Shown: positions 1-64,000, counted from the stretch's first letter. The stretch: DNA of 64,000 nt from an uncultured virus (IMG/VR IMGVR_UViG_3300042922_001471) (IMGVR_UViG_3300042922_001471); one strand, 5' to 3'. A program made the numbers and translations. Notes: a model not told the origin generated them from the letters alone.

Positions 1-830
1 TTGTAATTCATTCTCAGCATCAATTATAGCTTGTACGGTGTCAAGTCTTCCGTTTAAAGAAGTCTTTTCAGTGATTTGTGGAAGTACATTTACTAAAGTT
101 CTTGCACTATCTACATCAGCTTGAAGTTTACTACCTTCGGCTTTAACTACTGCATTTGTTGCATTTGCTATTGCTTGTTGTAATTCATTCTCAGCATCAA
201 TTATAGCTTGTACGGTGTCAAGTCTTCCGTTTAAAGAAGTCTTTTCAGTGATTTGTGGAAGTACATTTACTAAAGTTCTTGCACTATCTACATCAGCTTG
301 AAGTTTACTACCTTCGGCTTTAACTACTGCATTTGTTGCATTTGCTATCGCTTCTTGTAATTCATTCTCAGCGTCAATAATTGCTTGTACTGCATTTAAT
401 CTTTCAGTTAATGAAGTCTTTACTTCACTGTTTGGAAGTGCATTTACTAATACTCTTGCACTATCTACGTCAGCTTGTAATTTGCTACCTTCAGCTTTAA
501 CAACTGCATTTGTTGCATTTGTTATTGCTTCTTGTAATTCATTCTCAGCATTTATGATTGCTTGTACTATATCAAGTCTTTCATTTAATGAAGTTTTTAC
601 TTCACTGCTTGGTAATGCATTTACTAAAGTTCTTGCACTGTCTACGTCTGCTTGTAATTTACTACCTTCGGCTTTAACAACTGCATTTGTTGCATTTGTT
701 ATGGCTTGTTGTAAATCAGTTTCAGCATTTATGATTGCTTGTACTATATCAAGTCTTTCATTTAATGAAGTTTTTACTTCACTACTTGGTAATGCATTTA
801 CTAATAATCTTGCACTATCTACATTAATTT
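1..830 (-). repeat. 180-bp (60-aa) tandem repeats in the stalk of the giant protein
   Basis: 1-180 and 181-360 nearly identical; 361-540, 541-720 and 721-830 are diverged copies; unit encodes ATNAVVKAEGSKLQADVDSARTLVNxLP...L..RLD. Confidence 0.95.
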
Positions 831-3800
831 GAATCTTAGTTGTTTCTGCTTTAATAACAGCTTGGGTTGCCAATAGTATTTGATTTTCAAGTATTTCATC
901 TTTTTCAGGGCTATTAGGCAATTCATTAATTAAATCGTCTAAATCTTCAATAATATCTTCAAGTTCGTCTAATTCTTCTGGTGTAGGATTGTCTTTATCT
1001 AAGATTTCATCAATTCTGTCTAATATATCTTGAATTTTTTTATTAATTATTGCGATTTGAGTATCACCAATTCTTAATAGTAAATTTTGCTTAAATTTGG
1101 TATTAGGTAATGAATTAACTTTTATCTTAGCAATATCTAAATCCGACTGTTCTAATGATGTTTCAGCAACTTCAACTAACACGCCTGCATCTATAACATC
1201 TTGAAGTTTTTGTGCATTTGATTTCATTTGTGCTTTACTCTCAGCATCAACTATTGCTTCTATAATTGCATTAAGTTCATTTAACTTAATTTGTGCATCA
1301 ACATAGTTTTCTGCTATCAATAAATTAATTATTTCGATAAAACCATTTAACGCATCAATGTCTTGTGGTAATATTTCAATTCCATAATCTATGAATAATT
1401 GAACTGCGTCAAGTCTTTTATTTAAATCAGCTTTTTCTGGATTAACTAATTCATTTACAAGTATTCTTGCAACATCTACATAATCTTGTAATTTTGTAGC
1501 TTCTGCCTGTTCAACAGCTTCAGTTGCAAATGCTACTTCATTTAGATAATCTACTTTAGCTTGAACAATATTTAATCTATTTATTAATGAAGTTTTCGTA
1601 GGTTCAGAATCTGGCAATGCATTTACTAATACTCTTGCACTATCTAAATTGGTTTGTGATATATTATTCTCTGCATTAATTACTGCGTTTGTAGCTTCTG
1701 TTAATTTCTTTTGATAGCTTATATAATCCTGAACTACGTCAAGTCTGGCAAATAATGATGCCTTTTGAGAAATTGAATTATCAAGTGCATTTACCAATAC
1801 TCTTGCACTGTCAACATCAGCTTGAAGTTTACTTAATTCAGCTTTTTCTACTGCTAATGTTGCGTCTTTTACACAATTTATTAAATAGTCTACTGCATCA
1901 AGTCTTGTAGTTAAATCAACTTTTTCAGGATTTACTAAAACATTTACTAAATCTCTTGCACTATCAACATCTGTTTGAAGTATAGTAGTTTCTGCTTTTA
2001 CTACTGCTAAAGTTGCTATACGAACAGCTTCTTGATAATCAATATAAGTTTGAACAGTATTTAGTCTATTTGTTAATGAAATTTTTTCATTTCCAGTAGG
2101 CAATGCATTCACTAAAGTTCTTGCACTATCTATGTCAATTTGTGACTTACTATCTTCTGCTTTTACAACTGCAGTAGTTGCATTTAAAACTGCATCTACA
2201 TATGCTTGAAGAGTATTTAATCTATCTGTTAATGAATCTTTCATAGGTTCGCCATTGGATAATGCATTTACTAATATTCTTGCACTATCTATTAATGATT
2301 GTGTTTTGCTATTTTCTGCATTAATCACTGCATTTACAGCATTTATACATGCTTGAACTACGTCAAGTCTGACAGATAATGATGCTTTTTGAGAAATTAA
2401 ATTATCAAGTGCATTTACTAATATTCTTGCACTGTCAACATCTGCTTGAAGTTTACTTAATTCAGCTTTTTCTACTGCTAATGTTGCGTCTTTTACACAA
2501 TTTATTAGGTAGTCTACTGCATCAAGTCTTGTAGTTAAATCAGCTTTTTCAGGATTTACCAAAGCATTTACTAAGATTCTTGCGTCATCCACATCGATTT
2601 GAAGTATAGTTGTTTCAGCTTTTTCTACTGCTAAAGTTGCTATACGAACAGCTTCTTGATAATTAATATAAGCTTGAACTGTATCCAGTCTATTAGTTAA
2701 TGAAACTTTGTCACTTCCATTAGGTAATGCATTTACTAATACTCTTGCACTTTCCACATCTGCTTGGAATTTACTGCCTTCTGCTTTTGCAACTGATTCA
2801 GTTGCTGTATTTACAGCATCTACGTAAGCTTGAACAATATTTAATCTGTCAATTAATGAAGATTTTGTTGGTTCAGAATCTGGTAATTCATTTACCAAAA
2901 TCAATGCATTATCTACATTAACCTGTATTTTATTATTCTCTGATTGAATTACAGCATTTGTTGCTTCTGTTAATTGCTCTTGATAATCAATGTAATCTTG
3001 AATTATATCAAGTCTTTCAATCAATGAAAGTTTTACTGGAATTGAATTATTAAGTGCATTTACTAAAGTTCTTGCACTATCTACATCTGCTTGTAACTTA
3101 GTTGTTTCAGCTTTTAGCACTGCATTTGTAGCGTCTGATACGCAGTTTATTAAATAATCTACTGCATCAAGTCTTAAAGTTAATTCAGCTATTTCTGGAT
3201 TAATTAAGACATTTACTAAAACTCTCGCACTATCTACATCGCTTTGAAGTATAGTTGTTTCTGCTTTTATTACTGCCAAAGTTGCTATGCGAACTGCTTC
3301 TTGGTAATCAATATGAGCTTGAACAGTATTTAATCTATTTGTTAATGTAGTTTTATCATTTCCAGTAGGTAATGCATTTACTAAAGTTCTTGCACTATCT
3401 ACGTCAACTTGTAATTTACTGCCTTCTGCTTTAATAACTGCAGTAGTCGCTATTGTTACAGTATCTATATACTCTTGAACAGAATCTAATCGTTCATTTA
3501 AGGATTCTTTTGTTACCTCTGTATCTGGCAATGTATTTACCAATACTCTTGCATTATCTACTGTTGATTGTGTTTTGTTATTCTCTGCATTAATTACTGC
3601 ATTTACTGCATTTATATACGATTGAACTATATCAATTCTTTCATTTAAATCTGTTTTAATTAAATTATTTGACAATGAGTTTACAAGATTTCGTGCATAG
3701 TCAACGTCAGATTGAAGTTTAGTCAATTCTGCTTTTTCAACAGCTTTAATAGCAAGTTCATCTTTTAATCCGCTATCAGGTAGGTCTACTATTGTACCTG

Positions 3801-6800
3801 TCTTCATAGCTTCAAATATTGATGTTAATGACTGAGCTATATCTACAAACGCAACTTTAGGTTCTCCTGCTGGCAATGTTGTAATTTTATTATTAATAAT
3901 GTTGATTGTTGCTTCTGCTGATACCATGTTCCCATTAAGAATTTGCGTAATAAAATCATTACAGTTATTTACTAAACTATATAGAGTTTGTAAATAATCT
4001 TTATCTTCACCTGCTGGCAACAAATCTATCATCGCTTGAATATCTGTAATAGTTGAAAGTGGTAATTCATTTTTAATAAATAATGTTCTTAAATTACCTG
4101 TACTTACCAACAACATTGGCTGTTCAATACTTGTAGATACCATTTGAGTAGAGCCACTTACTCTATTTTTTAATTGTGCAATTTTTTCCATAAGAGCGTT
4201 CATTACATCAATATATCTTTGAACATTATTAAGTTGTTCTGCTAAATATTCTTTTTCTATACCATCTTGTAATGAGTTTACCAATACTCTTGCATTATTA
4301 ACATCCGATTGTGATTTTGAAACAACTGCTATCGCTACTGCATTGGTTGCTTCTACAATCACTTCATTATTTATTAAATCTTGAACAACATTTAATCTTT
4401 CAATTAATAAAGCTTTTTCTGTAACAGTATCTGACAATGCATTTACTAAAACTCTGGCACTATCTACATCAGCTTGTAATTTTGTTGTTTCTGCGGTAAT
4501 TACTGCATTAGTTGCATTTGTTACTGCTGTTTTAGAAATGACAATATTTAATGTAGCCATTTCACTTTCATTATTGGCGTTATCAATGGTTTTTGCATTA
4601 ATTATATATTCTCCATCTTCTAATGTAACTTGAACTGAATATACTAACCACTCACCATTATTGATTTGATACTGAGTTTCTTTTATTCCAATATCATCAA
4701 CGCCATGTATGATATTAAGAATATTTTCATCTACTTCTATTATCGGTGCTGTTGGAGCTATATTATCTGATACTTCCATTAAGAGATTTGGTATTATTAC
4801 TGGCGACAATTGCATTATAGTATTACCTATTCCTAATTGACCATAATTGTTATAACCCCATGTTTTTACTGTGCCATCTCCCAATATTACAAATGTCTGA
4901 TTATTCCCTGATGAAATTTGTATTACATTAGAAAGCCCTGGTATATCAACTGGCACGAGTTGGTCTACTTTATTTCCTATACCTAATTGTCCAAAAGCAT
5001 TATACCCCCAAGACTTTACAGTGCCATCTTTCATTAGTGCAAAAGATTGAAATGCCCCAGCCATTAATTCTTTTACATTGGTAATTCCTGATAATGTTAC
5101 TGGAGATACCTGCTGAGTTTTATTACCTAATCCTAATTCTCCAAAAGCATTTTGACCCCAAACTTTTATTGTTCCGTCTTCCAATAATGCTAATGTATAA
5201 TTACGACCTGCAACAATTTGTTTTAAATTTATTAGATTTGGTATTGTTACTGGTGATAGCTGATTAACAGCATTACCAATACCCAATTGCCCATTAAGAT
5301 TGTACCCCCAAGCCTTCACTGTTCCATCCGACAACAATGCAAATACATGACAATCTCCTACGACTATACGATTTACATTTGATAAACCTGGTATTATTAC
5401 TGGTAGAGTTTGTTGAGTTGTATTTCCAATACCTAATTGTCCATAATCATTACGACCCCATGCTCTTACTGTTCCATTTTCTAATAATGCAAATGTAGAA
5501 CCATTACTTGCAGTAATTTGTTTCACATTTATAAGTCCAGGGATTATTACAGGCGACATTTGTCCTGTAGTATGACCAATACCCAATTGCCCATATCCAT
5601 TACTTCCCCATGCTTTTACAGTTCCATCTTCTATTAATGCAAATGAATTAGAAGCTTTTGCTGAAACCTGTTTTACATTTGTAAGCCCTGGTATTGTTAC
5701 TGGTGATAATTGTTGAAGTTTATTGCCAATACCTACTTCCCCAGAACTATTTTGCCCCCAAGCTTTCAATGTTCCATCTCCCATTAATGCTAATGCATGA
5801 GAGTCCCCTACTACTATTTGAGGATTTGTGGTGAAAGGTGCTTTATTAATATTATTAATTTCTATTGAACTAACTACACTCCAATTACCACTTTTGTCTT
5901 TACACTTTGCGTAAACATTATTATTATTAGTGACCAAAACAGGAGCAATATAATCATACCAAAGACCTGTTTCTCCCACCTTAAATTGTTTTACAAAAGC
6001 ATCTTCTGGATAAGCAATTGTAACTCTTATATTTTGATTAGTCTCTGCTGTTGTACTACTTGTTAATATAGGAGCATTTGGTGCATTTTTATCAACAATT
6101 AATTGAAAATCGCTTATTAATACTGGAGAAATTTGATTTATTATATTTCCAATACCTAATTGACCATATTCATTTCTACCCCAAGCCATCACTGTTTCAT
6201 CTGCCATAATAGCAAAAGCACTTGAATATCCTGTTGAGATATCCACAACGCTTGAAAGATTTGAAACAACTACTGGCGAAGTTTGATTTGTATTATTTCC
6301 AATACCTAATTGTCCAGAAACATTAGCTCCCCATGCTTTAACATTTCCATCTTCCATTAATGCAAAAACAGAAGACGAAGCTGTTTTCAACTTCTTTACA
6401 TTTGTAAGACCTGGAATTTCAACTGGTGTTAATTTTGTAGTAGTATTTCCAATACCTAATTGTCCTGAATTATTAGCACCCCATGATTTTACTGTTCCAT
6501 CATTCATTAGAGCAATTGTATGAGCATTTCCAGCTACAATTTGTTTTACGCTATCAATTGATATAGATATAGGGATTCCTTGATTAATAATATTTCCATT
6601 ACCTAATGCCCCATATTCATTGTAACCCCATCCTTTAATCGTTCCATCTACCATTATAGCAAAAGCGTGATATTCACCAGCTATGATTTGTTTAACATTA
6701 GTTAGCCCTGGTATGGTTATTGGAGTGTTTCGTTGTTGAAAAAGAGAAGTGCCAACACCTAATTGTCCATAACCATTAAAACCCCATGATTTAACAGTTC

Positions 6801-7257
6801 CATCTTCCATTAATGCTAAAGAAAAATTGCGACCTGCTGAAATTTCTTTCACATTAGTAAGTCCTTGTATAACTGTTGGAGAATATTGATTTGTAAAGTT
6901 TCCAATACCTAATTGCCCATTACTATTGTATCCCCAGGACTTTACTGTTCCATCTTCCAACAAGGCTATTGAAAAATTGCTACCTGCTGAAATTTGCTTT
7001 ACATTATTAAGCCCTGATATTGTTACTGGTGAAGTTTGTTGTATAGTATTGCCGATACCTACTTCTCCAAAATTATTTCTACCCCAAGCTTTTACTGTTC
7101 CATCTTCCATTAATGCAAGAGTATGATATTCCCCTTCTACTATCTGAGGATTTACAACCAATGCATTAGATTCAATAGGGTTAATCAATCCTACTGAAAT
7201 ATACATTATTATTAATGTAATAATTAAAATTGTTTGTTTAATTTTATTTTTTTTCAT
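1..7257 (-). CDS. Giant secreted protein (>2419 aa, 3' end outside window): signal peptide, 7 RCC1/BLIP-II repeats, Ig-like spacer, 7 more RCC1 repeats, Ig-like domain, long helical repeat stalk
   Basis: ATG at 7257 after GAAGGGAG SD; N-terminus MKKNKIKQTILIITLIIMYISVGLI; ~150-bp units encoding ALMEDGTVKAWGxNxxGQLGIGN at ~7140-6120 and ~5820-4790; same frame is coding at position 1. Absent from the ORF track, consistent with no stop inside the window. Confidence 0.92.
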   Translation of the reverse strand, partial: MKKNKIKQTILIITLIIMYISVGLINPIESNALVVNPQIVEGEYHTLALMEDGTVKAWGRNNFGEVGIGNTIQQTSPVTISGLNNVKQISAGSNFSIALLEDGTVKSWGYNSNGQLGIGNFTNQYSPTVIQGLTNVKEISAGRNFSLALMEDGTVKSWGFNGYGQLGVGTSLFQQRNTPITIPGLTNVKQIIAGEYHAFAIMVDGTIKGWGYNEYGALGNGNIINQGIPISISIDSVKQIVAGNAHTIALMNDGTVKSWGANNSGQLGIGNTTTKLTPVEIPGLTNVKKLKTASSSVFALMEDGNVKAWGANVSGQLGIGNNTNQTSPVVVSNLSSVVDISTGYSSAFAIMADETVMAWGRNEYGQLGIGNIINQISPVLISDFQLIVDKNAPNAPILTSSTTAETNQNIRVTIAYPEDAFVKQFKVGETGLWYDYIAPVLVTNNNNVYAKCKDKSGNWSVVSSIEINNINKAPFTTNPQIVVGDSHALALMGDGTLKAWGQNSSGEVGIGNKLQQLSPVTIPGLTNVKQVSAKASNSFALIEDGTVKAWGSNGYGQLGIGHTTGQMSPVIIPGLINVKQITASNGSTFALLENGTVRAWGRNDYGQLGIGNTTQQTLPVIIPGLSNVNRIVVGDCHVFALLSDGTVKAWGYNLNGQLGIGNAVNQLSPVTIPNLINLKQIVAGRNYTLALLEDGTIKVWGQNAFGELGLGNKTQQVSPVTLSGITNVKELMAGAFQSFALMKDGTVKSWGYNAFGQLGIGNKVDQLVPVDIPGLSNVIQISSGNNQTFVILGDGTVKTWGYNNYGQLGIGNTIMQLSPVIIPNLLMEVSDNIAPTAPIIEVDENILNIIHGVDDIGIKETQYQINNGEWLVYSVQVTLEDGEYIINAKTIDNANNESEMATLNIVISKTAVTNATNAVITAETTKLQADVDSARVLVNALSDTVTEKALLIERLNVVQDLINNEVIVEATNAVAIAVVSKSQSDVNNARVLVNSLQDGIEKEYLAEQLNNVQRYIDVMNALMEKIAQLKNRVSGSTQMVSTSIEQPMLLVSTGNLRTLFIKNELPLSTITDIQAMIDLLPAGEDKDYLQTLYSLVNNCNDFITQILNGNMVSAEATINIINNKITTLPAGEPKVAFVDIAQSLTSIFEAMKTGTIVDLPDSGLKDELAIKAVEKAELTKLQSDVDYARNLVNSLSNNLIKTDLNERIDIVQSYINAVNAVINAENNKTQSTVDNARVLVNTLPDTEVTKESLNERLDSVQEYIDTVTIATTAVIKAEGSKLQVDVDSARTLVNALPTGNDKTTLTNRLNTVQAHIDYQEAVRIATLAVIKAETTILQSDVDSARVLVNVLINPEIAELTLRLDAVDYLINCVSDATNAVLKAETTKLQADVDSARTLVNALNNSIPVKLSLIERLDIIQDYIDYQEQLTEATNAVIQSENNKIQVNVDNALILVNELPDSEPTKSSLIDRLNIVQAYVDAVNTATESVAKAEGSKFQADVESARVLVNALPNGSDKVSLTNRLDTVQAYINYQEAVRIATLAVEKAETTILQIDVDDARILVNALVNPEKADLTTRLDAVDYLINCVKDATLAVEKAELSKLQADVDSARILVNALDNLISQKASLSVRLDVVQACINAVNAVINAENSKTQSLIDSARILVNALSNGEPMKDSLTDRLNTLQAYVDAVLNATTAVVKAEDSKSQIDIDSARTLVNALPTGNEKISLTNRLNTVQTYIDYQEAVRIATLAVVKAETTILQTDVDSARDLVNVLVNPEKVDLTTRLDAVDYLINCVKDATLAVEKAELSKLQADVDSARVLVNALDNSISQKASLFARLDVVQDYISYQKKLTEATNAVINAENNISQTNLDSARVLVNALPDSEPTKTSLINRLNIVQAKVDYLNEVAFATEAVEQAEATKLQDYVDVARILVNELVNPEKADLNKRLDAVQLFIDYGIEILPQDIDALNGFIEIINLLIAENYVDAQIKLNELNAIIEAIVDAESKAQMKSNAQKLQDVIDAGVLVEVAETSLEQSDLDIAKIKVNSLPNTKFKQNLLLRIGDTQIAIINKKIQDILDRIDEILDKDNPTPEELDELEDIIEDLDDLINELPNSPEKDEILENQILLATQAVIKAETTKIQINVDSARLLVNALPSSEVKTSLNERLDIVQAIINAETDLQQAITNATNAVVKAEGSKLQADVDSARTLVNALPSSEVKTSLNERLDIVQAIINAENELQEAITNATNAVVKAEGSKLQADVDSARVLVNALPNSEVKTSLTERLNAVQAIIDAENELQEAIANATNAVVKAEGSKLQADVDSARTLVNVLPQITEKTSLNGRLDTVQAIIDAENELQQAIANATNAVVKAEGSKLQADVDSARTLVNVLPQITEKTSLNGRLDTVQAIIDAENELQ

Positions 7258-7369
7258 TTTGTCTCCCTTCTAATTTTTGTAATTTAATGATTATTACCAT
7301 CTTTTATGATAGATTTTTTATCTAAAAATATAACTTTACACTTATTGAATTTGAGTTAATTCAACTGTT

Positions 7370-7663
7370 TTAATTATTATATTTGTTGAATACATTAAGA
7401 GCTTCTTCAATACTTTCATATCTGTGAAGATTTAAATATTCTGCATTTCTGTTTATTGGGAATAAAGGTTCGTAATTCCATTCGCCATCTTTATTCATAC
7501 ATAAATCGCAATATCTTATTTCATACTGAAGAGGATGGTCTTTCCTTTTATCAATAAATACTGGATACAATCCATACCCATTGATAAGAAAATTTTCTTT
7601 TATTTTTAGTCTCTCTATATTATTAATCAATTCTTTTGGTATTTTACTAAAATCTATATTCAT
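7370..7663 (-). CDS. hypothetical protein
   Basis: 97-aa ORF with AAGGAGG SD. Confidence 0.75.
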   Translation of the reverse strand: MNIDFSKIPKELINNIERLKIKENFLINGYGLYPVFIDKRKDHPLQYEIRYCDLCMNKDGEWNYEPLFPINRNAEYLNLHRYESIEEALNVFNKYNN

Positions 7664-7672
7664 ATATCCTCC

Positions 7673-7894
7673 TTAAAGATTTCTAACAATTAGCTCTTTG
7701 CCACATCCACATATTACTTTAACTAACATTCCAATTGATGTTGGAGTAAATTCTATACTCAAATGCCCTCCAATAGCCCCAGAGTATTTCTCAACACCAT
7801 TCTTTGGTTTATACATACATTCATGAGTTTTATCCCAGTCTCGGATTTTTTCATATTCCTTATCCAATATTTCAAAATTCTTCATTGTAAACAT
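7673..7894 (-). CDS. hypothetical phage-type protein
   Basis: 73-aa ORF, AAGGAGG SD, FTPTSIG...CGCG motif. Confidence 0.75.
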   Translation of the reverse strand: MFTMKNFEILDKEYEKIRDWDKTHECMYKPKNGVEKYSGAIGGHLSIEFTPTSIGMLVKVICGCGKELIVRNL

Positions 7895-7909
7895 TTTTAA
7901 ATCCTCCTT

Positions 7910-8332
7910 TTACAATAGTTTTAAACTCCCTGTTATTTCATCTATTTCACTATCCTTTGCAGGTCCAATTGCTAAACAAGTTTTAGTCTTAACCCCATTA
8001 AACATTGTAAGTCCAGCATCCTCTATCAATACAACAGGCAAATCCTTCTTTACAGATTTATCATATATTTGAAGAAGTTCTTCCTCTGAATTTACATAAA
8101 CACAAATTTTTGTAAAAATGCCTCTAATCCATTAATCTAATTCAGAATCAATCTCTATATCTAATTTCATTATGTATTTATTATCAATAATTTCAGGCGT
8201 TTTATCTCTTATTCCAAAACCATTATTCATCATTTTTAATATTACGCCTAAAGAAGCATGACTCCCTTGTGCAACCATTTTTCCTTTTGTCATATTTAAG
8301 TCTTTCCTCATTACTATTACTTGTTTGCTCAT
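7910..8332 (-). pseudogene. pth2: Peptidyl-tRNA hydrolase Pth2 family with one in-frame TAA at 8132-8134
   Basis: N-half KQVIVMRKDLNMTKGKMVAQGSHAS; the same frame continues past the TAA as WIRGIFTKICVYVNSEEELL...IEDAGLTMFNGVKTKTCLAIGPA...ITGSLKLL to a TAA at 7910-7912. Confidence 0.9.
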
Positions 8333-8347
8333 ATTTGTTCCTCTTTC

Positions 8348-9046
8348 CTATAGATTTACTACATTATCTGATAATTGTTTCTCTATTTCATTTATCAAGT
8401 ATTCAATATGTGTTTTATTGTAAAGTGCAAAATCACCCATATAAGTGCTTTTATCAAAAGGGTTTATTCCGATACAGATTTCTTTTAAACAAGAATAATC
8501 ATGCCTTTTATATTTCTTCTTTTTAAATTGCATACTTCTTGCTGTATCCACAAATAAAGAAATCCCAAAATTTTCTCCCTTATAAGTCACCATAATATCT
8601 ATGCCATCCTGGGTATCAGTTATAAATGAATATTTTATATTTTCGAATATCTTAGAATTAAAACATAAAACATAGAAATGAAAATCTCTTAATAATGATG
8701 GGAATGCTCTATATACTCTTGCCTTTATTCCCTGCCCACTGTATGTTTTTTCCGTACCTTTTAACTTATATGTATCATTGTCGGTATTAATAAAATTCTT
8801 AAACAAATATTCTTTAAATAAGGTTTCTGGGGTTAATATTTTTCTCATAAAGATACTTTCATAAAAAACTTTAGCAATTGACGGTAATTGAGCATTTTCA
8901 ACAAATTTATCTTTAATTAATCCTTGCCCTTTATATTTTATTTTTGATATATTATCTTCTATTGCTTTGATGTCGAATGATACTTCTTTAATTTCTATTA
9001 ATCTGTTATTAATAATTTGTATATCAACTATGTTTTCCTTAATCAT
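8348..9046 (-). CDS. putative PD-(D/E)xK nuclease, TaqI-like restriction endonuclease family
   Basis: 232 aa; ARVYRAFPSLLRDFHF...DTQDGIDIMV...GISLFV motifs recalled from TaqI-like proteins; not searched. Confidence 0.5.
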   Translation of the reverse strand: MIKENIVDIQIINNRLIEIKEVSFDIKAIEDNISKIKYKGQGLIKDKFVENAQLPSIAKVFYESIFMRKILTPETLFKEYLFKNFINTDNDTYKLKGTEKTYSGQGIKARVYRAFPSLLRDFHFYVLCFNSKIFENIKYSFITDTQDGIDIMVTYKGENFGISLFVDTARSMQFKKKKYKRHDYSCLKEICIGINPFDKSTYMGDFALYNKTHIEYLINEIEKQLSDNVVNL

Positions 9047-9125
9047 TAAATAAATCTCCTTTTTTAATATTTCATTGACTTTAGTCTATAATATTATCGC
9101 ATATACTAAAGTATTATTAAATAGG

Positions 9126-9153
9126 GGAACTGTCTAATACTGTTTTACGTCTA
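9126..9153 (+). promoter_or_regulatory. ECF-sigma-type promoter
   Basis: GGAACT-N16-CGTCTA upstream of the lipoprotein gene. Confidence 0.55.
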
Positions 9154-9210
9154 AGTATATTAATAACAAAAATTCAAGAATAAAATAAAAATAAGGGAGG
9201 GATATATAAC

Positions 9211-10215
9211 TTGAATAAAACACAAATTACAAAAAAAATATATTTACTTGTAGCAATACTGCTTTTACTTACTTCATGCTCTACTAACTCATTAAGAGAA
9301 GGGAGTTCTTCTACTGTAGGAATGGATTCAATGTTAGGAGTTAATTCTGTATCACCAGAAAAGGCTTCAATGGATTATAACTATGAAAAATCTGCAGTTA
9401 TTCAATCATCAGCATTAGAAAACAAGCAAAATGTTAAAGACCAAAAAATTATTAAAACTGGTAGTGTGTCAATGGACACATTACATTTTGACAAAACTAT
9501 TTTAGACATTAACAAATATATTGAAAGCATAGGTGGATATATTGAACAATCTTCAATTGATAATAGCAATTATAGATTTACACAGCATAACAAATATGAA
9601 ATTGATAAATTAATGAGGATTGCAACTTTAACTTACAAAATTCCAGAAGATAAATTTAAAAATGCAATAAATAATATTAAGCAATATGGAACAGTAATAT
9701 CTGAAAATACGAATTCTGTAGATATATCAGACCAATATTATGATACGGATGCAAGATTAAAGTCTTTAAAAGTTCAAGAAGAGAGAATGTTAGATATTCT
9801 TAAAAAAGCAGTTGAGCTAAAAGATGTATTAGAATTAGAAAAAGCACTAAATGACACAAGATATCAAATAGAAAGTATCACTGGAACTTTAAATCAATGG
9901 GATAAGCAAATAACTTATTCTACATTAACAATTTACTTAAATGAAAAAGATGATACAACAATGATAACCCCAGGAAAAACAGATGGGATGTGGAATAGAA
10001 TAGTATTTAACTTCAATAGTTCAATAAAATCTTTAATAAACTTAACTGAAGAATTAATACTTATAATAACATCTCTTATTCCATTAGCAATTGTTATAAT
10101 AGTGATTTATTTTATATCTAAACCTATTGCTAAAAAACTAATAAATAATAAAAGGAAATATAAAGACAATATAAAAATTGAAGAAATAAGAAATGAAAAA
10201 AATAATGAAAAATAA
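9211..10215 (+). CDS. DUF4349-like lipoprotein
   Basis: lipobox LLTSC; KIIKTG, GGYIE, DISDQYYD...RL motifs; C-terminal TM helix. Confidence 0.85.
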   Translation: MNKTQITKKIYLLVAILLLLTSCSTNSLREGSSSTVGMDSMLGVNSVSPEKASMDYNYEKSAVIQSSALENKQNVKDQKIIKTGSVSMDTLHFDKTILDINKYIESIGGYIEQSSIDNSNYRFTQHNKYEIDKLMRIATLTYKIPEDKFKNAINNIKQYGTVISENTNSVDISDQYYDTDARLKSLKVQEERMLDILKKAVELKDVLELEKALNDTRYQIESITGTLNQWDKQITYSTLTIYLNEKDDTTMITPGKTDGMWNRIVFNFNSSIKSLINLTEELILIITSLIPLAIVIIVIYFISKPIAKKLINNKRKYKDNIKIEEIRNEKNNEK

Positions 10216-10270
10216 AAAGAACCAATACGGTTCTTTTTTTAACTCTATTAGATTTTTAATTGTGGTTCAT

Positions 10271-10666
10271 TTAGGATAGGTCAGCTATTAATTCTGGATT
10301 TTCATATTCAGTACCTATAATCTCAAATTCATTATAATTTCCTAAATAATCATCGCTGAAACCACTAAAATTTTGAAAATATGTTGTAAGTAAAGTAGTG
10401 CGTTTTATTACACCAATTTCCTCACCCCTTTTTTCATAGTAAATCCCCTTAGCTTTTACAATGTCACCGTCAAACATTTCTTTATTATTTATATCTGTCA
10501 TATTTAAAAATATATTTGTGGCTATTAAGCTATATCCTTCATTCCATAGCTGGTTTTTTGTAAACTCTGCCTCACCTTGTTCTATTTCTTTTAGGTTATA
10601 TACTATCTTCACAATTTCTTTAGTTTTCTCATTTTTGAATACATATCTAAGCTTTAGGTCTATCAT
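10271..10666 (-). CDS. YopX family protein
   Basis: DINNKEMFDGDIV and EIIGTEYENPEL motifs. Confidence 0.8.
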   Translation of the reverse strand: MIDLKLRYVFKNEKTKEIVKIVYNLKEIEQGEAEFTKNQLWNEGYSLIATNIFLNMTDINNKEMFDGDIVKAKGIYYEKRGEEIGVIKRTTLLTTYFQNFSGFSDDYLGNYNEFEIIGTEYENPELIADLS

Positions 10667-10697
10667 CTATTCCCCCTTTTTAATATTAATTCTTTAA

Positions 10698-11285
10698 TTA
10701 AATAAATCTACAATTCAATGTCCAATCTTTTTCTGAAATATGCTGTTCATTTCCACATTCTTCACATTTTACTAACACATCTGGCTCACCTTTGGGGACT
10801 GTTTTATCAAGACTGATATAATTAAAAATCATTTCCTTGTTGCAACCAGTGCAGAATTTGTCAATTATTTCTCTTCTCTTTTTTACGTAGTTAGGTCTAT
10901 TTTCAAATGTCATACTGTCTTCGGGATTACTACTATCACAACCTATACAGTTTTGGGGTTCTGTGAAATCAGTATCTTTTAATAATTCATTAAATAATTC
11001 GTCTCCATGTTTGCACTGAGTACAATAAACATGAGTATTTTTATTTAATTTATTCATTGGTTTAGGAAATTCCATCCAATGAGTTATAGTCCAAGCACTC
11101 ACAACAAGTCTATTTTTCCATTTCCATCTTTTTACTACCTTATTTTTAACTATAGTACATTCCCATTCCATGACCATAGTCTCAGGTTCTTCCCAACTAT
11201 TACAAATTACTGTAACTAAATATTCTTTCTTAATACAATCTTTACTATCTGGAGGTTGTTGGTCTTTAATATCTATCCAATTCAT
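10698..11285 (-). CDS. DUF551-like phage protein with Cys-rich C-terminus
   Basis: MNWIDIKDQQP...ITHWMEFPKP plus several CxxC motifs. Confidence 0.7.
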   Translation of the reverse strand: MNWIDIKDQQPPDSKDCIKKEYLVTVICNSWEEPETMVMEWECTIVKNKVVKRWKWKNRLVVSAWTITHWMEFPKPMNKLNKNTHVYCTQCKHGDELFNELLKDTDFTEPQNCIGCDSSNPEDSMTFENRPNYVKKRREIIDKFCTGCNKEMIFNYISLDKTVPKGEPDVLVKCEECGNEQHISEKDWTLNCRFI

Positions 11286-11359
11286 TTTTATAATTCTCCT
11301 CTTATGATGCTATTTTATTTTTTAAATTTCTTCAATCTTATATTTTAGGCTATCTATAG

Positions 11360-11447
11360 CAATTCTGCAATTCTGCAATTCTGCAATTCTGCAATTCTGC
11401 AATTCTTCAATTCTTCAATTCTTCAATTCTTCAATTCTTCAATTCTT
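11360..11447. repeat. 8-bp VNTR: (CAATTCTG)x5 then (CAATTCTT)x6
   Basis: directly counted. Confidence 0.95.
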
Positions 11448-11784
11448 TCATTAATTCTACTTCTTAATATCTGTTGTAAATTTATTTCTTAATACATTAT
11501 ACCATATTAATATATTTATGTAAATAATAATTTACTTAACTGCCCGTATAGATAAAAAAGTTGAGAGCTGGGATGAAAGGTCATAATTTAAAATTCAAGG
11601 AGTTGGGAATATTTCAAAAGGAAGCCTTGATATGATGAAATTTTACGCTGAAGCTTTAATCAGAACAAATGGAAATAACTTTGATGGATTTATGTCTCCA
11701 AGAGAAGAAATGGAAGAAGTGTTTAAAAAAAACCAAATGATATAAAAGAAAAATACTATGGTTAAACCATAGTATTTTTTTTAA

Positions 11785-12435
11785 TTAATACTTGTACCCC
11801 TCATTTTTTAAATTATCGTTCATATTGTTTTTACTTAAATATTCTCTTTTAATGTCTTCGTAAAAATTACAAATATACACATATATATATGGGTAAACCC
11901 AGAATAACGGAATGCCTAAAAGTAATAAGGATAACAATATCCAGATAACAAAGATTAATTGAAGTAAGAATAGTTCCATTTTATGACCATACATCATTTG
12001 TTTACTTAAGTTTATTGTTTGTGTTGCAGTTAATTCTGGATAATCGTGTAATAAGAAAATTGTCATTGAATAACTCAAACCTTTTATAATCCCTGGAATA
12101 ATAAACAATAATGACCATAAAAATGTATAGAAACCGACAAGTATTTGAGTTATTACTATTTTTCCAAAATCATTATATCCTGAAAGTATATAACCAACTT
12201 CTACTTCCTCATATCTTGCAAATTTTAAAAAGTAACTATAAACTCCATAAGATAATGGTATCATTGCTATTGAAATTCCGAAAGAAATAATCTCTGATAA
12301 ATCTTCACCAATAAAATAAAAAAATATCTGTTGAACTATTGTTATAAATAACATTATAACCATTACTGTTATGGGTTGACTGTAATTACCTTTTAACCTT
12401 TCTTTTGTTTGAAACCTTAAATCTTCAAATTTCAT
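11785..12435 (-). CDS. DUF975-like membrane protein
   Basis: LWSLLFIIPGIIKGLSYSM...SKQMMYGHKMELF; multiple TM segments. Confidence 0.85.
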   Translation of the reverse strand: MKFEDLRFQTKERLKGNYSQPITVMVIMLFITIVQQIFFYFIGEDLSEIISFGISIAMIPLSYGVYSYFLKFARYEEVEVGYILSGYNDFGKIVITQILVGFYTFLWSLLFIIPGIIKGLSYSMTIFLLHDYPELTATQTINLSKQMMYGHKMELFLLQLIFVIWILLSLLLLGIPLFWVYPYIYVYICNFYEDIKREYLSKNNMNDNLKNEGYKY

Positions 12436-12537
12436 AAATATTATAACCTCCCTTAAATTTAATTTCTAAATATTATAGTTTTACATTCTGAAAAATATAA
12501 AAGAAACCACTATAATTAGTAGTTTCTTTAGCAATAG

Positions 12538-13050
12538 TTATTTAATAATCAAATCGTCTAAACTTTTATAGACTGTATATTCTACAGGTGAATACATTGC
12601 TTTCATTGATTTTTCTGTTTGCTTGTCCCATTTTAGATATGCCACGTATATATCCTCAGTTGTAAAATCTCTTTTTAATAACGGAGTAGTTCTTTTGTTA
12701 TAGTTAATAGTAACTGCAACAGTATACCCATTTTTGAGCATTTTTTTATACCACTTTTCAAACCGTAAAATGCCAACAAATTCGTTAATGAATTGTTCAG
12801 TTATACCATAGTCATTTTCATGTAACATATAAGCTGGATATTTTGTATAGTATTCTTTTATTGATTTAAATACGTCTTCTCTTTTATCAGCATCAATAAA
12901 CCATATAATATCTAAACAACCACCGCAAGCGTCATCATGACAATGAGCAACCTTTTTACCATTGTAATAAAGATTAGCATTAAAACCATATCCATCATGT
13001 CCCTCGAATTCCTTAAATCCTTTTAATTCTAAATTCATTATTTTAGCCAT
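12538..13050 (-). CDS. hypothetical protein
   Basis: 170-aa ORF, AAGGAG SD, terminator hairpin downstream. Confidence 0.75.
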   Translation of the reverse strand: MAKIMNLELKGFKEFEGHDGYGFNANLYYNGKKVAHCHDDACGGCLDIIWFIDADKREDVFKSIKEYYTKYPAYMLHENDYGITEQFINEFVGILRFEKWYKKMLKNGYTVAVTINYNKRTTPLLKRDFTTEDIYVAYLKWDKQTEKSMKAMYSPVEYTVYKSLDDLIIK

Positions 13051-13178
13051 CTCAAATCTCCTTATCTTATCCTATATAATTTGTTTAAAAACACCTTTGA
13101 TATAAAATCTTTTATATTATAGATTTAAGCATGTAATTAAATTACTAATAAAAAAATAGCAGTATTATCTGCTACCTT

Positions 13179-14246
13179 TTATAATTCATAATACTCTCTT
13201 AAAGTTTTAATAAGATTTGGTATTTCTATAATTCCATATCCATATTTATTATCTTTACCTTCTTCTCCTAAATCAGTTGCACTATTCTTAGCTATTTCCA
13301 TTATTTCTTCTCTTGTAGCATCAGGCATAGCTTCTTTTATTAGAGCAAAAGTTCCAGTAACATAAGCAGAAGAAATAGAAGTTCCTTCATGTGCTTCGTA
13401 AGAGCTATTGATAAATGTACTTGCTATGTCAACACCAGGAGCAGTAAAATCTACTTCTTTCCCAGTTGATGAAAAATTAGCAATATTATCATTCTTGTCT
13501 ATTGAACTTACAGCAATAGCACCTGCATATTTTGCAAGACTACTAATCTTGTCTTCATTGTGTAAGGCGTTTCCTTCATTTCCAGAACAAGTAATTACTA
13601 TTATTCCTTTTTCAGAAGCTAAGTTAACAGCTTTTTCATATTCTTCACATTTGATTTTACTATCTCCAAGGCTCATATTAATTATGTCCATGTCATTATC
13701 AATTGCCCAATAAATGCCCTTAATAATATCCAACACATATCCATCACCTTTTGAATTTAAAGCCTTTATAGCGTAAATAGAAGCTCCTGGTGCGATACCG
13801 ACATGCCCAGTATTATTATCTTGAGCAGAAATTATACCAGCCATATGAGTTCCATGACCATTATCGTCATTATAGGAAGTAGTATAATCTACCATGGAAA
13901 CACCACCAGCAACTATTAAATCTGGATGGTTTAAATCTATCCCAGTATCAATTATAGCTACCTTCACACCCTTTCCTGTTAAAGAGTTTTTCAAAGTGTT
14001 TTCTGCAATTATTCTTTCATATCCCCAACTTTCACTCTGAAATTTATCTTTATCATATACTGTGCTAACATAGGTAATTTCCTTCATTTCATCAGTAGTA
14101 AGTTTATTAATTATCTCACTTTTCGCAATCTGATAATCAAGAAATACTTCTACTTCTGAATAAGCATATGAAATAACTGTGGCAAAAGTAAATATTATAG
14201 TAACTGAAGTTAAATACATAATTGCTAATTTGAATAGGTTTTTCAT
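13179..14246 (-). CDS. secreted S8 (subtilisin-family) serine peptidase
   Basis: signal peptide; VAIIDTG, NGHGTHMAG, SGN, GTS catalytic motifs. Confidence 0.92.
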   Translation of the reverse strand: MKNLFKLAIMYLTSVTIIFTFATVISYAYSEVEVFLDYQIAKSEIINKLTTDEMKEITYVSTVYDKDKFQSESWGYERIIAENTLKNSLTGKGVKVAIIDTGIDLNHPDLIVAGGVSMVDYTTSYNDDNGHGTHMAGIISAQDNNTGHVGIAPGASIYAIKALNSKGDGYVLDIIKGIYWAIDNDMDIINMSLGDSKIKCEEYEKAVNLASEKGIIVITCSGNEGNALHNEDKISSLAKYAGAIAVSSIDKNDNIANFSSTGKEVDFTAPGVDIASTFINSSYEAHEGTSISSAYVTGTFALIKEAMPDATREEIMEIAKNSATDLGEEGKDNKYGYGIIEIPNLIKTLREYYEL

Positions 14247-14256
14247 ACTTATCTCC

Positions 14257-14358
14257 TCATAACATAAATGAATTTATGTTTACTCCTATTGTTACAACTC
14301 CTATAATTATTAAAGTTATAACCATAGATAATTTAAATATTTGTAATGATTTTTTCAT
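14257..14358 (-). CDS. 33-aa single-TM peptide
   Basis: AGGAGG SD; MKKSLQIFKLSMVITLIIIGVVTIGVNINSFML; stop overlaps the SD of the peptidase gene. Confidence 0.6.
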   Translation of the reverse strand: MKKSLQIFKLSMVITLIIIGVVTIGVNINSFML

Positions 14359-14423
14359 TTAATTCCTCCTGTTAAATGTTTTATAAAAATACAGACACTA
14401 AATTATTGTGTCTGCATTTTTTA

Positions 14424-14573
14424 TTATATTTTAAAATTTTTACTACATGGTTTGTTTAATTCCGTACATGAACTACAAAACTCATATCCCCCACAAGAAT
14501 AAAAATCCTTACCTTCTTCTGCTTTGCCTAATTTGTATTTTAGGTTAAATAATGCCTTTTTAAAAATTTTCAT
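14424..14573 (-). CDS. 49-aa Cys-containing hypothetical protein
   Basis: AGGTGAGG SD; MKIFKKALFNLKYKLGKAEEGKDFYSCGGYEFCSSCTELNKPCSKNFKI. Confidence 0.55.
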   Translation of the reverse strand: MKIFKKALFNLKYKLGKAEEGKDFYSCGGYEFCSSCTELNKPCSKNFKI

Positions 14574-14589
14574 AATATCCTCACCTTTC

Positions 14590-15159
14590 TTATATCGCTT
14601 CCTCAGTTATTTCTTTAATGACTTGACATTTTGACAAAAGCTTTAAAGTCATATCGCTATATCCTTCTTCTTTTATCAAATACTCTTTGCCATCAGCAGT
14701 TTCCACCTTTATTACACCTGGCGTATTTGTATACCATGTACCCCAAGCACTTATAATTAAGTCTGGATTTTTTTCTGCTTGCATTTTGTCTCTTTCTCTT
14801 ATTTTTTTATACTCCGAATACTCATTTTCTAAAGGTGTTATGCCTTTTGATATTAAGTAATTAGGAAAATAAGAAGATAAAGTCTTAAGTAATGTTTTTT
14901 CATGTTTATCTGCTTTGTCTCCAAAAATTTCATTCCATTTATCTTTTAATTCATACAATGGAATTGCATATCCACAATCTTCTTCATAGCAATAGTAATT
15001 TCCATAAACTAATGCTTCTGCAATTGCTTCTTTTGAAAAATGTTTATTAGCAAACGGTATTGACACCATAATGCCACCATGTCCTGCTGTACTTACATTT
15101 CTTACCCCCCTTAGAATTTGACTTGAATTTTGAACTATTCCCCAAGGTGAACTACTCAT
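14590..15159 (-). CDS. conserved plasmid/ICE-type protein (TAGHGG...YEEDC motif)
   Basis: SPWG, STAGHGGIMV and YEEDCGYAI motifs; AAGGAGG SD. Confidence 0.7.
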   Translation of the reverse strand: MSSSPWGIVQNSSQILRGVRNVSTAGHGGIMVSIPFANKHFSKEAIAEALVYGNYYCYEEDCGYAIPLYELKDKWNEIFGDKADKHEKTLLKTLSSYFPNYLISKGITPLENEYSEYKKIRERDKMQAEKNPDLIISAWGTWYTNTPGVIKVETADGKEYLIKEEGYSDMTLKLLSKCQVIKEITEEAI

Positions 15160-15353
15160 ATTTTCTTCCTCCTTATATAAATAAGTAAAATTATTTTCCT
15201 AATTTTTGCATATATTTTATTATAGTTTTATTTATTTTTTTTATAATTTATGAGTCATAAGATATCAATTTAGTTGACTATTGTCAATGTTTATGTTATA
15301 ATAAACTATAGAACAGAATAAAGCAAAATAAAATAAATGGAGGTAATGAATTA

Positions 15354-15674
15354 ATGTTAGTAAATGATACATCTATACTCACTGGATTAGGTTCTGGACT
15401 TGCATCAGTTGATGTAGTTGAAAATTCAGTTAAATTATCTTTTAAAAATGGGGCTACTTTTACATTAACACCACAAGTTGAGGAAGACAGAATTGATTAC
15501 ACAATGGACTATGTAACTGGAAAGGAAAATAAGCAAATTGAAAGATTGCAAAAGAAAATTAATGCTCTTGAAGATGAAATGAACAATATTAAAATAAATG
15601 GAAGTAATTCTGAATCCGATTCTGACGAAGAAGATATTGAAGATTCACAAGACTTTCCTGATATGGAGGATTAA
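15354..15674 (+). CDS. hypothetical acidic protein
   Basis: GGAGG SD; TTGACT-17-TATAAT promoter upstream. Confidence 0.8.
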   Translation: MLVNDTSILTGLGSGLASVDVVENSVKLSFKNGATFTLTPQVEEDRIDYTMDYVTGKENKQIERLQKKINALEDEMNNIKINGSNSESDSDEEDIEDSQDFPDMED

Positions 15675-15767
15675 TTAGTCTATGTTAAATGGGATACAGT
15701 AATAAACTTTAATGTTACTGTATCCTTTTTTAAAAGAATTAAAAATACATAAGAAAGAGGTCAATAT

Positions 15768-16304
15768 ATGTATAAAATGAATTGCCCATATTGTAATACA
15801 GCAATGATATATGAAAAAGATACTGAAATGGAAAAGAGAGATTACATTACAATGAAATGCCCTCAATGTCCAACTCACAGAAATGGGCATTTAGTGCCTA
15901 TAAATAATCCTGAATTATCAAAAGTAGATGAAGAATTGTATTTACATGATATGAGTTTTAATAAAGGTTCTATAGATATGAGTTTAAGTGGTAAACCAGC
16001 TAAAGCTTTTTTAAATAATCTTATGGAGCTTTTCGTGCAAAACGGAGGAAAAAACTATTTAACTATGGTGGTTAATGATAGTGAAAACAAATATTCTTTA
16101 ACTATTGAAAACTGTAATGGTAAGGATACTCCTTCTGAGAAGATAGCAAGATTAACTAAGTCTGCTAATGAATATAAGGAAATAGCAGTGGAATTATCGA
16201 AAATTATAAGAGGATTTGAAAATACAAAAATTGTTTTAAATCAAAGTAATAATGATTTACTGTTGAAATTAGAAAAAATGATTAAAGAAATTGAAATTAA
16301 ATAA
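15768..16304 (+). CDS. hypothetical protein with N-terminal Zn ribbon
   Basis: CPYC...CPQC. Confidence 0.75.
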   Translation: MYKMNCPYCNTAMIYEKDTEMEKRDYITMKCPQCPTHRNGHLVPINNPELSKVDEELYLHDMSFNKGSIDMSLSGKPAKAFLNNLMELFVQNGGKNYLTMVVNDSENKYSLTIENCNGKDTPSEKIARLTKSANEYKEIAVELSKIIRGFENTKIVLNQSNNDLLLKLEKMIKEIEIK

Positions 16305-16320
16305 GAGAAAGGAATAAAAT

Positions 16321-16788
16321 ATGAGTTTTAAAAATTATAATGAAATAGAACAGTGGTTTATAAAACAAATACCTACAAATTCAGGAGTTTATATTGAAAC
16401 TGAAATTAATAATGAGACAAAAATACTTCATATATTTAAATTAAATGGAGTTTATTTGCATAGTGAAGTTTGCCTTAATGGAATTATGATTAACACTATG
16501 ATTGTCGGATTTTGTGAGGACTTGTTTCCTTTTGGGGCTAAATCAGTAGAAATTATATCTGAAAGTGATGTAATATTTAAATTAGGTGGGATTGGTCTTT
16601 TAAAAAAATATAATAGACATCAGAAGTTGATTGAAATTCTTAATGAAAAAGTTGATTATAAATGTCTTTCCGAAAATGAAATAATAGAAATACTAAGAAA
16701 TTCAGGGCTATGTCCTACAGAAGAAGGTTGCAAAGAAAATACTTCATGTTCTGAGTGCTGGAAGATATATTTGGATAAAGAGGCATAA
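16321..16788 (+). CDS. hypothetical protein
   Basis: 155-aa ORF, SD, Cys-rich C-terminus. Confidence 0.7.
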   Translation: MSFKNYNEIEQWFIKQIPTNSGVYIETEINNETKILHIFKLNGVYLHSEVCLNGIMINTMIVGFCEDLFPFGAKSVEIISESDVIFKLGGIGLLKKYNRHQKLIEILNEKVDYKCLSENEIIEILRNSGLCPTEEGCKENTSCSECWKIYLDKEA

Positions 16789-17294
16789 TTTAAGTAAATA
16801 GTTAATATATCAAGCAGGGATTAGCCTACTTGTTTAATTTAGTAAAAATGAACTTGTAAGTATTGCTTACAAGTTGAAATGTAATAATTGAAGTGGTATT
16901 TTCCAAAATGGAAATAATGCCATATTTATATACATTCTCCTGGATTAAATACAGAATATTTTAGTTCATTTATTGCTTCATCTATTGCTTATTCAATATT
17001 ATCTGCCATCACAGCATTACCATTTTCACATACCTCCGTTGATAAAGCAAGATTAACAATACAGTTTTTCCATACAGAAACGCTGAAAATTATGGCAAAA
17101 GAAATAATGAATATAATACCAATGTCAGTAAGTGATTAAGTTAGTAAAAATAAATTAGACAGTATAATAAATGATATATTATCTACCTACAATAATTACA
17201 AAAAGATATATATGTAATCTTGGATAATCCAATACCAAAAAGCTCTAAATAAAAAAGGGGTGCTAATGTACCCCCTTTTAATTGCATATTTTTC

Positions 17295-19388
17295 TTATAA
17301 ATTCACATATATATCTATAATCTGGCTTTCTAACATTCTTTCATACTCTCTATGAGTATCTGTATTGTCAGTTGTATTATATAATAGATGTGCTAATTCA
17401 TGTGCAATGGTATTCAAGTTAAACATTAAACATTTTAACTCATTTTTACCTACTGCAGTCTTGCCAGTATAATTAGCAATACTAAATTTTTTAAGATTTG
17501 TTGCTTTTCTATCAAATATTATTTCACCATTATAGGTAACAGCATAAACATTAATCTTTTTAGCAGAATTTTTCTTTGTTTCTTGTTTTAAATTATTACC
17601 ATTAAATTCAACAGTTATTTTTTCTGATATATTTCCTATTTTAAAAACACCTCTTTGTAATTTATAATGTTTTCTAATAGGCTCTAAAAGCTTAATGAAC
17701 GCATCTTCTTTTGATGTCTTATGAAATAATTCAGTAATAGCATAATCTTTTATAATAGCACTATTTATGTTTTCAATATGAGGCACTTGTTTTTCTTTAA
17801 GAAATTCTTCAAACATTTTGTTTTTAGCTTTAAAAACTGTTATACCATAGTATTCAGCAAGTGCTATACTTTCATAATATTTATCGCTATTAGCTAATTC
17901 AACCCACATAATGTTTTTATGTTTTTTAAGAATTTCTTTTAATGTTTTCCTATTTCCTTTAGTAGGATTTTTTACGATAGGAATTGCTACACTTCCAGCA
18001 TAGTTCTTTTCATCAACTACCTCTTCTTCATATTCCTCTTCTTCTATACAATTATCTAAGGAATTGTTGTCTTCCATACTATCAGTGTCTTCTTCTGAAT
18101 TATCCTCTTCGGTTTCTTCTGTTTCTTCAACTTCTTCCAATTCATTAGTATCTTCACTATCTTCCTCATTGTTAATATCATTATTTTCTTCATTGTCAGT
18201 ATTTAATTCTTCTTTTTCAACTTTCTTAAGAATCTGATTACCAACTACTATTTCAGAAGTATTTTCGATATTATTAATAATGTTCTCAACATTCTCTACT
18301 GTTAGCTTTGTAACATTATCAGTTTCTTCTTCCTTTTTATCAGATACTACCCAACTAACATTCTTACCTGCAAGCTGATTTAGAGAAGTTCTAATATTTT
18401 CAACGTCTATTTTTTGATTAGACACATTCATTAGCACTTTAATTTTATCAGTAGTTTTAGTCTTTTCCGTAATTTCATCTACAAGTAAAAACTTCTCATA
18501 ATCTTTAGTATCCAAGTGATTAGTAATAGCATCTTCATATTCGTTGAAGAAATAGTCATCATTAATTGTTTCTAAGAAACTTTTATATAAATCCACTATA
18601 CACTTATTCATTGTATACCTAAATTTATTATATTTATCGTCATATACAATTTCTTTTCTATCAGGTTCTTTTAATTTTAATACATTCTTCTTTAAAGAAA
18701 CTACTCCTGTTATATGATTAAACCAATAAAGCTTTTTTACATCTCTAAGCTCGTAAACAAGCATAGGATTTGAATATGCGTCAGGTGCAACACATAAAAC
18801 AGCTTCAAAATATCTATTATTATAACTCTTTTTAAAATCACCTGTTATGCCTTCAAAAATATCTTTTCTTGGTATACGTGTACCATTTAAGTAAATATTG
18901 TAAATCATTCTTTCTCCATCTGATTTGATTCTATCAATTATATCAGTAGCATTTTTAAAGATATAATCGCTTTTTAACTCTACATAAAATCCATCAATAG
19001 GAGTTTCTGATTCTGTTACTAAAACTTCTAAATTGTCTTTTGCAGTTTCAACATCAACATTAATATCAAACTTATTGCTTTTTATTCTAACATATGAAAT
19101 GCCAGGAATTGCTAATACACTCCAAAAACCTATACCGAAGCCTTCCTGAGTACTTTTCCATTCTGAATAATCAAAAGTTATTAAACTTTCGGGTTTTTTT
19201 AAGCCACAGCCATTATCTTGAAAAATGATTTTGTCATCATTAATATCAATAAATAATGTTTTTGCTTTAGCTCTGTAAGCATTTTGCATAAGTTCTGTTA
19301 TAAATGTTAATGGACTTTCGAATATACTTCCATCGAGAATTTTATTTAATTTTCCCTTTGTATTAGATTCAAATTTCATTACCTTCAT
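17295..19388 (-). CDS. GHKL (Hsp90/MutL-like) ATPase with acidic linker and C-terminal HEXXH motif
   Basis: ELMQNA, DNGCG, GFGIGF motifs; E/D/N-rich middle region; TIAHELAHLLY. Confidence 0.85.
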   Translation of the reverse strand: MKVMKFESNTKGKLNKILDGSIFESPLTFITELMQNAYRAKAKTLFIDINDDKIIFQDNGCGLKKPESLITFDYSEWKSTQEGFGIGFWSVLAIPGISYVRIKSNKFDINVDVETAKDNLEVLVTESETPIDGFYVELKSDYIFKNATDIIDRIKSDGERMIYNIYLNGTRIPRKDIFEGITGDFKKSYNNRYFEAVLCVAPDAYSNPMLVYELRDVKKLYWFNHITGVVSLKKNVLKLKEPDRKEIVYDDKYNKFRYTMNKCIVDLYKSFLETINDDYFFNEYEDAITNHLDTKDYEKFLLVDEITEKTKTTDKIKVLMNVSNQKIDVENIRTSLNQLAGKNVSWVVSDKKEEETDNVTKLTVENVENIINNIENTSEIVVGNQILKKVEKEELNTDNEENNDINNEEDSEDTNELEEVEETEETEEDNSEEDTDSMEDNNSLDNCIEEEEYEEEVVDEKNYAGSVAIPIVKNPTKGNRKTLKEILKKHKNIMWVELANSDKYYESIALAEYYGITVFKAKNKMFEEFLKEKQVPHIENINSAIIKDYAITELFHKTSKEDAFIKLLEPIRKHYKLQRGVFKIGNISEKITVEFNGNNLKQETKKNSAKKINVYAVTYNGEIIFDRKATNLKKFSIANYTGKTAVGKNELKCLMFNLNTIAHELAHLLYNTTDNTDTHREYERMLESQIIDIYVNL

Positions 19389-19502
19389 AATTTTTCTCCT
19401 TCTTAACCTTTAATTTTAAAATTAGCCTTTTTCTTTTATTATTTTTTATTATAGATAGAAGCCTCTTATAAAATCACAAAACTTATACTATTTGGTAAAT
19501 TG

Positions 19503-19757
19503 TTATACGGTATCTTCCTCGTCACAATAATCGTCATCATTTGTATTGTACCACATACCAGTTCGTTCACAGAATTTAAAATCTTCATTTATTGCCATTT
19601 CATACAGACTTGCCCAATCAATATCTTCTTCACGCATTTCAGCTATGTTTCTTTCTTTATTTTCTATTTCTTCATCATTATCCTCAAATCCAGCAAAATC
19701 ATACCCCATAAGTTCCAAATTTTCTAATAATTCATATTTAGTATATCCTTTGTTCAT
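19503..19757 (-). CDS. hypothetical acidic protein
   Basis: 84-aa ORF, GGGGG SD. Confidence 0.7.
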   Translation of the reverse strand: MNKGYTKYELLENLELMGYDFAGFEDNDEEIENKERNIAEMREEDIDWASLYEMAINEDFKFCERTGMWYNTNDDDYCDEEDTV

Positions 19758-19771
19758 ATGTATCCCCCTAA

Positions 19772-20269
19772 TTATTTATTATCTTTGATTTTCTTTTGAA
19801 TTATAAGTGTTCTATAATCTTCAAACCCATACTTGTCCATATATTCTTCTAATGCACTTGCCATCATGTCGATTGCATTAAAGATACTCCATTCTTGACA
19901 GAAACATTGCCACCTTTTCCACACCTTTTTATAAACTCTTGCACTGGTTGTTGTTATAACATCATCACTTCTTTTCGTAACTTCTGGTTGAAACTGCTTG
20001 TGTTTCATATAATACTCATAGCTGTTAGCAAGGGTTTTTAAACGACTAATTTCTTCTTCAGTAAGTTTTACATCCTTAGTAAAAATATCTTTATCTTTTG
20101 CAAACCCAAGTTCCATTAGCATTTTCATTGCTGTTGGATATGTAAAATTAAGTGTTTCTGAACGAAATTCTTTAATAGTTCTGCCACATTCTTTTAATTC
20201 AAGAAGTCTTTGATTTACTAAATCAACCTTCTCTTTTTCGCTTAACTGTTTAAATTCGGATAAATTCAT
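19772..20269 (-). CDS. putative DNA-binding protein (C-terminal ribbon-helix-helix-like)
   Basis: TTSARVYKKVWKRW...DMMASALEEYMDKY pattern. Confidence 0.55.
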   Translation of the reverse strand: MNLSEFKQLSEKEKVDLVNQRLLELKECGRTIKEFRSETLNFTYPTAMKMLMELGFAKDKDIFTKDVKLTEEEISRLKTLANSYEYYMKHKQFQPEVTKRSDDVITTTSARVYKKVWKRWQCFCQEWSIFNAIDMMASALEEYMDKYGFEDYRTLIIQKKIKDNK

Positions 20270-20625
20270 AACGAAATCTCCTTCTATATAAAATAATTTT
20301 GTACTTTTTTATTTTATACTACAGTTTGTGTATTGTCAAAATATTTTACTATATAACTCTATAGTTTTATATTCGTCATTTTTATCACTCCTGTAGTTAA
20401 TATATAAATTACCTTATATATTACTGCAGTTTTTATTAATATGATTATATAAATAATTAAATTAAAGTTATAATAGAGTTATGATTATAACTTTAGTAAT
20501 TTTAACTATTAATTTATTTTATTTTATAATACATGTATTGTTATTTTATATTGTAATCAAAAATGCCATATAATTTAAAAAGTTAATAAAATAGGAATAT
20601 ACAATATATATATTTGGAGGATAAA

Positions 20626-20907
20626 ATGTTTAATTTTAAAGAGGAATTTGATAAGTATAATGTACCTGGAAAAATTAGAAAGGCATCTGAAAGTATTTGT
20701 ACCAGATTTAATATTAATGGGATTTGTGACCCCATGTATATAAGCAATGTTATTGCAAACGAAAGTGAATCAGGTAATGGAATGAATACTTTTACAAGTG
20801 ATGATATTAGAAATACACAATATATAGCAGAAAGACTACAATTTGCTTATAGTACTTTAATTAAGAAAAATGATATTGAAGAATTAAAAAAGATTTTAGA
20901 TGCTTAA
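20626..20907 (+). CDS. hypothetical protein
   Basis: GGAGG SD precedes ATG at 20626 (the track starts at TTG 20614). Confidence 0.65.
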   Translation: MFNFKEEFDKYNVPGKIRKASESICTRFNINGICDPMYISNVIANESESGNGMNTFTSDDIRNTQYIAERLQFAYSTLIKKNDIEELKKILDA

Positions 20908-21037
20908 AATATCGACATTTCAAACACTTGTAAAGTGCTGTGTTGGAGGAGAAGAATGGATACAGAGGATATTGTTTTATATTTGTAATTTAATATATTT
21001 AATAATAAAAACTGCATACTTTAAAGTATGCAGTTTT

Positions 21038-21601
21038 TTACAAATAAACTTCTGTATCAATTCCAACCTTATGACATTTTTTAAATCCTAATTGCTTGTA
21101 AAATCTTTGTAATTTAGATTTAGGTGTTCCTAAAGCATTACTTATATCTAATCCAATATAAAGGTTATATTTTTTGGCTATCTCAATGACTTTATTCATA
21201 TACTTACTCCCAAGCCCCTGCCTTCTACAACCTTCCCATACTTGGATTCTATGAACATATAAATAATAGAGTTCTGCTCTACCTTTTAAATCAATAATTA
21301 ATCTAACTTTTTCATTTTCTGCTTCTAATATTAATTGTTTGATTTCTGATTCTATTTCATTCCTTAAAACCTTATCAATAGATATATCAATTTTTTCATA
21401 GTAATCAAGAATTTCCTTTTTCATCTTTTTTAATTCAGGAATTTTATTATTTCTCAATAAATCCATAACTTGAGTAAAAATATCTTTATCGTAGTAAATA
21501 TTATCAAACTTATATTTTTTAACTAACGGAAACTTATTGTTACCTATTTGGATAAACAACATTCCGTCTATCAGATAAACTTTATCAATATTCTTATCCA
21601 T
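21038..21601 (-). CDS. protein with C-terminal GNAT acetyltransferase domain
   Basis: IQVWEGCRRQGLGSKYM and RFYKQLGF motifs. Confidence 0.8.
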   Translation of the reverse strand: MDKNIDKVYLIDGMLFIQIGNNKFPLVKKYKFDNIYYDKDIFTQVMDLLRNNKIPELKKMKKEILDYYEKIDISIDKVLRNEIESEIKQLILEAENEKVRLIIDLKGRAELYYLYVHRIQVWEGCRRQGLGSKYMNKVIEIAKKYNLYIGLDISNALGTPKSKLQRFYKQLGFKKCHKVGIDTEVYL

Positions 21602-21986
21602 ATAGAAGCTCCTCTATTTCTGAATTGCAAAATTCGATAATTTCAGAATCATAAACACACAACTCTGTTTCGCCTGAAATATAAGCTATTTCAACAGCTC
21701 TAAAACCTAAACCAAGTATATAATCCTTTATTTCTGAAACGCCTTCTTCTTCCTCAATTGCCAAATCTGGATACATTTCCTTTAAAGTAGGATAGTAAAT
21801 TTGTTTTATTTCAGCAGGACTAATTTTTGCTGTGATTACAAAGTTTCCGAAACTCTTAGCCAATGAAACTTGTTTAGCAAAATATATTCCTGTTCCAAAT
21901 CTACCAAACCCAGCTTTAAATCCATTCTTTAATATCTTACTTATGTTCCCATATTGTGTTCCATGAAACCAAATATCATGCTCCAA
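21594..21986 (-). CDS. PARP/ADP-ribosyltransferase-like protein (H-Y-E type)
   Basis: WFHGT...ILKNGF...FGTGIYFA...ELCVYD. Confidence 0.75.
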   Translation of the reverse strand: MEHDIWFHGTQYGNISKILKNGFKAGFGRFGTGIYFAKQVSLAKSFGNFVITAKISPAEIKQIYYPTLKEMYPDLAIEEEEGVSEIKDYILGLGFRAVEIAYISGETELCVYDSEIIEFCNSEIEELLYG

Positions 21987-21999
21987 TTAATATATCTCC

Positions 22000-22596
22000 T
22001 TATTTTAGAACTTCTAAATCATCATCACTTACAACAATTTCATTAAATAGAGTTTTATCTTCAGGTATAACAAGATAATTTATTTCATAGTCTTCATCAA
22101 TGTCTACTGTATCATCTATTTTAACAACTCCGACAATATCTAAACTTTTAATTTTAACCTTTATACCTTCTTCTAATATTTTTATGGCTTTATATCCATT
22201 CTTTTCTAAGACCAATTCTAAATCATAAAATAAATTACTTTTTGATTCATAATATTTTTTATAAGCAGGATAACACTTAACAAACTCTTCATTAAAACTA
22301 ACAACAGTTTCAACACCAATATGATTAACAATAAAATTTCCAAATGCTTTATCACAATCATCCTCAATAGCATCTAATATTATATTTATAGGAAGCTTTA
22401 GTGTTATATAATCATATAAGCACTCTTCAATATATTCTTCTAATGAAGTGATATCCCCGAACTGCCCTTCTTGATAGCTTTTATTGATAAATTCAACAAC
22501 ACCAGGTTTTAAAGCAAATCCTAAGTCGTTTTCATTTTTACTAAGTAAACCTTTAATTACCTCTATTATTTGCTCTTCAGTATAAAAATCATTCAT
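22000..22596 (-). CDS. hypothetical acidic protein
   Basis: 198-aa ORF, GAGGAG SD. Confidence 0.75.
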   Translation of the reverse strand: MNDFYTEEQIIEVIKGLLSKNENDLGFALKPGVVEFINKSYQEGQFGDITSLEEYIEECLYDYITLKLPINIILDAIEDDCDKAFGNFIVNHIGVETVVSFNEEFVKCYPAYKKYYESKSNLFYDLELVLEKNGYKAIKILEEGIKVKIKSLDIVGVVKIDDTVDIDEDYEINYLVIPEDKTLFNEIVVSDDDLEVLK

Positions 22597-23018
22597 AACT
22601 TTTCTCCTCTTTTAGGTATCATAATTGATTCCTTATTTTTATGTTTCTTTAATTATATTTAGTTTTTAGTCATTTTATTATTGGTATTATTCTAAAGAAT
22701 TGAAATGACATTGTTTTCTTTTGAACATTAAGAATTAACTGTTATTGTTAGCCTTTATAATACCCATACTAAATTATCATTGTCCATATTGTATTTTCAT
22801 ATTTTATCTCTATATACATATGCTTTTATCCATAATAGTCTATAGTCAATTTATAATCTACCATAAAAGATGTTTATATAGTTTAATATTGAATTTTTTA
22901 TTTAAATACATATGAATTATGAATTTTACGTCTGTTAAATTTGTATCATATAAATATCATCCTTTTTCTTTACATCAGTTTTTTTAAATGTGTTCTTAAT
23001 GTAAAGGGGGGATTTAAA

Positions 23019-23576
23019 ATTGGGGAATATACTTTATACAATCTTTTTCATTTAGCAAAAAGCGAAAATGAGGAAGCAAAGTTAGAATTAATTAAAAAGT
23101 TTCTTCCATGTATAAATGGTTTTGGCAAAAAGCTATATTACGAAGAATCAGAAACGGACCTTACAATTTTTCTGCTTGAATTTATAAGAAAGATTGATTT
23201 AAATAAATTTAAAAACAGAAATGACGGTGAAATAATTAATTATATGCATTCAGCATTTAAAAGCAAATATATAAATACTTTAAGACAATTACTAAACAAT
23301 AAAAAAGAACAGAATTTTGTTCAGGACTTTATTTGGACTGATAATTATGATGAACTTGACAAAGATTATTTTCTTAGTTTGTTAGATAATTTATGCGAAA
23401 TACAAAAGAAAATAATTATTGGCAAATATTATTATTGTTATACTGATATTGAATTAGCCAACATGTTAAGCGTCTCAAGGCAAACGATTTATAATCATAA
23501 AAAGAAAGCTTTATCTAATATTAAAGCTAATATGGAAGGAGGTGATTACTGTTGGAAGAGAGACTATATGAATTAG
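23019..23576 (+). CDS. uviA: alternative sigma factor, UviA/TcdR/BotR-like
   Basis: ELIKKFLP...YEESETDL N-region; region-4 HTH TDIELANMLSVSRQTIYNHKKKAL; paired with a uviB-like gene. Start uncertain: in-frame ATT at 23019 after AAGGGGGG, track uses TTG 22941. Confidence 0.75.
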   Translation: MGEYTLYNLFHLAKSENEEAKLELIKKFLPCINGFGKKLYYEESETDLTIFLLEFIRKIDLNKFKNRNDGEIINYMHSAFKSKYINTLRQLLNNKKEQNFVQDFIWTDNYDELDKDYFLSLLDNLCEIQKKIIIGKYYYCYTDIELANMLSVSRQTIYNHKKKALSNIKANMEGGDYCWKRDYMN

Positions 23577-23779
23577 CAACAACAAATGGAATTTGGGCAT
23601 TACTTTCTGTTGTTCTAATTGTTTATATTTTAAAAGCCCAGGAGAAAAGAGACGAAAGACAGGAAGAAAGAGAAAAAAATTATCAGTCATTGATTTATAG
23701 CTTAAGTGATAAATTAAATATTGTACAGGAAATTAAGGATGATATACTTGAAATTAAGAGTGCTATAAATAAAAAATAA
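23552..23779 (+). CDS. uviB: BhlA/UviB family holin-like peptide
   Basis: TNGIWALLSVVLIVYILK...EEREKNYQ; AGGAGG SD. Confidence 0.85.
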   Translation: MEERLYELATTNGIWALLSVVLIVYILKAQEKRDERQEEREKNYQSLIYSLSDKLNIVQEIKDDILEIKSAINKK

Positions 23780-23942
23780 GGCAGGTTTTTTATGTTGAAT
23801 TGTATAAACTTATGAAAGAATTGATGTTATTATAATATCAATTCTTTTTATATAAATTTTAAAAAATGGAAATAATTTCCTGTGTATAAAAAATATGTTA
23901 ACTGTTATAATATCAACAATAACTTAAGTAAATGGAGGATAT

Positions 23943-24221
23943 ATGAATAAAGGTGAATTAGTAACAGCAATAGCAGAAAAAACAGGTTTTACAAAAAAAG
24001 ATACAGAAATATATACAAATGGTATAATAGATTCCATAACAGAAGCAATGAGTAAAGGAGATAAAGTTTCTTTGGTTGGATTTGGTAACTTCGAAGTCAA
24101 AGATAGAAAAGAAAGAGAAGGAAGAAATCCAAGAAATCCTAAAGAAACTGTTATAATTCCAGCTTCAAAAGCTCCTACTTTTAAGGCAGGGAAAACTCTT
24201 AAAGAAGAAATAAACAAATAA
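23943..24221 (+). CDS. hup: HU DNA-binding protein
   Basis: MNKGELV...VSLVGFGNF...REGRNP...PTFKAGKTLKE. Confidence 0.97.
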   Translation: MNKGELVTAIAEKTGFTKKDTEIYTNGIIDSITEAMSKGDKVSLVGFGNFEVKDRKEREGRNPRNPKETVIIPASKAPTFKAGKTLKEEINK

Positions 24222-24569
24222 CTCTGAGCACCTGAAAAAATGGTAAAAACTGTAAAAAAATTTTTATGGAAAGTTTCAAGAAACATATAAAAAAATGTTA
24301 TAACATAGTAATTGATATCATGACTTTTCATACAAATTATAAATACGAGTATTGTAATTTAAATATTTATGAATCTTTTCTTAGATTACTTCATGTATAA
24401 GTTAAATGATATGACTTAAATAGAAACATACATTATCTAATAAACTATGTAATATCAAATGGTTGGTTTATATTGATATAATGTACCAATATATTCAGTT
24501 ATCTGAAAAAAATCTGTCACACAAATAAAAACAACACTGACTTGTGTTGTTTTTATTATTTCTAATTAG

Positions 24570-24998
24570 CTAAACATTTGAATATCTGGTTATTGCGTCT
24601 GTACTTACTTCCCCAAGATATATAACCTCAGCTTTTTCATATTTCACTTCTTTGTTTAAATACTCATTAAAAGGCACTACCGAATTACAATAATCTTCAA
24701 TGTATTTGCCATAATCTTTTCCTGTCATATAAGAATCATATATTATATCTGCAAAGTGTTCATTTGCTACGTATAAATTATCTATATTTAAGTCATTTAT
24801 GTCAATTTCACATATATAGTTACCGTCATTTCTTTTATCAAAAGATAGGTATATGCAATAATCTCTATCTATTGGCAATTCTTCTTTAACTTTTAAAATA
24901 CAATCGTTTATTATATCAGTTGAATTACTCTTATAATATCTATTAATGCCTTCCTTTTTAATTTTATTTACATTATTAGTATAATGATATAATATCAT
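24570..24998 (-). CDS. possible ADP-ribosyltransferase-fold protein
   Basis: LYHYT...IKKEGI...IYLS...AEVIY pattern. Confidence 0.45.
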   Translation of the reverse strand: MILYHYTNNVNKIKKEGINRYYKSNSTDIINDCILKVKEELPIDRDYCIYLSFDKRNDGNYICEIDINDLNIDNLYVANEHFADIIYDSYMTGKDYGKYIEDYCNSVVPFNEYLNKEVKYEKAEVIYLGEVSTDAITRYSNV

Positions 24999-25017
24999 AC
25001 AATTTACTCCAATTTTT

Positions 25018-25596
25018 TCATACTACTTTTTTAAATTTATTTCCATCAAAAATATCTATTGCATTTTTTTCAAGGACAAATTTAATTTCATCTTTTGTAA
25101 ATGAAACATATGAAGGTAAGTCTGAAGTTTCAAATATAAAATCACATTCTACTCCATTATCACTAAAATCTGCGTTATAAGTTAACCCACCATAATTATC
25201 ATAATCATCAAATAAATTTAACTTAAAATCAAGAACAATAGAAGTATCTTTAACTATTTCTACAAAACCCATATAAAGATTCTTTAAATATTGCCTCTGT
25301 TCTTCAACATAGTTGTCTTCCGAAATTTCTTTTTCATAACTTAAAACCATAATATCTAAATCAGAATTTTCTCTTTCGTGAAGTCTGGTTCTTGAACCAA
25401 ATATTATTAACTCTTTGATTTTATATTTATATAAATAATACTCCACCTTTTTTAAATCTATTATTTTTTCAAGATTATCCATTACTATATCTATGTTTTT
25501 TATTTGATTTATGGATAACATATCATCATCTACACTATTTATTTTATAGGTAAATTTATTACTCTTTGCAATACAATGTTTAACTGTAAATTCCAT
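25018..25596 (-). CDS. Pol-beta-type nucleotidyltransferase domain protein
   Basis: IIFGSR...SDLDIMV. Confidence 0.8.
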   Translation of the reverse strand: MEFTVKHCIAKSNKFTYKINSVDDDMLSINQIKNIDIVMDNLEKIIDLKKVEYYLYKYKIKELIIFGSRTRLHERENSDLDIMVLSYEKEISEDNYVEEQRQYLKNLYMGFVEIVKDTSIVLDFKLNLFDDYDNYGGLTYNADFSDNGVECDFIFETSDLPSYVSFTKDEIKFVLEKNAIDIFDGNKFKKVV

Positions 25597-25643
25597 TTCT
25601 GTTCCCCCTTTTTCAATTTATCCATTTTTTTAAGTTTCTAATA

Positions 25644-26894
25644 TTATGAAGCTAACCTCTCATTATTTCCAAAATACTTACTTATATATTCTTTTGTGAT
25701 TACGTATGTCTCTAAGTTTTCATCTGGAATAGAAAATAATAAATCAGTCATGAAGTTACTAACAACTGATTTTAAACCTCTTGCTCCTGTTCCTCTTTTT
25801 AACGAAATATCTGCAATTGTCTCTAATGCATTATCTTCAAAAACAACTTTCTTATCTTGAAGTTCGAATAAGAGTTCATATTCTTCTATTGTACCATTTT
25901 TAACTTTTAGTATTTCTACTAATTGTTTTTTATTTAAATGCTCTAAATTTGCAATTATAGGAAATCTCCCTAAAAACTCTGGTATCATACCATATTTAAG
26001 CAAATCCTCATAACCAATATAGTTTCTTACACTACTTATCGAATTATTATTTACTTTAGATACCTTTTCATAGCTAAACCCAATTTGTTTAGAATAAACT
26101 GTATTTAAATTAAGTCTTTCAGATACTATTTTTTCAATTCCTACAAATGCTCCTCCACAAATAAATAAGATATTATTTGTATCAACTTGTATATTTTTAC
26201 CCTGTGGATGTTTTCTCCCTCCATCTAAAGGAACTTCACATATAGTCCCTTCTACTATTTTAAGTAATGCCTGTTGCACTCCCTCACCAGATACATCTCT
26301 TGTAATAGAAACATTTTCACCCTTTTTAGCAATTTTATCAATTTCATCAATATAAATTATTCCATATTGTGCTTTTAGGGGGTTCATATCAGAACTTTTT
26401 AAAAGATTATGAACAACTGATTCAACATCGTTTCCAACATAACCAGCCTCTGTTAAGTTAGTTGCATCTGCTATTGCAAATGGAACTCCAAGAATCTCTG
26501 CAAGGGATTGTGCTAATAAAGTCTTACCCGTACCCGTAGGTCCTACGATAAGCAAATTATTTTTCTTAATTTTCTTTCCTGATTTAATTATTCTATCTTG
26601 ATTAATTACTCTTAAAAAATGATTATATATTTCTACAGAAATCTTCTTTTTTGCATCATTTTGTCCGATAATTACTTCATCAAGTTTTCTAACTAACTCC
26701 ATTGGCGTTATTAGATTTTTTCTTATTTCCTCAATAATTTCTTGATTCTCTTGTTCTAAATCTTCCTGAGTTTCCTTACCATATATTTTTCTACATTTTT
26801 TACACATCTTAGCATCTGGTTTTTCAGGAACGGGGAAATTAATCATACTTTCTTTAGCTCCTGCATTCCCACAAAAATCACATTTAATATTCAT
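25644..26894 (-). CDS. clpX: ATP-dependent Clp protease ATPase subunit ClpX
   Basis: C4 Zn finger, [31 protein letters not shown] and IGF loops. Confidence 0.97.
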
Positions 26895-27092
26895 TATATT
26901 CTCCCTTATGTATATGTTTTAATAAAGCACCTTTTTTATAAATCATAATGTATTATATTCGTAAAAAGTTAAGTTATAAACTACATTAAAAAATGAAGTC
27001 TAAACTTACCCTCAATTTAATTATAAAATTTCATTTAAACCCATTTTTATTTCGATATATATTATATTATGTATTATTTTTATACATAAAAA

Positions 27093-27143
27093 TAATACCC
27101 CCATAGGTGAATAATCGTCAATTATTCACCTATGGGGGTATTA
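27093..27143. repeat. perfect 23-bp inverted repeat with 5-nt spacer
   Basis: TAATACCCCCATAGGTGAATAAT-CGTCA-ATTATTCACCTATGGGGGTATTA. Confidence 0.95.
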
Positions 27144-27282
27144 AATTAGTGATTGTTTACCATCATTTAACATTAGTAATTCATAAAAACACATCTGTTG
27201 TGAAATTTTAAAAAATAAGACGTTTTGTTTAAAAATAAGCTGTAGGAATCCTCTACAGCTTGTAGTGTTTTAAACTATTTTA

Positions 27283-27951
27283 CTATTCAAATAAATCTTC
27301 TACAACTGAAAAATTCGCATTCCCCTTCCCAAATTCTTCAACATGATACATTACAGTTTCCAATATACCTGGATTATTAACCATATCATATACAGTTTCA
27401 GCTTCAGGAATGAATTTATTGTCTTTGGCAACCTTTCTATAAATATTTAATAAAACATTTGCTTGTGTCTCAGAAAAAGTTAATTCCTTTTCATAATAAT
27501 CAGAATGAACGGAATACATATTATCAGCTTTCTTAAAATTGTCTAAGTTTTTGATATAGTCATTATAATACGATAATGCGTCTTCAATATACTTATCAAA
27601 ATCAATTTTTCTTTTCTCTGATAATTCCCTACTCTCTTTCTTAACTCGATTAGCAATATCTGCTCTTATAGTTGCTTTCTGATTACCAACAACATCTTTT
27701 GCTGACAGAGATAAAGTTGGACTATTTAAAATGTCCCTAATACTAACTACACTCTTTTCAACCTTATCTTCTCTTTGAAGTTCATAGCCATATAATCTAC
27801 ATAATGACTCTATTGCATCTGTATCCATTAATCTGTTGCCACATTCCCAACTTGATATTGTTTTAGGGCTAACAAATATTTTTTCTGCAACTTCTTCCTG
27901 TGTCCAACCTTTTTTTAATCTTAATTCTTTGAATTTCTCTGCTATGTTCAT
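27283..27951 (-). CDS. XRE-family HTH regulator
   Basis: LRLKKGWTQEEVAEKIFVSPKTISSWECG. Confidence 0.9.
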   Translation of the reverse strand: MNIAEKFKELRLKKGWTQEEVAEKIFVSPKTISSWECGNRLMDTDAIESLCRLYGYELQREDKVEKSVVSIRDILNSPTLSLSAKDVVGNQKATIRADIANRVKKESRELSEKRKIDFDKYIEDALSYYNDYIKNLDNFKKADNMYSVHSDYYEKELTFSETQANVLLNIYRKVAKDNKFIPEAETVYDMVNNPGILETVMYHVEEFGKGNANFSVVEDLFE

Positions 27952-28240
27952 AAATTTCTCTCCTAATTATATTTATAATAATATTTTATCACTTATTAAT
28001 GTAAAAAGCACCCTGCGTATTGTAGAGTTTCCAATACTTTAACTCATTTTTACCTTTTAAAAATACTTAATAAAAGCTCCTTTCCTTTAAGTTTATTTAT
28101 TATACTAACTAAATACATAAAAAATGAAAAAACCCTTGTATAATTTAAAGTTTATTATCTTCAATGTGCCTTTGATAATTGAAACAATGATATATAAAAA
28201 ATTCAAATAAAAAAGACTCTTACTTGAGTCTTTTTTTGTT

Positions 28241-28651
28241 TTAAATTTGTGATTTATAAGGTTCATTACAACCTTCTTCCCAAGGAAACTTAAAGTTTTT
28301 ATCTGGAAATATTATTCTCAAATTCTCTTCACCATTACCTTGAATACCTGTCACTTCCTTAAAAGCTATTTTACAACTAAAAATGGTTTGGTCAAAATCA
28401 CCGTCATTAAATTTTTTTCCATTAACGATTTCTAATCCGATAAGATTAATGAATTGAGTTGCTTGTTTTGGTTCTAAAGGTAAATTTAATTCCAATTCAA
28501 GAACGTCATATTCATTCAGCCCATGTGTATGATAAACTATCCCACCATTTGCTTCTGGAACATCAAATACTTGATGCACAATCCAAGTTGGTTTTTTTAT
28601 TTTATTAATATTGTTAAAGTTTCTAATCTCTCCCATCTTAGCCTCTCTCAA
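28241..28651 (-). CDS. hypothetical protein
   Basis: YHTHGL...FPWE motifs; terminator downstream; start may be a few codons internal. Confidence 0.7.
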   Translation of the reverse strand: MREAKMGEIRNFNNINKIKKPTWIVHQVFDVPEANGGIVYHTHGLNEYDVLELELNLPLEPKQATQFINLIGLEIVNGKKFNDGDFDQTIFSCKIAFKEVTGIQGNGEENLRIIFPDKNFKFPWEEGCNEPYKSQI

Positions 28652-28916
28652 CTTTTATATTTTTTAACAACTCTTTTTGTTGTGTCCAAAATTTAATTTT
28701 GCTATCACAATGGTTAGAAATTATACTTATAGCTTTTTCATGGATGGAACAATTTTTCATATCTTCGTTAGTAATATATTCGCTTTCCATTTCTAAAAAA
28801 TTACTTTCTAATTTCCATGCACCCAAGGATTCATAATATTTTAGCGTTACAATTTCATTATCATTCACTTCTAATATATATTTATCATCCCAAATTTGAA
28901 GCCACTTCGAACTCAT
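28638..28916 (-). CDS. hypothetical protein
   Basis: 92 aa, GGGAG SD, overlaps both neighbours. Confidence 0.7.
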   Translation of the reverse strand: MSSKWLQIWDDKYILEVNDNEIVTLKYYESLGAWKLESNFLEMESEYITNEDMKNCSIHEKAISIISNHCDSKIKFWTQQKELLKNIKVERG

Positions 28917-29988
28917 TGCTTTCTCCCACCTTATTTTCTATAATGATGCTCATTTTAGCCCTTTTTATATATTCGATTGCTCTTTCTGTACTCCAAGCGT
29001 GTATATATCTTTCTTCACTAAATCGCTTTGTAACATCTTCATATTCAAAGGTGTCAGAGAATTTTTTATAATTTTCTAACCATTTTATATTTATTACCCT
29101 TTTTCTCCAACCGATTTTTATATCACCATCAGGTGTTGATACAATGAACCAAGGAGAACAATGGTCACAAGGACAATATTCATTTGGTATTTCAGTAAAA
29201 GTTATATTTTTTAAACTATATACCATAAATAATATATCTGTAAACTCTTTTAACTGTTCTCTTGAATTATGTTTCTTTAAGCATTCCTTATGATAAGAAT
29301 TCTTTTTAAAATTATCTTGATTAACAAGTATAAAATCGTTTAAAGTTTCTAAAGTCCATTTTTCTCCACATTCTGGACATATTTCATCTGCATAAGGTAT
29401 TCTTTCATAATGACAAGTATATCTATTAACATACCTTTTGTAAATATAAATTTCAACAGTTTCAGTGTGAATAAATAAAGGGATACTATCTTTAAAGTCT
29501 TTTTCAGATAATATCTTCTGCCCAATAAACTCTTGTCCTGAAATTACTAAAACTTGCCCAAATTCATCAAAAGATAATAGGTTTTTCCAAACAAATTCCT
29601 TAAGTTTCATCTTTTTCTTTCGATATGCAACACTTCTAACTTCTATAATTTTATGAAGCGTTTCTAAATCAACCACATAATTATCGATACCTGTTACTGT
29701 ATTAAATATCTCTACAGGTAAATCAAGTTCCTTTGGCTCATACTCAACTTCAACATAAATACGAGCATAATGGTCTTTTTTAGCGTATTTCATAAATGTA
29801 TCATATTTAAAATATGGATTGCCATTATAACCATAAAAGACAGGTTTTAACTTATCTCCATAATTTAAAACAGTACATTTAATCGTTTTTGTATCAGAAT
29901 AATCGTCTAAATCTATATAGACATAATCACTCCCATATTTTTCAGAAACGCAAGTTTCCATTACTTTAATTTCTCTATTCATAACCAA
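28885..29988 (-). CDS. hypothetical phage-type protein with Zn-binding motifs
   Basis: CPEC, PNEYCPCDHCSPWF, IGWRKRVI. Confidence 0.8.
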   Translation of the reverse strand: MVMNREIKVMETCVSEKYGSDYVYIDLDDYSDTKTIKCTVLNYGDKLKPVFYGYNGNPYFKYDTFMKYAKKDHYARIYVEVEYEPKELDLPVEIFNTVTGIDNYVVDLETLHKIIEVRSVAYRKKKMKLKEFVWKNLLSFDEFGQVLVISGQEFIGQKILSEKDFKDSIPLFIHTETVEIYIYKRYVNRYTCHYERIPYADEICPECGEKWTLETLNDFILVNQDNFKKNSYHKECLKKHNSREQLKEFTDILFMVYSLKNITFTEIPNEYCPCDHCSPWFIVSTPDGDIKIGWRKRVINIKWLENYKKFSDTFEYEDVTKRFSEERYIHAWSTERAIEYIKRAKMSIIIENKVGESNEFEVASNLG

Positions 29989-30013
29989 TCTCCTTATAAG
30001 TTTTTACAGCCTG

Positions 30014-30322
30014 TTAAAATGGCCAATCGTCAGTATTGTATTTTGAAAAATCTAAGGGTTCTAAACTAAATGGAATACTTGCAAATTCCTTCATAGGAAT
30101 TGAAGCTCCACTTAATACAGTCATTTCCCCATTTTCATCATGCTCAACTAAGTCTTTCGCAATTGGATTTTTACATTTATCGCAATTTATTTCTTCATAA
30201 TTGCAACCCCACTCCTCTGTTATAGTTCCTCCACATACACATTCATAACTTGTAAACCCTGTACTCATAATTTTTCTCCCTTTTTTATAATTTCTTAGAG
30301 TTATGTTTTTTATTAAAATCAT
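30014..30322 (-). CDS. small Zn-ribbon protein
   Basis: CVCGG...CDKC; real start probably MSTG after GGGAG. Confidence 0.65.
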   Translation of the reverse strand: MILIKNITLRNYKKGRKIMSTGFTSYECVCGGTITEEWGCNYEEINCDKCKNPIAKDLVEHDENGEMTVLSGASIPMKEFASIPFSLEPLDFSKYNTDDWPF

Positions 30323-30672
30323 ACAAATTGTTTTTCAATAGCTTCTCGCAGAATTTGAAGTTGATATTCTTTATATACCTTTTCTTCTAACCTCTTTTTT
30401 GCTACTACTACTGTTCCATAACAATTTTTTTCAAACTCAATAAAACCTATTTCTTGCATAGCTTTTAAATAGTCATCAAAAAACTTAATGTCAACGCCTT
30501 CTGGTTTAATTATTAACTCAATTAATCCCTCTTTCTTGCTTTTAGTCAAATAATATCCAAGCATAGCTTTAAGATGTCCTATATATACCTTTCGTTTACT
30601 ATAATTACAGCAAAACAAAACTATTTTTGAGAACTCTCTAAAAGCTTCCTTTTTCATTGTCATTATTGACAT
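30319..30672 (-). CDS. hypothetical protein
   Basis: 117 aa, GAGGTG SD. Confidence 0.7.
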   Translation of the reverse strand: MSIMTMKKEAFREFSKIVLFCCNYSKRKVYIGHLKAMLGYYLTKSKKEGLIELIIKPEGVDIKFFDDYLKAMQEIGFIEFEKNCYGTVVVAKKRLEEKVYKEYQLQILREAIEKQFV

Positions 30673-30700
30673 AACTTTTCACCTCATTATTTATAATTTT

Positions 30701-31027
30701 TTACCACCATTTATATCTGAAACTTTGGAATCCTTTAATATCTAAAATACTTTCTTCCCTAAAATCATCCATGATAATCTGACATTTACCAGACCACACC
30801 CTATTTGTTGTTTCGCAAAGAGAAGTAGAATCTTCTTTTATTTCAACGACTTTCATTGAAGAACTGATTTGATTATTCTTTACGAAATATACCCTATCAC
30901 CTATGTTTAAGTTTTTAGGAATTTTTGATAATGTCCAAAATGCATCATATCTTTTGTCTACAATATCTTCGTTTTCTTTAATGTCATTCTCATATTCAAA
31001 TTTTGGAATAGTAACTACAATGTCCAT
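30701..31027 (-). CDS. hypothetical protein
   Basis: 108 aa, SD, TTGACT-17-TATAAT promoter upstream. Confidence 0.75.
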   Translation of the reverse strand: MDIVVTIPKFEYENDIKENEDIVDKRYDAFWTLSKIPKNLNIGDRVYFVKNNQISSSMKVVEIKEDSTSLCETTNRVWSGKCQIIMDDFREESILDIKGFQSFRYKWW

Positions 31028-31360
31028 ATAATTTCCTTTTAAAATTTATTTAATAAATAAAATCCTTTTGTCTTAAATTTATATATTATATACGTTATAA
31101 AATGATTTTAATTACTGAGTCATTAATTTTTCTACTATACACATTATATAATATCTATTGACTTTAGTCAACGTATCTATGAATTTTTTATTTTCTTTTT
31201 ATTAAACTTTAAATAATAATCTTATTAAAGCCATTATTTTAAATTGAGTGAAATTTAGGAATTACTAATAGGATTATAAATATGAAAGTAACAAAAATAT
31301 GATACATAGAGATAATAATTGTGGTTGTAATCTTGTCTTAAATTATTAATGATATATAAC

Positions 31361-31425
31361 AAAAAATAGTTGCAAGATTCACTTTTTGCAACTATTTTTA
31401 AAGCTCTAACTGTCAGGTAGGAGCA
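31361..31425 (-). ncRNA. candidate ~65-nt sRNA, copy 1
   Basis: TTGAAT(31459-31454)-17-TATAAT(31436-31431), then GCUCCUACCUGACAGUUAGAGC, then an AAUAGUUGCAA/UUGCAACUAUU terminator with U-tract; no ORF. Confidence 0.65.
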
Positions 31426-31733
31426 ATATTATTATAAATCAAAATCAAATATTATTCAAGCAAATAACACATTTTTTATATACTCCAACAATGGGGTGAT
31501 AGCAATAAAACCTTTATTTCCAATGATATATAGCAATGTATGTTTAGAAATTAGGTTTTTCTCATAGCGAAATTCTTTAACATTATTTTGATTTTTAAGA
31601 GAGTTCTCGTATATAATATAAAAACAAAATAAGAAAGGCATTTTAATAAATAAACTTTAATAGGAAATAGGACTATCTTGTGAACAATTAAGAGTGCTAT
31701 TCGCTTTTTTAAACAGGAAAGAGAGGAATTAAA

Positions 31734-32012
31734 ATGAGAAAAAAAACTATAGAAAATGCAAAATTTATAGTAAAGGTAGAAAGCAATAAAGGAGAGAAAT
31801 CAATAAAAACAGTTTCGATTTTTGATAATCGTATAAAAGAATATTTAAAAGAAGAGTATATACAAGAGCGTAATATTGAATCTTTTCTTGATATAAACGA
31901 CTTAAAGGAAACATTGAATTGGAATCTAAATGGCAATAGTTTAAAATATCAGTTTAAATGGGGGATGACTGGAAAGTATAAATCAGAAGGAATAGCCTAT
32001 ATTTTCGACTAA
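31734..32012 (+). CDS. hypothetical protein
   Basis: 92 aa, GAGGA SD. Confidence 0.7.
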   Translation: MRKKTIENAKFIVKVESNKGEKSIKTVSIFDNRIKEYLKEEYIQERNIESFLDINDLKETLNWNLNGNSLKYQFKWGMTGKYKSEGIAYIFD

Positions 32013-32203
32013 GGCATAAAGATGAAGAAAGTTAAAGTTTCCTGATTTGCAATACAATAATATACACTATTAGACAGCATTGAAAATCAATGCTGTCTTT
32101 ACTTTTACATTTTATTATTTTTCCCAACGAGACCATCCTATAAAACAGCCATATTTTATAGTTTTTAATTCTCAATATCTGTATTTATAACATATTCAAC
32201 CTA

Positions 32204-32941
32204 TCACCCTCTAAATGGAGTATATAACACATTTTTAAAATTAGCAGTTATCTCAGCTTCTAAATCAATAAATTCCTTAAGCGTTGAAACGTTAATTTTA
32301 CCAAACATTCTTCTGGCTATCCTTCTTCTAAGAGAATATAGTTTTATTGCTTTTTCATAAAGTTCTCGTTCCAATGTAAATTTTACAACAGCTAATTCGT
32401 CATGGTTATCAAAGTAATACATATTGACATCACCTTCAAATAATTTAACAGTGTCTTTTCTTTTAATGATAGTATAATCTTTCTTATCATCAAGTTGCAC
32501 TAAAACGTAACACCAATTAGTGTCATGTATAGGCGAAGTATCTCCATCTTCTCTACTCCAACCCATCATTGTCCTATTCCCGATATTAGGAAAATGCAGA
32601 TAAACATATTCTTTAAGAACTTTAATCATTTCTTCTTTGGATAGTTGTTTTGGTTCTTCAGAATAATTATAATCGTCATAATCTTTATGAGAAGTGAAAA
32701 ATCGAATATCACCATCAACTTTTCTAAAAAACACCTCTTCTCTGCTCATATTATAATCAATACCTTTAATTCCATTAGAATAATGTCTCAATATCCTATT
32801 AGGATTATTCAAATCTCTTTCAAATAAAACACCCGATTCAGTTATACCATATATTTCATATAGCATATCTTTGCAATCTCCCCATTTTATATCATATTGA
32901 GTTTCACTATCTTTTATTGCATATCCTTCTAATACTGACAT
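32204..32941 (-). CDS. hypothetical protein
   Basis: 245 aa, AAGGAG SD. Confidence 0.8.
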   Translation of the reverse strand: MSVLEGYAIKDSETQYDIKWGDCKDMLYEIYGITESGVLFERDLNNPNRILRHYSNGIKGIDYNMSREEVFFRKVDGDIRFFTSHKDYDDYNYSEEPKQLSKEEMIKVLKEYVYLHFPNIGNRTMMGWSREDGDTSPIHDTNWCYVLVQLDDKKDYTIIKRKDTVKLFEGDVNMYYFDNHDELAVVKFTLERELYEKAIKLYSLRRRIARRMFGKINVSTLKEFIDLEAEITANFKNVLYTPFRG

Positions 32942-33145
32942 ATATTTTCTCCTTTTTAATAATTCATATTAAGTATGAACCTTTTTTATCTTTAATTTTT
33001 ATATATTATATTATATTAACACTTTGTTATGCGAGCCATTAAATAGACAAATGAATTTGATTAACACTAATCGAGTTGTGTATAATACATCAAGTATAAA
33101 TAAAAAGGTATTTTATGTTAAATAATTATATAGGGAGATTATTAT

Positions 33146-33408
33146 ATGAATATGACTTTAATTTTCGGTGGAGATTCGGCAGGCATTACAGAAAACTATG
33201 GAGGAGCATTAATTTATCAATGTTCAATGGTTGTGCCATTGAAAGAAGTTACAAGTGAGCTTAAAGAAAAAAACAAATTTTTAATGACACGCACGAAGAA
33301 CAAGTATCTCAGAATGAACTTGTAAAATATTGCATAGACAACAATCTCAACATTAATAAAAACATGGAGCTTAAACTTAACGGGTTCATTTTTGAGGTGC
33401 AAAATTAA
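33146..33408 (+). pseudogene. frameshifted small gene
   Basis: GGGAG SD and ATG at 33146; a protein-like second frame (FNDTHEEQVSQNELVKYCID...LNGFIFEVQN*) begins near an A-run at ~33266. Confidence 0.45.
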
Positions 33409-34062
33409 AAATAACATCAAAATTCACAGTGATTTTTACATCAATTTTTGATAGATATTATATATATATATGATGCATATGATATAATGTAACTCAAAAC
33501 AAAGTGGTTCAATTTTGAACAGTTAAATTAAAATTTACGGGACTAATTTTAGAAAGGTGGGTACATGGAAAAGAAATTATATTATATATATGAACCTAAT
33601 AACAAGGGTTCTTTTAGTATTAAAGAAAAAATGCTTTTTGGTCCATGGAAAAATTGTTTTTTGACAAAAGAAGAAGCTACTATTCATTTTGAAAAAGCAG
33701 AAAGAACAGCATTAGATAAGTATGAAAAAATAATAATTGGCATCAATAAACTAAAAAAAGAGTTAGGAAATTTTACATACGAGTGTGATGTAGAAGTGTT
33801 GGATGATTCAGGGTTAGAAACATATATGTATATCGAGTTTAATGTCGATGGGTACAATTTTAGATTTAATCAGGAATAAGTCAAACTAATTTTTAAATAA
33901 GAAACCGATATTTAGCAGGGGATAAGAAAATTTATCTTCTGCTATTTTTTATATAAAATCACAAAGTAATTCACAATGAAAATCACATGCGATTTTACAT
34001 GTGATTTTGCTTGTGTAAATTAATGTGATTCTACTTTTTGCACCTCAAAAATGAACCCGTTA
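33378..34062. mobile_element. 685-bp segment bounded by perfect 27-bp inverted repeats (invertible cassette or non-autonomous element)
   Basis: TAACGGGTTCATTTTTGAGGTGCAAAA at 33378-33404, exact reverse complement at 34036-34062; 12-bp-period degenerate arrays inside both ends. Confidence 0.6.
33565..33879 (+). CDS. hypothetical protein inside the IR-bounded segment
   Basis: 104 aa, AAGGTGG SD, own terminator-like hairpin at ~33914-33950. Confidence 0.8.
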   Translation: MEKKLYYIYEPNNKGSFSIKEKMLFGPWKNCFLTKEEATIHFEKAERTALDKYEKIIIGINKLKKELGNFTYECDVEVLDDSGLETYMYIEFNVDGYNFRFNQE

Positions 34063-34104
34063 GCATAAACTCATAGGCTCTTATAATTTATAGTAAATAA
34101 CAAT

Positions 34105-34173
34105 ATAAAGAAATAGTTGCAAATTTTGTATTTGCAACTATTTCTTTTATGCTCTTACTGTCAGGTAGAAGCA
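34105..34173 (-). ncRNA. candidate ~65-nt sRNA, copy 2
   Basis: TTGATT(34208-34203)-17-TATAAT(34185-34180), then GCUUCUACCUGACAGUAAGAGC and the same terminator stem as copy 1. Confidence 0.65.
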
Positions 34174-34255
34174 AAAACTATTATATATCAAAAGCTATTA
34201 TTAATCAACTAAAATAACTCTTGCATTTTATGTATATTTTTTATATAATTAACAT

Positions 34256-34353
34256 AAGATAAGAATAGGTAGCAAGCCAGTATTGGCTGACCACTATTTC
34301 ATTACACAAATGAACTGTAATTACTCTGGTGAAGCAGGGTAATTACTTTTTTT
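34256..34353 (+). ncRNA. putative type I antitoxin RNA
   Basis: TTGCAT(34221-26)-17-TATAAT(34244-49); terminator GTAATTACTCTG/CAGGGTAATTAC plus T7; convergent with and overlapping the toxin 3' end. Confidence 0.7.
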
Positions 34354-34423
34354 GTCCATTTATGATGACTGCTATTAACATCGCTATTGCAATAATTAAT
34401 GACATTTCTTCATATGTAGACAT
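34343..34423 (-). CDS. type I toxin, holin-like toxin family (26 aa)
   Basis: MSTYEEMSLIIAIAMLIAVIINGQKK; AAAGGAGG SD; TTGAGT-17-TAAAAT promoter at 34540-34512. Confidence 0.8.
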   Translation of the reverse strand: MSTYEEMSLIIAIAMLIAVIINGQKK

Positions 34424-34598
34424 ATTAGTAACAACACCTCCTTTTGAAAGATTTTTACCTCCTTTCATTAGGATGTGTCAGCCATACCCTACTACTACCT
34501 ATTCTTTATATATTTTACCATATTTATTAATAATACTCAAGAAATATTTACGAAATTATGTTTGAATTTCAATGTCTAATTGATTTTACTAAATAGAA

Positions 34599-35156
34599 TT
34601 ATTTAAATTCCCACTTATCAAAATACATTAAAAAAATCTTTAAAATATTTAAAGCATCGTCTATTCCTCTATGTTGTGTCCCCTCAAAAGTTAAGTTATT
34701 TGCTCTTAAAGCTTTACTTACCCCTACTCCCTTTTTCTGATTTCTTATAGTTTGATATTGATGTTTTAAACTAATATGTTTTTCTCCCCAAGAAAAATCT
34801 AAATTATGAAAATTACAATCATGTGTAAATTGTAACTTATCATAAAAACCCCATGAACAAAGCCAATAATCTGATTCTCCAATCCAATTTTTAAACTCCT
34901 CACATACCTGTTTAAAGCCTTCTGCAGTATCAACTTGTTCCTGGGTTATAGATGTAAGATTTTTACAAAATTCTGTTAAAACAGGATTAATTACAGGTTT
35001 TACGAATTTATCAAAAGTATCAATAATCTCTCCTGATGAATTTATTTTTACTGCACCTATCTCTATAATCTCATTTTTAATCAATCTTTCTTCATCACAT
35101 GTAGCTTCTAAATCAAAAATAATATAATTTACTTTTCTATTCACTTTAACCTCCAA
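34599..35156 (-). CDS. DEDDh 3'-5' exonuclease (KapD/ERI-1-like)
   Basis: IIFDLEATC, EIIEIGAV, SWGFYD, HRGIDDA. Confidence 0.92.
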   Translation of the reverse strand: MEVKVNRKVNYIIFDLEATCDEERLIKNEIIEIGAVKINSSGEIIDTFDKFVKPVINPVLTEFCKNLTSITQEQVDTAEGFKQVCEEFKNWIGESDYWLCSWGFYDKLQFTHDCNFHNLDFSWGEKHISLKHQYQTIRNQKKGVGVSKALRANNLTFEGTQHRGIDDALNILKIFLMYFDKWEFK

Positions 35157-35325
35157 TAATTTTTTCTTTTAATAATGTTTATATAATATACATATGGAAT
35201 TTCTTTAATTCTGAATAATAATTTTATACTTATAACTTATTTATTTTTTATTTACAATATCATACTTCATTTATATAATGTTGCATATAAACTACATACA
35301 AGGTAAATAGACTTTAATTTAAATA

Positions 35326-35730
35326 TGACAAAAAAAGAACTTTTATGTTTAAATTTTTAAAAATGAAATCAGCTATAACAATTAGTATTGTAATAATCAT
35401 AATCGCATAATGTTCACAATTAAAACTAATACAATTTATGCAACTAATAAGGAAAAAGATGGTGAGAAAATAAGACTTATATCAATACAGAAACAGTTAA
35501 TGCATCAATCATATTAGCACCATCAGGAAGCATTGAAGAATCAATTAGGGATAAAAGACAAAATAGATACCAATTAATATTGCAGGAAACCGAAACTAAA
35601 GAGAATTTTAATTTGCTAATTAATAAAGAATTATTCGAAAGAGCTTCTGTAAACAGCATTTTAACATTAAACAGAACAGAATATAAATCATTAGATGGCG
35701 ATAATAGTTTTAGTTATGAAATCAGTAAAT
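35326..35730 (+). pseudogene. decayed membrane-anchored protein gene
   Basis: hydrophobic N-terminal fragment followed by protein-like fragments in shifted frames; boundaries approximate. Confidence 0.35.
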
Positions 35731-35795
35731 AATTCTTTATTTTTACTACGAAATGGATTATCATATAAATATAAAACTAACATAGGGGTTAACAT

Positions 35796-36146
35796 ATGAA
35801 TGATAAAAAATATAAAGTTGTAGTAGTGCCAGTAGAAAAATCTCCTTATGAAGATAAAATGTCTTTTAACGATATAGTTGTATTCGTTAAAGATTATGTT
35901 GAACAAATTCATTTATATGATAATATTTATGCTTTGGTAGATGAAAATGCTACTTTAAAAGTTTATTTTAAAATTAATCGAACAGTAGTATTGCAAGATA
36001 AAAGTATAATACCTTGTACATTATTTAATGATTTTGTGCTTATTCGTTGTAAAAATGGTGAGATGATGGATATGACCAATGAAGAAATAAAAGAAGCTTT
36101 ATTTATTTTTAGGTCAACAAATCCTGACGCTGTAATATTTATATAA
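35796..36146 (+). CDS. hypothetical protein (DUF3846-like)
   Basis: VKDYVEQI...VDEN...INR pattern; AGGGG SD. Confidence 0.6.
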   Translation: MNDKKYKVVVVPVEKSPYEDKMSFNDIVVFVKDYVEQIHLYDNIYALVDENATLKVYFKINRTVVLQDKSIIPCTLFNDFVLIRCKNGEMMDMTNEEIKEALFIFRSTNPDAVIFI

Positions 36147-36198
36147 AATTTGAATGCAAAAAAGGTATTATAGATGAATTGTCTATAATACCTTTTTT

Positions 36199-37032
36199 TC
36201 AAGAACTAAAATAATCTTTTAATTTTTCGATTTTTTTAGTTAATTCTGCTATTTTTTCTTTTATTAACTTTTCTTCGTTAATAATTTCTTTAACTTCTTC
36301 TGCCATTCTAATTTTTTGAGTTATTGAACAGTTTTCAAAAGCTAAGTCTATTTGTTTTAATTTGCCAGTTAAAAGCTCAAGTTTATTATTTTGCTTTTCA
36401 ATTCTTTCAGTCAACGACAATGTTGCTTTATTTATAATTTCATTTGTATCTAAATTCGTATAATATTTGACTAATGTACTTTTTAATTCTTGCCAATCAT
36501 CATAAAGCATTAAGACATAATCTAAATAGCTATTTATGCATTGAGAAGCTAAAAATATATATTGTTCTTTATACTTATACATAATTTCTTTAGTTCTGTA
36601 AATATTTTGATTTAAATAAATCCATTTTTGTTCTAATGTTATATTTTTATAGTCTTCTAAATCTCCAATATCCTGATATTTCATTATTAAATCTTTCGTT
36701 CTTGAATCACAATTATCCCAAATTTCCAATAATATTTCATTGGGAAATTTAAAAATTTCAAGACATCCTCTTATTACTGGTATTAATTTTAAAAATTTAA
36801 AAACAAATATGTGATTTAATTTATAACTGCTTTTTGATAAGTCAAATTTAATAGATGGTGTATCTAAAAAATAAATTTTTTCTTTCTCTTTATACAATTG
36901 AAAATCTTCTTTGATTTCTTTATTTTTATTAATAATTTGCTCTTCTTTAATTAATTCATACGTGTTTCCATCGCAGTCATATAATGTTCCAACTACTTCT
37001 TTTTTCCTTTTATCCATAAATCTTAAAAACAT
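36199..37032 (-). CDS. hypothetical protein with C-terminal coiled coil
   Basis: 277 aa, AGGGG SD. Confidence 0.75.
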   Translation of the reverse strand: MFLRFMDKRKKEVVGTLYDCDGNTYELIKEEQIINKNKEIKEDFQLYKEKEKIYFLDTPSIKFDLSKSSYKLNHIFVFKFLKLIPVIRGCLEIFKFPNEILLEIWDNCDSRTKDLIMKYQDIGDLEDYKNITLEQKWIYLNQNIYRTKEIMYKYKEQYIFLASQCINSYLDYVLMLYDDWQELKSTLVKYYTNLDTNEIINKATLSLTERIEKQNNKLELLTGKLKQIDLAFENCSITQKIRMAEEVKEIINEEKLIKEKIAELTKKIEKLKDYFSS

Positions 37033-37065
37033 ATATTTATCCCCTTTCTAATTCTATCACAAGCA

Positions 37066-37614
37066 TTAATATGTATCAAATAATGATATTTGTTTTATAT
37101 TGAAAGCTTCCACCTCAACACATTTACTTGTAAATGTGTTACCATAATCAACTTTGTACCCTTTGTTTTGAATAAATTGACCTATTAAATATCTATGGCA
37201 CTCTTCTAAATTTTTACAATAACAAAATAAATAAATTTCCTCAGCTTCATCTAATTGATACATAAGATTATTAAGTGCTCTTACCATATCTGGTCTATTA
37301 TTCAATTCATAATAAAATTCAGTTTTATAAAAATAAAGCCAGGCACTTTTATCAGTTAAAGAAATATTATTTGTTTTTAATTCTTTTATTTCATCATCAT
37401 TAAATTCATTTTTCTTCCACTTCTGAGTTTTATCAAATAATTCAATTGAAGGACTTAATTGAGGCACATGTATAAAGCCCTTTGGTATTCCACCTACAGG
37501 CTTTCTAACAATAAAAAATTTTTTAGTATTTTCTGAAAGATTTAATTTTTTAGCTTCTCCTAAGTATGCTAAATGTAGTATATCCCACAACTCCATTCTT
37601 TGTTTATTATCCAT
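37066..37614 (-). CDS. DUF488-like protein
   Basis: PQLSPSIELF and LFCYCKNLEECHRYLI motifs. Confidence 0.7.
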   Translation of the reverse strand: MDNKQRMELWDILHLAYLGEAKKLNLSENTKKFFIVRKPVGGIPKGFIHVPQLSPSIELFDKTQKWKKNEFNDDEIKELKTNNISLTDKSAWLYFYKTEFYYELNNRPDMVRALNNLMYQLDEAEEIYLFCYCKNLEECHRYLIGQFIQNKGYKVDYGNTFTSKCVEVEAFNIKQISLFDTY

Positions 37615-37739
37615 TATATCATATTTAAATAAACTTGTAAATTATTTTTGCATTAAAAAAGAACCTTGTTATTAATAAAGTTCTTTTTATTCCTATATAA
37701 AATTTATTTCCTTTAAAAAACTATGTAAACCTTCCCCAA

Positions 37740-38156
37740 TTAATATGCCTTTGTTTCTTTATTTAACCAAACCTTTTTCTCATGTTCATTGAAATTTTTA
37801 TCAACAAATACCTTACGGATGACAGTAATAATTGATAATATTGTCATCCCATCTTTTTGTATCATCTCACAAACTAAAACTAACGTTTGATTTTCATTGA
37901 CAAGAGCAAATTCCTCATTGTTCTTAATAGTCATAATAGAATCTGTTTTTTTAATGATAAGATTCTCTACGTCTTCGAACTCGCATTGTCTTCCATAACT
38001 ATTAAACATACGTTCTATTGCATGTTTTGTATAACCAACTTTTAATTCTATTTCCATTGGTTCTAATCCATCTTCAATATCTTCATTAGTCAAACTCTCC
38101 ACCAAGAATAATTCGTGTACCTCTTTAAAATCTACCAATTCTATATCACTGCACAT
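37740..38156 (-). CDS. hypothetical protein with YTKHAIERM motif
   Basis: motif recalls DUF4258/BrnT-like small proteins; ...IITVI C-terminal strand. Confidence 0.6.
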   Translation of the reverse strand: MCSDIELVDFKEVHELFLVESLTNEDIEDGLEPMEIELKVGYTKHAIERMFNSYGRQCEFEDVENLIIKKTDSIMTIKNNEEFALVNENQTLVLVCEMIQKDGMTILSIITVIRKVFVDKNFNEHEKKVWLNKETKAY

Positions 38157-38308
38157 TTTATTTACCTTCCTCTATTAGTTTATTCTCTTTAGAACGCCTA
38201 TTTTAATTTAATTTGTATATTATATTGTAAAATTAGCTAATATATAATTTTGCTAATCCACTCCCCATAAAAAAAGACATCATTAAGATGTCTTCATAGT
38301 GTAAAATT

Positions 38309-39007
38309 TTAATTATTGTAATAATAGTTAAGATTATTCATATTACCTTCATATATAATATCTTTATACTTAAAGATTGTATCCAAAGCTACTTCTATCT
38401 CATTTGGACCTCTGAAGTATCCCCTATCAAACTTAGCATAACCTTTTTTTATTTCGTCAATATTAACAATATCAGGATGCTCATAACCAACAGACATATT
38501 AGTTAAAAAACAATCCGTAATAGCTCCCTCATGTAAATCTTCTGGAAAATGTCCAGTGAAATATTTACATTCTATATTATCTCCATTAAAATATGGGATA
38601 TAAGTATACTCTTTAATATTATCTTTTTTTAGCTTTTTTCGAATTTCATCATAATCATAACCTTCATCAGATAAATTTTTATAAATCTTACGAAACTCTT
38701 TGCTGTCACCACGCAGATTACCAACATCGATTCCTATATATTTATAACCATTTGAAATAAAATGTTCTGACTGATATCCAAATGCACATCCTATGTCTGT
38801 CACACTTTTGATTCCGTTTCTTGTTTTTAAATCCTGTAATATCATAAAATAATCACCATCAAAACACAAACAATCGGAGCAAGGAGCATATTCATCATTA
38901 TACTTCTTGAATTTTTCCTTAAATCCTTTAATCTTAAACAAAAATGCTCCTTCCATATCAAATTCATGTTGAATTCTTTTTCTATTTAAAATCTTTACTA
39001 TTGCCAT
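38309..39007 (-). CDS. class I SAM-dependent methyltransferase-like protein
   Basis: VTDIGCAFG...YIGIDV; start re-called at MAIVKIL after AGGTGGAG. Confidence 0.6.
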   Translation of the reverse strand: MAIVKILNRKRIQHEFDMEGAFLFKIKGFKEKFKKYNDEYAPCSDCLCFDGDYFMILQDLKTRNGIKSVTDIGCAFGYQSEHFISNGYKYIGIDVGNLRGDSKEFRKIYKNLSDEGYDYDEIRKKLKKDNIKEYTYIPYFNGDNIECKYFTGHFPEDLHEGAITDCFLTNMSVGYEHPDIVNIDEIKKGYAKFDRGYFRGPNEIEVALDTIFKYKDIIYEGNMNNLNYYYNN

Positions 39008-39038
39008 AATGCTCCACCTTCTAATTTTAGAATTTAAA

Positions 39039-39329
39039 TTAAAATATATTTCCAAACTGATATGAGCCACTTTTATCGTCACATTGCCACATAAACTCAG
39101 CCAAATAATCTTCAACTGGTTTTGAGCCTCTTGGTAATTTTTCCACCTGTGTTGGCAAGGAAAAATCAATACATCTTAATTTCCCATTTATATTAGCTCC
39201 ACAAAGTTGCATATTTCCTTCAAGCTTTCTCTCAATTGCCCATAACTTATCATAAGATTTACCGTCTTTTCCTATAAAAGTTTCGCACTCTCTATCAGAT
39301 ACCTTTTTTGTTATATAAATCGTAGCCAT
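39039..39329 (-). CDS. hypothetical protein
   Basis: 96 aa, GGGAGG SD. Confidence 0.75.
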   Translation of the reverse strand: MATIYITKKVSDRECETFIGKDGKSYDKLWAIERKLEGNMQLCGANINGKLRCIDFSLPTQVEKLPRGSKPVEDYLAEFMWQCDDKSGSYQFGNIF

Positions 39330-39431
39330 AATGAGCCTCCCTGTATTATGTAAATATAAATTTTCCTTATTTAAAATAAGTATGTTTTATTATAGATAAG
39401 TTATCATTAAATAATTACTTGGAAAATTAAG

Positions 39432-39478
39432 GTTAACACTCCCACCACTTAAGTTAATGCTTAGAATTGGGACTTCTT
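39432..39478 (-). mobile_element. possible IS200/IS605-family right-end remnant
   Basis: AGAAGTCCCAATTCTAAGC...AAGTGGTGGGAGTGTTAAC resembles the subterminal hairpin end of Firmicute tnpB elements as recalled; no tnpB ORF present. Confidence 0.35.
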
Positions 39479-39765
39479 CTACAATGCTGATAATTATAAC
39501 TATGAAGAGATTCGATTTCATTCATTTTGTAATATTATTTAACACCAAAGTTTAAGTTATCATAATTATCTATGTGGTATAACTTCGTAGCATGATAATT
39601 TAAATCTTTAATAAAGTTAGCTTGTAACCTATTTAGTTGCGGTTTTAATATATTCTAATTATGCTAATTAACTAATAAAATTTCCAAATATATATTGTCT
39701 TAGCAGACTTTAAAATTCATCCCATACAAAAAGAGGATATACCTTAGCTGAGTATATCCTTCATT

Positions 39766-39966
39766 TTAATAATTCACACAATTTTTAACTTTATTGAAGT
39801 CTTCTTTAAATTTAGCATAGATTTCATCATCTGTTGCATTACATATGTAACCTTCATTTACTATCATTTCTGAAATACATCCACGAATTGTATTTTCATA
39901 CATATAAGGCAGGATTATTAATTTTTGTATCATTAAGAACACAAAGTTATTAATACTTATTTCCAT
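39766..39966 (-). CDS. hypothetical protein
   Basis: 66 aa followed by a terminator hairpin. Confidence 0.55.
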   Translation of the reverse strand: MEISINNFVFLMIQKLIILPYMYENTIRGCISEMIVNEGYICNATDDEIYAKFKEDFNKVKNCVNY

Positions 39967-39978
39967 ATTTCGCTCTCA

Positions 39979-40215
39979 TTAAAATACATTCGTGCTTGAG
40001 ATAATTCTTTCAAGCAGAATTATGTTACCTTTTTTATAACCACTTAGCGTAACTTCTCCAATAAGAATAAATTCTTCATTATCATCTAAAGAGCTAATAT
40101 TGTCACTATTTTTATTAAGTATAGACACAATTCTTTCATTATTAGATTCATCGATATTTTTTAATCTTTCACTAAATTTAATTTCATATTCATTATTATT
40201 TATATTAATTGTCAT
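39979..40215 (-). CDS. hypothetical protein
   Basis: 78 aa, GGAGG SD. Confidence 0.7.
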   Translation of the reverse strand: MTININNNEYEIKFSERLKNIDESNNERIVSILNKNSDNISSLDDNEEFILIGEVTLSGYKKGNIILLERIISSTNVF

Positions 40216-40428
40216 ATTTCCTCCAAATTTCTTTATTACATATATTATACCATATTATTTAAAGTTTGTAAAATATTTTTGTAAATTAAATTTTACAATT
40301 TAAAAATGTAAACATATTTTTATTTCAGTAAACCCTTCTTAAAATATTAAACGTTATTGAGCAATTTCAACATATGTTATTAATTGAATTTGATTTAACA
40401 TATAATTAAAGGTATTGTAAAAAAATAA

Positions 40429-42120
40429 ATGGAGGTAATAAAATTAATGTATAAAGGTATTTGTAAATCTGGGATTGTAATATCATTATTACTTCTTCTG
40501 ATATTAATTACACCACAATTTTCTTTCGCAGAAACAAAATCACAAGATATAAATTTATTAGTCGGAGAAATATTAGATGTTAATGCTGTAATATCAACAA
40601 TAGAAGAACAAAAAGATATTAGGACACTTGAAATTCAGTGGAGTGTAAAAGATTATAAAATTGCAAGTATTGATAGGCAAGGAAGATTAATAGGAAGAAA
40701 AGAAGGGTCAACAGTTGTAACTGCAAAGATTGAGAATAGTAAAGTCAAGGCTTCGTTTAATATAAATGTTTATTCCACTGTAACTGGTATGTCTTTAGAT
40801 AAACATGAACTTGAATTAGGAATTGGACAAACAGATACTTTAACAGCAAATGTTACCCCTTTAACTGCATTTAGTAAAGCAGTTATTTGGGAATCTTCAA
40901 ATGATTATGTTGTTTCAGTTAATGGCAATGGCGGTTTAAAAGGTTTAAAAGAAGGAAGGGCTACAGTCACAGCTACTACTTTTGATGGTAGATTTATTGA
41001 CAGATGTGAAATTATAGTTAAACCGATGGTTCAAGGTATGAAAATTATTGAAAATAAAATCATCTTAAATATTAATGAATCAAAAAATTTATCAGTCATT
41101 GTATATCCATTAGAGGCTTATGATAAAACTATACTATATTCATTAAGTAATTCTGAAATAGTTAAAGTTGATAAAAAAGGAAAAGTAACTGCAGTAAAAG
41201 AGGGTACTACAAAAATTTTCCTAAAAACTTTAGACGGGAATTTTAAAGGATATATAGATATAGAAGTTGTTTTAGAAATTGATGAAATATTCATAATGAA
41301 TAAAGAAAGTGAGGTGATTAATTTTGCAAATCTAAAAGCAGGCGAAATTATAAATATAAAAGTTACAAGTAACAGAACAAATCCAAATTCTTTAAATGGA
41401 TATAAAATAGAATGGACAAGCTCTGATTCTAAAATTGCAAGGATAGGTTCAAAAGGAAATGTATTGGGCGTATCAGAGGGAATTGCAACAATAACAGGCA
41501 CATTATACCAAGATAAGCAAAAAGCAAAAGTTGATTTAATAGTAAAAGTAAAATCAACAGTAAATGCTGTTACTTTAGATAAGACATATGTTGAAATGAG
41601 AGCTGGAGAAGAAATAGATATAATGCCAACAGTTTATCCTCTTGATGCATATAATAAAGACATTATTTGGACTTCAAGCGATAGGACTATAGCAAAAGTT
41701 ATAAAAGATAAAATAGTTGCACTTAAAGATGGTGAAGTTACATTATCTGCAACTACAAAAGATGGCGAATATACTGCAACTTGTAATGTAGTAGTATTAC
41801 CTTCTATTACTTCTATTACAGTGCCAGAAACAGATTTAACTATGTATCTTGGAGATATTTATAAGTTTACACCAACTATTACGCCTGATGATGCACTTGT
41901 AAAAAGCACTAAATTTGATGTGTCAAATAAAAATATAATTAAAGTGGGAAAAGATAGAAAAAATAATTATAAAATTGAAGCTATCGCTAAAGGAAAATCA
42001 AAAATAACCATCACAACATTTGACGGTAATAAATCTGTAAAAATAAATGTAAATGTTGTTCAAAGGGATTTTTCTTTAAAGATTTACGACTCTAATGGTA
42101 ATCTCATAACAGAAAATTAA
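40429..42120 (+). CDS. secreted protein with ~6 bacterial Ig-like (Big_2) repeats
   Basis: signal peptide; repeated WxSSDxxIAxV..GxVxAxxEGxxTITATT.DG. Confidence 0.9.
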   Translation: MEVIKLMYKGICKSGIVISLLLLLILITPQFSFAETKSQDINLLVGEILDVNAVISTIEEQKDIRTLEIQWSVKDYKIASIDRQGRLIGRKEGSTVVTAKIENSKVKASFNINVYSTVTGMSLDKHELELGIGQTDTLTANVTPLTAFSKAVIWESSNDYVVSVNGNGGLKGLKEGRATVTATTFDGRFIDRCEIIVKPMVQGMKIIENKIILNINESKNLSVIVYPLEAYDKTILYSLSNSEIVKVDKKGKVTAVKEGTTKIFLKTLDGNFKGYIDIEVVLEIDEIFIMNKESEVINFANLKAGEIINIKVTSNRTNPNSLNGYKIEWTSSDSKIARIGSKGNVLGVSEGIATITGTLYQDKQKAKVDLIVKVKSTVNAVTLDKTYVEMRAGEEIDIMPTVYPLDAYNKDIIWTSSDRTIAKVIKDKIVALKDGEVTLSATTKDGEYTATCNVVVLPSITSITVPETDLTMYLGDIYKFTPTITPDDALVKSTKFDVSNKNIIKVGKDRKNNYKIEAIAKGKSKITITTFDGNKSVKINVNVVQRDFSLKIYDSNGNLITEN

Positions 42121-42228
42121 TCAAAAATTATTAACACCCAGAATTAATGGGTGTTAATAATTTTTGATTTTTTATTTTGTAAATTATACTTGACAAATTA
42201 AAAATATCGTGATATATATTATATATGA

Positions 42229-42273
42229 CCACTATATATAGTAAAATAAAAATATTAATTCTATATATAGTAG
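42229..42273. promoter_or_regulatory. tandem NrdR-box-like palindromes
   Basis: CCACTATATATAGTAA (42229-44) and ATTCTATATATAGTAG (42258-73) just downstream of a TTGACA promoter (42190). Confidence 0.4.
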
Positions 42274-42307
42274 ATAGAAATTCAGAATAAGTTAGGGGGA
42301 TAATAAA

Positions 42308-42409
42308 ATGGCTATATTATCTAAAATACAAACTAAAGATTTTGCAATTGACATGATAGTATTGTTAGCAGGTGTTTTCTTTGGATATGTTATTATTCAA
42401 TTATTTTAA
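42308..42409 (+). CDS. 33-aa single-TM peptide
   Basis: AGGGGG SD; MAILSKIQTKDFAIDMIVLLAGVFFGYVIIQLF. Confidence 0.6.
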   Translation: MAILSKIQTKDFAIDMIVLLAGVFFGYVIIQLF

Positions 42410-42433
42410 TAAAAGTGAGGAATTTAAAGCACT

Positions 42434-42607
42434 ATGACGATAAAAGATATTAGAGAAAAGGTTACGACTGAGATGATTGAATTTTGCAATAATAATTTTT
42501 TTATTATAACTTGTAATGAATGTAGGTATTTTGAAAATTGTAAAACCTTTACATGCTCTGATAATAATATTAATACATTAATACTGCCAATGGAGTTTAA
42601 AACATAA
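42434..42607 (+). CDS. 57-aa Cys-rich protein
   Basis: GAGG SD; FC...TCNECRYFENCKTFTCS. Confidence 0.5.
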   Translation: MTIKDIREKVTTEMIEFCNNNFFIITCNECRYFENCKTFTCSDNNINTLILPMEFKT

Positions 42608-42884
42608 CTCCAATGATTAACTTTAGTCAACATACATGAATAGACATCTGGTGTTTAAACATTACAATAGATGTCTGTATTTTTTTACAAATGGACAAAT
42701 CCCGCCATTTTTTTAATATTATACATACAAAGTATATAAAAGGTATATACATTTTTATAATATTTATTAATGTATTTTTACTTTTTTGCATAATTAGTTG
42801 AATTTTATTATTTATAGTTGACATTATTTTTATTAAAGTATATCATTAGATGAAAACGTTACATCGAATATCGGGGGCAATTAA

Positions 42885-43613
42885 ATGACTAAAGAAACTA
42901 ACCATAAGTTTTTTTTGCATTTTTTGACAGAATGGAAAACTTCTCTTATTTCCTCTCTGTTTGGATTAATTATTGGTATTATAATTAGTAAAATACATTT
43001 AATAATAAATGAACAAAATCTAAATTTATTATGCTTTATAATAATATTTTTATTGACCTTATTGGGATACACTAATGGAGTTATTATCAATCATTTAGTT
43101 AAATATATATATATTGATACTATTACTAACCTAAATAATCGAAATTATTTTAATATGATGTTTTCACAAGTTATAAAAAAAACTAAAAATAAAAAGTGCA
43201 ATTGTTCAATAGCAATTATTGATATTGATAACTTTAAAATAATAAATGATACCTTTGGACATGCAGAAGGTGACAATGTATTAAAAATGGTATCAACTAT
43301 TATTAAAAATAATGTTCGAAAAAATGATGTAGTTGTAAGATATGGTGGGGATGAATTTGCCATAATATTTTTCGACATATCTTCTGAAGGTGCTTATCAG
43401 ATAGCCGAAAGAGTACGACAAGCTGTTAATGTTAACGAATTTTTCATAAATAAAACAAAAATAAATCTTACTATAAGTGTTGGAATTGTTTCCACAGAGC
43501 AAACTTCGGACATGCCAAATATAATGCTTCTGGCAGATAAATGTCTTTATACTGCTAAAAAGTCTAAAAACATGGTTTATGAATTAAACGTAAAACTTGC
43601 AACTGTAAATTAA
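42885..43613 (+). CDS. membrane-anchored diguanylate cyclase (GGDEF)
   Basis: 2 TM helices; DIDNFKIINDTFGH, RKND I-site, RYGGDEF. Confidence 0.95.
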   Translation: MTKETNHKFFLHFLTEWKTSLISSLFGLIIGIIISKIHLIINEQNLNLLCFIIIFLLTLLGYTNGVIINHLVKYIYIDTITNLNNRNYFNMMFSQVIKKTKNKKCNCSIAIIDIDNFKIINDTFGHAEGDNVLKMVSTIIKNNVRKNDVVVRYGGDEFAIIFFDISSEGAYQIAERVRQAVNVNEFFINKTKINLTISVGIVSTEQTSDMPNIMLLADKCLYTAKKSKNMVYELNVKLATVN

Positions 43614-43618
43614 AAAAA

Positions 43619-43655
43619 AATAGGTTACTTGCAATTATTACAAGTAACCTATTTT
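43619..43655. terminator. bidirectional intrinsic terminator
   Basis: AATAGGTTACTTG/CAAGTAACCTATT stem between convergent genes. Confidence 0.8.
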
Positions 43656-44324
43656 TTATTTTAAAATATTCAAATTTGCTTTATCCATAAATTCTTTTAA
43701 ACTACATCTTTTACTACTTAGAGTATCTATAACTTCTCCTCTGGTATAGTTGTAAGTTCTTCGTGATTCAGCTCTATCTCCTGTACCAACTTGACTACTT
43801 CTTGATTTGTTGAGCTTCTCAATCCTTTTATTTTCTTCAAATTTTTGAATTTTACTATAAAGTATTTCTATTGCAACATCTTTATTTTGATGTTGAGACC
43901 TCTCATTTTCGCAACATACAACAATTCCAGTCGGAATATGTGTAATTCTTACTGCTGAATCTGTTGTATTTCGGTGCTGTCCACCTGCTCCAGAACCTCT
44001 ATAGTTATCTACTCTTATATCATTTCTATTTATTTCTATTTTTTTATTTTGCTGTACTTGTAAAATTACAATAGAAACAGTTGAAGTATGAAGTTTCCCT
44101 TTTGAAACTCTTTGCACTTTATGAATACCTTCTTCTGAAATAAAAGGGTTTATAAATTCAGTCTTTCCTTCAATCATAATTACCTTTGTCTTTCCATCAG
44201 AAACAAATTCTACTTTCATATTATTTTTTCTTGCATATTTTAAATATACACTAAGGAGTTCATTTGCAAAATCCATTGCTTCCTCTCCCCCTGTACATGC
44301 TCTAACTTCTAAATATATTTTCAT
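43656..44324 (-). CDS. truncated RF1-like peptide chain release factor (no domain 1, GGQ intact)
   Basis: LEVRACTGGEEA, EEGIHKVQRV, HTST, GSGAGGQHRNTTDSAVRITHIPTG, ERSQHQNK, GDRAESRRTYN. Confidence 0.92.
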   Translation of the reverse strand: MKIYLEVRACTGGEEAMDFANELLSVYLKYARKNNMKVEFVSDGKTKVIMIEGKTEFINPFISEEGIHKVQRVSKGKLHTSTVSIVILQVQQNKKIEINRNDIRVDNYRGSGAGGQHRNTTDSAVRITHIPTGIVVCCENERSQHQNKDVAIEILYSKIQKFEENKRIEKLNKSRSSQVGTGDRAESRRTYNYTRGEVIDTLSSKRCSLKEFMDKANLNILK

Positions 44325-44472
44325 TATTTACCTCCTCTAAATTTTAAAATTTTATTTTTAATAAAAGAGAAAGTACCTAATGCATATTTTGTAATTCGTA
44401 TATAAAAATTCAAATTTTCAAACAATCACTCCCTTCAATTATTATTATATTATATTAAAATTTTTTTGTCAA
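44322..44472 (-). promoter_or_regulatory. promoter, mini-uORF and SD/AUG-sequestering hairpin of the RF-like gene
   Basis: TTGACA(44472-67)-17-TATAAT(44449-44); GGAG-7nt-TTG AAA ATT TGA (44421-44410); arm 44382-44366 pairs with 44338-44322. Confidence 0.7.
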
Positions 44473-44767
44473 TTTTATTTTACTTTAAATATGTTTAAAG
44501 ATTCTGCTAAAGAACTTTTTAATTTTATTTTTTTAAAAAAGATTTCAAAATAAACTTAACTTTAATATATATTAGCCGATAAATTAACTGTTAAAGAGCT
44601 GTGAATAAAGAAATTCTAATAAGTTTTGTATGAATTTGCACTATTATATTTTATTTTATCTAAAACAGGATTATTATATAATAGTAAATTTTTATTTACT
44701 TTTTGCATGAAATATTATATAATTGTTTTAGACTTAATTTAAATCTATAAGAAAGGAAAAAGCACAA

Positions 44768-45589
44768 ATGAAAAATAAAAAAATCGTATTTACTGTAATA
44801 ATACTAATAATACTTGTTTCTCTTTTAGCTATCTATCTATTGAAGGATTCAGCGAATAAAGACAAAGAAATAAACTCAGCACCTATAGAAGAACAATTGC
44901 CTAATAAGGAAATTTCAAACGAAGATAAACCCCAAGAATTAATTAATTTAGAATCAAAATTTGAAAAAATAAATAATTTAGAATACACAATTTTACGAAA
45001 TGAAATAGTTGATTCTAAAGAAGCTAACGGTAAGAACTTATTGTTTGATATACTAATTTCTAATGAAATGACTGATGACCAAATAATTACCATTGGCAAG
45101 GAAATAACTAAATTAGCGATAGAAAATAACAACTTAGTTGAAGTGAATTTTAATGTATTCACATCTGAAGATAGCTTTAAAATAACATTAGAAGATAATT
45201 ATAATTTCCAACCTATAAATGGTTTAGAAGCAAGTTTTCTTTTATCACGTCAAAATGAATCAAATATCGTTAATTTTAAAAAATATATGTCATACAATAT
45301 TGACACCCCTTATGCTGACTTAGATTATGAATTTATCAATGCTATAAAATCGGAAGATGGGAAACATTTAGAAACTTCTATGTTAATCACTTCAAGTGGG
45401 ACAGATGCTGATATTTGGAATATGTCTAATGTATTTAAAGATATAATAAAAGACATTAATGTAGGAGCTGAGACGCTAAATATAAATGTATTTTTAAATT
45501 TAGCTGATTATCAAGCACATAATGTTGCTTATAAATACACAAACATATCGCCTGATTTTTTAACAAAACAAACATTATTCACTTATTAA
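44768..45589 (+). CDS. membrane-anchored exported protein
   Basis: N-terminal TM helix; two loosely repeated extracellular modules. Confidence 0.8.
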   Translation: MKNKKIVFTVIILIILVSLLAIYLLKDSANKDKEINSAPIEEQLPNKEISNEDKPQELINLESKFEKINNLEYTILRNEIVDSKEANGKNLLFDILISNEMTDDQIITIGKEITKLAIENNNLVEVNFNVFTSEDSFKITLEDNYNFQPINGLEASFLLSRQNESNIVNFKKYMSYNIDTPYADLDYEFINAIKSEDGKHLETSMLITSSGTDADIWNMSNVFKDIIKDINVGAETLNINVFLNLADYQAHNVAYKYTNISPDFLTKQTLFTY

Positions 45590-45739
45590 GTAAAAGTGCT
45601 CAGTAATTTTCTATTAAGTAGCAAGGGATAACACAAATCCTTGCTATTTTTATTGTTTTAACATATCTTTCATATTTTGTTTGACTGAATTTTAATTTTA
45701 ATGTATTCTTAAAGTTATACAGCTAAAGGAGATGAGAAA

Positions 45740-46546
45740 TTGAAAAATTTAGATTTAAAAATAAATTCTGAAAATTCATTTAAATTCATTACTGATAAAA
45801 ATAAAATTTCATTTTTAGTATGTATATCAAATGATGATTATAATGAATTTTTGAAAAAAGAGGTGCTAAATTTTTCTATTGAGTTCAATGAAATTTCCTC
45901 TTTAGTATTAAAGTTACAGCTAATTGGGACTAAACGAAACACAATATTAGTGATTGAAATACCTGAGTCATATAAATCAAACGTAAAAATTCAAAATTAT
46001 CTTAATATACTATTAAATCAAAAAACTGTTAATATATGTATTACAAATACGGTAGGCAATAAAGTTATAAAGAAAACAACATTGTTAAAAAGTGAGATGA
46101 CTAATATAAGTAAATTTTTAGACAAAGATGTTCACTCAGACATTGTATTTAGTTTAGAAGAAATATTTGATTTATTACCTTTAGGAATATTGTCTCCATG
46201 TGGTAAAGATAAATCCTTATGGTTTATATTAAAAATCTCAGATACAATTTATGATAATATTAAAATTAATAGCTATTCTGACATAAATCTAAAAGTTGAA
46301 ATAATTCGCAAAAGAACTATTGTTTTATCATTATATTTAAATGAAAATGTAATTGGAAAAATGCAAATTGCTAACACCCAAGTAACCCAAGATATAATAA
46401 ATGATTTTCAAACAATATTAAGCTATGAAAAAATAACATTCTTTTTAAATAAAGAACTTGGAAATGATACTACTTTGATTAGCTTTTCATTAGCATTAAA
46501 CTTTAGAAATAAATTACTATTGCAACATTTTTTTAAAATAAACTAA
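45740..46546 (+). CDS. hypothetical protein
   Basis: 268 aa, AAGGAG SD, TTG start. Confidence 0.75.
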   Translation: MKNLDLKINSENSFKFITDKNKISFLVCISNDDYNEFLKKEVLNFSIEFNEISSLVLKLQLIGTKRNTILVIEIPESYKSNVKIQNYLNILLNQKTVNICITNTVGNKVIKKTTLLKSEMTNISKFLDKDVHSDIVFSLEEIFDLLPLGILSPCGKDKSLWFILKISDTIYDNIKINSYSDINLKVEIIRKRTIVLSLYLNENVIGKMQIANTQVTQDIINDFQTILSYEKITFFLNKELGNDTTLISFSLALNFRNKLLLQHFFKIN

Positions 46547-46575
46547 TAAAAAAGAGCATTTAATTTATGCTCTTT

Positions 46576-46734
46576 TTATTTTCTTGTAATAATCAAATAT
46601 TCGCCATCAACAATCATCATATAGTTTACCCAGTAGTTTATTGTTAATAATTCATATTCTCTTTTTGAAAATTCTTTTTTCTTTATTCTAATAGTTTGCC
46701 CATGATTAATGTCCTTAACACGAATTAACGCCAT
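46576..46734 (-). CDS. 52-aa hypothetical protein
   Basis: MALIRVKDINHGQTIRIKKKEF...; AAGGT SD; ends at a terminator. Confidence 0.55.
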   Translation of the reverse strand: MALIRVKDINHGQTIRIKKKEFSKREYELLTINYWVNYMMIVDGEYLIITRK

Positions 46735-46749
46735 ATATATACCTTTTGA

Positions 46750-47208
46750 TTACATTGCCAAAGGAAGATATTCAAGCTCTTTCTTTAAATCCGCAATTCT
46801 TTCTTTAAATGATTCAATATCAGCATAAAATGGATAACAGTCTATGTCGTCACCTTCAATATATGCTCTTCCATTTTCACTTAATCTAAAGCACTTTGCT
46901 CCATAATAATCATAACCAGGGATTAACTGTGGAATACTTTCTAAAACAAGTTCTTCAAATAATTTATTATACACTCGACAGAATAAGTGATAATCAATAT
47001 TATTTATACCTCTCTCCTTTAATGTTAGCAAATTATCCTCGAAATATTTAGAAACAATATCAGTTTCTCTGTATTGCTTTAAATCTCTAAATGCTCTAAC
47101 TGCTTTATGCTTATACATAATATCAGCTTTATGATATATATGTATTGGAGCTACTAAGTTAAATAATCTCTCCTTTGTAATATGTAACAATTTTTTTGTA
47201 CTTTTCAT
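46750..47208 (-). CDS. hypothetical protein
   Basis: 152 aa, AGGAG SD. Confidence 0.75.
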   Translation of the reverse strand: MKSTKKLLHITKERLFNLVAPIHIYHKADIMYKHKAVRAFRDLKQYRETDIVSKYFEDNLLTLKERGINNIDYHLFCRVYNKLFEELVLESIPQLIPGYDYYGAKCFRLSENGRAYIEGDDIDCYPFYADIESFKERIADLKKELEYLPLAM

Positions 47209-47455
47209 TATATGAATTTCCTCCTATTGATTTAATTTTATATAAAATCCTTTTTTATATTTCATAGTTTATTATATTCAGTGATGTTGAAATAAATAAA
47301 AGTGTTTTCAAAGCTTCCTAAAACAATTTTAAGAAACATTTTAGACATATTGGCATTATCCCTCATAAGAATATATAATTTTCATTATTTGCCAGTTAAA
47401 GCTGTTTGTAGTGAAAATAGAAAGAGGTTTCAATATTGAAACCTCTTTCTCATAA

Positions 47456-48205
47456 TTATTTAAATGATTCATCTACAATCTTCTTTTCAATTACAAATTG
47501 TAATTCTTGAAGTCTTGGCAAAATTAATGATTTAATATTCGTAATTTTTTCGTAAATGTCTATATAATCTACATTTTTTGCTTCTACAATTTGTTCCCTT
47601 AAATCTTCTATAGCCTGCTCTTTAGATTTAATCAACTTTTCTAAATCTTCGTAATAACTTTTATTTGAAAAAAGAAATTTTAATAATTTTGATTTGAATT
47701 TTGATTTAAACTTTTCCTTAATGTATTCAAGGCTTTTATCCATCTCTACTAATTTTCTTTCCTTTTCTAAAATGATATTTTCCTGAAATTGTTGAGCTTT
47801 TGTAAATTCTTTTATCCCATCATAATCAATAATAGTTTTATTTGAAAAATCTATTTCAAACATAGAATGTTCTGGACTTGATGAATGATTAGGCAAATAC
47901 TCAACCATTGGTATTTTAAAGTAAGGATAATGAATGACGCAGTGGTAATATCCAGCTTCTATTGCTATATCTTCTTTATCTAATCCAGCTAATAGTTCAT
48001 AAATAAACTCACATAAGGATTGTCCAACATTTTCTCTCATAAAAAAGGTATTACGATTATACTTTAATAAATAAAACATTTTATCTATATCATGATTAGT
48101 CTCAATATTATCTTGTATTTCACATATATCTTCTTTAAATTTCAAATAATCTTTGTTTATTAAAATATTTTCGTAAATTATCTTTGAAAAATTTATATTT
48201 GACAT
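47456..48205 (-). CDS. hypothetical coiled-coil protein
   Basis: 249 aa, AAGGAG SD. Confidence 0.75.
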   Translation of the reverse strand: MSNINFSKIIYENILINKDYLKFKEDICEIQDNIETNHDIDKMFYLLKYNRNTFFMRENVGQSLCEFIYELLAGLDKEDIAIEAGYYHCVIHYPYFKIPMVEYLPNHSSSPEHSMFEIDFSNKTIIDYDGIKEFTKAQQFQENIILEKERKLVEMDKSLEYIKEKFKSKFKSKLLKFLFSNKSYYEDLEKLIKSKEQAIEDLREQIVEAKNVDYIDIYEKITNIKSLILPRLQELQFVIEKKIVDESFK

Positions 48206-48236
48206 AACTTGTCTCCTTTTAAATATTTTTTATATT

Positions 48237-48827
48237 CTATTCAATATTACAAATAATATCATTTTCAATTTCTCTCCAATTGTAACTAATATCATTATTC
48301 TTTAACATTCCAATTTTAAATGTTGATTCGTCATCATAATCTTCAGAAGAATGGTCTCTAATCCATTCCAAATCTTCATCTTCACTATTTCCGAATGCTT
48401 CCTGAGTATATGAATTATATACATTGCCCTTTTCTGGAACATACCCACGCAAATTTTCACCATCCCAATAAATTATAAAGAACACTGGATATTCCCATTC
48501 AAACCCAGATAACGCTCCCAAAAATGTAAAACCGTTATCCAATGTTTGATATCCTATTAAACAATCATTGTCATCATTTTTTCTTTGATTTATAGTAATT
48601 TTATCAGTACCAAACCCAATTTTAGAAAGGTCTTCAGCAACAAGTGAATCATCCTCTATTAATGCATGAATAATGTATTTCTCTTTATTTAGAGAGTCTG
48701 GCTTGAATTTTTTACTTATTTCTTCATCTACATGTTCAAGTTTATAAAATTCCTCAACCATTTTTTGTTCTAACATTTCAACCGAAACCTCTATATTCTC
48801 TGTTACATATATATCCTCTTTATTCAT
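48237..48827 (-). CDS. hypothetical acidic protein
   Basis: 196 aa, AGGAGG SD; WEYPVFFIIYWDG..LRGYVP..GN motif. Confidence 0.8.
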   Translation of the reverse strand: MNKEDIYVTENIEVSVEMLEQKMVEEFYKLEHVDEEISKKFKPDSLNKEKYIIHALIEDDSLVAEDLSKIGFGTDKITINQRKNDDNDCLIGYQTLDNGFTFLGALSGFEWEYPVFFIIYWDGENLRGYVPEKGNVYNSYTQEAFGNSEDEDLEWIRDHSSEDYDDESTFKIGMLKNNDISYNWREIENDIICNIE

Positions 48828-48997
48828 ATTTTCCTCCTATAGTCATTCTGATATTTAATATAGTGCAGTATAGCATTATTAATGACTATAGTAAACATAT
48901 TATCGGTTGATTATTCCTTTATAATGTTTGACACTTTATTTACAATGAACAACAAAAAAAACTGATGATTAATCATCAGTCTTTTTTGTTAATTTAT

Positions 48998-51115
48998 TTA
49001 TTTTGCAATATCAAATGTTACTCTATCTTTAAACTCTTCTCTCTTTCCTTTATTCCATTGTTTTACTGGTCTATTAAATCCTACGACTCTTGCCCACACT
49101 TCTGATTCTTTTCCACAAATAGGACATGTGAAATTTTCTCCTTTAATATATCCATGTTCTGGACATACGCTATATGTCGGGCTTATTGTAAAATAAGGAA
49201 TTCTGTAATTTTCTGCAATTTTTCTTACTAATGCTTTACAAGTATCTTTTTCTATTCTTTGACCAAGATATCCATGGAATGTAGTTCCACCAGTATACTT
49301 AGTTTGAAGTTCTTCTTGTAAGTCAAGAGCGTCAAATAAATCATCAGTTAAATTAACAGGTAATTGTGTTGAATTTGTATAATAAGGTTCATCTGTTCCT
49401 TGACTAATAATGTTTGGATAAATCTTTTTATCTTTTAATGCTAACTTATAAGCAGTACCTTCTGCAGGAGTAGCTTCAAGATTAAACATTACATTACCCT
49501 CTTCTTCTTGGTATTCCTGAAGTACATCTCTCATGTAGTCAAGAACCTTTGTTGTAAATGCTATTCCTTCCTTAGTTGCCATTGTAGTTTCTTTTCCAAA
49601 GAAATTCATTAAGCACTCATTCATTCCATTTAGACCTATTGTACTAAAGTGATTAGCCCAATATGAACCATGTCTTGCATAAGTATTCTTTAAATAAAAT
49701 TTAGCATAAGGATAAAGTCCAATCTCTGTGTTATGTTCAAGAATTTTTCTTTTAATCATTAATGATTCTTTTGCCAAATCCATTAAATAACGAAGTCTTG
49801 CAAAGAAATCTTCTTCGTTTTTTGACACATACCCAAGTCTTGGCATATTTATTGTTACAACACCTGTTGAGCCTGTTAATGGTGCAGAGCCAAATAATCC
49901 TCCACCTCCACGCTTTTTAAGTTCTCTACGGTCTAAACGAAGTCTACAGCACATACTTGTTGCATCTTCTGGACTTAATTCACTATTAATATAATTACAG
50001 AAACTTGGGATACCATATTTTGCAGTCATTTCAAAAACAATGTCTAACACAGGGTTGTCCCAGTCAAAGTTTTGAGTTAAATTATATGTTGGAAGTGGGA
50101 AACTAAATTGTCTGCCCAGTTTATCTCCCTCTAACATTACCTCAGCAAATGCTTGATTTAACATATTCATTTCTTTTTGATAATCACCATAAACTTTATC
50201 TAATAGAAGTTTTCCTCCAATTAAAATAGGATTATTTTTATAGTTTTCTGGAACAGTTAAATCCATTGTTAAGTTAATAAATGGAGTTTGAAACCCAACA
50301 CGAGTTGGTACGTTACAATTAAATATAAACTCTTGCATAGCTTGTTTTACTTCTTTATAAGTTAAGTTATCTTCTTTTATAAATGGAGCAAGCAAAGTAT
50401 CAAAATTACTAAATGCTTGTGCACCAGCGGCCTCACCTTGAAGTGTATATAAAAAGTTTACTATTTGTCCTAAAGCAGGTTTAAAGTGCTTAGGAGGTGC
50501 AGATTCAGTTTTGCCTTCAACACCACAAAATCCTTCTCTAAGTAAGTCTTCTAAAGACCAACCACAGCAATAAGGAGCAAATAAACTAAGGTCATGCAAA
50601 TGAAAATCACCAGATTTATGAGATTCTCTGATTGTTTGCGGATAAATTTTGTTTAACCAATATTCTTCCGTAAGTTCTGCTACAATATATTGATTTAGAC
50701 CTTGTAAAGAATATGCCATATTGGAATTTTCTTTTGTTTTCCAGTCTTTTAAACCGATATATTGGTCAAATATTCTTTGAACACCACCAACAACTTCTTT
50801 CTCCTGTCTTTTTTCTGCATGTTTGCTTCTGTATACAGCAAAAGCTTTATAAACTTTTCTATCAGAATCTAAAAGCACATCTTCAACTAAATCTTGAATT
50901 TCCTCTACTGTTGGAAATTTCTTTTCAAAAGATAATTCATTTAATCTTTCTATAACCTTATTTGATAATACCTGTACTTTTAATAAAAGATTTTGTGCAT
51001 TACTGAAAGGATATACTGCGATATGAGCCTTTCTAATAGCATTGCGAATCTTTATTTCATCGAAGCTTACCACTTCACCGTTTCTTTTTACTACTTTAAT
51101 TACTTTATTTTCCAT
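48998..51115 (-). CDS. nrdD: anaerobic (class III) ribonucleoside-triphosphate reductase with ATP-cone
   Basis: VVKRNG ATP-cone, SMCCRL, EATPAEG, CPEHG...CPICG, RVVGF glycyl-radical loop. Confidence 0.97.
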   Translation of the reverse strand: MENKVIKVVKRNGEVVSFDEIKIRNAIRKAHIAVYPFSNAQNLLLKVQVLSNKVIERLNELSFEKKFPTVEEIQDLVEDVLLDSDRKVYKAFAVYRSKHAEKRQEKEVVGGVQRIFDQYIGLKDWKTKENSNMAYSLQGLNQYIVAELTEEYWLNKIYPQTIRESHKSGDFHLHDLSLFAPYCCGWSLEDLLREGFCGVEGKTESAPPKHFKPALGQIVNFLYTLQGEAAGAQAFSNFDTLLAPFIKEDNLTYKEVKQAMQEFIFNCNVPTRVGFQTPFINLTMDLTVPENYKNNPILIGGKLLLDKVYGDYQKEMNMLNQAFAEVMLEGDKLGRQFSFPLPTYNLTQNFDWDNPVLDIVFEMTAKYGIPSFCNYINSELSPEDATSMCCRLRLDRRELKKRGGGGLFGSAPLTGSTGVVTINMPRLGYVSKNEEDFFARLRYLMDLAKESLMIKRKILEHNTEIGLYPYAKFYLKNTYARHGSYWANHFSTIGLNGMNECLMNFFGKETTMATKEGIAFTTKVLDYMRDVLQEYQEEEGNVMFNLEATPAEGTAYKLALKDKKIYPNIISQGTDEPYYTNSTQLPVNLTDDLFDALDLQEELQTKYTGGTTFHGYLGQRIEKDTCKALVRKIAENYRIPYFTISPTYSVCPEHGYIKGENFTCPICGKESEVWARVVGFNRPVKQWNKGKREEFKDRVTFDIAK

Positions 51116-51404
51116 GATTTTTTACTTCCTTTCTATATTTGTAACTACTTGGTTACACCTTTTTGAATTTTTTGATTTTATATTATAGTTAAAATACGTA
51201 TATTTTATTATTTATAAAATCAAATTACTAAAGGTTTACCAGTAGTTGATTTGTGGTATATTATTATAGATTTTAAAATCTATTTTATTATAAAAGTAGT
51301 CTGAATTTATGATGAATGTCTATTTAGTTATAAGTAGCACTGAAATATGGTAACAAGAATTATTATATAAAAAGACCTGGGCAAATTACCCAAGTCTTTA
51401 ATTA

Positions 51405-54251
51405 TTATTTAGCTACTACACTATTTAACCTATTTATTAGTTCTGTTTTTTCAGAACTGTCAGCTAATTTATTAACTGCATCTGTAGCTAATTTAATATA
51501 AGTAGCATGTTTATATTTTTCTGCTTTTTCAACTAATATAGTTGCATTATTTAATGCAATTTCATCTTCAGTTGGATATATTTCTGGTCTTAAGTCTTTT
51601 AAAATTTGCTGTAATTCTGTTTTAATTGCTGAATCAACTAATGCATTTACTAAAGTATTTGCTTTATCAAAATAATACTTTGAGTTATATTCTACTGCTT
51701 TATTAACATAGTAATTAGCATTTACAACATCTTTATTATCTATAGCACTATTGTATTCATCTTTTAAAAAGTTTGCTCTATCTAATAAATTAGCTTTGCC
51801 ATCAATTGAATCTGAAAGACTTCTAACAAGTAATAATGCATATTCGATATTTGATTTAGTTCTATTAGCTTCTGCTTTTACAACTGCCTCTGTAGCTTGT
51901 AATAATACTATGTTATCATAGTCCATGGCTGTCAATCTATTGTTTAAAGCCTTTTTAGCTAAACTTGGGACTAATGCATCAATCGAAGTTTTTGCAGTTG
52001 TTACATATGGTTCTTTTTTATATGCTTCGGCTATTTTAAGTTTATTAGTAGCATCTTTTAACGCATTATCTATTGGGTTTAATTTATTTTCTAAAGTTAT
52101 CTTTATTTCTTCATGTTTAAGAATATTGATAGATACTCTTGCAATATTTACATCTTCTTGAAGTTTTGTTTGAACAGCTTTATTAGTATTATTAGTTGCA
52201 TCTTCTTCTTGAATTTGGTTTTGAATACCATCCAGTTGCTCTATTAATTGTTCTTTTTCAGCACTGTTTGGAAGTTGATTTATCAAATCCCATGAAAATT
52301 CTAAATCTTCTGGTAATTTATTTTCTTCAACATTTTTAATAGCTTCAACTACATTTACTATTATTTGTTGTTCTTCAGTTCTAACAATAAGTAAATCTTT
52401 TTCAGCACTATTTGGAAGGTTATTTACTAAATCTAAAGCATAATCTAAATCAACTTGCAAATCAGTTGACTCAGCATGTTCTATTGCTGTTGTTGCTTTA
52501 ACTAAATTAACAATTTTTTGCTGTTCTTCAGCTCTGTTAACAAGCAAATCTTTTTCAGCACTATTTGGAAGTTTATTTATTAATTCTAAAACAAAATCTA
52601 AATCGTTTTGTAAATCAGTTGATTCAGCATGTTCGATTGCTGTAGTTACTTCCTCTACAGTTACATTATAAACAGTTATTGACACAATCAAGCTTTCATT
52701 TCCTGCTAAATCTGTTGTTTTAGAATTTATTATATAATTACCATTTTCTAAAGTAACAACAGAATTATAAGGTATCCAATTACCATTATTAATTTGATAT
52801 AATGTTTCTTTTATTCCAGATTCATTATCAGTTCCAGGAAGAATTACTAAATTATTTTCTTCTACTGATAAAACTGGGATTGTTGGAACAATCTTATCAA
52901 TATTGGTTATTGTAACTGTTTCAGTTGTCATATTCTCATAATTATCTATAGCTATGAAATTAAAAGTTCCGTTTTCTGTAAAAGTGTGACTTGTCGCATT
53001 TAATGTTCCCTTATTTGTAAAAGCGGTCACAGTTATATCTTGATTTGTAGGAATTGTAATATACTCATTTATTGTAACAACTGGTGGTCTATTAGGTTCA
53101 ATTGCTACAACTGGAAATACTTGTGAAATTGTATTGCCAATACCTAATTGACCAGAACTGTTATTTCCCCAAGCATTTAACGTGCCATCTTCCATTAATG
53201 CTAATGTATAAGAATGTCCTAATGCTATTTGTTTTATATTAGTTAAGTTTGGTACGGATACTGGAGCTTTTTGGTTAGGTGAAACCCCTATTCCTAATTC
53301 TCCATCAGCATTACGCCCCCAAGCCTGTATTGTTTTATCTTCCATTAATGCAATAGTATGATAATATCCTGCTGAAACCTGTTCAACATTATAAATATTT
53401 GGTATTGTTATTGGAGATGTTTGGATTGCTGAAGTACTAACTCCTAATTGCCCATATCCATTACTTCCCCAAACATTTATTGTACCATCTTCCATTAATG
53501 CTACTGAATGAGCATATTTAGATGCTATTTGTTTTACATTGTTTAGATTTGGAACAATTACTGGTGATTTTTTTGATGTTCTATTTCCTATTCCTAATTG
53601 TCCATGTTCATTTACCCCCCATGCCATTACTGTTCCATCTTTCATCAATGCTAATGTATGATAACTCCCCATTGCAATTTGTTTTACATTATTAAGATTT
53701 GATATAGTTACTGGGGATACTTTATCCGTTACAGTACCTATGCCCAATTGACCATCCTCATTCCAACCCCAAGCTTTTACTGTCCCATCTTCCATTATTG
53801 CAAATGAATGAGAACCAGAACAAGCTATTTCTTTCACATTTGCAAGTCCTTGAATTATTACTGGTGAACTTTTATTAATTTTATTACCTATCCCTAATTG
53901 TCCATGGGCATTATACCCCCAAGCCATTACTGTTCCATCTTCAAGCAAAGCTAACGAATGAGAAGCCCCAGCTTCAATTTGTTTTACATTATTAAGTTCT
54001 GGTATTATTATTGGTAATTCCTGGTCTATCGTATTTCCAATACCTAATTGTCCATAATTATTTTGTCCCCATGCCATTACTGTTCCGTCTTCCATTAATA
54101 CCATTGAGTATGAATTACCAGCTACCACTTGTTTTATATTCACCCATGATGCATAACTTTGGATTGGCATTTCCAGTCCATAACTTGATGATACTAATAT
54201 CGCTAAAAGCAATATAAATATCATAAGTTGCTTAATTCTTTCTCTCTTCAT
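51405..54251 (-). CDS. secreted RCC1/BLIP-II repeat protein with Ig-like and helical repeats
   Basis: signal peptide; 7 x ALMEDGTVxAWGxNxxGQLGIG; helical ATxAVxKAE repeats; paralog of the 1-7257 gene. Confidence 0.92.
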   Translation of the reverse strand: MKRERIKQLMIFILLLAILVSSSYGLEMPIQSYASWVNIKQVVAGNSYSMVLMEDGTVMAWGQNNYGQLGIGNTIDQELPIIIPELNNVKQIEAGASHSLALLEDGTVMAWGYNAHGQLGIGNKINKSSPVIIQGLANVKEIACSGSHSFAIMEDGTVKAWGWNEDGQLGIGTVTDKVSPVTISNLNNVKQIAMGSYHTLALMKDGTVMAWGVNEHGQLGIGNRTSKKSPVIVPNLNNVKQIASKYAHSVALMEDGTINVWGSNGYGQLGVSTSAIQTSPITIPNIYNVEQVSAGYYHTIALMEDKTIQAWGRNADGELGIGVSPNQKAPVSVPNLTNIKQIALGHSYTLALMEDGTLNAWGNNSSGQLGIGNTISQVFPVVAIEPNRPPVVTINEYITIPTNQDITVTAFTNKGTLNATSHTFTENGTFNFIAIDNYENMTTETVTITNIDKIVPTIPVLSVEENNLVILPGTDNESGIKETLYQINNGNWIPYNSVVTLENGNYIINSKTTDLAGNESLIVSITVYNVTVEEVTTAIEHAESTDLQNDLDFVLELINKLPNSAEKDLLVNRAEEQQKIVNLVKATTAIEHAESTDLQVDLDYALDLVNNLPNSAEKDLLIVRTEEQQIIVNVVEAIKNVEENKLPEDLEFSWDLINQLPNSAEKEQLIEQLDGIQNQIQEEDATNNTNKAVQTKLQEDVNIARVSINILKHEEIKITLENKLNPIDNALKDATNKLKIAEAYKKEPYVTTAKTSIDALVPSLAKKALNNRLTAMDYDNIVLLQATEAVVKAEANRTKSNIEYALLLVRSLSDSIDGKANLLDRANFLKDEYNSAIDNKDVVNANYYVNKAVEYNSKYYFDKANTLVNALVDSAIKTELQQILKDLRPEIYPTEDEIALNNATILVEKAEKYKHATYIKLATDAVNKLADSSEKTELINRLNSVVAK

Positions 54252-54618
54252 ATGTTTCTCCTTTTTATAATTTATTTTATTTTCAAACTAAGCCATTATA
54301 TGCAATAGTACATCTAAAAATTCAATAATAAAACAATCTATATATAGTGGTTTAATCGGAGAATGGTTACTTTCCCTTAATAATAAGGTACTCATTGCCT
54401 ATTTGGAACAGATGTTTTATAATATGAATGTAAACTTATGAAATCCAAAGTAATTGATGATTATATACTTTTGAAAAGACAAATTGCAAAAACAGATTGA
54501 TTCTTTACTACATTATTTAATAAATAATACGGTAATTAGTTAGAACAATTAGAACAATTAGAACAGGTATAAAAACCATATTGTAGGATGAAACAAATAA
54601 GAAAGTGGAGGATACAAA

Positions 54619-54828
54619 ATGGAAAAGCAAAATTGTAAAATTTGTACTTATTTTGAAGAAGATTCATCTGTTGGATTTTATGATTGTGCATGTGATGCCG
54701 AAGATGCAACAGATGAAATTATTGATATTAATTGGGAAGAAAATGGCATAAATTGTCCATTTTACAAAATTAGTAAAAAAACACTTGAAGAAATGAAATG
54801 TGAAGAGAAATACGGATATGAAAAATAA
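54619..54828 (+). CDS. small Cys-rich protein
   Basis: GGAGG SD; CKICTYF...CAC...CPFY. Confidence 0.7.
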   Translation: MEKQNCKICTYFEEDSSVGFYDCACDAEDATDEIIDINWEENGINCPFYKISKKTLEEMKCEEKYGYEK

Positions 54829-54966
54829 ATAAAACTTAAAAAGCCTATTAATAAATTTACTTTCTACAATATCTACAAGTTAGGTTATAAGTTAACTTAA
54901 ATTTAATAAAATATAAAAATAAATATTTAATAGGAAATATATTATTATTATATTAAGGAGGGTACA

Positions 54967-55641
54967 TTGATGTTATTTAAAGGTATTCAAAAAACTTCTT
55001 TTGTAGATTACCCTGGAAAAATTTCTACTGCATTCTTTACTGCTGGCTGTAATTTTAAATGTCCTTACTGCCATAATGGTCATTTAGTGAATAATCAATC
55101 TGATTTAAACATTAGTGAAGAAGATGCCATAGTTTATTTAGAAACCAGGAAAAGAAGCATTGACGCTGTTGTAATTTCAGGAGGAGAACCTACTCTATTC
55201 GGTATTGAACTAATAACTTTTTTAGAAAAACTAAAAGAACTTGGGTATTTAATAAAATTAGATACGAATGGAACAAACCCAGATATAATTAAAATAATAC
55301 TTGATAAAAAACTTGTGAATTATATTGCAATGGACATAAAATCACCTATTGCCAAATATGAAAAAGTAGTTAATGCAAATGTTAATCTGAGTAAGATAAT
55401 TGAAAGTATTAAATTGATTAAAAATTCTGAAATTGATTATGAATTTAGAACTACTGTTACAAAGGAGCTTCTTTTAAAAAATGATATCATAGATATCATT
55501 GAAGAAATATCTCCTTGCAAAAAGTATTATTTACAAAACTTTAATGACGGAAATAACGTACTTGAAGGGAAAGGTGTATTCCATCCTGTTGATTTTCTTA
55601 ATGAAATAAAAGAAAAATATTCATTTATAGAAATAAGGTAA
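54967..55641 (+). CDS. nrdG: anaerobic RNR activating protein (radical SAM)
   Basis: DYPGK, GCNFKCPYCHN, SGGEPT, KLDTNG, YEFRTT. Confidence 0.93.
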   Translation: MMLFKGIQKTSFVDYPGKISTAFFTAGCNFKCPYCHNGHLVNNQSDLNISEEDAIVYLETRKRSIDAVVISGGEPTLFGIELITFLEKLKELGYLIKLDTNGTNPDIIKIILDKKLVNYIAMDIKSPIAKYEKVVNANVNLSKIIESIKLIKNSEIDYEFRTTVTKELLLKNDIIDIIEEISPCKKYYLQNFNDGNNVLEGKGVFHPVDFLNEIKEKYSFIEIR

Positions 55642-55826
55642 ACAAAAAGGAGCTTTACTAAAGCTCCTTTTTGTTTTATACAGATTCTATTTTATCACCT
55701 AAATCTATGTGCTTAACCGAAAAAATTGGACAAATTCAATACCATAATTTAATCCATTTCTTATTATTTTACTGATTTATTCCAATAGCACACCTAATTC
55801 CTCGTACCTTATAAGTAGAATTTAAC

Positions 55827-56393
55827 CTAATCCATATAATTCTCTATATTTAATTTTTCAGCTCTTGCCTTTGCTCTTTTTACTTCTTCCGTATCAATAA
55901 AGTTAATTTTTCTTAAATCAGCAGTTAAAATATTTTTAATATTTACATTCTTAAAGTTCATGTCTCTATAAAGGATAAACTCATAGTCTTTAATTTTTAC
56001 TTTAGCATCATAGTCATTCAATCCATATTTTAGACTTCCTACTCCCTCAATAGTAATTTCTTCAATATCAACATCAAACAAGTTTTGAGCAGACAAAATT
56101 TCTATTGCAATATTATGATTATTTGTAATAACATTCATATATATCACTCCTTTATTTACTTTTTCTAAAACATTCGTTGAGTTTATTATTTCTATATCGA
56201 ATATATCATAAAAAATAAATTGACCTTCATCATTATCTCTTAAAACTACAAAAGCACACATATATCCATTATACTTTACTGTACCTTCAAATTCTCTGTT
56301 TTGATAATTATGAGATTTAAATTTTAATCTATCCCCTTCACGAATTTCATTTCCCAAGATGTCTTTTTTCCCTATTAACACATTTTTAAACAT
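55827..56393 (-). CDS. YopX-like domain in frame with a second ORF that has its own SD
   Basis: GKKDILGNEIREGD; internal AAGGAG plus ATG at 56138. Confidence 0.65.
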   Translation of the reverse strand: MFKNVLIGKKDILGNEIREGDRLKFKSHNYQNREFEGTVKYNGYMCAFVVLRDNDEGQFIFYDIFDIEIINSTNVLEKVNKGVIYMNVITNNHNIAIEILSAQNLFDVDIEEITIEGVGSLKYGLNDYDAKVKIKDYEFILYRDMNFKNVNIKNILTADLRKINFIDTEEVKRAKARAEKLNIENYMD

Positions 56394-56404
56394 ATCTTCA
56401 CCTC

Positions 56405-56626
56405 TTAACAAGCTTTCTTACATAACTTTATTTTTTCAATCAATTCAGTATTGTTTTTAGCCCTAAAAATTTTATCTTTACCTGGCTTTATATATATAAA
56501 AACACCACTATTTGCATAATTCCCACTATTTGTTTTAAGTGGAGAAATCACACCAGCTTCTGGAAATACCTCTCTAATTACTTCACAAACTTCATTAAAC
56601 GATGTTCTTTTCATGACATCCTCCAT
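56405..56626 (-). CDS. hypothetical protein
   Basis: 73 aa; probable start MKRT after GGAGG. Confidence 0.65.
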   Translation of the reverse strand: MEDVMKRTSFNEVCEVIREVFPEAGVISPLKTNSGNYANSGVFIYIKPGKDKIFRAKNNTELIEKIKLCKKAC

Positions 56627-56694
56627 AAATTAATTATTTTCTATAATACCTTTTATTTTGTGTTTCTATATTATAGAAAAAATTAGTTTTTTTA

Positions 56695-56931
56695 TTATTG
56701 ACTTTTAATGATTTTGACATTAGGAATCAAGTTCATTAATTTTTCAGTAAGTTCAATTACCCACTTAATTATAATTAATGGTAGTCCAATTAAAGTAAAA
56801 AATAATTCCTTTATCATAAATTTATAACTTTTATATGTTTTTGTAAATGCAATATTTCCAATTTTAACAATTCCATAACCATTCTCAAATAATATATCAA
56901 CAGCTTCTTTATTTTTCTTTTCTATTTTCAT
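56695..56931 (-). CDS. small membrane protein
   Basis: 78 aa with one hydrophobic segment. Confidence 0.6.
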   Translation of the reverse strand: MKIEKKNKEAVDILFENGYGIVKIGNIAFTKTYKSYKFMIKELFFTLIGLPLIIIKWVIELTEKLMNLIPNVKIIKSQ

Positions 56932-56940
56932 ATATACACC

Positions 56941-57189
56941 TCACTGACTTGCACTCCACTCTAATAATCTTTCTTTGTCCCATAAAGATTTTTCATACTC
57001 ATATATAGCATTATAAGAAACTCTATTATAATCTGGTATCAAAGTTCGAATTGATTCGTGACAAAATAACTTTTTATATCCAAATAGTCCTTTCTTTAAA
57101 ATATAACAGTAAATTTTTTTTTTATTTTTTGTTTCTTTAATTCCAACAATATAACTTCTATCATTCTTAATAATTTCTTTAGTAACCAA
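56941..57189 (-). CDS. hypothetical protein
   Basis: 82 aa, AGGAGG SD. Confidence 0.7.
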   Translation of the reverse strand: MVTKEIIKNDRSYIVGIKETKNKKKIYCYILKKGLFGYKKLFCHESIRTLIPDYNRVSYNAIYEYEKSLWDKERLLEWSASQ

Positions 57190-57372
57190 ATTCCCTCCTA
57201 TCTTTATATTGACTATATTATGCCAAATTTTAATTTTATACCCTAAATTGTTTACTATTACAGTATATAATATTTACTATCTTTTGTCAATTATGTTTTA
57301 CATTATACTGCATATAATGAAGAATATTTAATTATTTAGGTGAATTTTATATTTAATTTTAGGAGGACTATC

Positions 57373-58101
57373 ATGGATAGACAACATTTAAAGGAACAGA
57401 AATTACTTAGTAAAAGAATTGTAGAAAAGTTTTTATCAGAAAGGATAAATCAAGGAAGAAATATATCAAAGGGTTTAATAGTAACTGCTTCTTTTGTATT
57501 TTGTTTAATTGTAGTATTTTCAGCATTTACAGGAAAGGAAGCAAAAGAAATTAATATTAAAAACTTTTATGTTGAAGAATTTAAAAATACTGAAATTCTT
57601 TCATTAAATGCTATTAAAGAGCAAGCTTTAGAATTTGAAAAGAATGAAAAAGAAGATATTTATAATGAAAATATACCAATGCCAAGAGAACACCAAGAGT
57701 ATTTATATGAATTGTGCAAAGAAAGAGGGTTAGATTATAAAATCACTTTAGCAGTTTTAAAGCATGAGAGTCAATTCGATGCAAATGTTATAGCAGATAG
57801 GGATTATGGTTATATGCAAATCAATTTAATAAACCATAAATATTTATCTGAATTGCTTGGCACAGCAAATAAACCACTTGACCCTTACATTAATATTAAC
57901 TGGGGAACATATATGTTATCTGACTTATATGAATATTGGGAATCTAATGGATTAACTGGAAAAGAACTTGAAGAAAGTGTTTTAAGTAGCTATAATAAAG
58001 GTATTACAGGTTATAAAAGAGGTGGTAAAGCTATGGTATATCTTGAAAAAATTGAAAATGAAAAAACATTTATTTATCAAGCTTTTAACACTGCATATTA
58101 A
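57373..58101 (+). CDS. membrane-anchored lytic transglycosylase (SLT domain)
   Basis: LAVLKHESQF, GYMQI, NINWG, SYNKG; start re-called after AGGAGG. Confidence 0.88.
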   Translation: MDRQHLKEQKLLSKRIVEKFLSERINQGRNISKGLIVTASFVFCLIVVFSAFTGKEAKEINIKNFYVEEFKNTEILSLNAIKEQALEFEKNEKEDIYNENIPMPREHQEYLYELCKERGLDYKITLAVLKHESQFDANVIADRDYGYMQINLINHKYLSELLGTANKPLDPYININWGTYMLSDLYEYWESNGLTGKELEESVLSSYNKGITGYKRGGKAMVYLEKIENEKTFIYQAFNTAY

Positions 58102-58193
58102 AATTTATTTAACATAAAACTCCTAATTATTGGAGTTTTATTATTATCTACTACGAAATTATAAGTTAAACCACTTAAAAAAGGAGAAAGTAA

Positions 58194-58880
58194 ATGAGTG
58201 AAAAATTTACTATATTTGAAGTAATAGCAAAAAATAAAATATGGAGTGAGGCAAATAAAGAAAAATCTTTAAAATCTGAAGATTCCTCTGTAGAATTAGC
58301 TCTAAGAACTTCAGAAAACTTTGATAATTTCGAAGACAATATGGCATATAGAAGACTCTTCGGATTGCCAAAAAATAATAATTATCATAAGACATTTCTT
58401 GAATGTTTGTGTAATGCCATTTGTGATTTATCCAATGCTCTAAGCAAAGATATAATGCATTTTGAAGATTATTTAATAGGAACAGGGAAAACAAAAGATG
58501 GATTAAATATTGAATTTAGACACATGTTTTCGCAATTTGGGCAAGTATTAAGATATATTGTTAATTGTACAAGTTGGAGAACAGGAAATTTTGAGCCATT
58601 TGATGCATTTGAAATCAGCAAAAAATTATCCTATGTTATTTCATTTTGCAAAAGAGAAATTTACAAAGAAAGTATTAGCTCTTTAAAAGAAAACACCATG
58701 CCTTCTTTCGAATTTATATCTGCAGGGAAAATCAAAATAAATGAAAAGCCATTCTTAATTAACACAAATTTGGGAGAAGGTATTAATTCAATTATTAATA
58801 GTAATCTTACTAAAAACAGATTTTTCTACACTGTAACAGCAAATACTTATCTGTTTTTTAATTACAATCAACTTTTATGA
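58194..58880 (+). CDS. hypothetical protein
   Basis: 228 aa, AAGGAG SD. Confidence 0.75.
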   Translation: MSEKFTIFEVIAKNKIWSEANKEKSLKSEDSSVELALRTSENFDNFEDNMAYRRLFGLPKNNNYHKTFLECLCNAICDLSNALSKDIMHFEDYLIGTGKTKDGLNIEFRHMFSQFGQVLRYIVNCTSWRTGNFEPFDAFEISKKLSYVISFCKREIYKESISSLKENTMPSFEFISAGKIKINEKPFLINTNLGEGINSIINSNLTKNRFFYTVTANTYLFFNYNQLL

Positions 58881-59311
58881 AATAAAAAATCATCCTTTAC
58901 TTTTTAAAGTGCTGGATGATTTTTTTACATAAGTTATAAGGTATTTGTAAAGTGTAAACACTTTTTACTATTTGTGGAATTTTGTTACTATTGTAGATTC
59001 AACTGCTATTTAACGACTAACGAAATAATTGAGTTTATTATTAAAATATATTAATATATTAACTACACGAAATTTATACGATGTTACTTAAGTTTATTAC
59101 CTACATTTTTAACTATAAAACGAAAAATCGAAATTAGAATTTTTTATATCTAATTTTACATACCTTTGTCAGAATTTTTTAATTTATTATTTTTTTATCC
59201 TAATTAATAACTTATTTTAATATATATTTAATTATAGTTTTATAATTTGATATTTATTACTTAAATCGTAAAAAAAAGAACAATATTTTATATACTGTTC
59301 TTTTACTCTTT

Positions 59312-59515
59312 TTAATACATATATTCATCACCAATTAAAGATGAATATATAGGTGTATGTCTTTTCCTTCTAACGCCAACAAGAGTTTCAGCTTCTTCTT
59401 CAGTTAAGTATAAATTGTGTTTGTCGTTATTGTTTTGTTGTTCTTCTCTTTCCAAAAAATAACTTTCCACCTCAATGCAACTTGCTAATTTCTTTGTCAT
59501 TTTAACATCCTCCAT
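59312..59515 (-). CDS. hypothetical protein
   Basis: 67 aa; probable start MTKK after GGAGG. Confidence 0.6.
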   Translation of the reverse strand: MEDVKMTKKLASCIEVESYFLEREEQQNNNDKHNLYLTEEEAETLVGVRRKRHTPIYSSLIGDEYMY

Positions 59516-59654
59516 GCCTATGTAAAATATTATTTTTAATTCCTGATTTAAAAATATTATTATATTATATAAATCAGTTGATAATTTATAACTGAAGACT
59601 ATAGTTTATGAACTTTTTACATAAAAAAAAGAAGATATAAATACCTTCCTTTTT

Positions 59655-59795
59655 TTACTCATGCAGGATATCCTGTATGCATGGCAGGGAAACCCCTGCC
59701 AAGTTTTCTTGGTATCAACAAAATAATATATTAGAAAAAAATGATGTTGCAAATTGTGTCGCTAAATTTATTTTAGGTAATATACTATTTTGCAT
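59655..59795 (-). CDS. small ORF with in-frame TGA after Cys: either 26 aa, or 46 aa if UGA is read as selenocysteine
   Basis: AAAGGAG SD; MQNSILPKINLATQFATSFFSNILFC-TGA-YQENLAGVSLPCIQDILHE-TAA; 8-bp GC-rich stem downstream of the TGA. Confidence 0.4.
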
Positions 59796-60124
59796 TGTCT
59801 GCACTCCTTTATATTAAAATTTTTGCATTTACCTTTTGCTACCTACATATTTAATTATATACTCTGACAAAGAAAATATAACTGCAGTTTTAAGAAAATA
59901 ACTTAAATTTTAATATTTATTTTTTCATTATTAATTACATTAATTAAAATTATATTCTTTTATTTACTTTTTCTTTTAATGCTAAAATTTCAACCTTATC
60001 ACACCGATTATTTACTGGTGATTTAACAATTATAGGGTTAACTTTATAATAATTTTTATTTTTATTAACGATTTTTTCTAACTCTCTAAATGTTATTTTA
60101 ATTATTTTTTGTACCCCCTTATTT

Positions 60125-60643
60125 TCATTTTTTATTTTCTTTTAATATTTTTCTATTAACTTCATTGTCAAATTTATATGAGCTTACAAGACTAATAAAA
60201 TTAAAAGTTCTATCTGCTATTGATTCGATATCTCCAATATAGGTCAAAGAATAAAGATTTAAATAATCGTTAAGTGTTAAAGTATCTTTTATTCGTAGTT
60301 TATAATCCATTTCATTCCTGACATTATAATTTTGGTAATTCATAACTTTAGGAAAATCTCTCAACAATGGCTTATAATTATTATTAGTAAGATAATTTAT
60401 AAAAACTTTTATATCAGATATATTCATTGTTATAAATTTTGTATTATAAGTTGTTTCAAGCCAGTGCTCAAAAGCATTTATATATTGAACAAATTTCTCT
60501 TGATTAGTAATATCCTTATTAAAATAAGATAAAATCCTTAAATCCTCATTTGTTTTTATAGCAACTAATTTTGTAACTCTTGTTACTCCTAAATGGTCTA
60601 ATGTAGTTTCTATATTAAAAAATACATAGGTAATTTTTTTCAT
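60125..60643 (-). CDS. degenerate DEDD exonuclease-fold protein
   Basis: YVFFNIETT...LVAIKTN aligns by eye to YIIFDLEAT...IGAVKIN of the 34599 gene; start re-called after AGGAGG. Confidence 0.6.
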   Translation of the reverse strand: MKKITYVFFNIETTLDHLGVTRVTKLVAIKTNEDLRILSYFNKDITNQEKFVQYINAFEHWLETTYNTKFITMNISDIKVFINYLTNNNYKPLLRDFPKVMNYQNYNVRNEMDYKLRIKDTLTLNDYLNLYSLTYIGDIESIADRTFNFISLVSSYKFDNEVNRKILKENKK

Positions 60644-60847
60644 ACATTCCCTCCTTTTTAAATTCTCTAAATTACGCTTATTTATTATATTTTGAAAAGA
60701 CTTTATATATTTCTTTTTAATGCTTAATATCTTTTTACAAATCATTCACCACTTTAGAGTATTGGGTTATTCTTTTTTACTTAAGATAAAAAAATAATAG
60801 AGAGATGTTGTATAAACATCTCTCTATTATTTTTTTAAATTTAATCT

Positions 60848-63295
60848 TTATGAACTTTGAACTTCCTTTTCTTCTATTAATTGAATTTCTTCAAGTATTC
60901 TATTCGCACCGTCATATTTAGCATAAATTACTATTTTATCAAGTATGTTTTCTTTTATTTTAAACATATTTGAGTGACTTATATGCTCAGTAGAAACAAC
61001 AACTATATCTGCACTTTTTATTATTGGATATATTTTACTCCAAGGTTCATTTCCTTCAATGACATCTGCCTTATATCCTGCTTTTAAAAGACTTAGTTTA
61101 TATGAATTTTCGTAAGATATATTGCCTACAATTGCAACACTCTTAGTTATTTCTCTGATTGAATTTCTATTTTCTGAATAACTTTTATTTCCTGGTGAAC
61201 TTTTTTTAGCATTATTATTTGAAATACTGTTTACTGTATACTCAGGTAAATAATTTATATTTAAAAAATTATTAAATTCATCAACATTTATAAGCTGTCC
61301 TTCTTCTAACTGTACACGTTCTGGGATATTTTTAACTATAGCTATCTCCCCTGTCAATTTTTTAATAAGTACATTATCATGTAGTATTTCTACTGAACCA
61401 CATTGAGACTTATTATATAAAGTTGATGCAGTATAAAAATTCGATTTCTTAAAAATAGTTACTATTTTATCTTCTTCAAAAATTACTACTTCTTGTTCCT
61501 TTATATCATAATTTTCTAAATCTATAGGGTTAAATAATTCTTTTTCAGTTTCAACTTCTCGAATTAAAAGTCCATTAGGAAAGACATTTAAAACAAAGCC
61601 CATCTTATGTCCTTTCGCTATAGTAGACTTAATAAATGTAGAAGCATTATATGGTATTTTCTTATAATATCTAATAAAAGAAAAATCATTTTTAATAGAT
61701 ACAAAGTCATCTTCTTTTAATTTTATATGATTTGGTATATTCCTTATCAATTGTTTTGGCATGTTTCCACTGTCAATATAAAAGCCATCTGCTTTTTCTA
61801 CAACCTTCCCAAAACGACTAATTAAATACTCTGCTCCTGCTTGTTCATGTAAGTAAGGATATGCCCATTTAAAACGATATTCATTATTTACAAGAACAAA
61901 TTGATATTCACCAATGTAAATATTTTTTGGAATATCATACATTATTTCTTTTTGACCATTTAATAATACTATATAATGTGTATTGTTTTCTATAATACAA
62001 TAGCCCACTTTATCATAGGTTTTATTTATAACTTCTACTGTAGGTGTCATTTCAACAATTGATGTAGTTTCAAGCATTTTTTCTTTATTAATATTGTATT
62101 CCTCTATGTATGGCTCAATTATTTTATATAATCTTTCATCTAATTTATTTTCCTGTAGATATTCTTCAATTATTGTTAATTTATTAATCGAAGTTAATTC
62201 ATTGATTTCAATTTTTAATTCTTTTATTTCTTGGGTTTTATCCTTAATTAATAATTTTGTATCAACTAATTGTTTATTTAAGTTATCAACCATTTCTTTA
62301 TATAACATATTTGGTTTTTCTTTTGCATTTTTAAAATCATTTGTTAATTTTTGTATTTGGTTGTCTTTATTCTTGATAGAATCAAGTAACTTATTAATAA
62401 TTTCATTATCTTCCGCATTATTCTTCGGAGATTTTTTAAAATCATTTAATTCTTTTAGTAAAGTTTTCTTATCTTCAGCAAACTTTTTGACTAACTCTTT
62501 ATCCTTTTTATTTATATTTTCTTGTTTAATTAAATTATTATTCAATATATTTAACTGCATTATTAATTCATTATTTTCTTTTAAAATTTCAGTTTTTTCT
62601 TTTTCATTTAATAATTTAAAATAATATATTAACTTTGTATTTATAACATATTTATATGGCAATATACTTGTCAATGAAAGTTTGGCATTATTATAATCAA
62701 CATCAGGAAACATATCTTTTTCCATTATTTCACTGAGTTTTTCTTTTAGTTCTTCTTTGTCTATACTTTCTTCAAAGAATTTTTTAAATTGTTCAATAAT
62801 AGATAACAAATGAACTAAACATAAAATATTTAAACAAACTTTACCTTTAATATTAAAGCTATCTATAAGTTTATCAACATCATTAAATAAATTATCATTA
62901 AAAGTAAAATTATTAGTAGATATGTATTCACATAATTTGATTATCTTGGTTCTGAATAAAAATTTTGCCAAAACATCAATTGCTAAGATAATTAAATTAT
63001 TATCATCTGGTTCTATTTCCTCATTATAAATAAAACTTAAAATTACAGGGTTTACCTTTTTTAAATCAAACATTTCTTTAATCATTTTTATTAAATCATT
63101 TTTTGATTTCTTAGGAAAAGAGAATCCCTGCTCTTTAATGCTTTTTTCAAAATTGTCAAGTTTAATAGAATTTATATCTTCTAATTTTTCAAAATTACCA
63201 CTGCAAAAAAAATGAATAAACAACAATTGGTTTTTGTCTAACTCAGATAATAAGATGTCTGTCGGAAATACTATTTTCTTTAATATTTTTTCCAT
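60848..63295 (-). CDS. large coiled-coil protein with C-terminal DUF2325-like domain
   Basis: VAIVG...SADIVVVSTEHISHS C-terminus; central coiled coil; four repeated beta-rich units. Confidence 0.8.
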   Translation of the reverse strand: MEKILKKIVFPTDILLSELDKNQLLFIHFFCSGNFEKLEDINSIKLDNFEKSIKEQGFSFPKKSKNDLIKMIKEMFDLKKVNPVILSFIYNEEIEPDDNNLIILAIDVLAKFLFRTKIIKLCEYISTNNFTFNDNLFNDVDKLIDSFNIKGKVCLNILCLVHLLSIIEQFKKFFEESIDKEELKEKLSEIMEKDMFPDVDYNNAKLSLTSILPYKYVINTKLIYYFKLLNEKEKTEILKENNELIMQLNILNNNLIKQENINKKDKELVKKFAEDKKTLLKELNDFKKSPKNNAEDNEIINKLLDSIKNKDNQIQKLTNDFKNAKEKPNMLYKEMVDNLNKQLVDTKLLIKDKTQEIKELKIEINELTSINKLTIIEEYLQENKLDERLYKIIEPYIEEYNINKEKMLETTSIVEMTPTVEVINKTYDKVGYCIIENNTHYIVLLNGQKEIMYDIPKNIYIGEYQFVLVNNEYRFKWAYPYLHEQAGAEYLISRFGKVVEKADGFYIDSGNMPKQLIRNIPNHIKLKEDDFVSIKNDFSFIRYYKKIPYNASTFIKSTIAKGHKMGFVLNVFPNGLLIREVETEKELFNPIDLENYDIKEQEVVIFEEDKIVTIFKKSNFYTASTLYNKSQCGSVEILHDNVLIKKLTGEIAIVKNIPERVQLEEGQLINVDEFNNFLNINYLPEYTVNSISNNNAKKSSPGNKSYSENRNSIREITKSVAIVGNISYENSYKLSLLKAGYKADVIEGNEPWSKIYPIIKSADIVVVSTEHISHSNMFKIKENILDKIVIYAKYDGANRILEEIQLIEEKEVQSS

Positions 63296-64000
63296 TATTA
63301 AAAACCTCCCTTATGAATTAAATTATTTAATTTTTATAATACATACACCATAAAATATTATCTTATATTATAAAAAATAGTAGTATTAAAATAATATCAA
63401 CTTTCGGAATACATAAACCTATATATAGTTAAAATTTAAAAACAATAATAATTTAGATAAATCTAAAGTAATATTTTTATTCATTAGTGTCAAAAATTAA
63501 AAACAATATATCTAATCATTTAATAATACCATTCAATACTTATATTTGTAAAGCAATTTTAACCTTTTAGCCTTTGCTAAATCACAACAAATTACATCAA
63601 TAATGTTTACAACTAAACGTTATTAGATTCAGTTAGACAAATCTTACAGCTTTTTAATAATTAATATATTTAATATAGAGATTGTCATTATTCTTAATTA
63701 TAACAAAAAACACATACATTTACGCATGTGCTTTTTTCTTTATTCATTTCGCTATTTCTAAGTTAAGCCCTACATTTTTTGCAACTCTATTTACCTGCAT
63801 CTGCTTTTACTTTTTTAAATCCCTGTTTCTTATAAGTATCAAAGCATCCTCCAAAAACATGCAACATTTCTTGTTTTGATATTTCTAAATTTTTTTTATC
63901 GAATTTAATTTCATAATCTGTAGGCAAGTATAATAGGCGTTCCAGATTCCGATTTTGGTGAAGAAATATGTGCATTTATTATTCTTAAAGAAGGTTTTAC

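Follow-up and report, generated by a model that had tools for sequence, protein, structure and literature searches.

The gene for a truncated, RF1-derived protein in the window (the whole stretch of 64,000 nucleotides analysed here) is preceded by a leader in which a three-codon mini-ORF, led by its own SD and closed by UGA, is followed by a strong hairpin. Since an SD-led mini-ORF and a strong hairpin are found in both loci compared, the window and a 51-kb metagenome contig referred to as L001, both elements appear to travel with the gene; judged from the two sequences, they are real, gene-associated elements. We tentatively read the leader as a ribosome-operated translational attenuator whose input would be the way in which ribosomes leave the UGA (readthrough, restart or recycling), a possibility that we take seriously but place somewhat short of probable. 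From the sequence we infer the start of the leader transcript, the translation of the mini-ORF, the switching and the type of input.

All elements of the leader lie on the minus strand. The perfect TTGACA-17-TATAAT promoter described in an earlier note on this DNA is present: direct reading of the sequence and a promoter scan both place the -35 hexamer TTGACA at 44467..44472 and, after a 17-nt spacer, the -10 hexamer TATAAT at 44444..44449. It is the sole 12/12 promoter match within 40000-48000, and TTGACA-N17-TATAAT has only one copy across the 64 kb, both strands counted. The transcription start predicted from this promoter falls at ~44437-44436, which puts SD1, GAAGGGAG (44429..44436), at the predicted 5' end of the mRNA, 7 nt from TATAAT and with a probability of being unpaired of 0.87. 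The uORF that the same note had placed 7 nt behind this SD was also found by direct reading and by a frame walk: past the 7-nt spacer UGAUUGU lies the mini-ORF UUG AAA AUU UGA (44410..44421). SD1 with its 7-nt spacing is like the SDs of real genes in the window. Within the window, the mini-ORF by itself is not exceptional, with 13 of the 80 GGAG+start sites opening ORFs of no more than five codons, most of them inside genes. It is held in a weak hairpin (44391..44429, -5.5 kcal/mol) that does not reach significance (z -1.33), 19 of 200 shuffles folding equally well.

The second hairpin is much stronger. Its 5' arm, the anti-SD CAUUAGGUACUUUCUCU (44366..44382), and its 3' arm, AGAGGAGGUAAAUAAUG (44322..44338), pair at 15 of 17 positions, two of them G-U, and enclose an A/U-rich loop with a small inner stem (44339..44365). 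As the earlier note had it, this pairing covers both the SD of the RF-like gene (SD2, 44338-44331) and its AUG (44324-44322). The placement of the hairpin downstream of the UGA likewise stands, although the distance to the 5' arm, given there as about 28 nt, is 27 nt by count. The minimum free energy (MFE) structure of the 138-nt leader forms the very same stem (-24.2 kcal/mol, z -3.05) and was equalled by 1 of 200 shuffles. Folded in isolation, the hairpin reaches -17.3 kcal/mol (z -5.62), a value that none of 200 shuffles attained, and the partition function of the window leader gives SD2 a probability of being unpaired of 0.01. The T-run is absent after the hairpin, which rules it out as a terminator, and no terminator-like site was found between 44437 and 44325. 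The leader is present as a single copy in the window and is thus not a repeat. Searching 43000-45500 against Rfam 15 gave seven matches with E up to 10, all far under the gathering score and all to eukaryotic miRNA/snoRNA families, and none of the seven overlaps 44322-44472. Contigs from three DNA sequencing runs, which were either identical or unrelated A+T-rich fragments, provided neither leader variants nor transcript ends.

The comparison of leaders comprises two loci, the window and L001, whose protein is 65% identical to that of the window. No other gene in 8 kb of L001 matches the window, and there is no synteny. Upstream of the L001 gene, a TTGACT-18-TATAAT promoter (3639-3668) is followed by SD1, GGAGGA (3686-3691), ~11 nt from the predicted 5' end, and 7 nt past GGAGGA by the mini-ORF AUG GUG UUA UGA (3699-3710). 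In 200,000 mononucleotide shuffles of the L001 leader, the exact design of an SD-led three-codon ORF with TGA arises with P = 0.0011, and any SD-led ORF of at most five codons in 2.4% (p 0.024). These values bear on the reading in which the mini-ORF is a chance by-product and a promoter plus an SD-masking hairpin merely give low-level or temperature-dependent expression. Such a reading draws on the abundance of short ORFs behind GGAG in A+T-rich DNA, as in the 13 of 80 sites above, and on the frequency of stops in every frame; the independent recurrence in L001 (p ~0.001 for the exact design) argues against it, and we regard it as improbable.

The L001 mini-ORF is followed by a hairpin (3723-3775) in which a 7-pair outer stem adds to 14 perfect pairs; its energy of -14.1 kcal/mol (z -4.35) was matched by none of 200 shuffles. 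The 5' arm begins with AUUAGGUA, as does that of the window, and the shared 8-mer ATTAGGTA may be due to chance, because the window holds 14 copies of it. Over the first nine positions of the arms, a C-G pair of the window corresponds to U-A in L001, and the two G/A mismatches of the window arms are G-U pairs in L001; as only two sequences are available, this covariation is only a hint. For the frame that continues beyond the UGA, the next stop in both loci is a UAG located at the 5' base of the hairpin. The AUG that overlaps the UGA in L001 (UUAUGA) has a position equivalent to that of a UUG in the window, and the restart frame enters the 5' arm in both loci; in L001 it ends at a UAG inside this arm, and the long -1 ORF of the window is absent. 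The L001 hairpin stops immediately 5' of the GGAG, leaving SD2 predicted unpaired. SD burial is therefore not conserved in the two-locus comparison, and opening of the hairpin would have no obvious consequence in L001. The whole L001 leader is no more structured than its shuffles (z -0.50). The conservation of the leader, proposed earlier as a check, is partial in L001: the SD, the three codons with UGA and a strong hairpin recur, but the burial of the SD does not. The presence of UGA in two of two loci is weak evidence for UGA sensing, because 6 of the 45 window genes also end in TGA.

The free SD2 of L001 fits a different explanation, in which SD1 and the mini-ORF would form a 5' ribosome-binding stabiliser against 5'-to-3' decay and the hairpin would be a constitutive damper keeping translation of a potentially harmful release factor low, with nothing being sensed. 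STAB-SD and ermC-type 5' stabilisers protect transcripts from 5'-to-3' decay in Bacillus in this manner. SD1 lies at the predicted +1/+2 in the window and, as noted, near the predicted 5' end in L001, and the hairpin is out of reach for normal translation of the mini-ORF. The window NrdD, with its nearest named relatives in Clostridia at ~60% identity, points to a Clostridia-like host, and the gene SDs are strong, both in agreement with a stabiliser. For such an element, neither the length of the ORF nor its stop would have to be fixed, yet the window and L001 share exactly three codons plus UGA at the 7-nt spacing, and in both the hairpin is far stronger than chance. We consider this explanation unlikely, though by no means negligible.

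According to the attenuator that we tentatively propose, ribosomes would load at the strong SD1 at the extreme 5' end and translate the three-codon mini-ORF to its UGA. The hairpin, which lies 27 nt further on, would stay untouched by those terminating and leaving there; in the window, it would lock the SD and AUG of the gene, so that the gene would be off. Ribosomes going past the UGA would enter the 5' arm and melt the hairpin, and the gene would be translated. Constrained folds agree with the corresponding claim of the earlier note, that a ribosome at the UGA stays short of the stem and one past it frees the SD. When the 5' arm is masked, which mimics a ribosome at the in-frame UAG, the probability of SD2 being unpaired rises from 0.01 to 0.79. 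When the mini-ORF region is masked, which mimics a stalled or terminating ribosome, SD2 is still paired (0.01), the stalled-ribosome folds being a thermodynamic test only.

Two routes past the UGA can be envisaged. Readthrough would carry ribosomes to the in-frame UAG at 44379-44377 in the 5' arm. Restart at the UUG overlapping the UGA (UUUGA, 44411..44413), a candidate -1-frame restart codon, would place them in a frame that is open to the UAAUG junction with the gene. A scripted frame walk reproduced the frame ends given previously, with the readthrough frame ending at that UAG, the +1 frame at a UAA in the loop (44360-44358), and the -1 frame being open to the UAA at 44326-44324, which overlaps the AUG. 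The -1-frame ORF comprises 33 codons (44324..44425), running from the UUG at 44425-44423 through the hairpin to this UAA; its opening UUG sits just 3 nt past SD1 and is, at this distance, probably seldom used as a start. Since the UGA shares bases with a start codon in the window as well as in L001, ribosomes that terminate there could resume translation one base upstream, and entry into the -1 frame by restart at such a NUG would make termination failure unnecessary. The NUG/UGA overlap itself is the chance expectation for any UGA without a C before it. The surroundings of the UGA, which reads UGA-A in the window and in L001, show no evident sign of being shift-prone or leaky. With the attenuator as proposed, the output of the leader would report the way in which ribosomes leave the UGA and hence the efficiency of termination or recycling.

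A hairpin that hides the SD of a gene and is melted by a ribosome inside a leader ORF is the basis of cat/cmlA/ermC translational attenuation. The window leader likewise has an SD-hiding hairpin over the gene start. The leader ORF of those systems, however, reaches the hairpin, whereas the mini-ORF here ends 27 nt short, so that only ribosomes escaping the stop could act on it.

Among known systems, the anatomy of the leader appears closest to that of the Bacillus subtilis vmlR leader, and the earlier claim that this architecture is undescribed was too strong. As far as PMC9226507 describes it, the vmlR leader has an SD and, in its first stem-loop, a three-codon uORF (MIN) with the stop UAA, followed downstream by an SD-sequestering stem-loop; it adds a pause hairpin, an intrinsic terminator and an antiterminator fold that forms when antibiotics stall the ribosome. 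On that description, the two leaders are alike in the single-stranded SD, the three-codon uORF in the first stem-loop and the hairpin masking the SD of the main gene, as well as in the Firmicute-type setting and in a main gene that acts on ribosomes. The leaders of the window and of L001 both begin, at the 5' end, with an SD-led uORF of three codons. The SD-sequestering hairpin has its counterpart in the window, where SD2 has the probability of being unpaired given above, but not in L001, whose GGAG is unpaired. The uORF stop is UGA in both loci and UAA in the vmlR leader as published.

These likenesses raise the possibility of a stall sensor of the vmlR/lmo0919 type, in which peptidyl-transferase inhibitors, or another block of early elongation or termination, would arrest a ribosome on the three-codon uORF, and the arrested ribosome would refold the leader and free the SD of a rescue-type factor. 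The window leader does have the vmlR parts in the same order, and its mini-ORF peptide differs from that of L001 (MKI and MVL, respectively), much as the vmlR uORF peptide is interchangeable according to PMC9226507. Against it, SD2 stays paired with the mini-ORF region masked, and the strand freed by a ribosome on the mini-ORF is without a good partner, its best alternative duplex reaching merely -2.5 kcal/mol; vmlR-like refolding is therefore not supported thermodynamically. The leader is also without the terminator-like site that would be its counterpart to the published vmlR terminator, it adopts no alternative fold on simulated stalling, and its uORF-holding hairpin is not significant. We find a sensor of this type rather unlikely.

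Folding of shorter transcripts suggested another arrangement, specific to the window. As long as the transcript stops short of the 3' arm, SD1 and the anti-SD are paired in the MFE structure (-11.1 kcal/mol; duplex -7.1 kcal/mol), and this nascent pairing makes a kinetic three-way switch between SD1, the anti-SD CUUUCUCU and SD2 conceivable. The nascent anti-SD would pair with SD1 first, and SD1 occupied by a ribosome would leave the anti-SD free for SD2, so that the leader would read the availability of 30S subunits. The full-length RNA, however, strongly prefers anti-SD:SD2 pairing (-24.2 kcal/mol vs -14.1 kcal/mol with SD2 forced open), and no anti-SD-like run that could pair with SD1 occurs in L001. 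We attach very little probability to this switch.

The protein that the attenuator would control is, as claimed earlier, a truncated release-factor homologue, which is borne out by domain, profile and alignment results. The gene (43656..44324, minus strand) is a single uninterrupted ORF of 222 codons, and its product, in which PCRF and RF-1 domains were detected, corresponds to domains 2-4 only of RF1. The protein scores under the cut-offs of the prfA, prfB, prfH and arfB models. The RF1 models TIGR00019 and NF001859 give 220 bits (cut-off 423.25) and 223.1 bits (cut-off 400), and they match only at model positions 105-335. In an alignment with canonical RF1, the protein starts at RF1 position ~110 and thus misses domain 1 (the first ~110 residues); it is also without a 7-residue insert and the C-terminal ~17 residues. 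A tblastn search of the window with full-length RF1 aligns residues 111-318 only, and there is therefore no domain-1 remnant upstream, which rules out a split or decayed full-length RF1.

The main change concerns the decoding region. The four residues carrying PxT are deleted in 12 of 13 aligned family members, converting RVPxTESxGR into RVSKGK; the exception, P0009, has SKTSSKNK in this region. The GGQ motif is invariant in the family alignment, and the helix-alpha5 GGxE motif and the Q...HT of the decoding region are retained. The AlphaFold model of the protein (pLDDT 83) resembles free RF1/RF2, with TMq values of 0.81 to 1rq0 and 0.84 to 2ihr. Baranov et al. 2006 (PMC1586002) state that release does not require domain 1 and that PxT is the RF1 "anticodon"; for these two reasons, the protein is probably an active peptidyl-tRNA hydrolase with altered or lost codon reading. 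By analogy, a role in ribosome rescue is plausible.

Release-factor homologues that lack domain 1 are known in the form of PrfH (RFH) (PMC1586002; PMC9304027; bioRxiv 10.1101/2025.01.09.632186), and as far as these sources describe it, PrfH shares with the present protein its relation to class-I release factors, the absence of domain 1, the GGQ motif, an altered decoding region and a sporadic distribution. The two nevertheless differ at the sequence level. The PrfH model TIGR03072 gives the window protein 93.8 bits (cut-off 166.65), with a match restricted to residues 93-193, in the GGQ domain, and a family profile compared with structures gives 234 bits to RF1 and 84 bits to PrfH. The operon with an RtcB-type ligase that would be expected of PrfH was not found either: the gene of the window is monocistronic, and RtcB was absent among the 27 window ORFs scanned with Pfam, including all 9 ORFs of at least 350 aa. 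As to ArfB, model NF006718 gives 38.2 bits (cut-off 100), and the protein, unlike ArfB, retains the decoding superdomain.

Eleven proteins of 218-226 aa, sharing 46-100% identity, outrank every full-length RF1 among the 7999 proteins scored. A search of 1.84 billion representatives placed only six short proteins above the plateau of RF1 scores, and two of the six keep P-K-T. These results suggest that the SKGK proteins form a small family of about 11 members for which we found no earlier description. A literature search covering mostly abstracts likewise returned no account of SKGK proteins or of any release-factor gene gated by a uORF. As uORF/hairpin control is already known, the sequences suggest that the new part is a variant of such translational control attached to an RF1-derived factor.

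At the DNA level, L001 was the only further locus of the family that could be retrieved. The family-specific motif VQRxSKxKLHTST, searched as a degenerate DNA pattern, had no match in genome contigs or in viral contigs and one match in metagenome contigs, which is L001; the SKT variant of the pattern had no match in viral contigs. A related-locus search with the single protein gave no further family locus, and when the family alignment served as the query, 91 out of 167 candidates could be confirmed and 80 were retained, none above 45% identity. Against phages and plasmids, tblastn recovered canonical RF1 or other families only, the exception being one very partial match to a plasmid at 60-80% identity; a query limited to the N-terminal 91 aa, which are specific to the family, found nothing above 60% identity in plasmids. 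Megablast of the 16 kb around the gene gave no match to phages and plasmids. Matches to the pattern GGQHRNTTDSA were chiefly ArfB-sized genes of Geobacterales together with a different phage RF family, and were dropped as leader comparisons on that account.

The gene has its own promoter and its own terminator, an intrinsic terminator-like hairpin of 20 pairs followed by a T-run directly after the stop codon (43615..43657, minus strand). Its upstream neighbour is divergent, and a GGDEF gene converges on it. The host contig (534,699 bp) is rich in orphan genes, most of its larger ORFs being without a family, and is probably a very large, mobile or viral element; the genes of the window that could be named encode NrdD/NrdG, a Clp-like ATPase, a subtilase, Ig-domain proteins and giant RCC1-repeat proteins. 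RF1 and RF2 encoded by phages occur in stop-codon-recoded phages (bioRxiv 10.1101/2021.08.26.457843). The window resembles these, as far as that report describes them, in carrying a release-factor gene on a very large, probably mobile or viral element, but it uses all three stops (TAA 33, TAG 6 and TGA 6 in 45 genes), shows no sign of recoding, and encodes a protein without PxT and domain 1. Reading TGA or TAG as sense in the window gained only artefactual ORFs; those gained with TGA were antisense artefacts with many in-frame TGAs, which ruled out an alternative genetic code.

The combination of this protein with this leader invites comparison with prfB, the RF2 gene, which is autoregulated by a +1 frameshift at CUU-UGA. 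To our knowledge, neither AUU-UGA in the window nor UUA-UGA in L001 resembles the prfB shift site. Both prfB and the present gene belong to the RF family, both have an SD near the regulatory stop, and in both, synthesis would rise with inefficient termination at UGA. Unlike in prfB, the ORF here is uninterrupted, with no in-ORF stop, and the UGA belongs to a separate uORF ~85 nt upstream of the start codon; the window leader lacks CUU-UGA-C, the effector would be a hairpin masking the SD and AUG, and the encoded protein is without any known UGA-reading motif. Frameshifting in RF2 genes is mentioned in PMC1586002.

A fuller reading, which we regard as doubtful, is that the SKGK proteins are codon-relaxed or codon-independent release factors on giant Clostridia-associated elements and that the leader senses UGA termination failure with feedback. 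The factor would be translated only when clean release fails at the UGA-terminated three-codon ORF, and its own activity at that UGA would close the leader again. If true, this would amount to the feedback of prfB rebuilt from a uORF and an SD-masking hairpin, without a frameshift.

The synthesis of back-up translation factors is typically reserved for failure of the primary pathway, RF2 being made by way of its frameshift and ArfA and BrfA by way of tmRNA. An RF1 derivative that has lost PxT raises the question of its target in the A site, the candidates being stop codons of any kind and sites that are empty or damaged. If confirmed, the leader described here would provide a second, independent coupling of release-factor synthesis to the quality of termination or recycling.

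In the leader of the RF-like gene (43656-44324, minus strand), the anti-SD sequence of the hairpin's 5' arm (44366-44382) can pair with either of two SDs: the RF-like gene's own, in the 3' arm (44322-44338), and the Shine-Dalgarno sequence ahead of the three-codon mini-ORF (SD1, 44429-44436). The pairing with SD1, across 44366-44436 (minus strand), is predicted for transcripts ending before the 3' arm, with an energy of -11.1 kcal/mol. The same leader contains, in the -1 frame, a 33-codon ORF (44324-44425, minus strand) starting at a UUG located 3 nt after SD1, which crosses the hairpin and ends at a UAA overlapping the AUG of the RF-like gene (UAAUG). No counterpart of this ORF is present in L001, the metagenome contig carrying a relative of the RF-like gene with 65% protein identity.

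Two other SD-led mini-ORFs lie in the window, both on the minus strand: one of six codons (20362-20379) just upstream of ORF 19772-20269, and one of three codons (39176-39187) just upstream of ORF 38309-39169. The gene convergent with the RF-like gene (42885-43613, plus strand) encodes a small GGDEF diguanylate cyclase with a membrane anchor, and the two genes have in common a bidirectional terminator region near 43615-43657. The window also encodes two giant RCC1-repeat proteins on the minus strand, one of more than 2419 aa that continues beyond the window edge (1-7257) and one of 948 aa (51405-54251); the C-termini of both weakly match GA-like and Cry1Aa domain-IV families. The sequence ATTAGGTA is repeated inside these two genes.

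The G+C content of the 535-kb contig is 21-33% in 2-kb windows, and no tRNA was found within the 64-kb window. A Pfam or PHROG family is lacking for many of the larger ORFs (in the Pfam scan, for 12 of the 27 ORFs covered), and the best named relatives of NrdD are from Clostridia, at about 60% identity. The contig may be a megaplasmid, a giant phage or a small genome.

Separate from the RF-like gene of the window, a large group of phage-borne RF1-like genes lacks domain 1 and retains PxT as PPT (QRVPPTEKxGR). In five IMG/VR loci, these genes are split, and at the split, some 100-200 nt before the ORF that carries GGQ, lie prfB-like shift sites: CTT-TGA-C in L006 and L012, CTT-TAG-C in L008 and L009, and CTT-TAA-C in L005. 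Many further split copies exist beyond these loci. The shift sites would mean that RF1-type phage genes are under +1 frameshift control at all three stop codons. Two 'RF1' protein representatives of 477-481 aa (P0247 and P0249) carry an exact internal duplication of about 100-150 residues; they are most likely assembly or gene-calling artefacts rather than fused forms.
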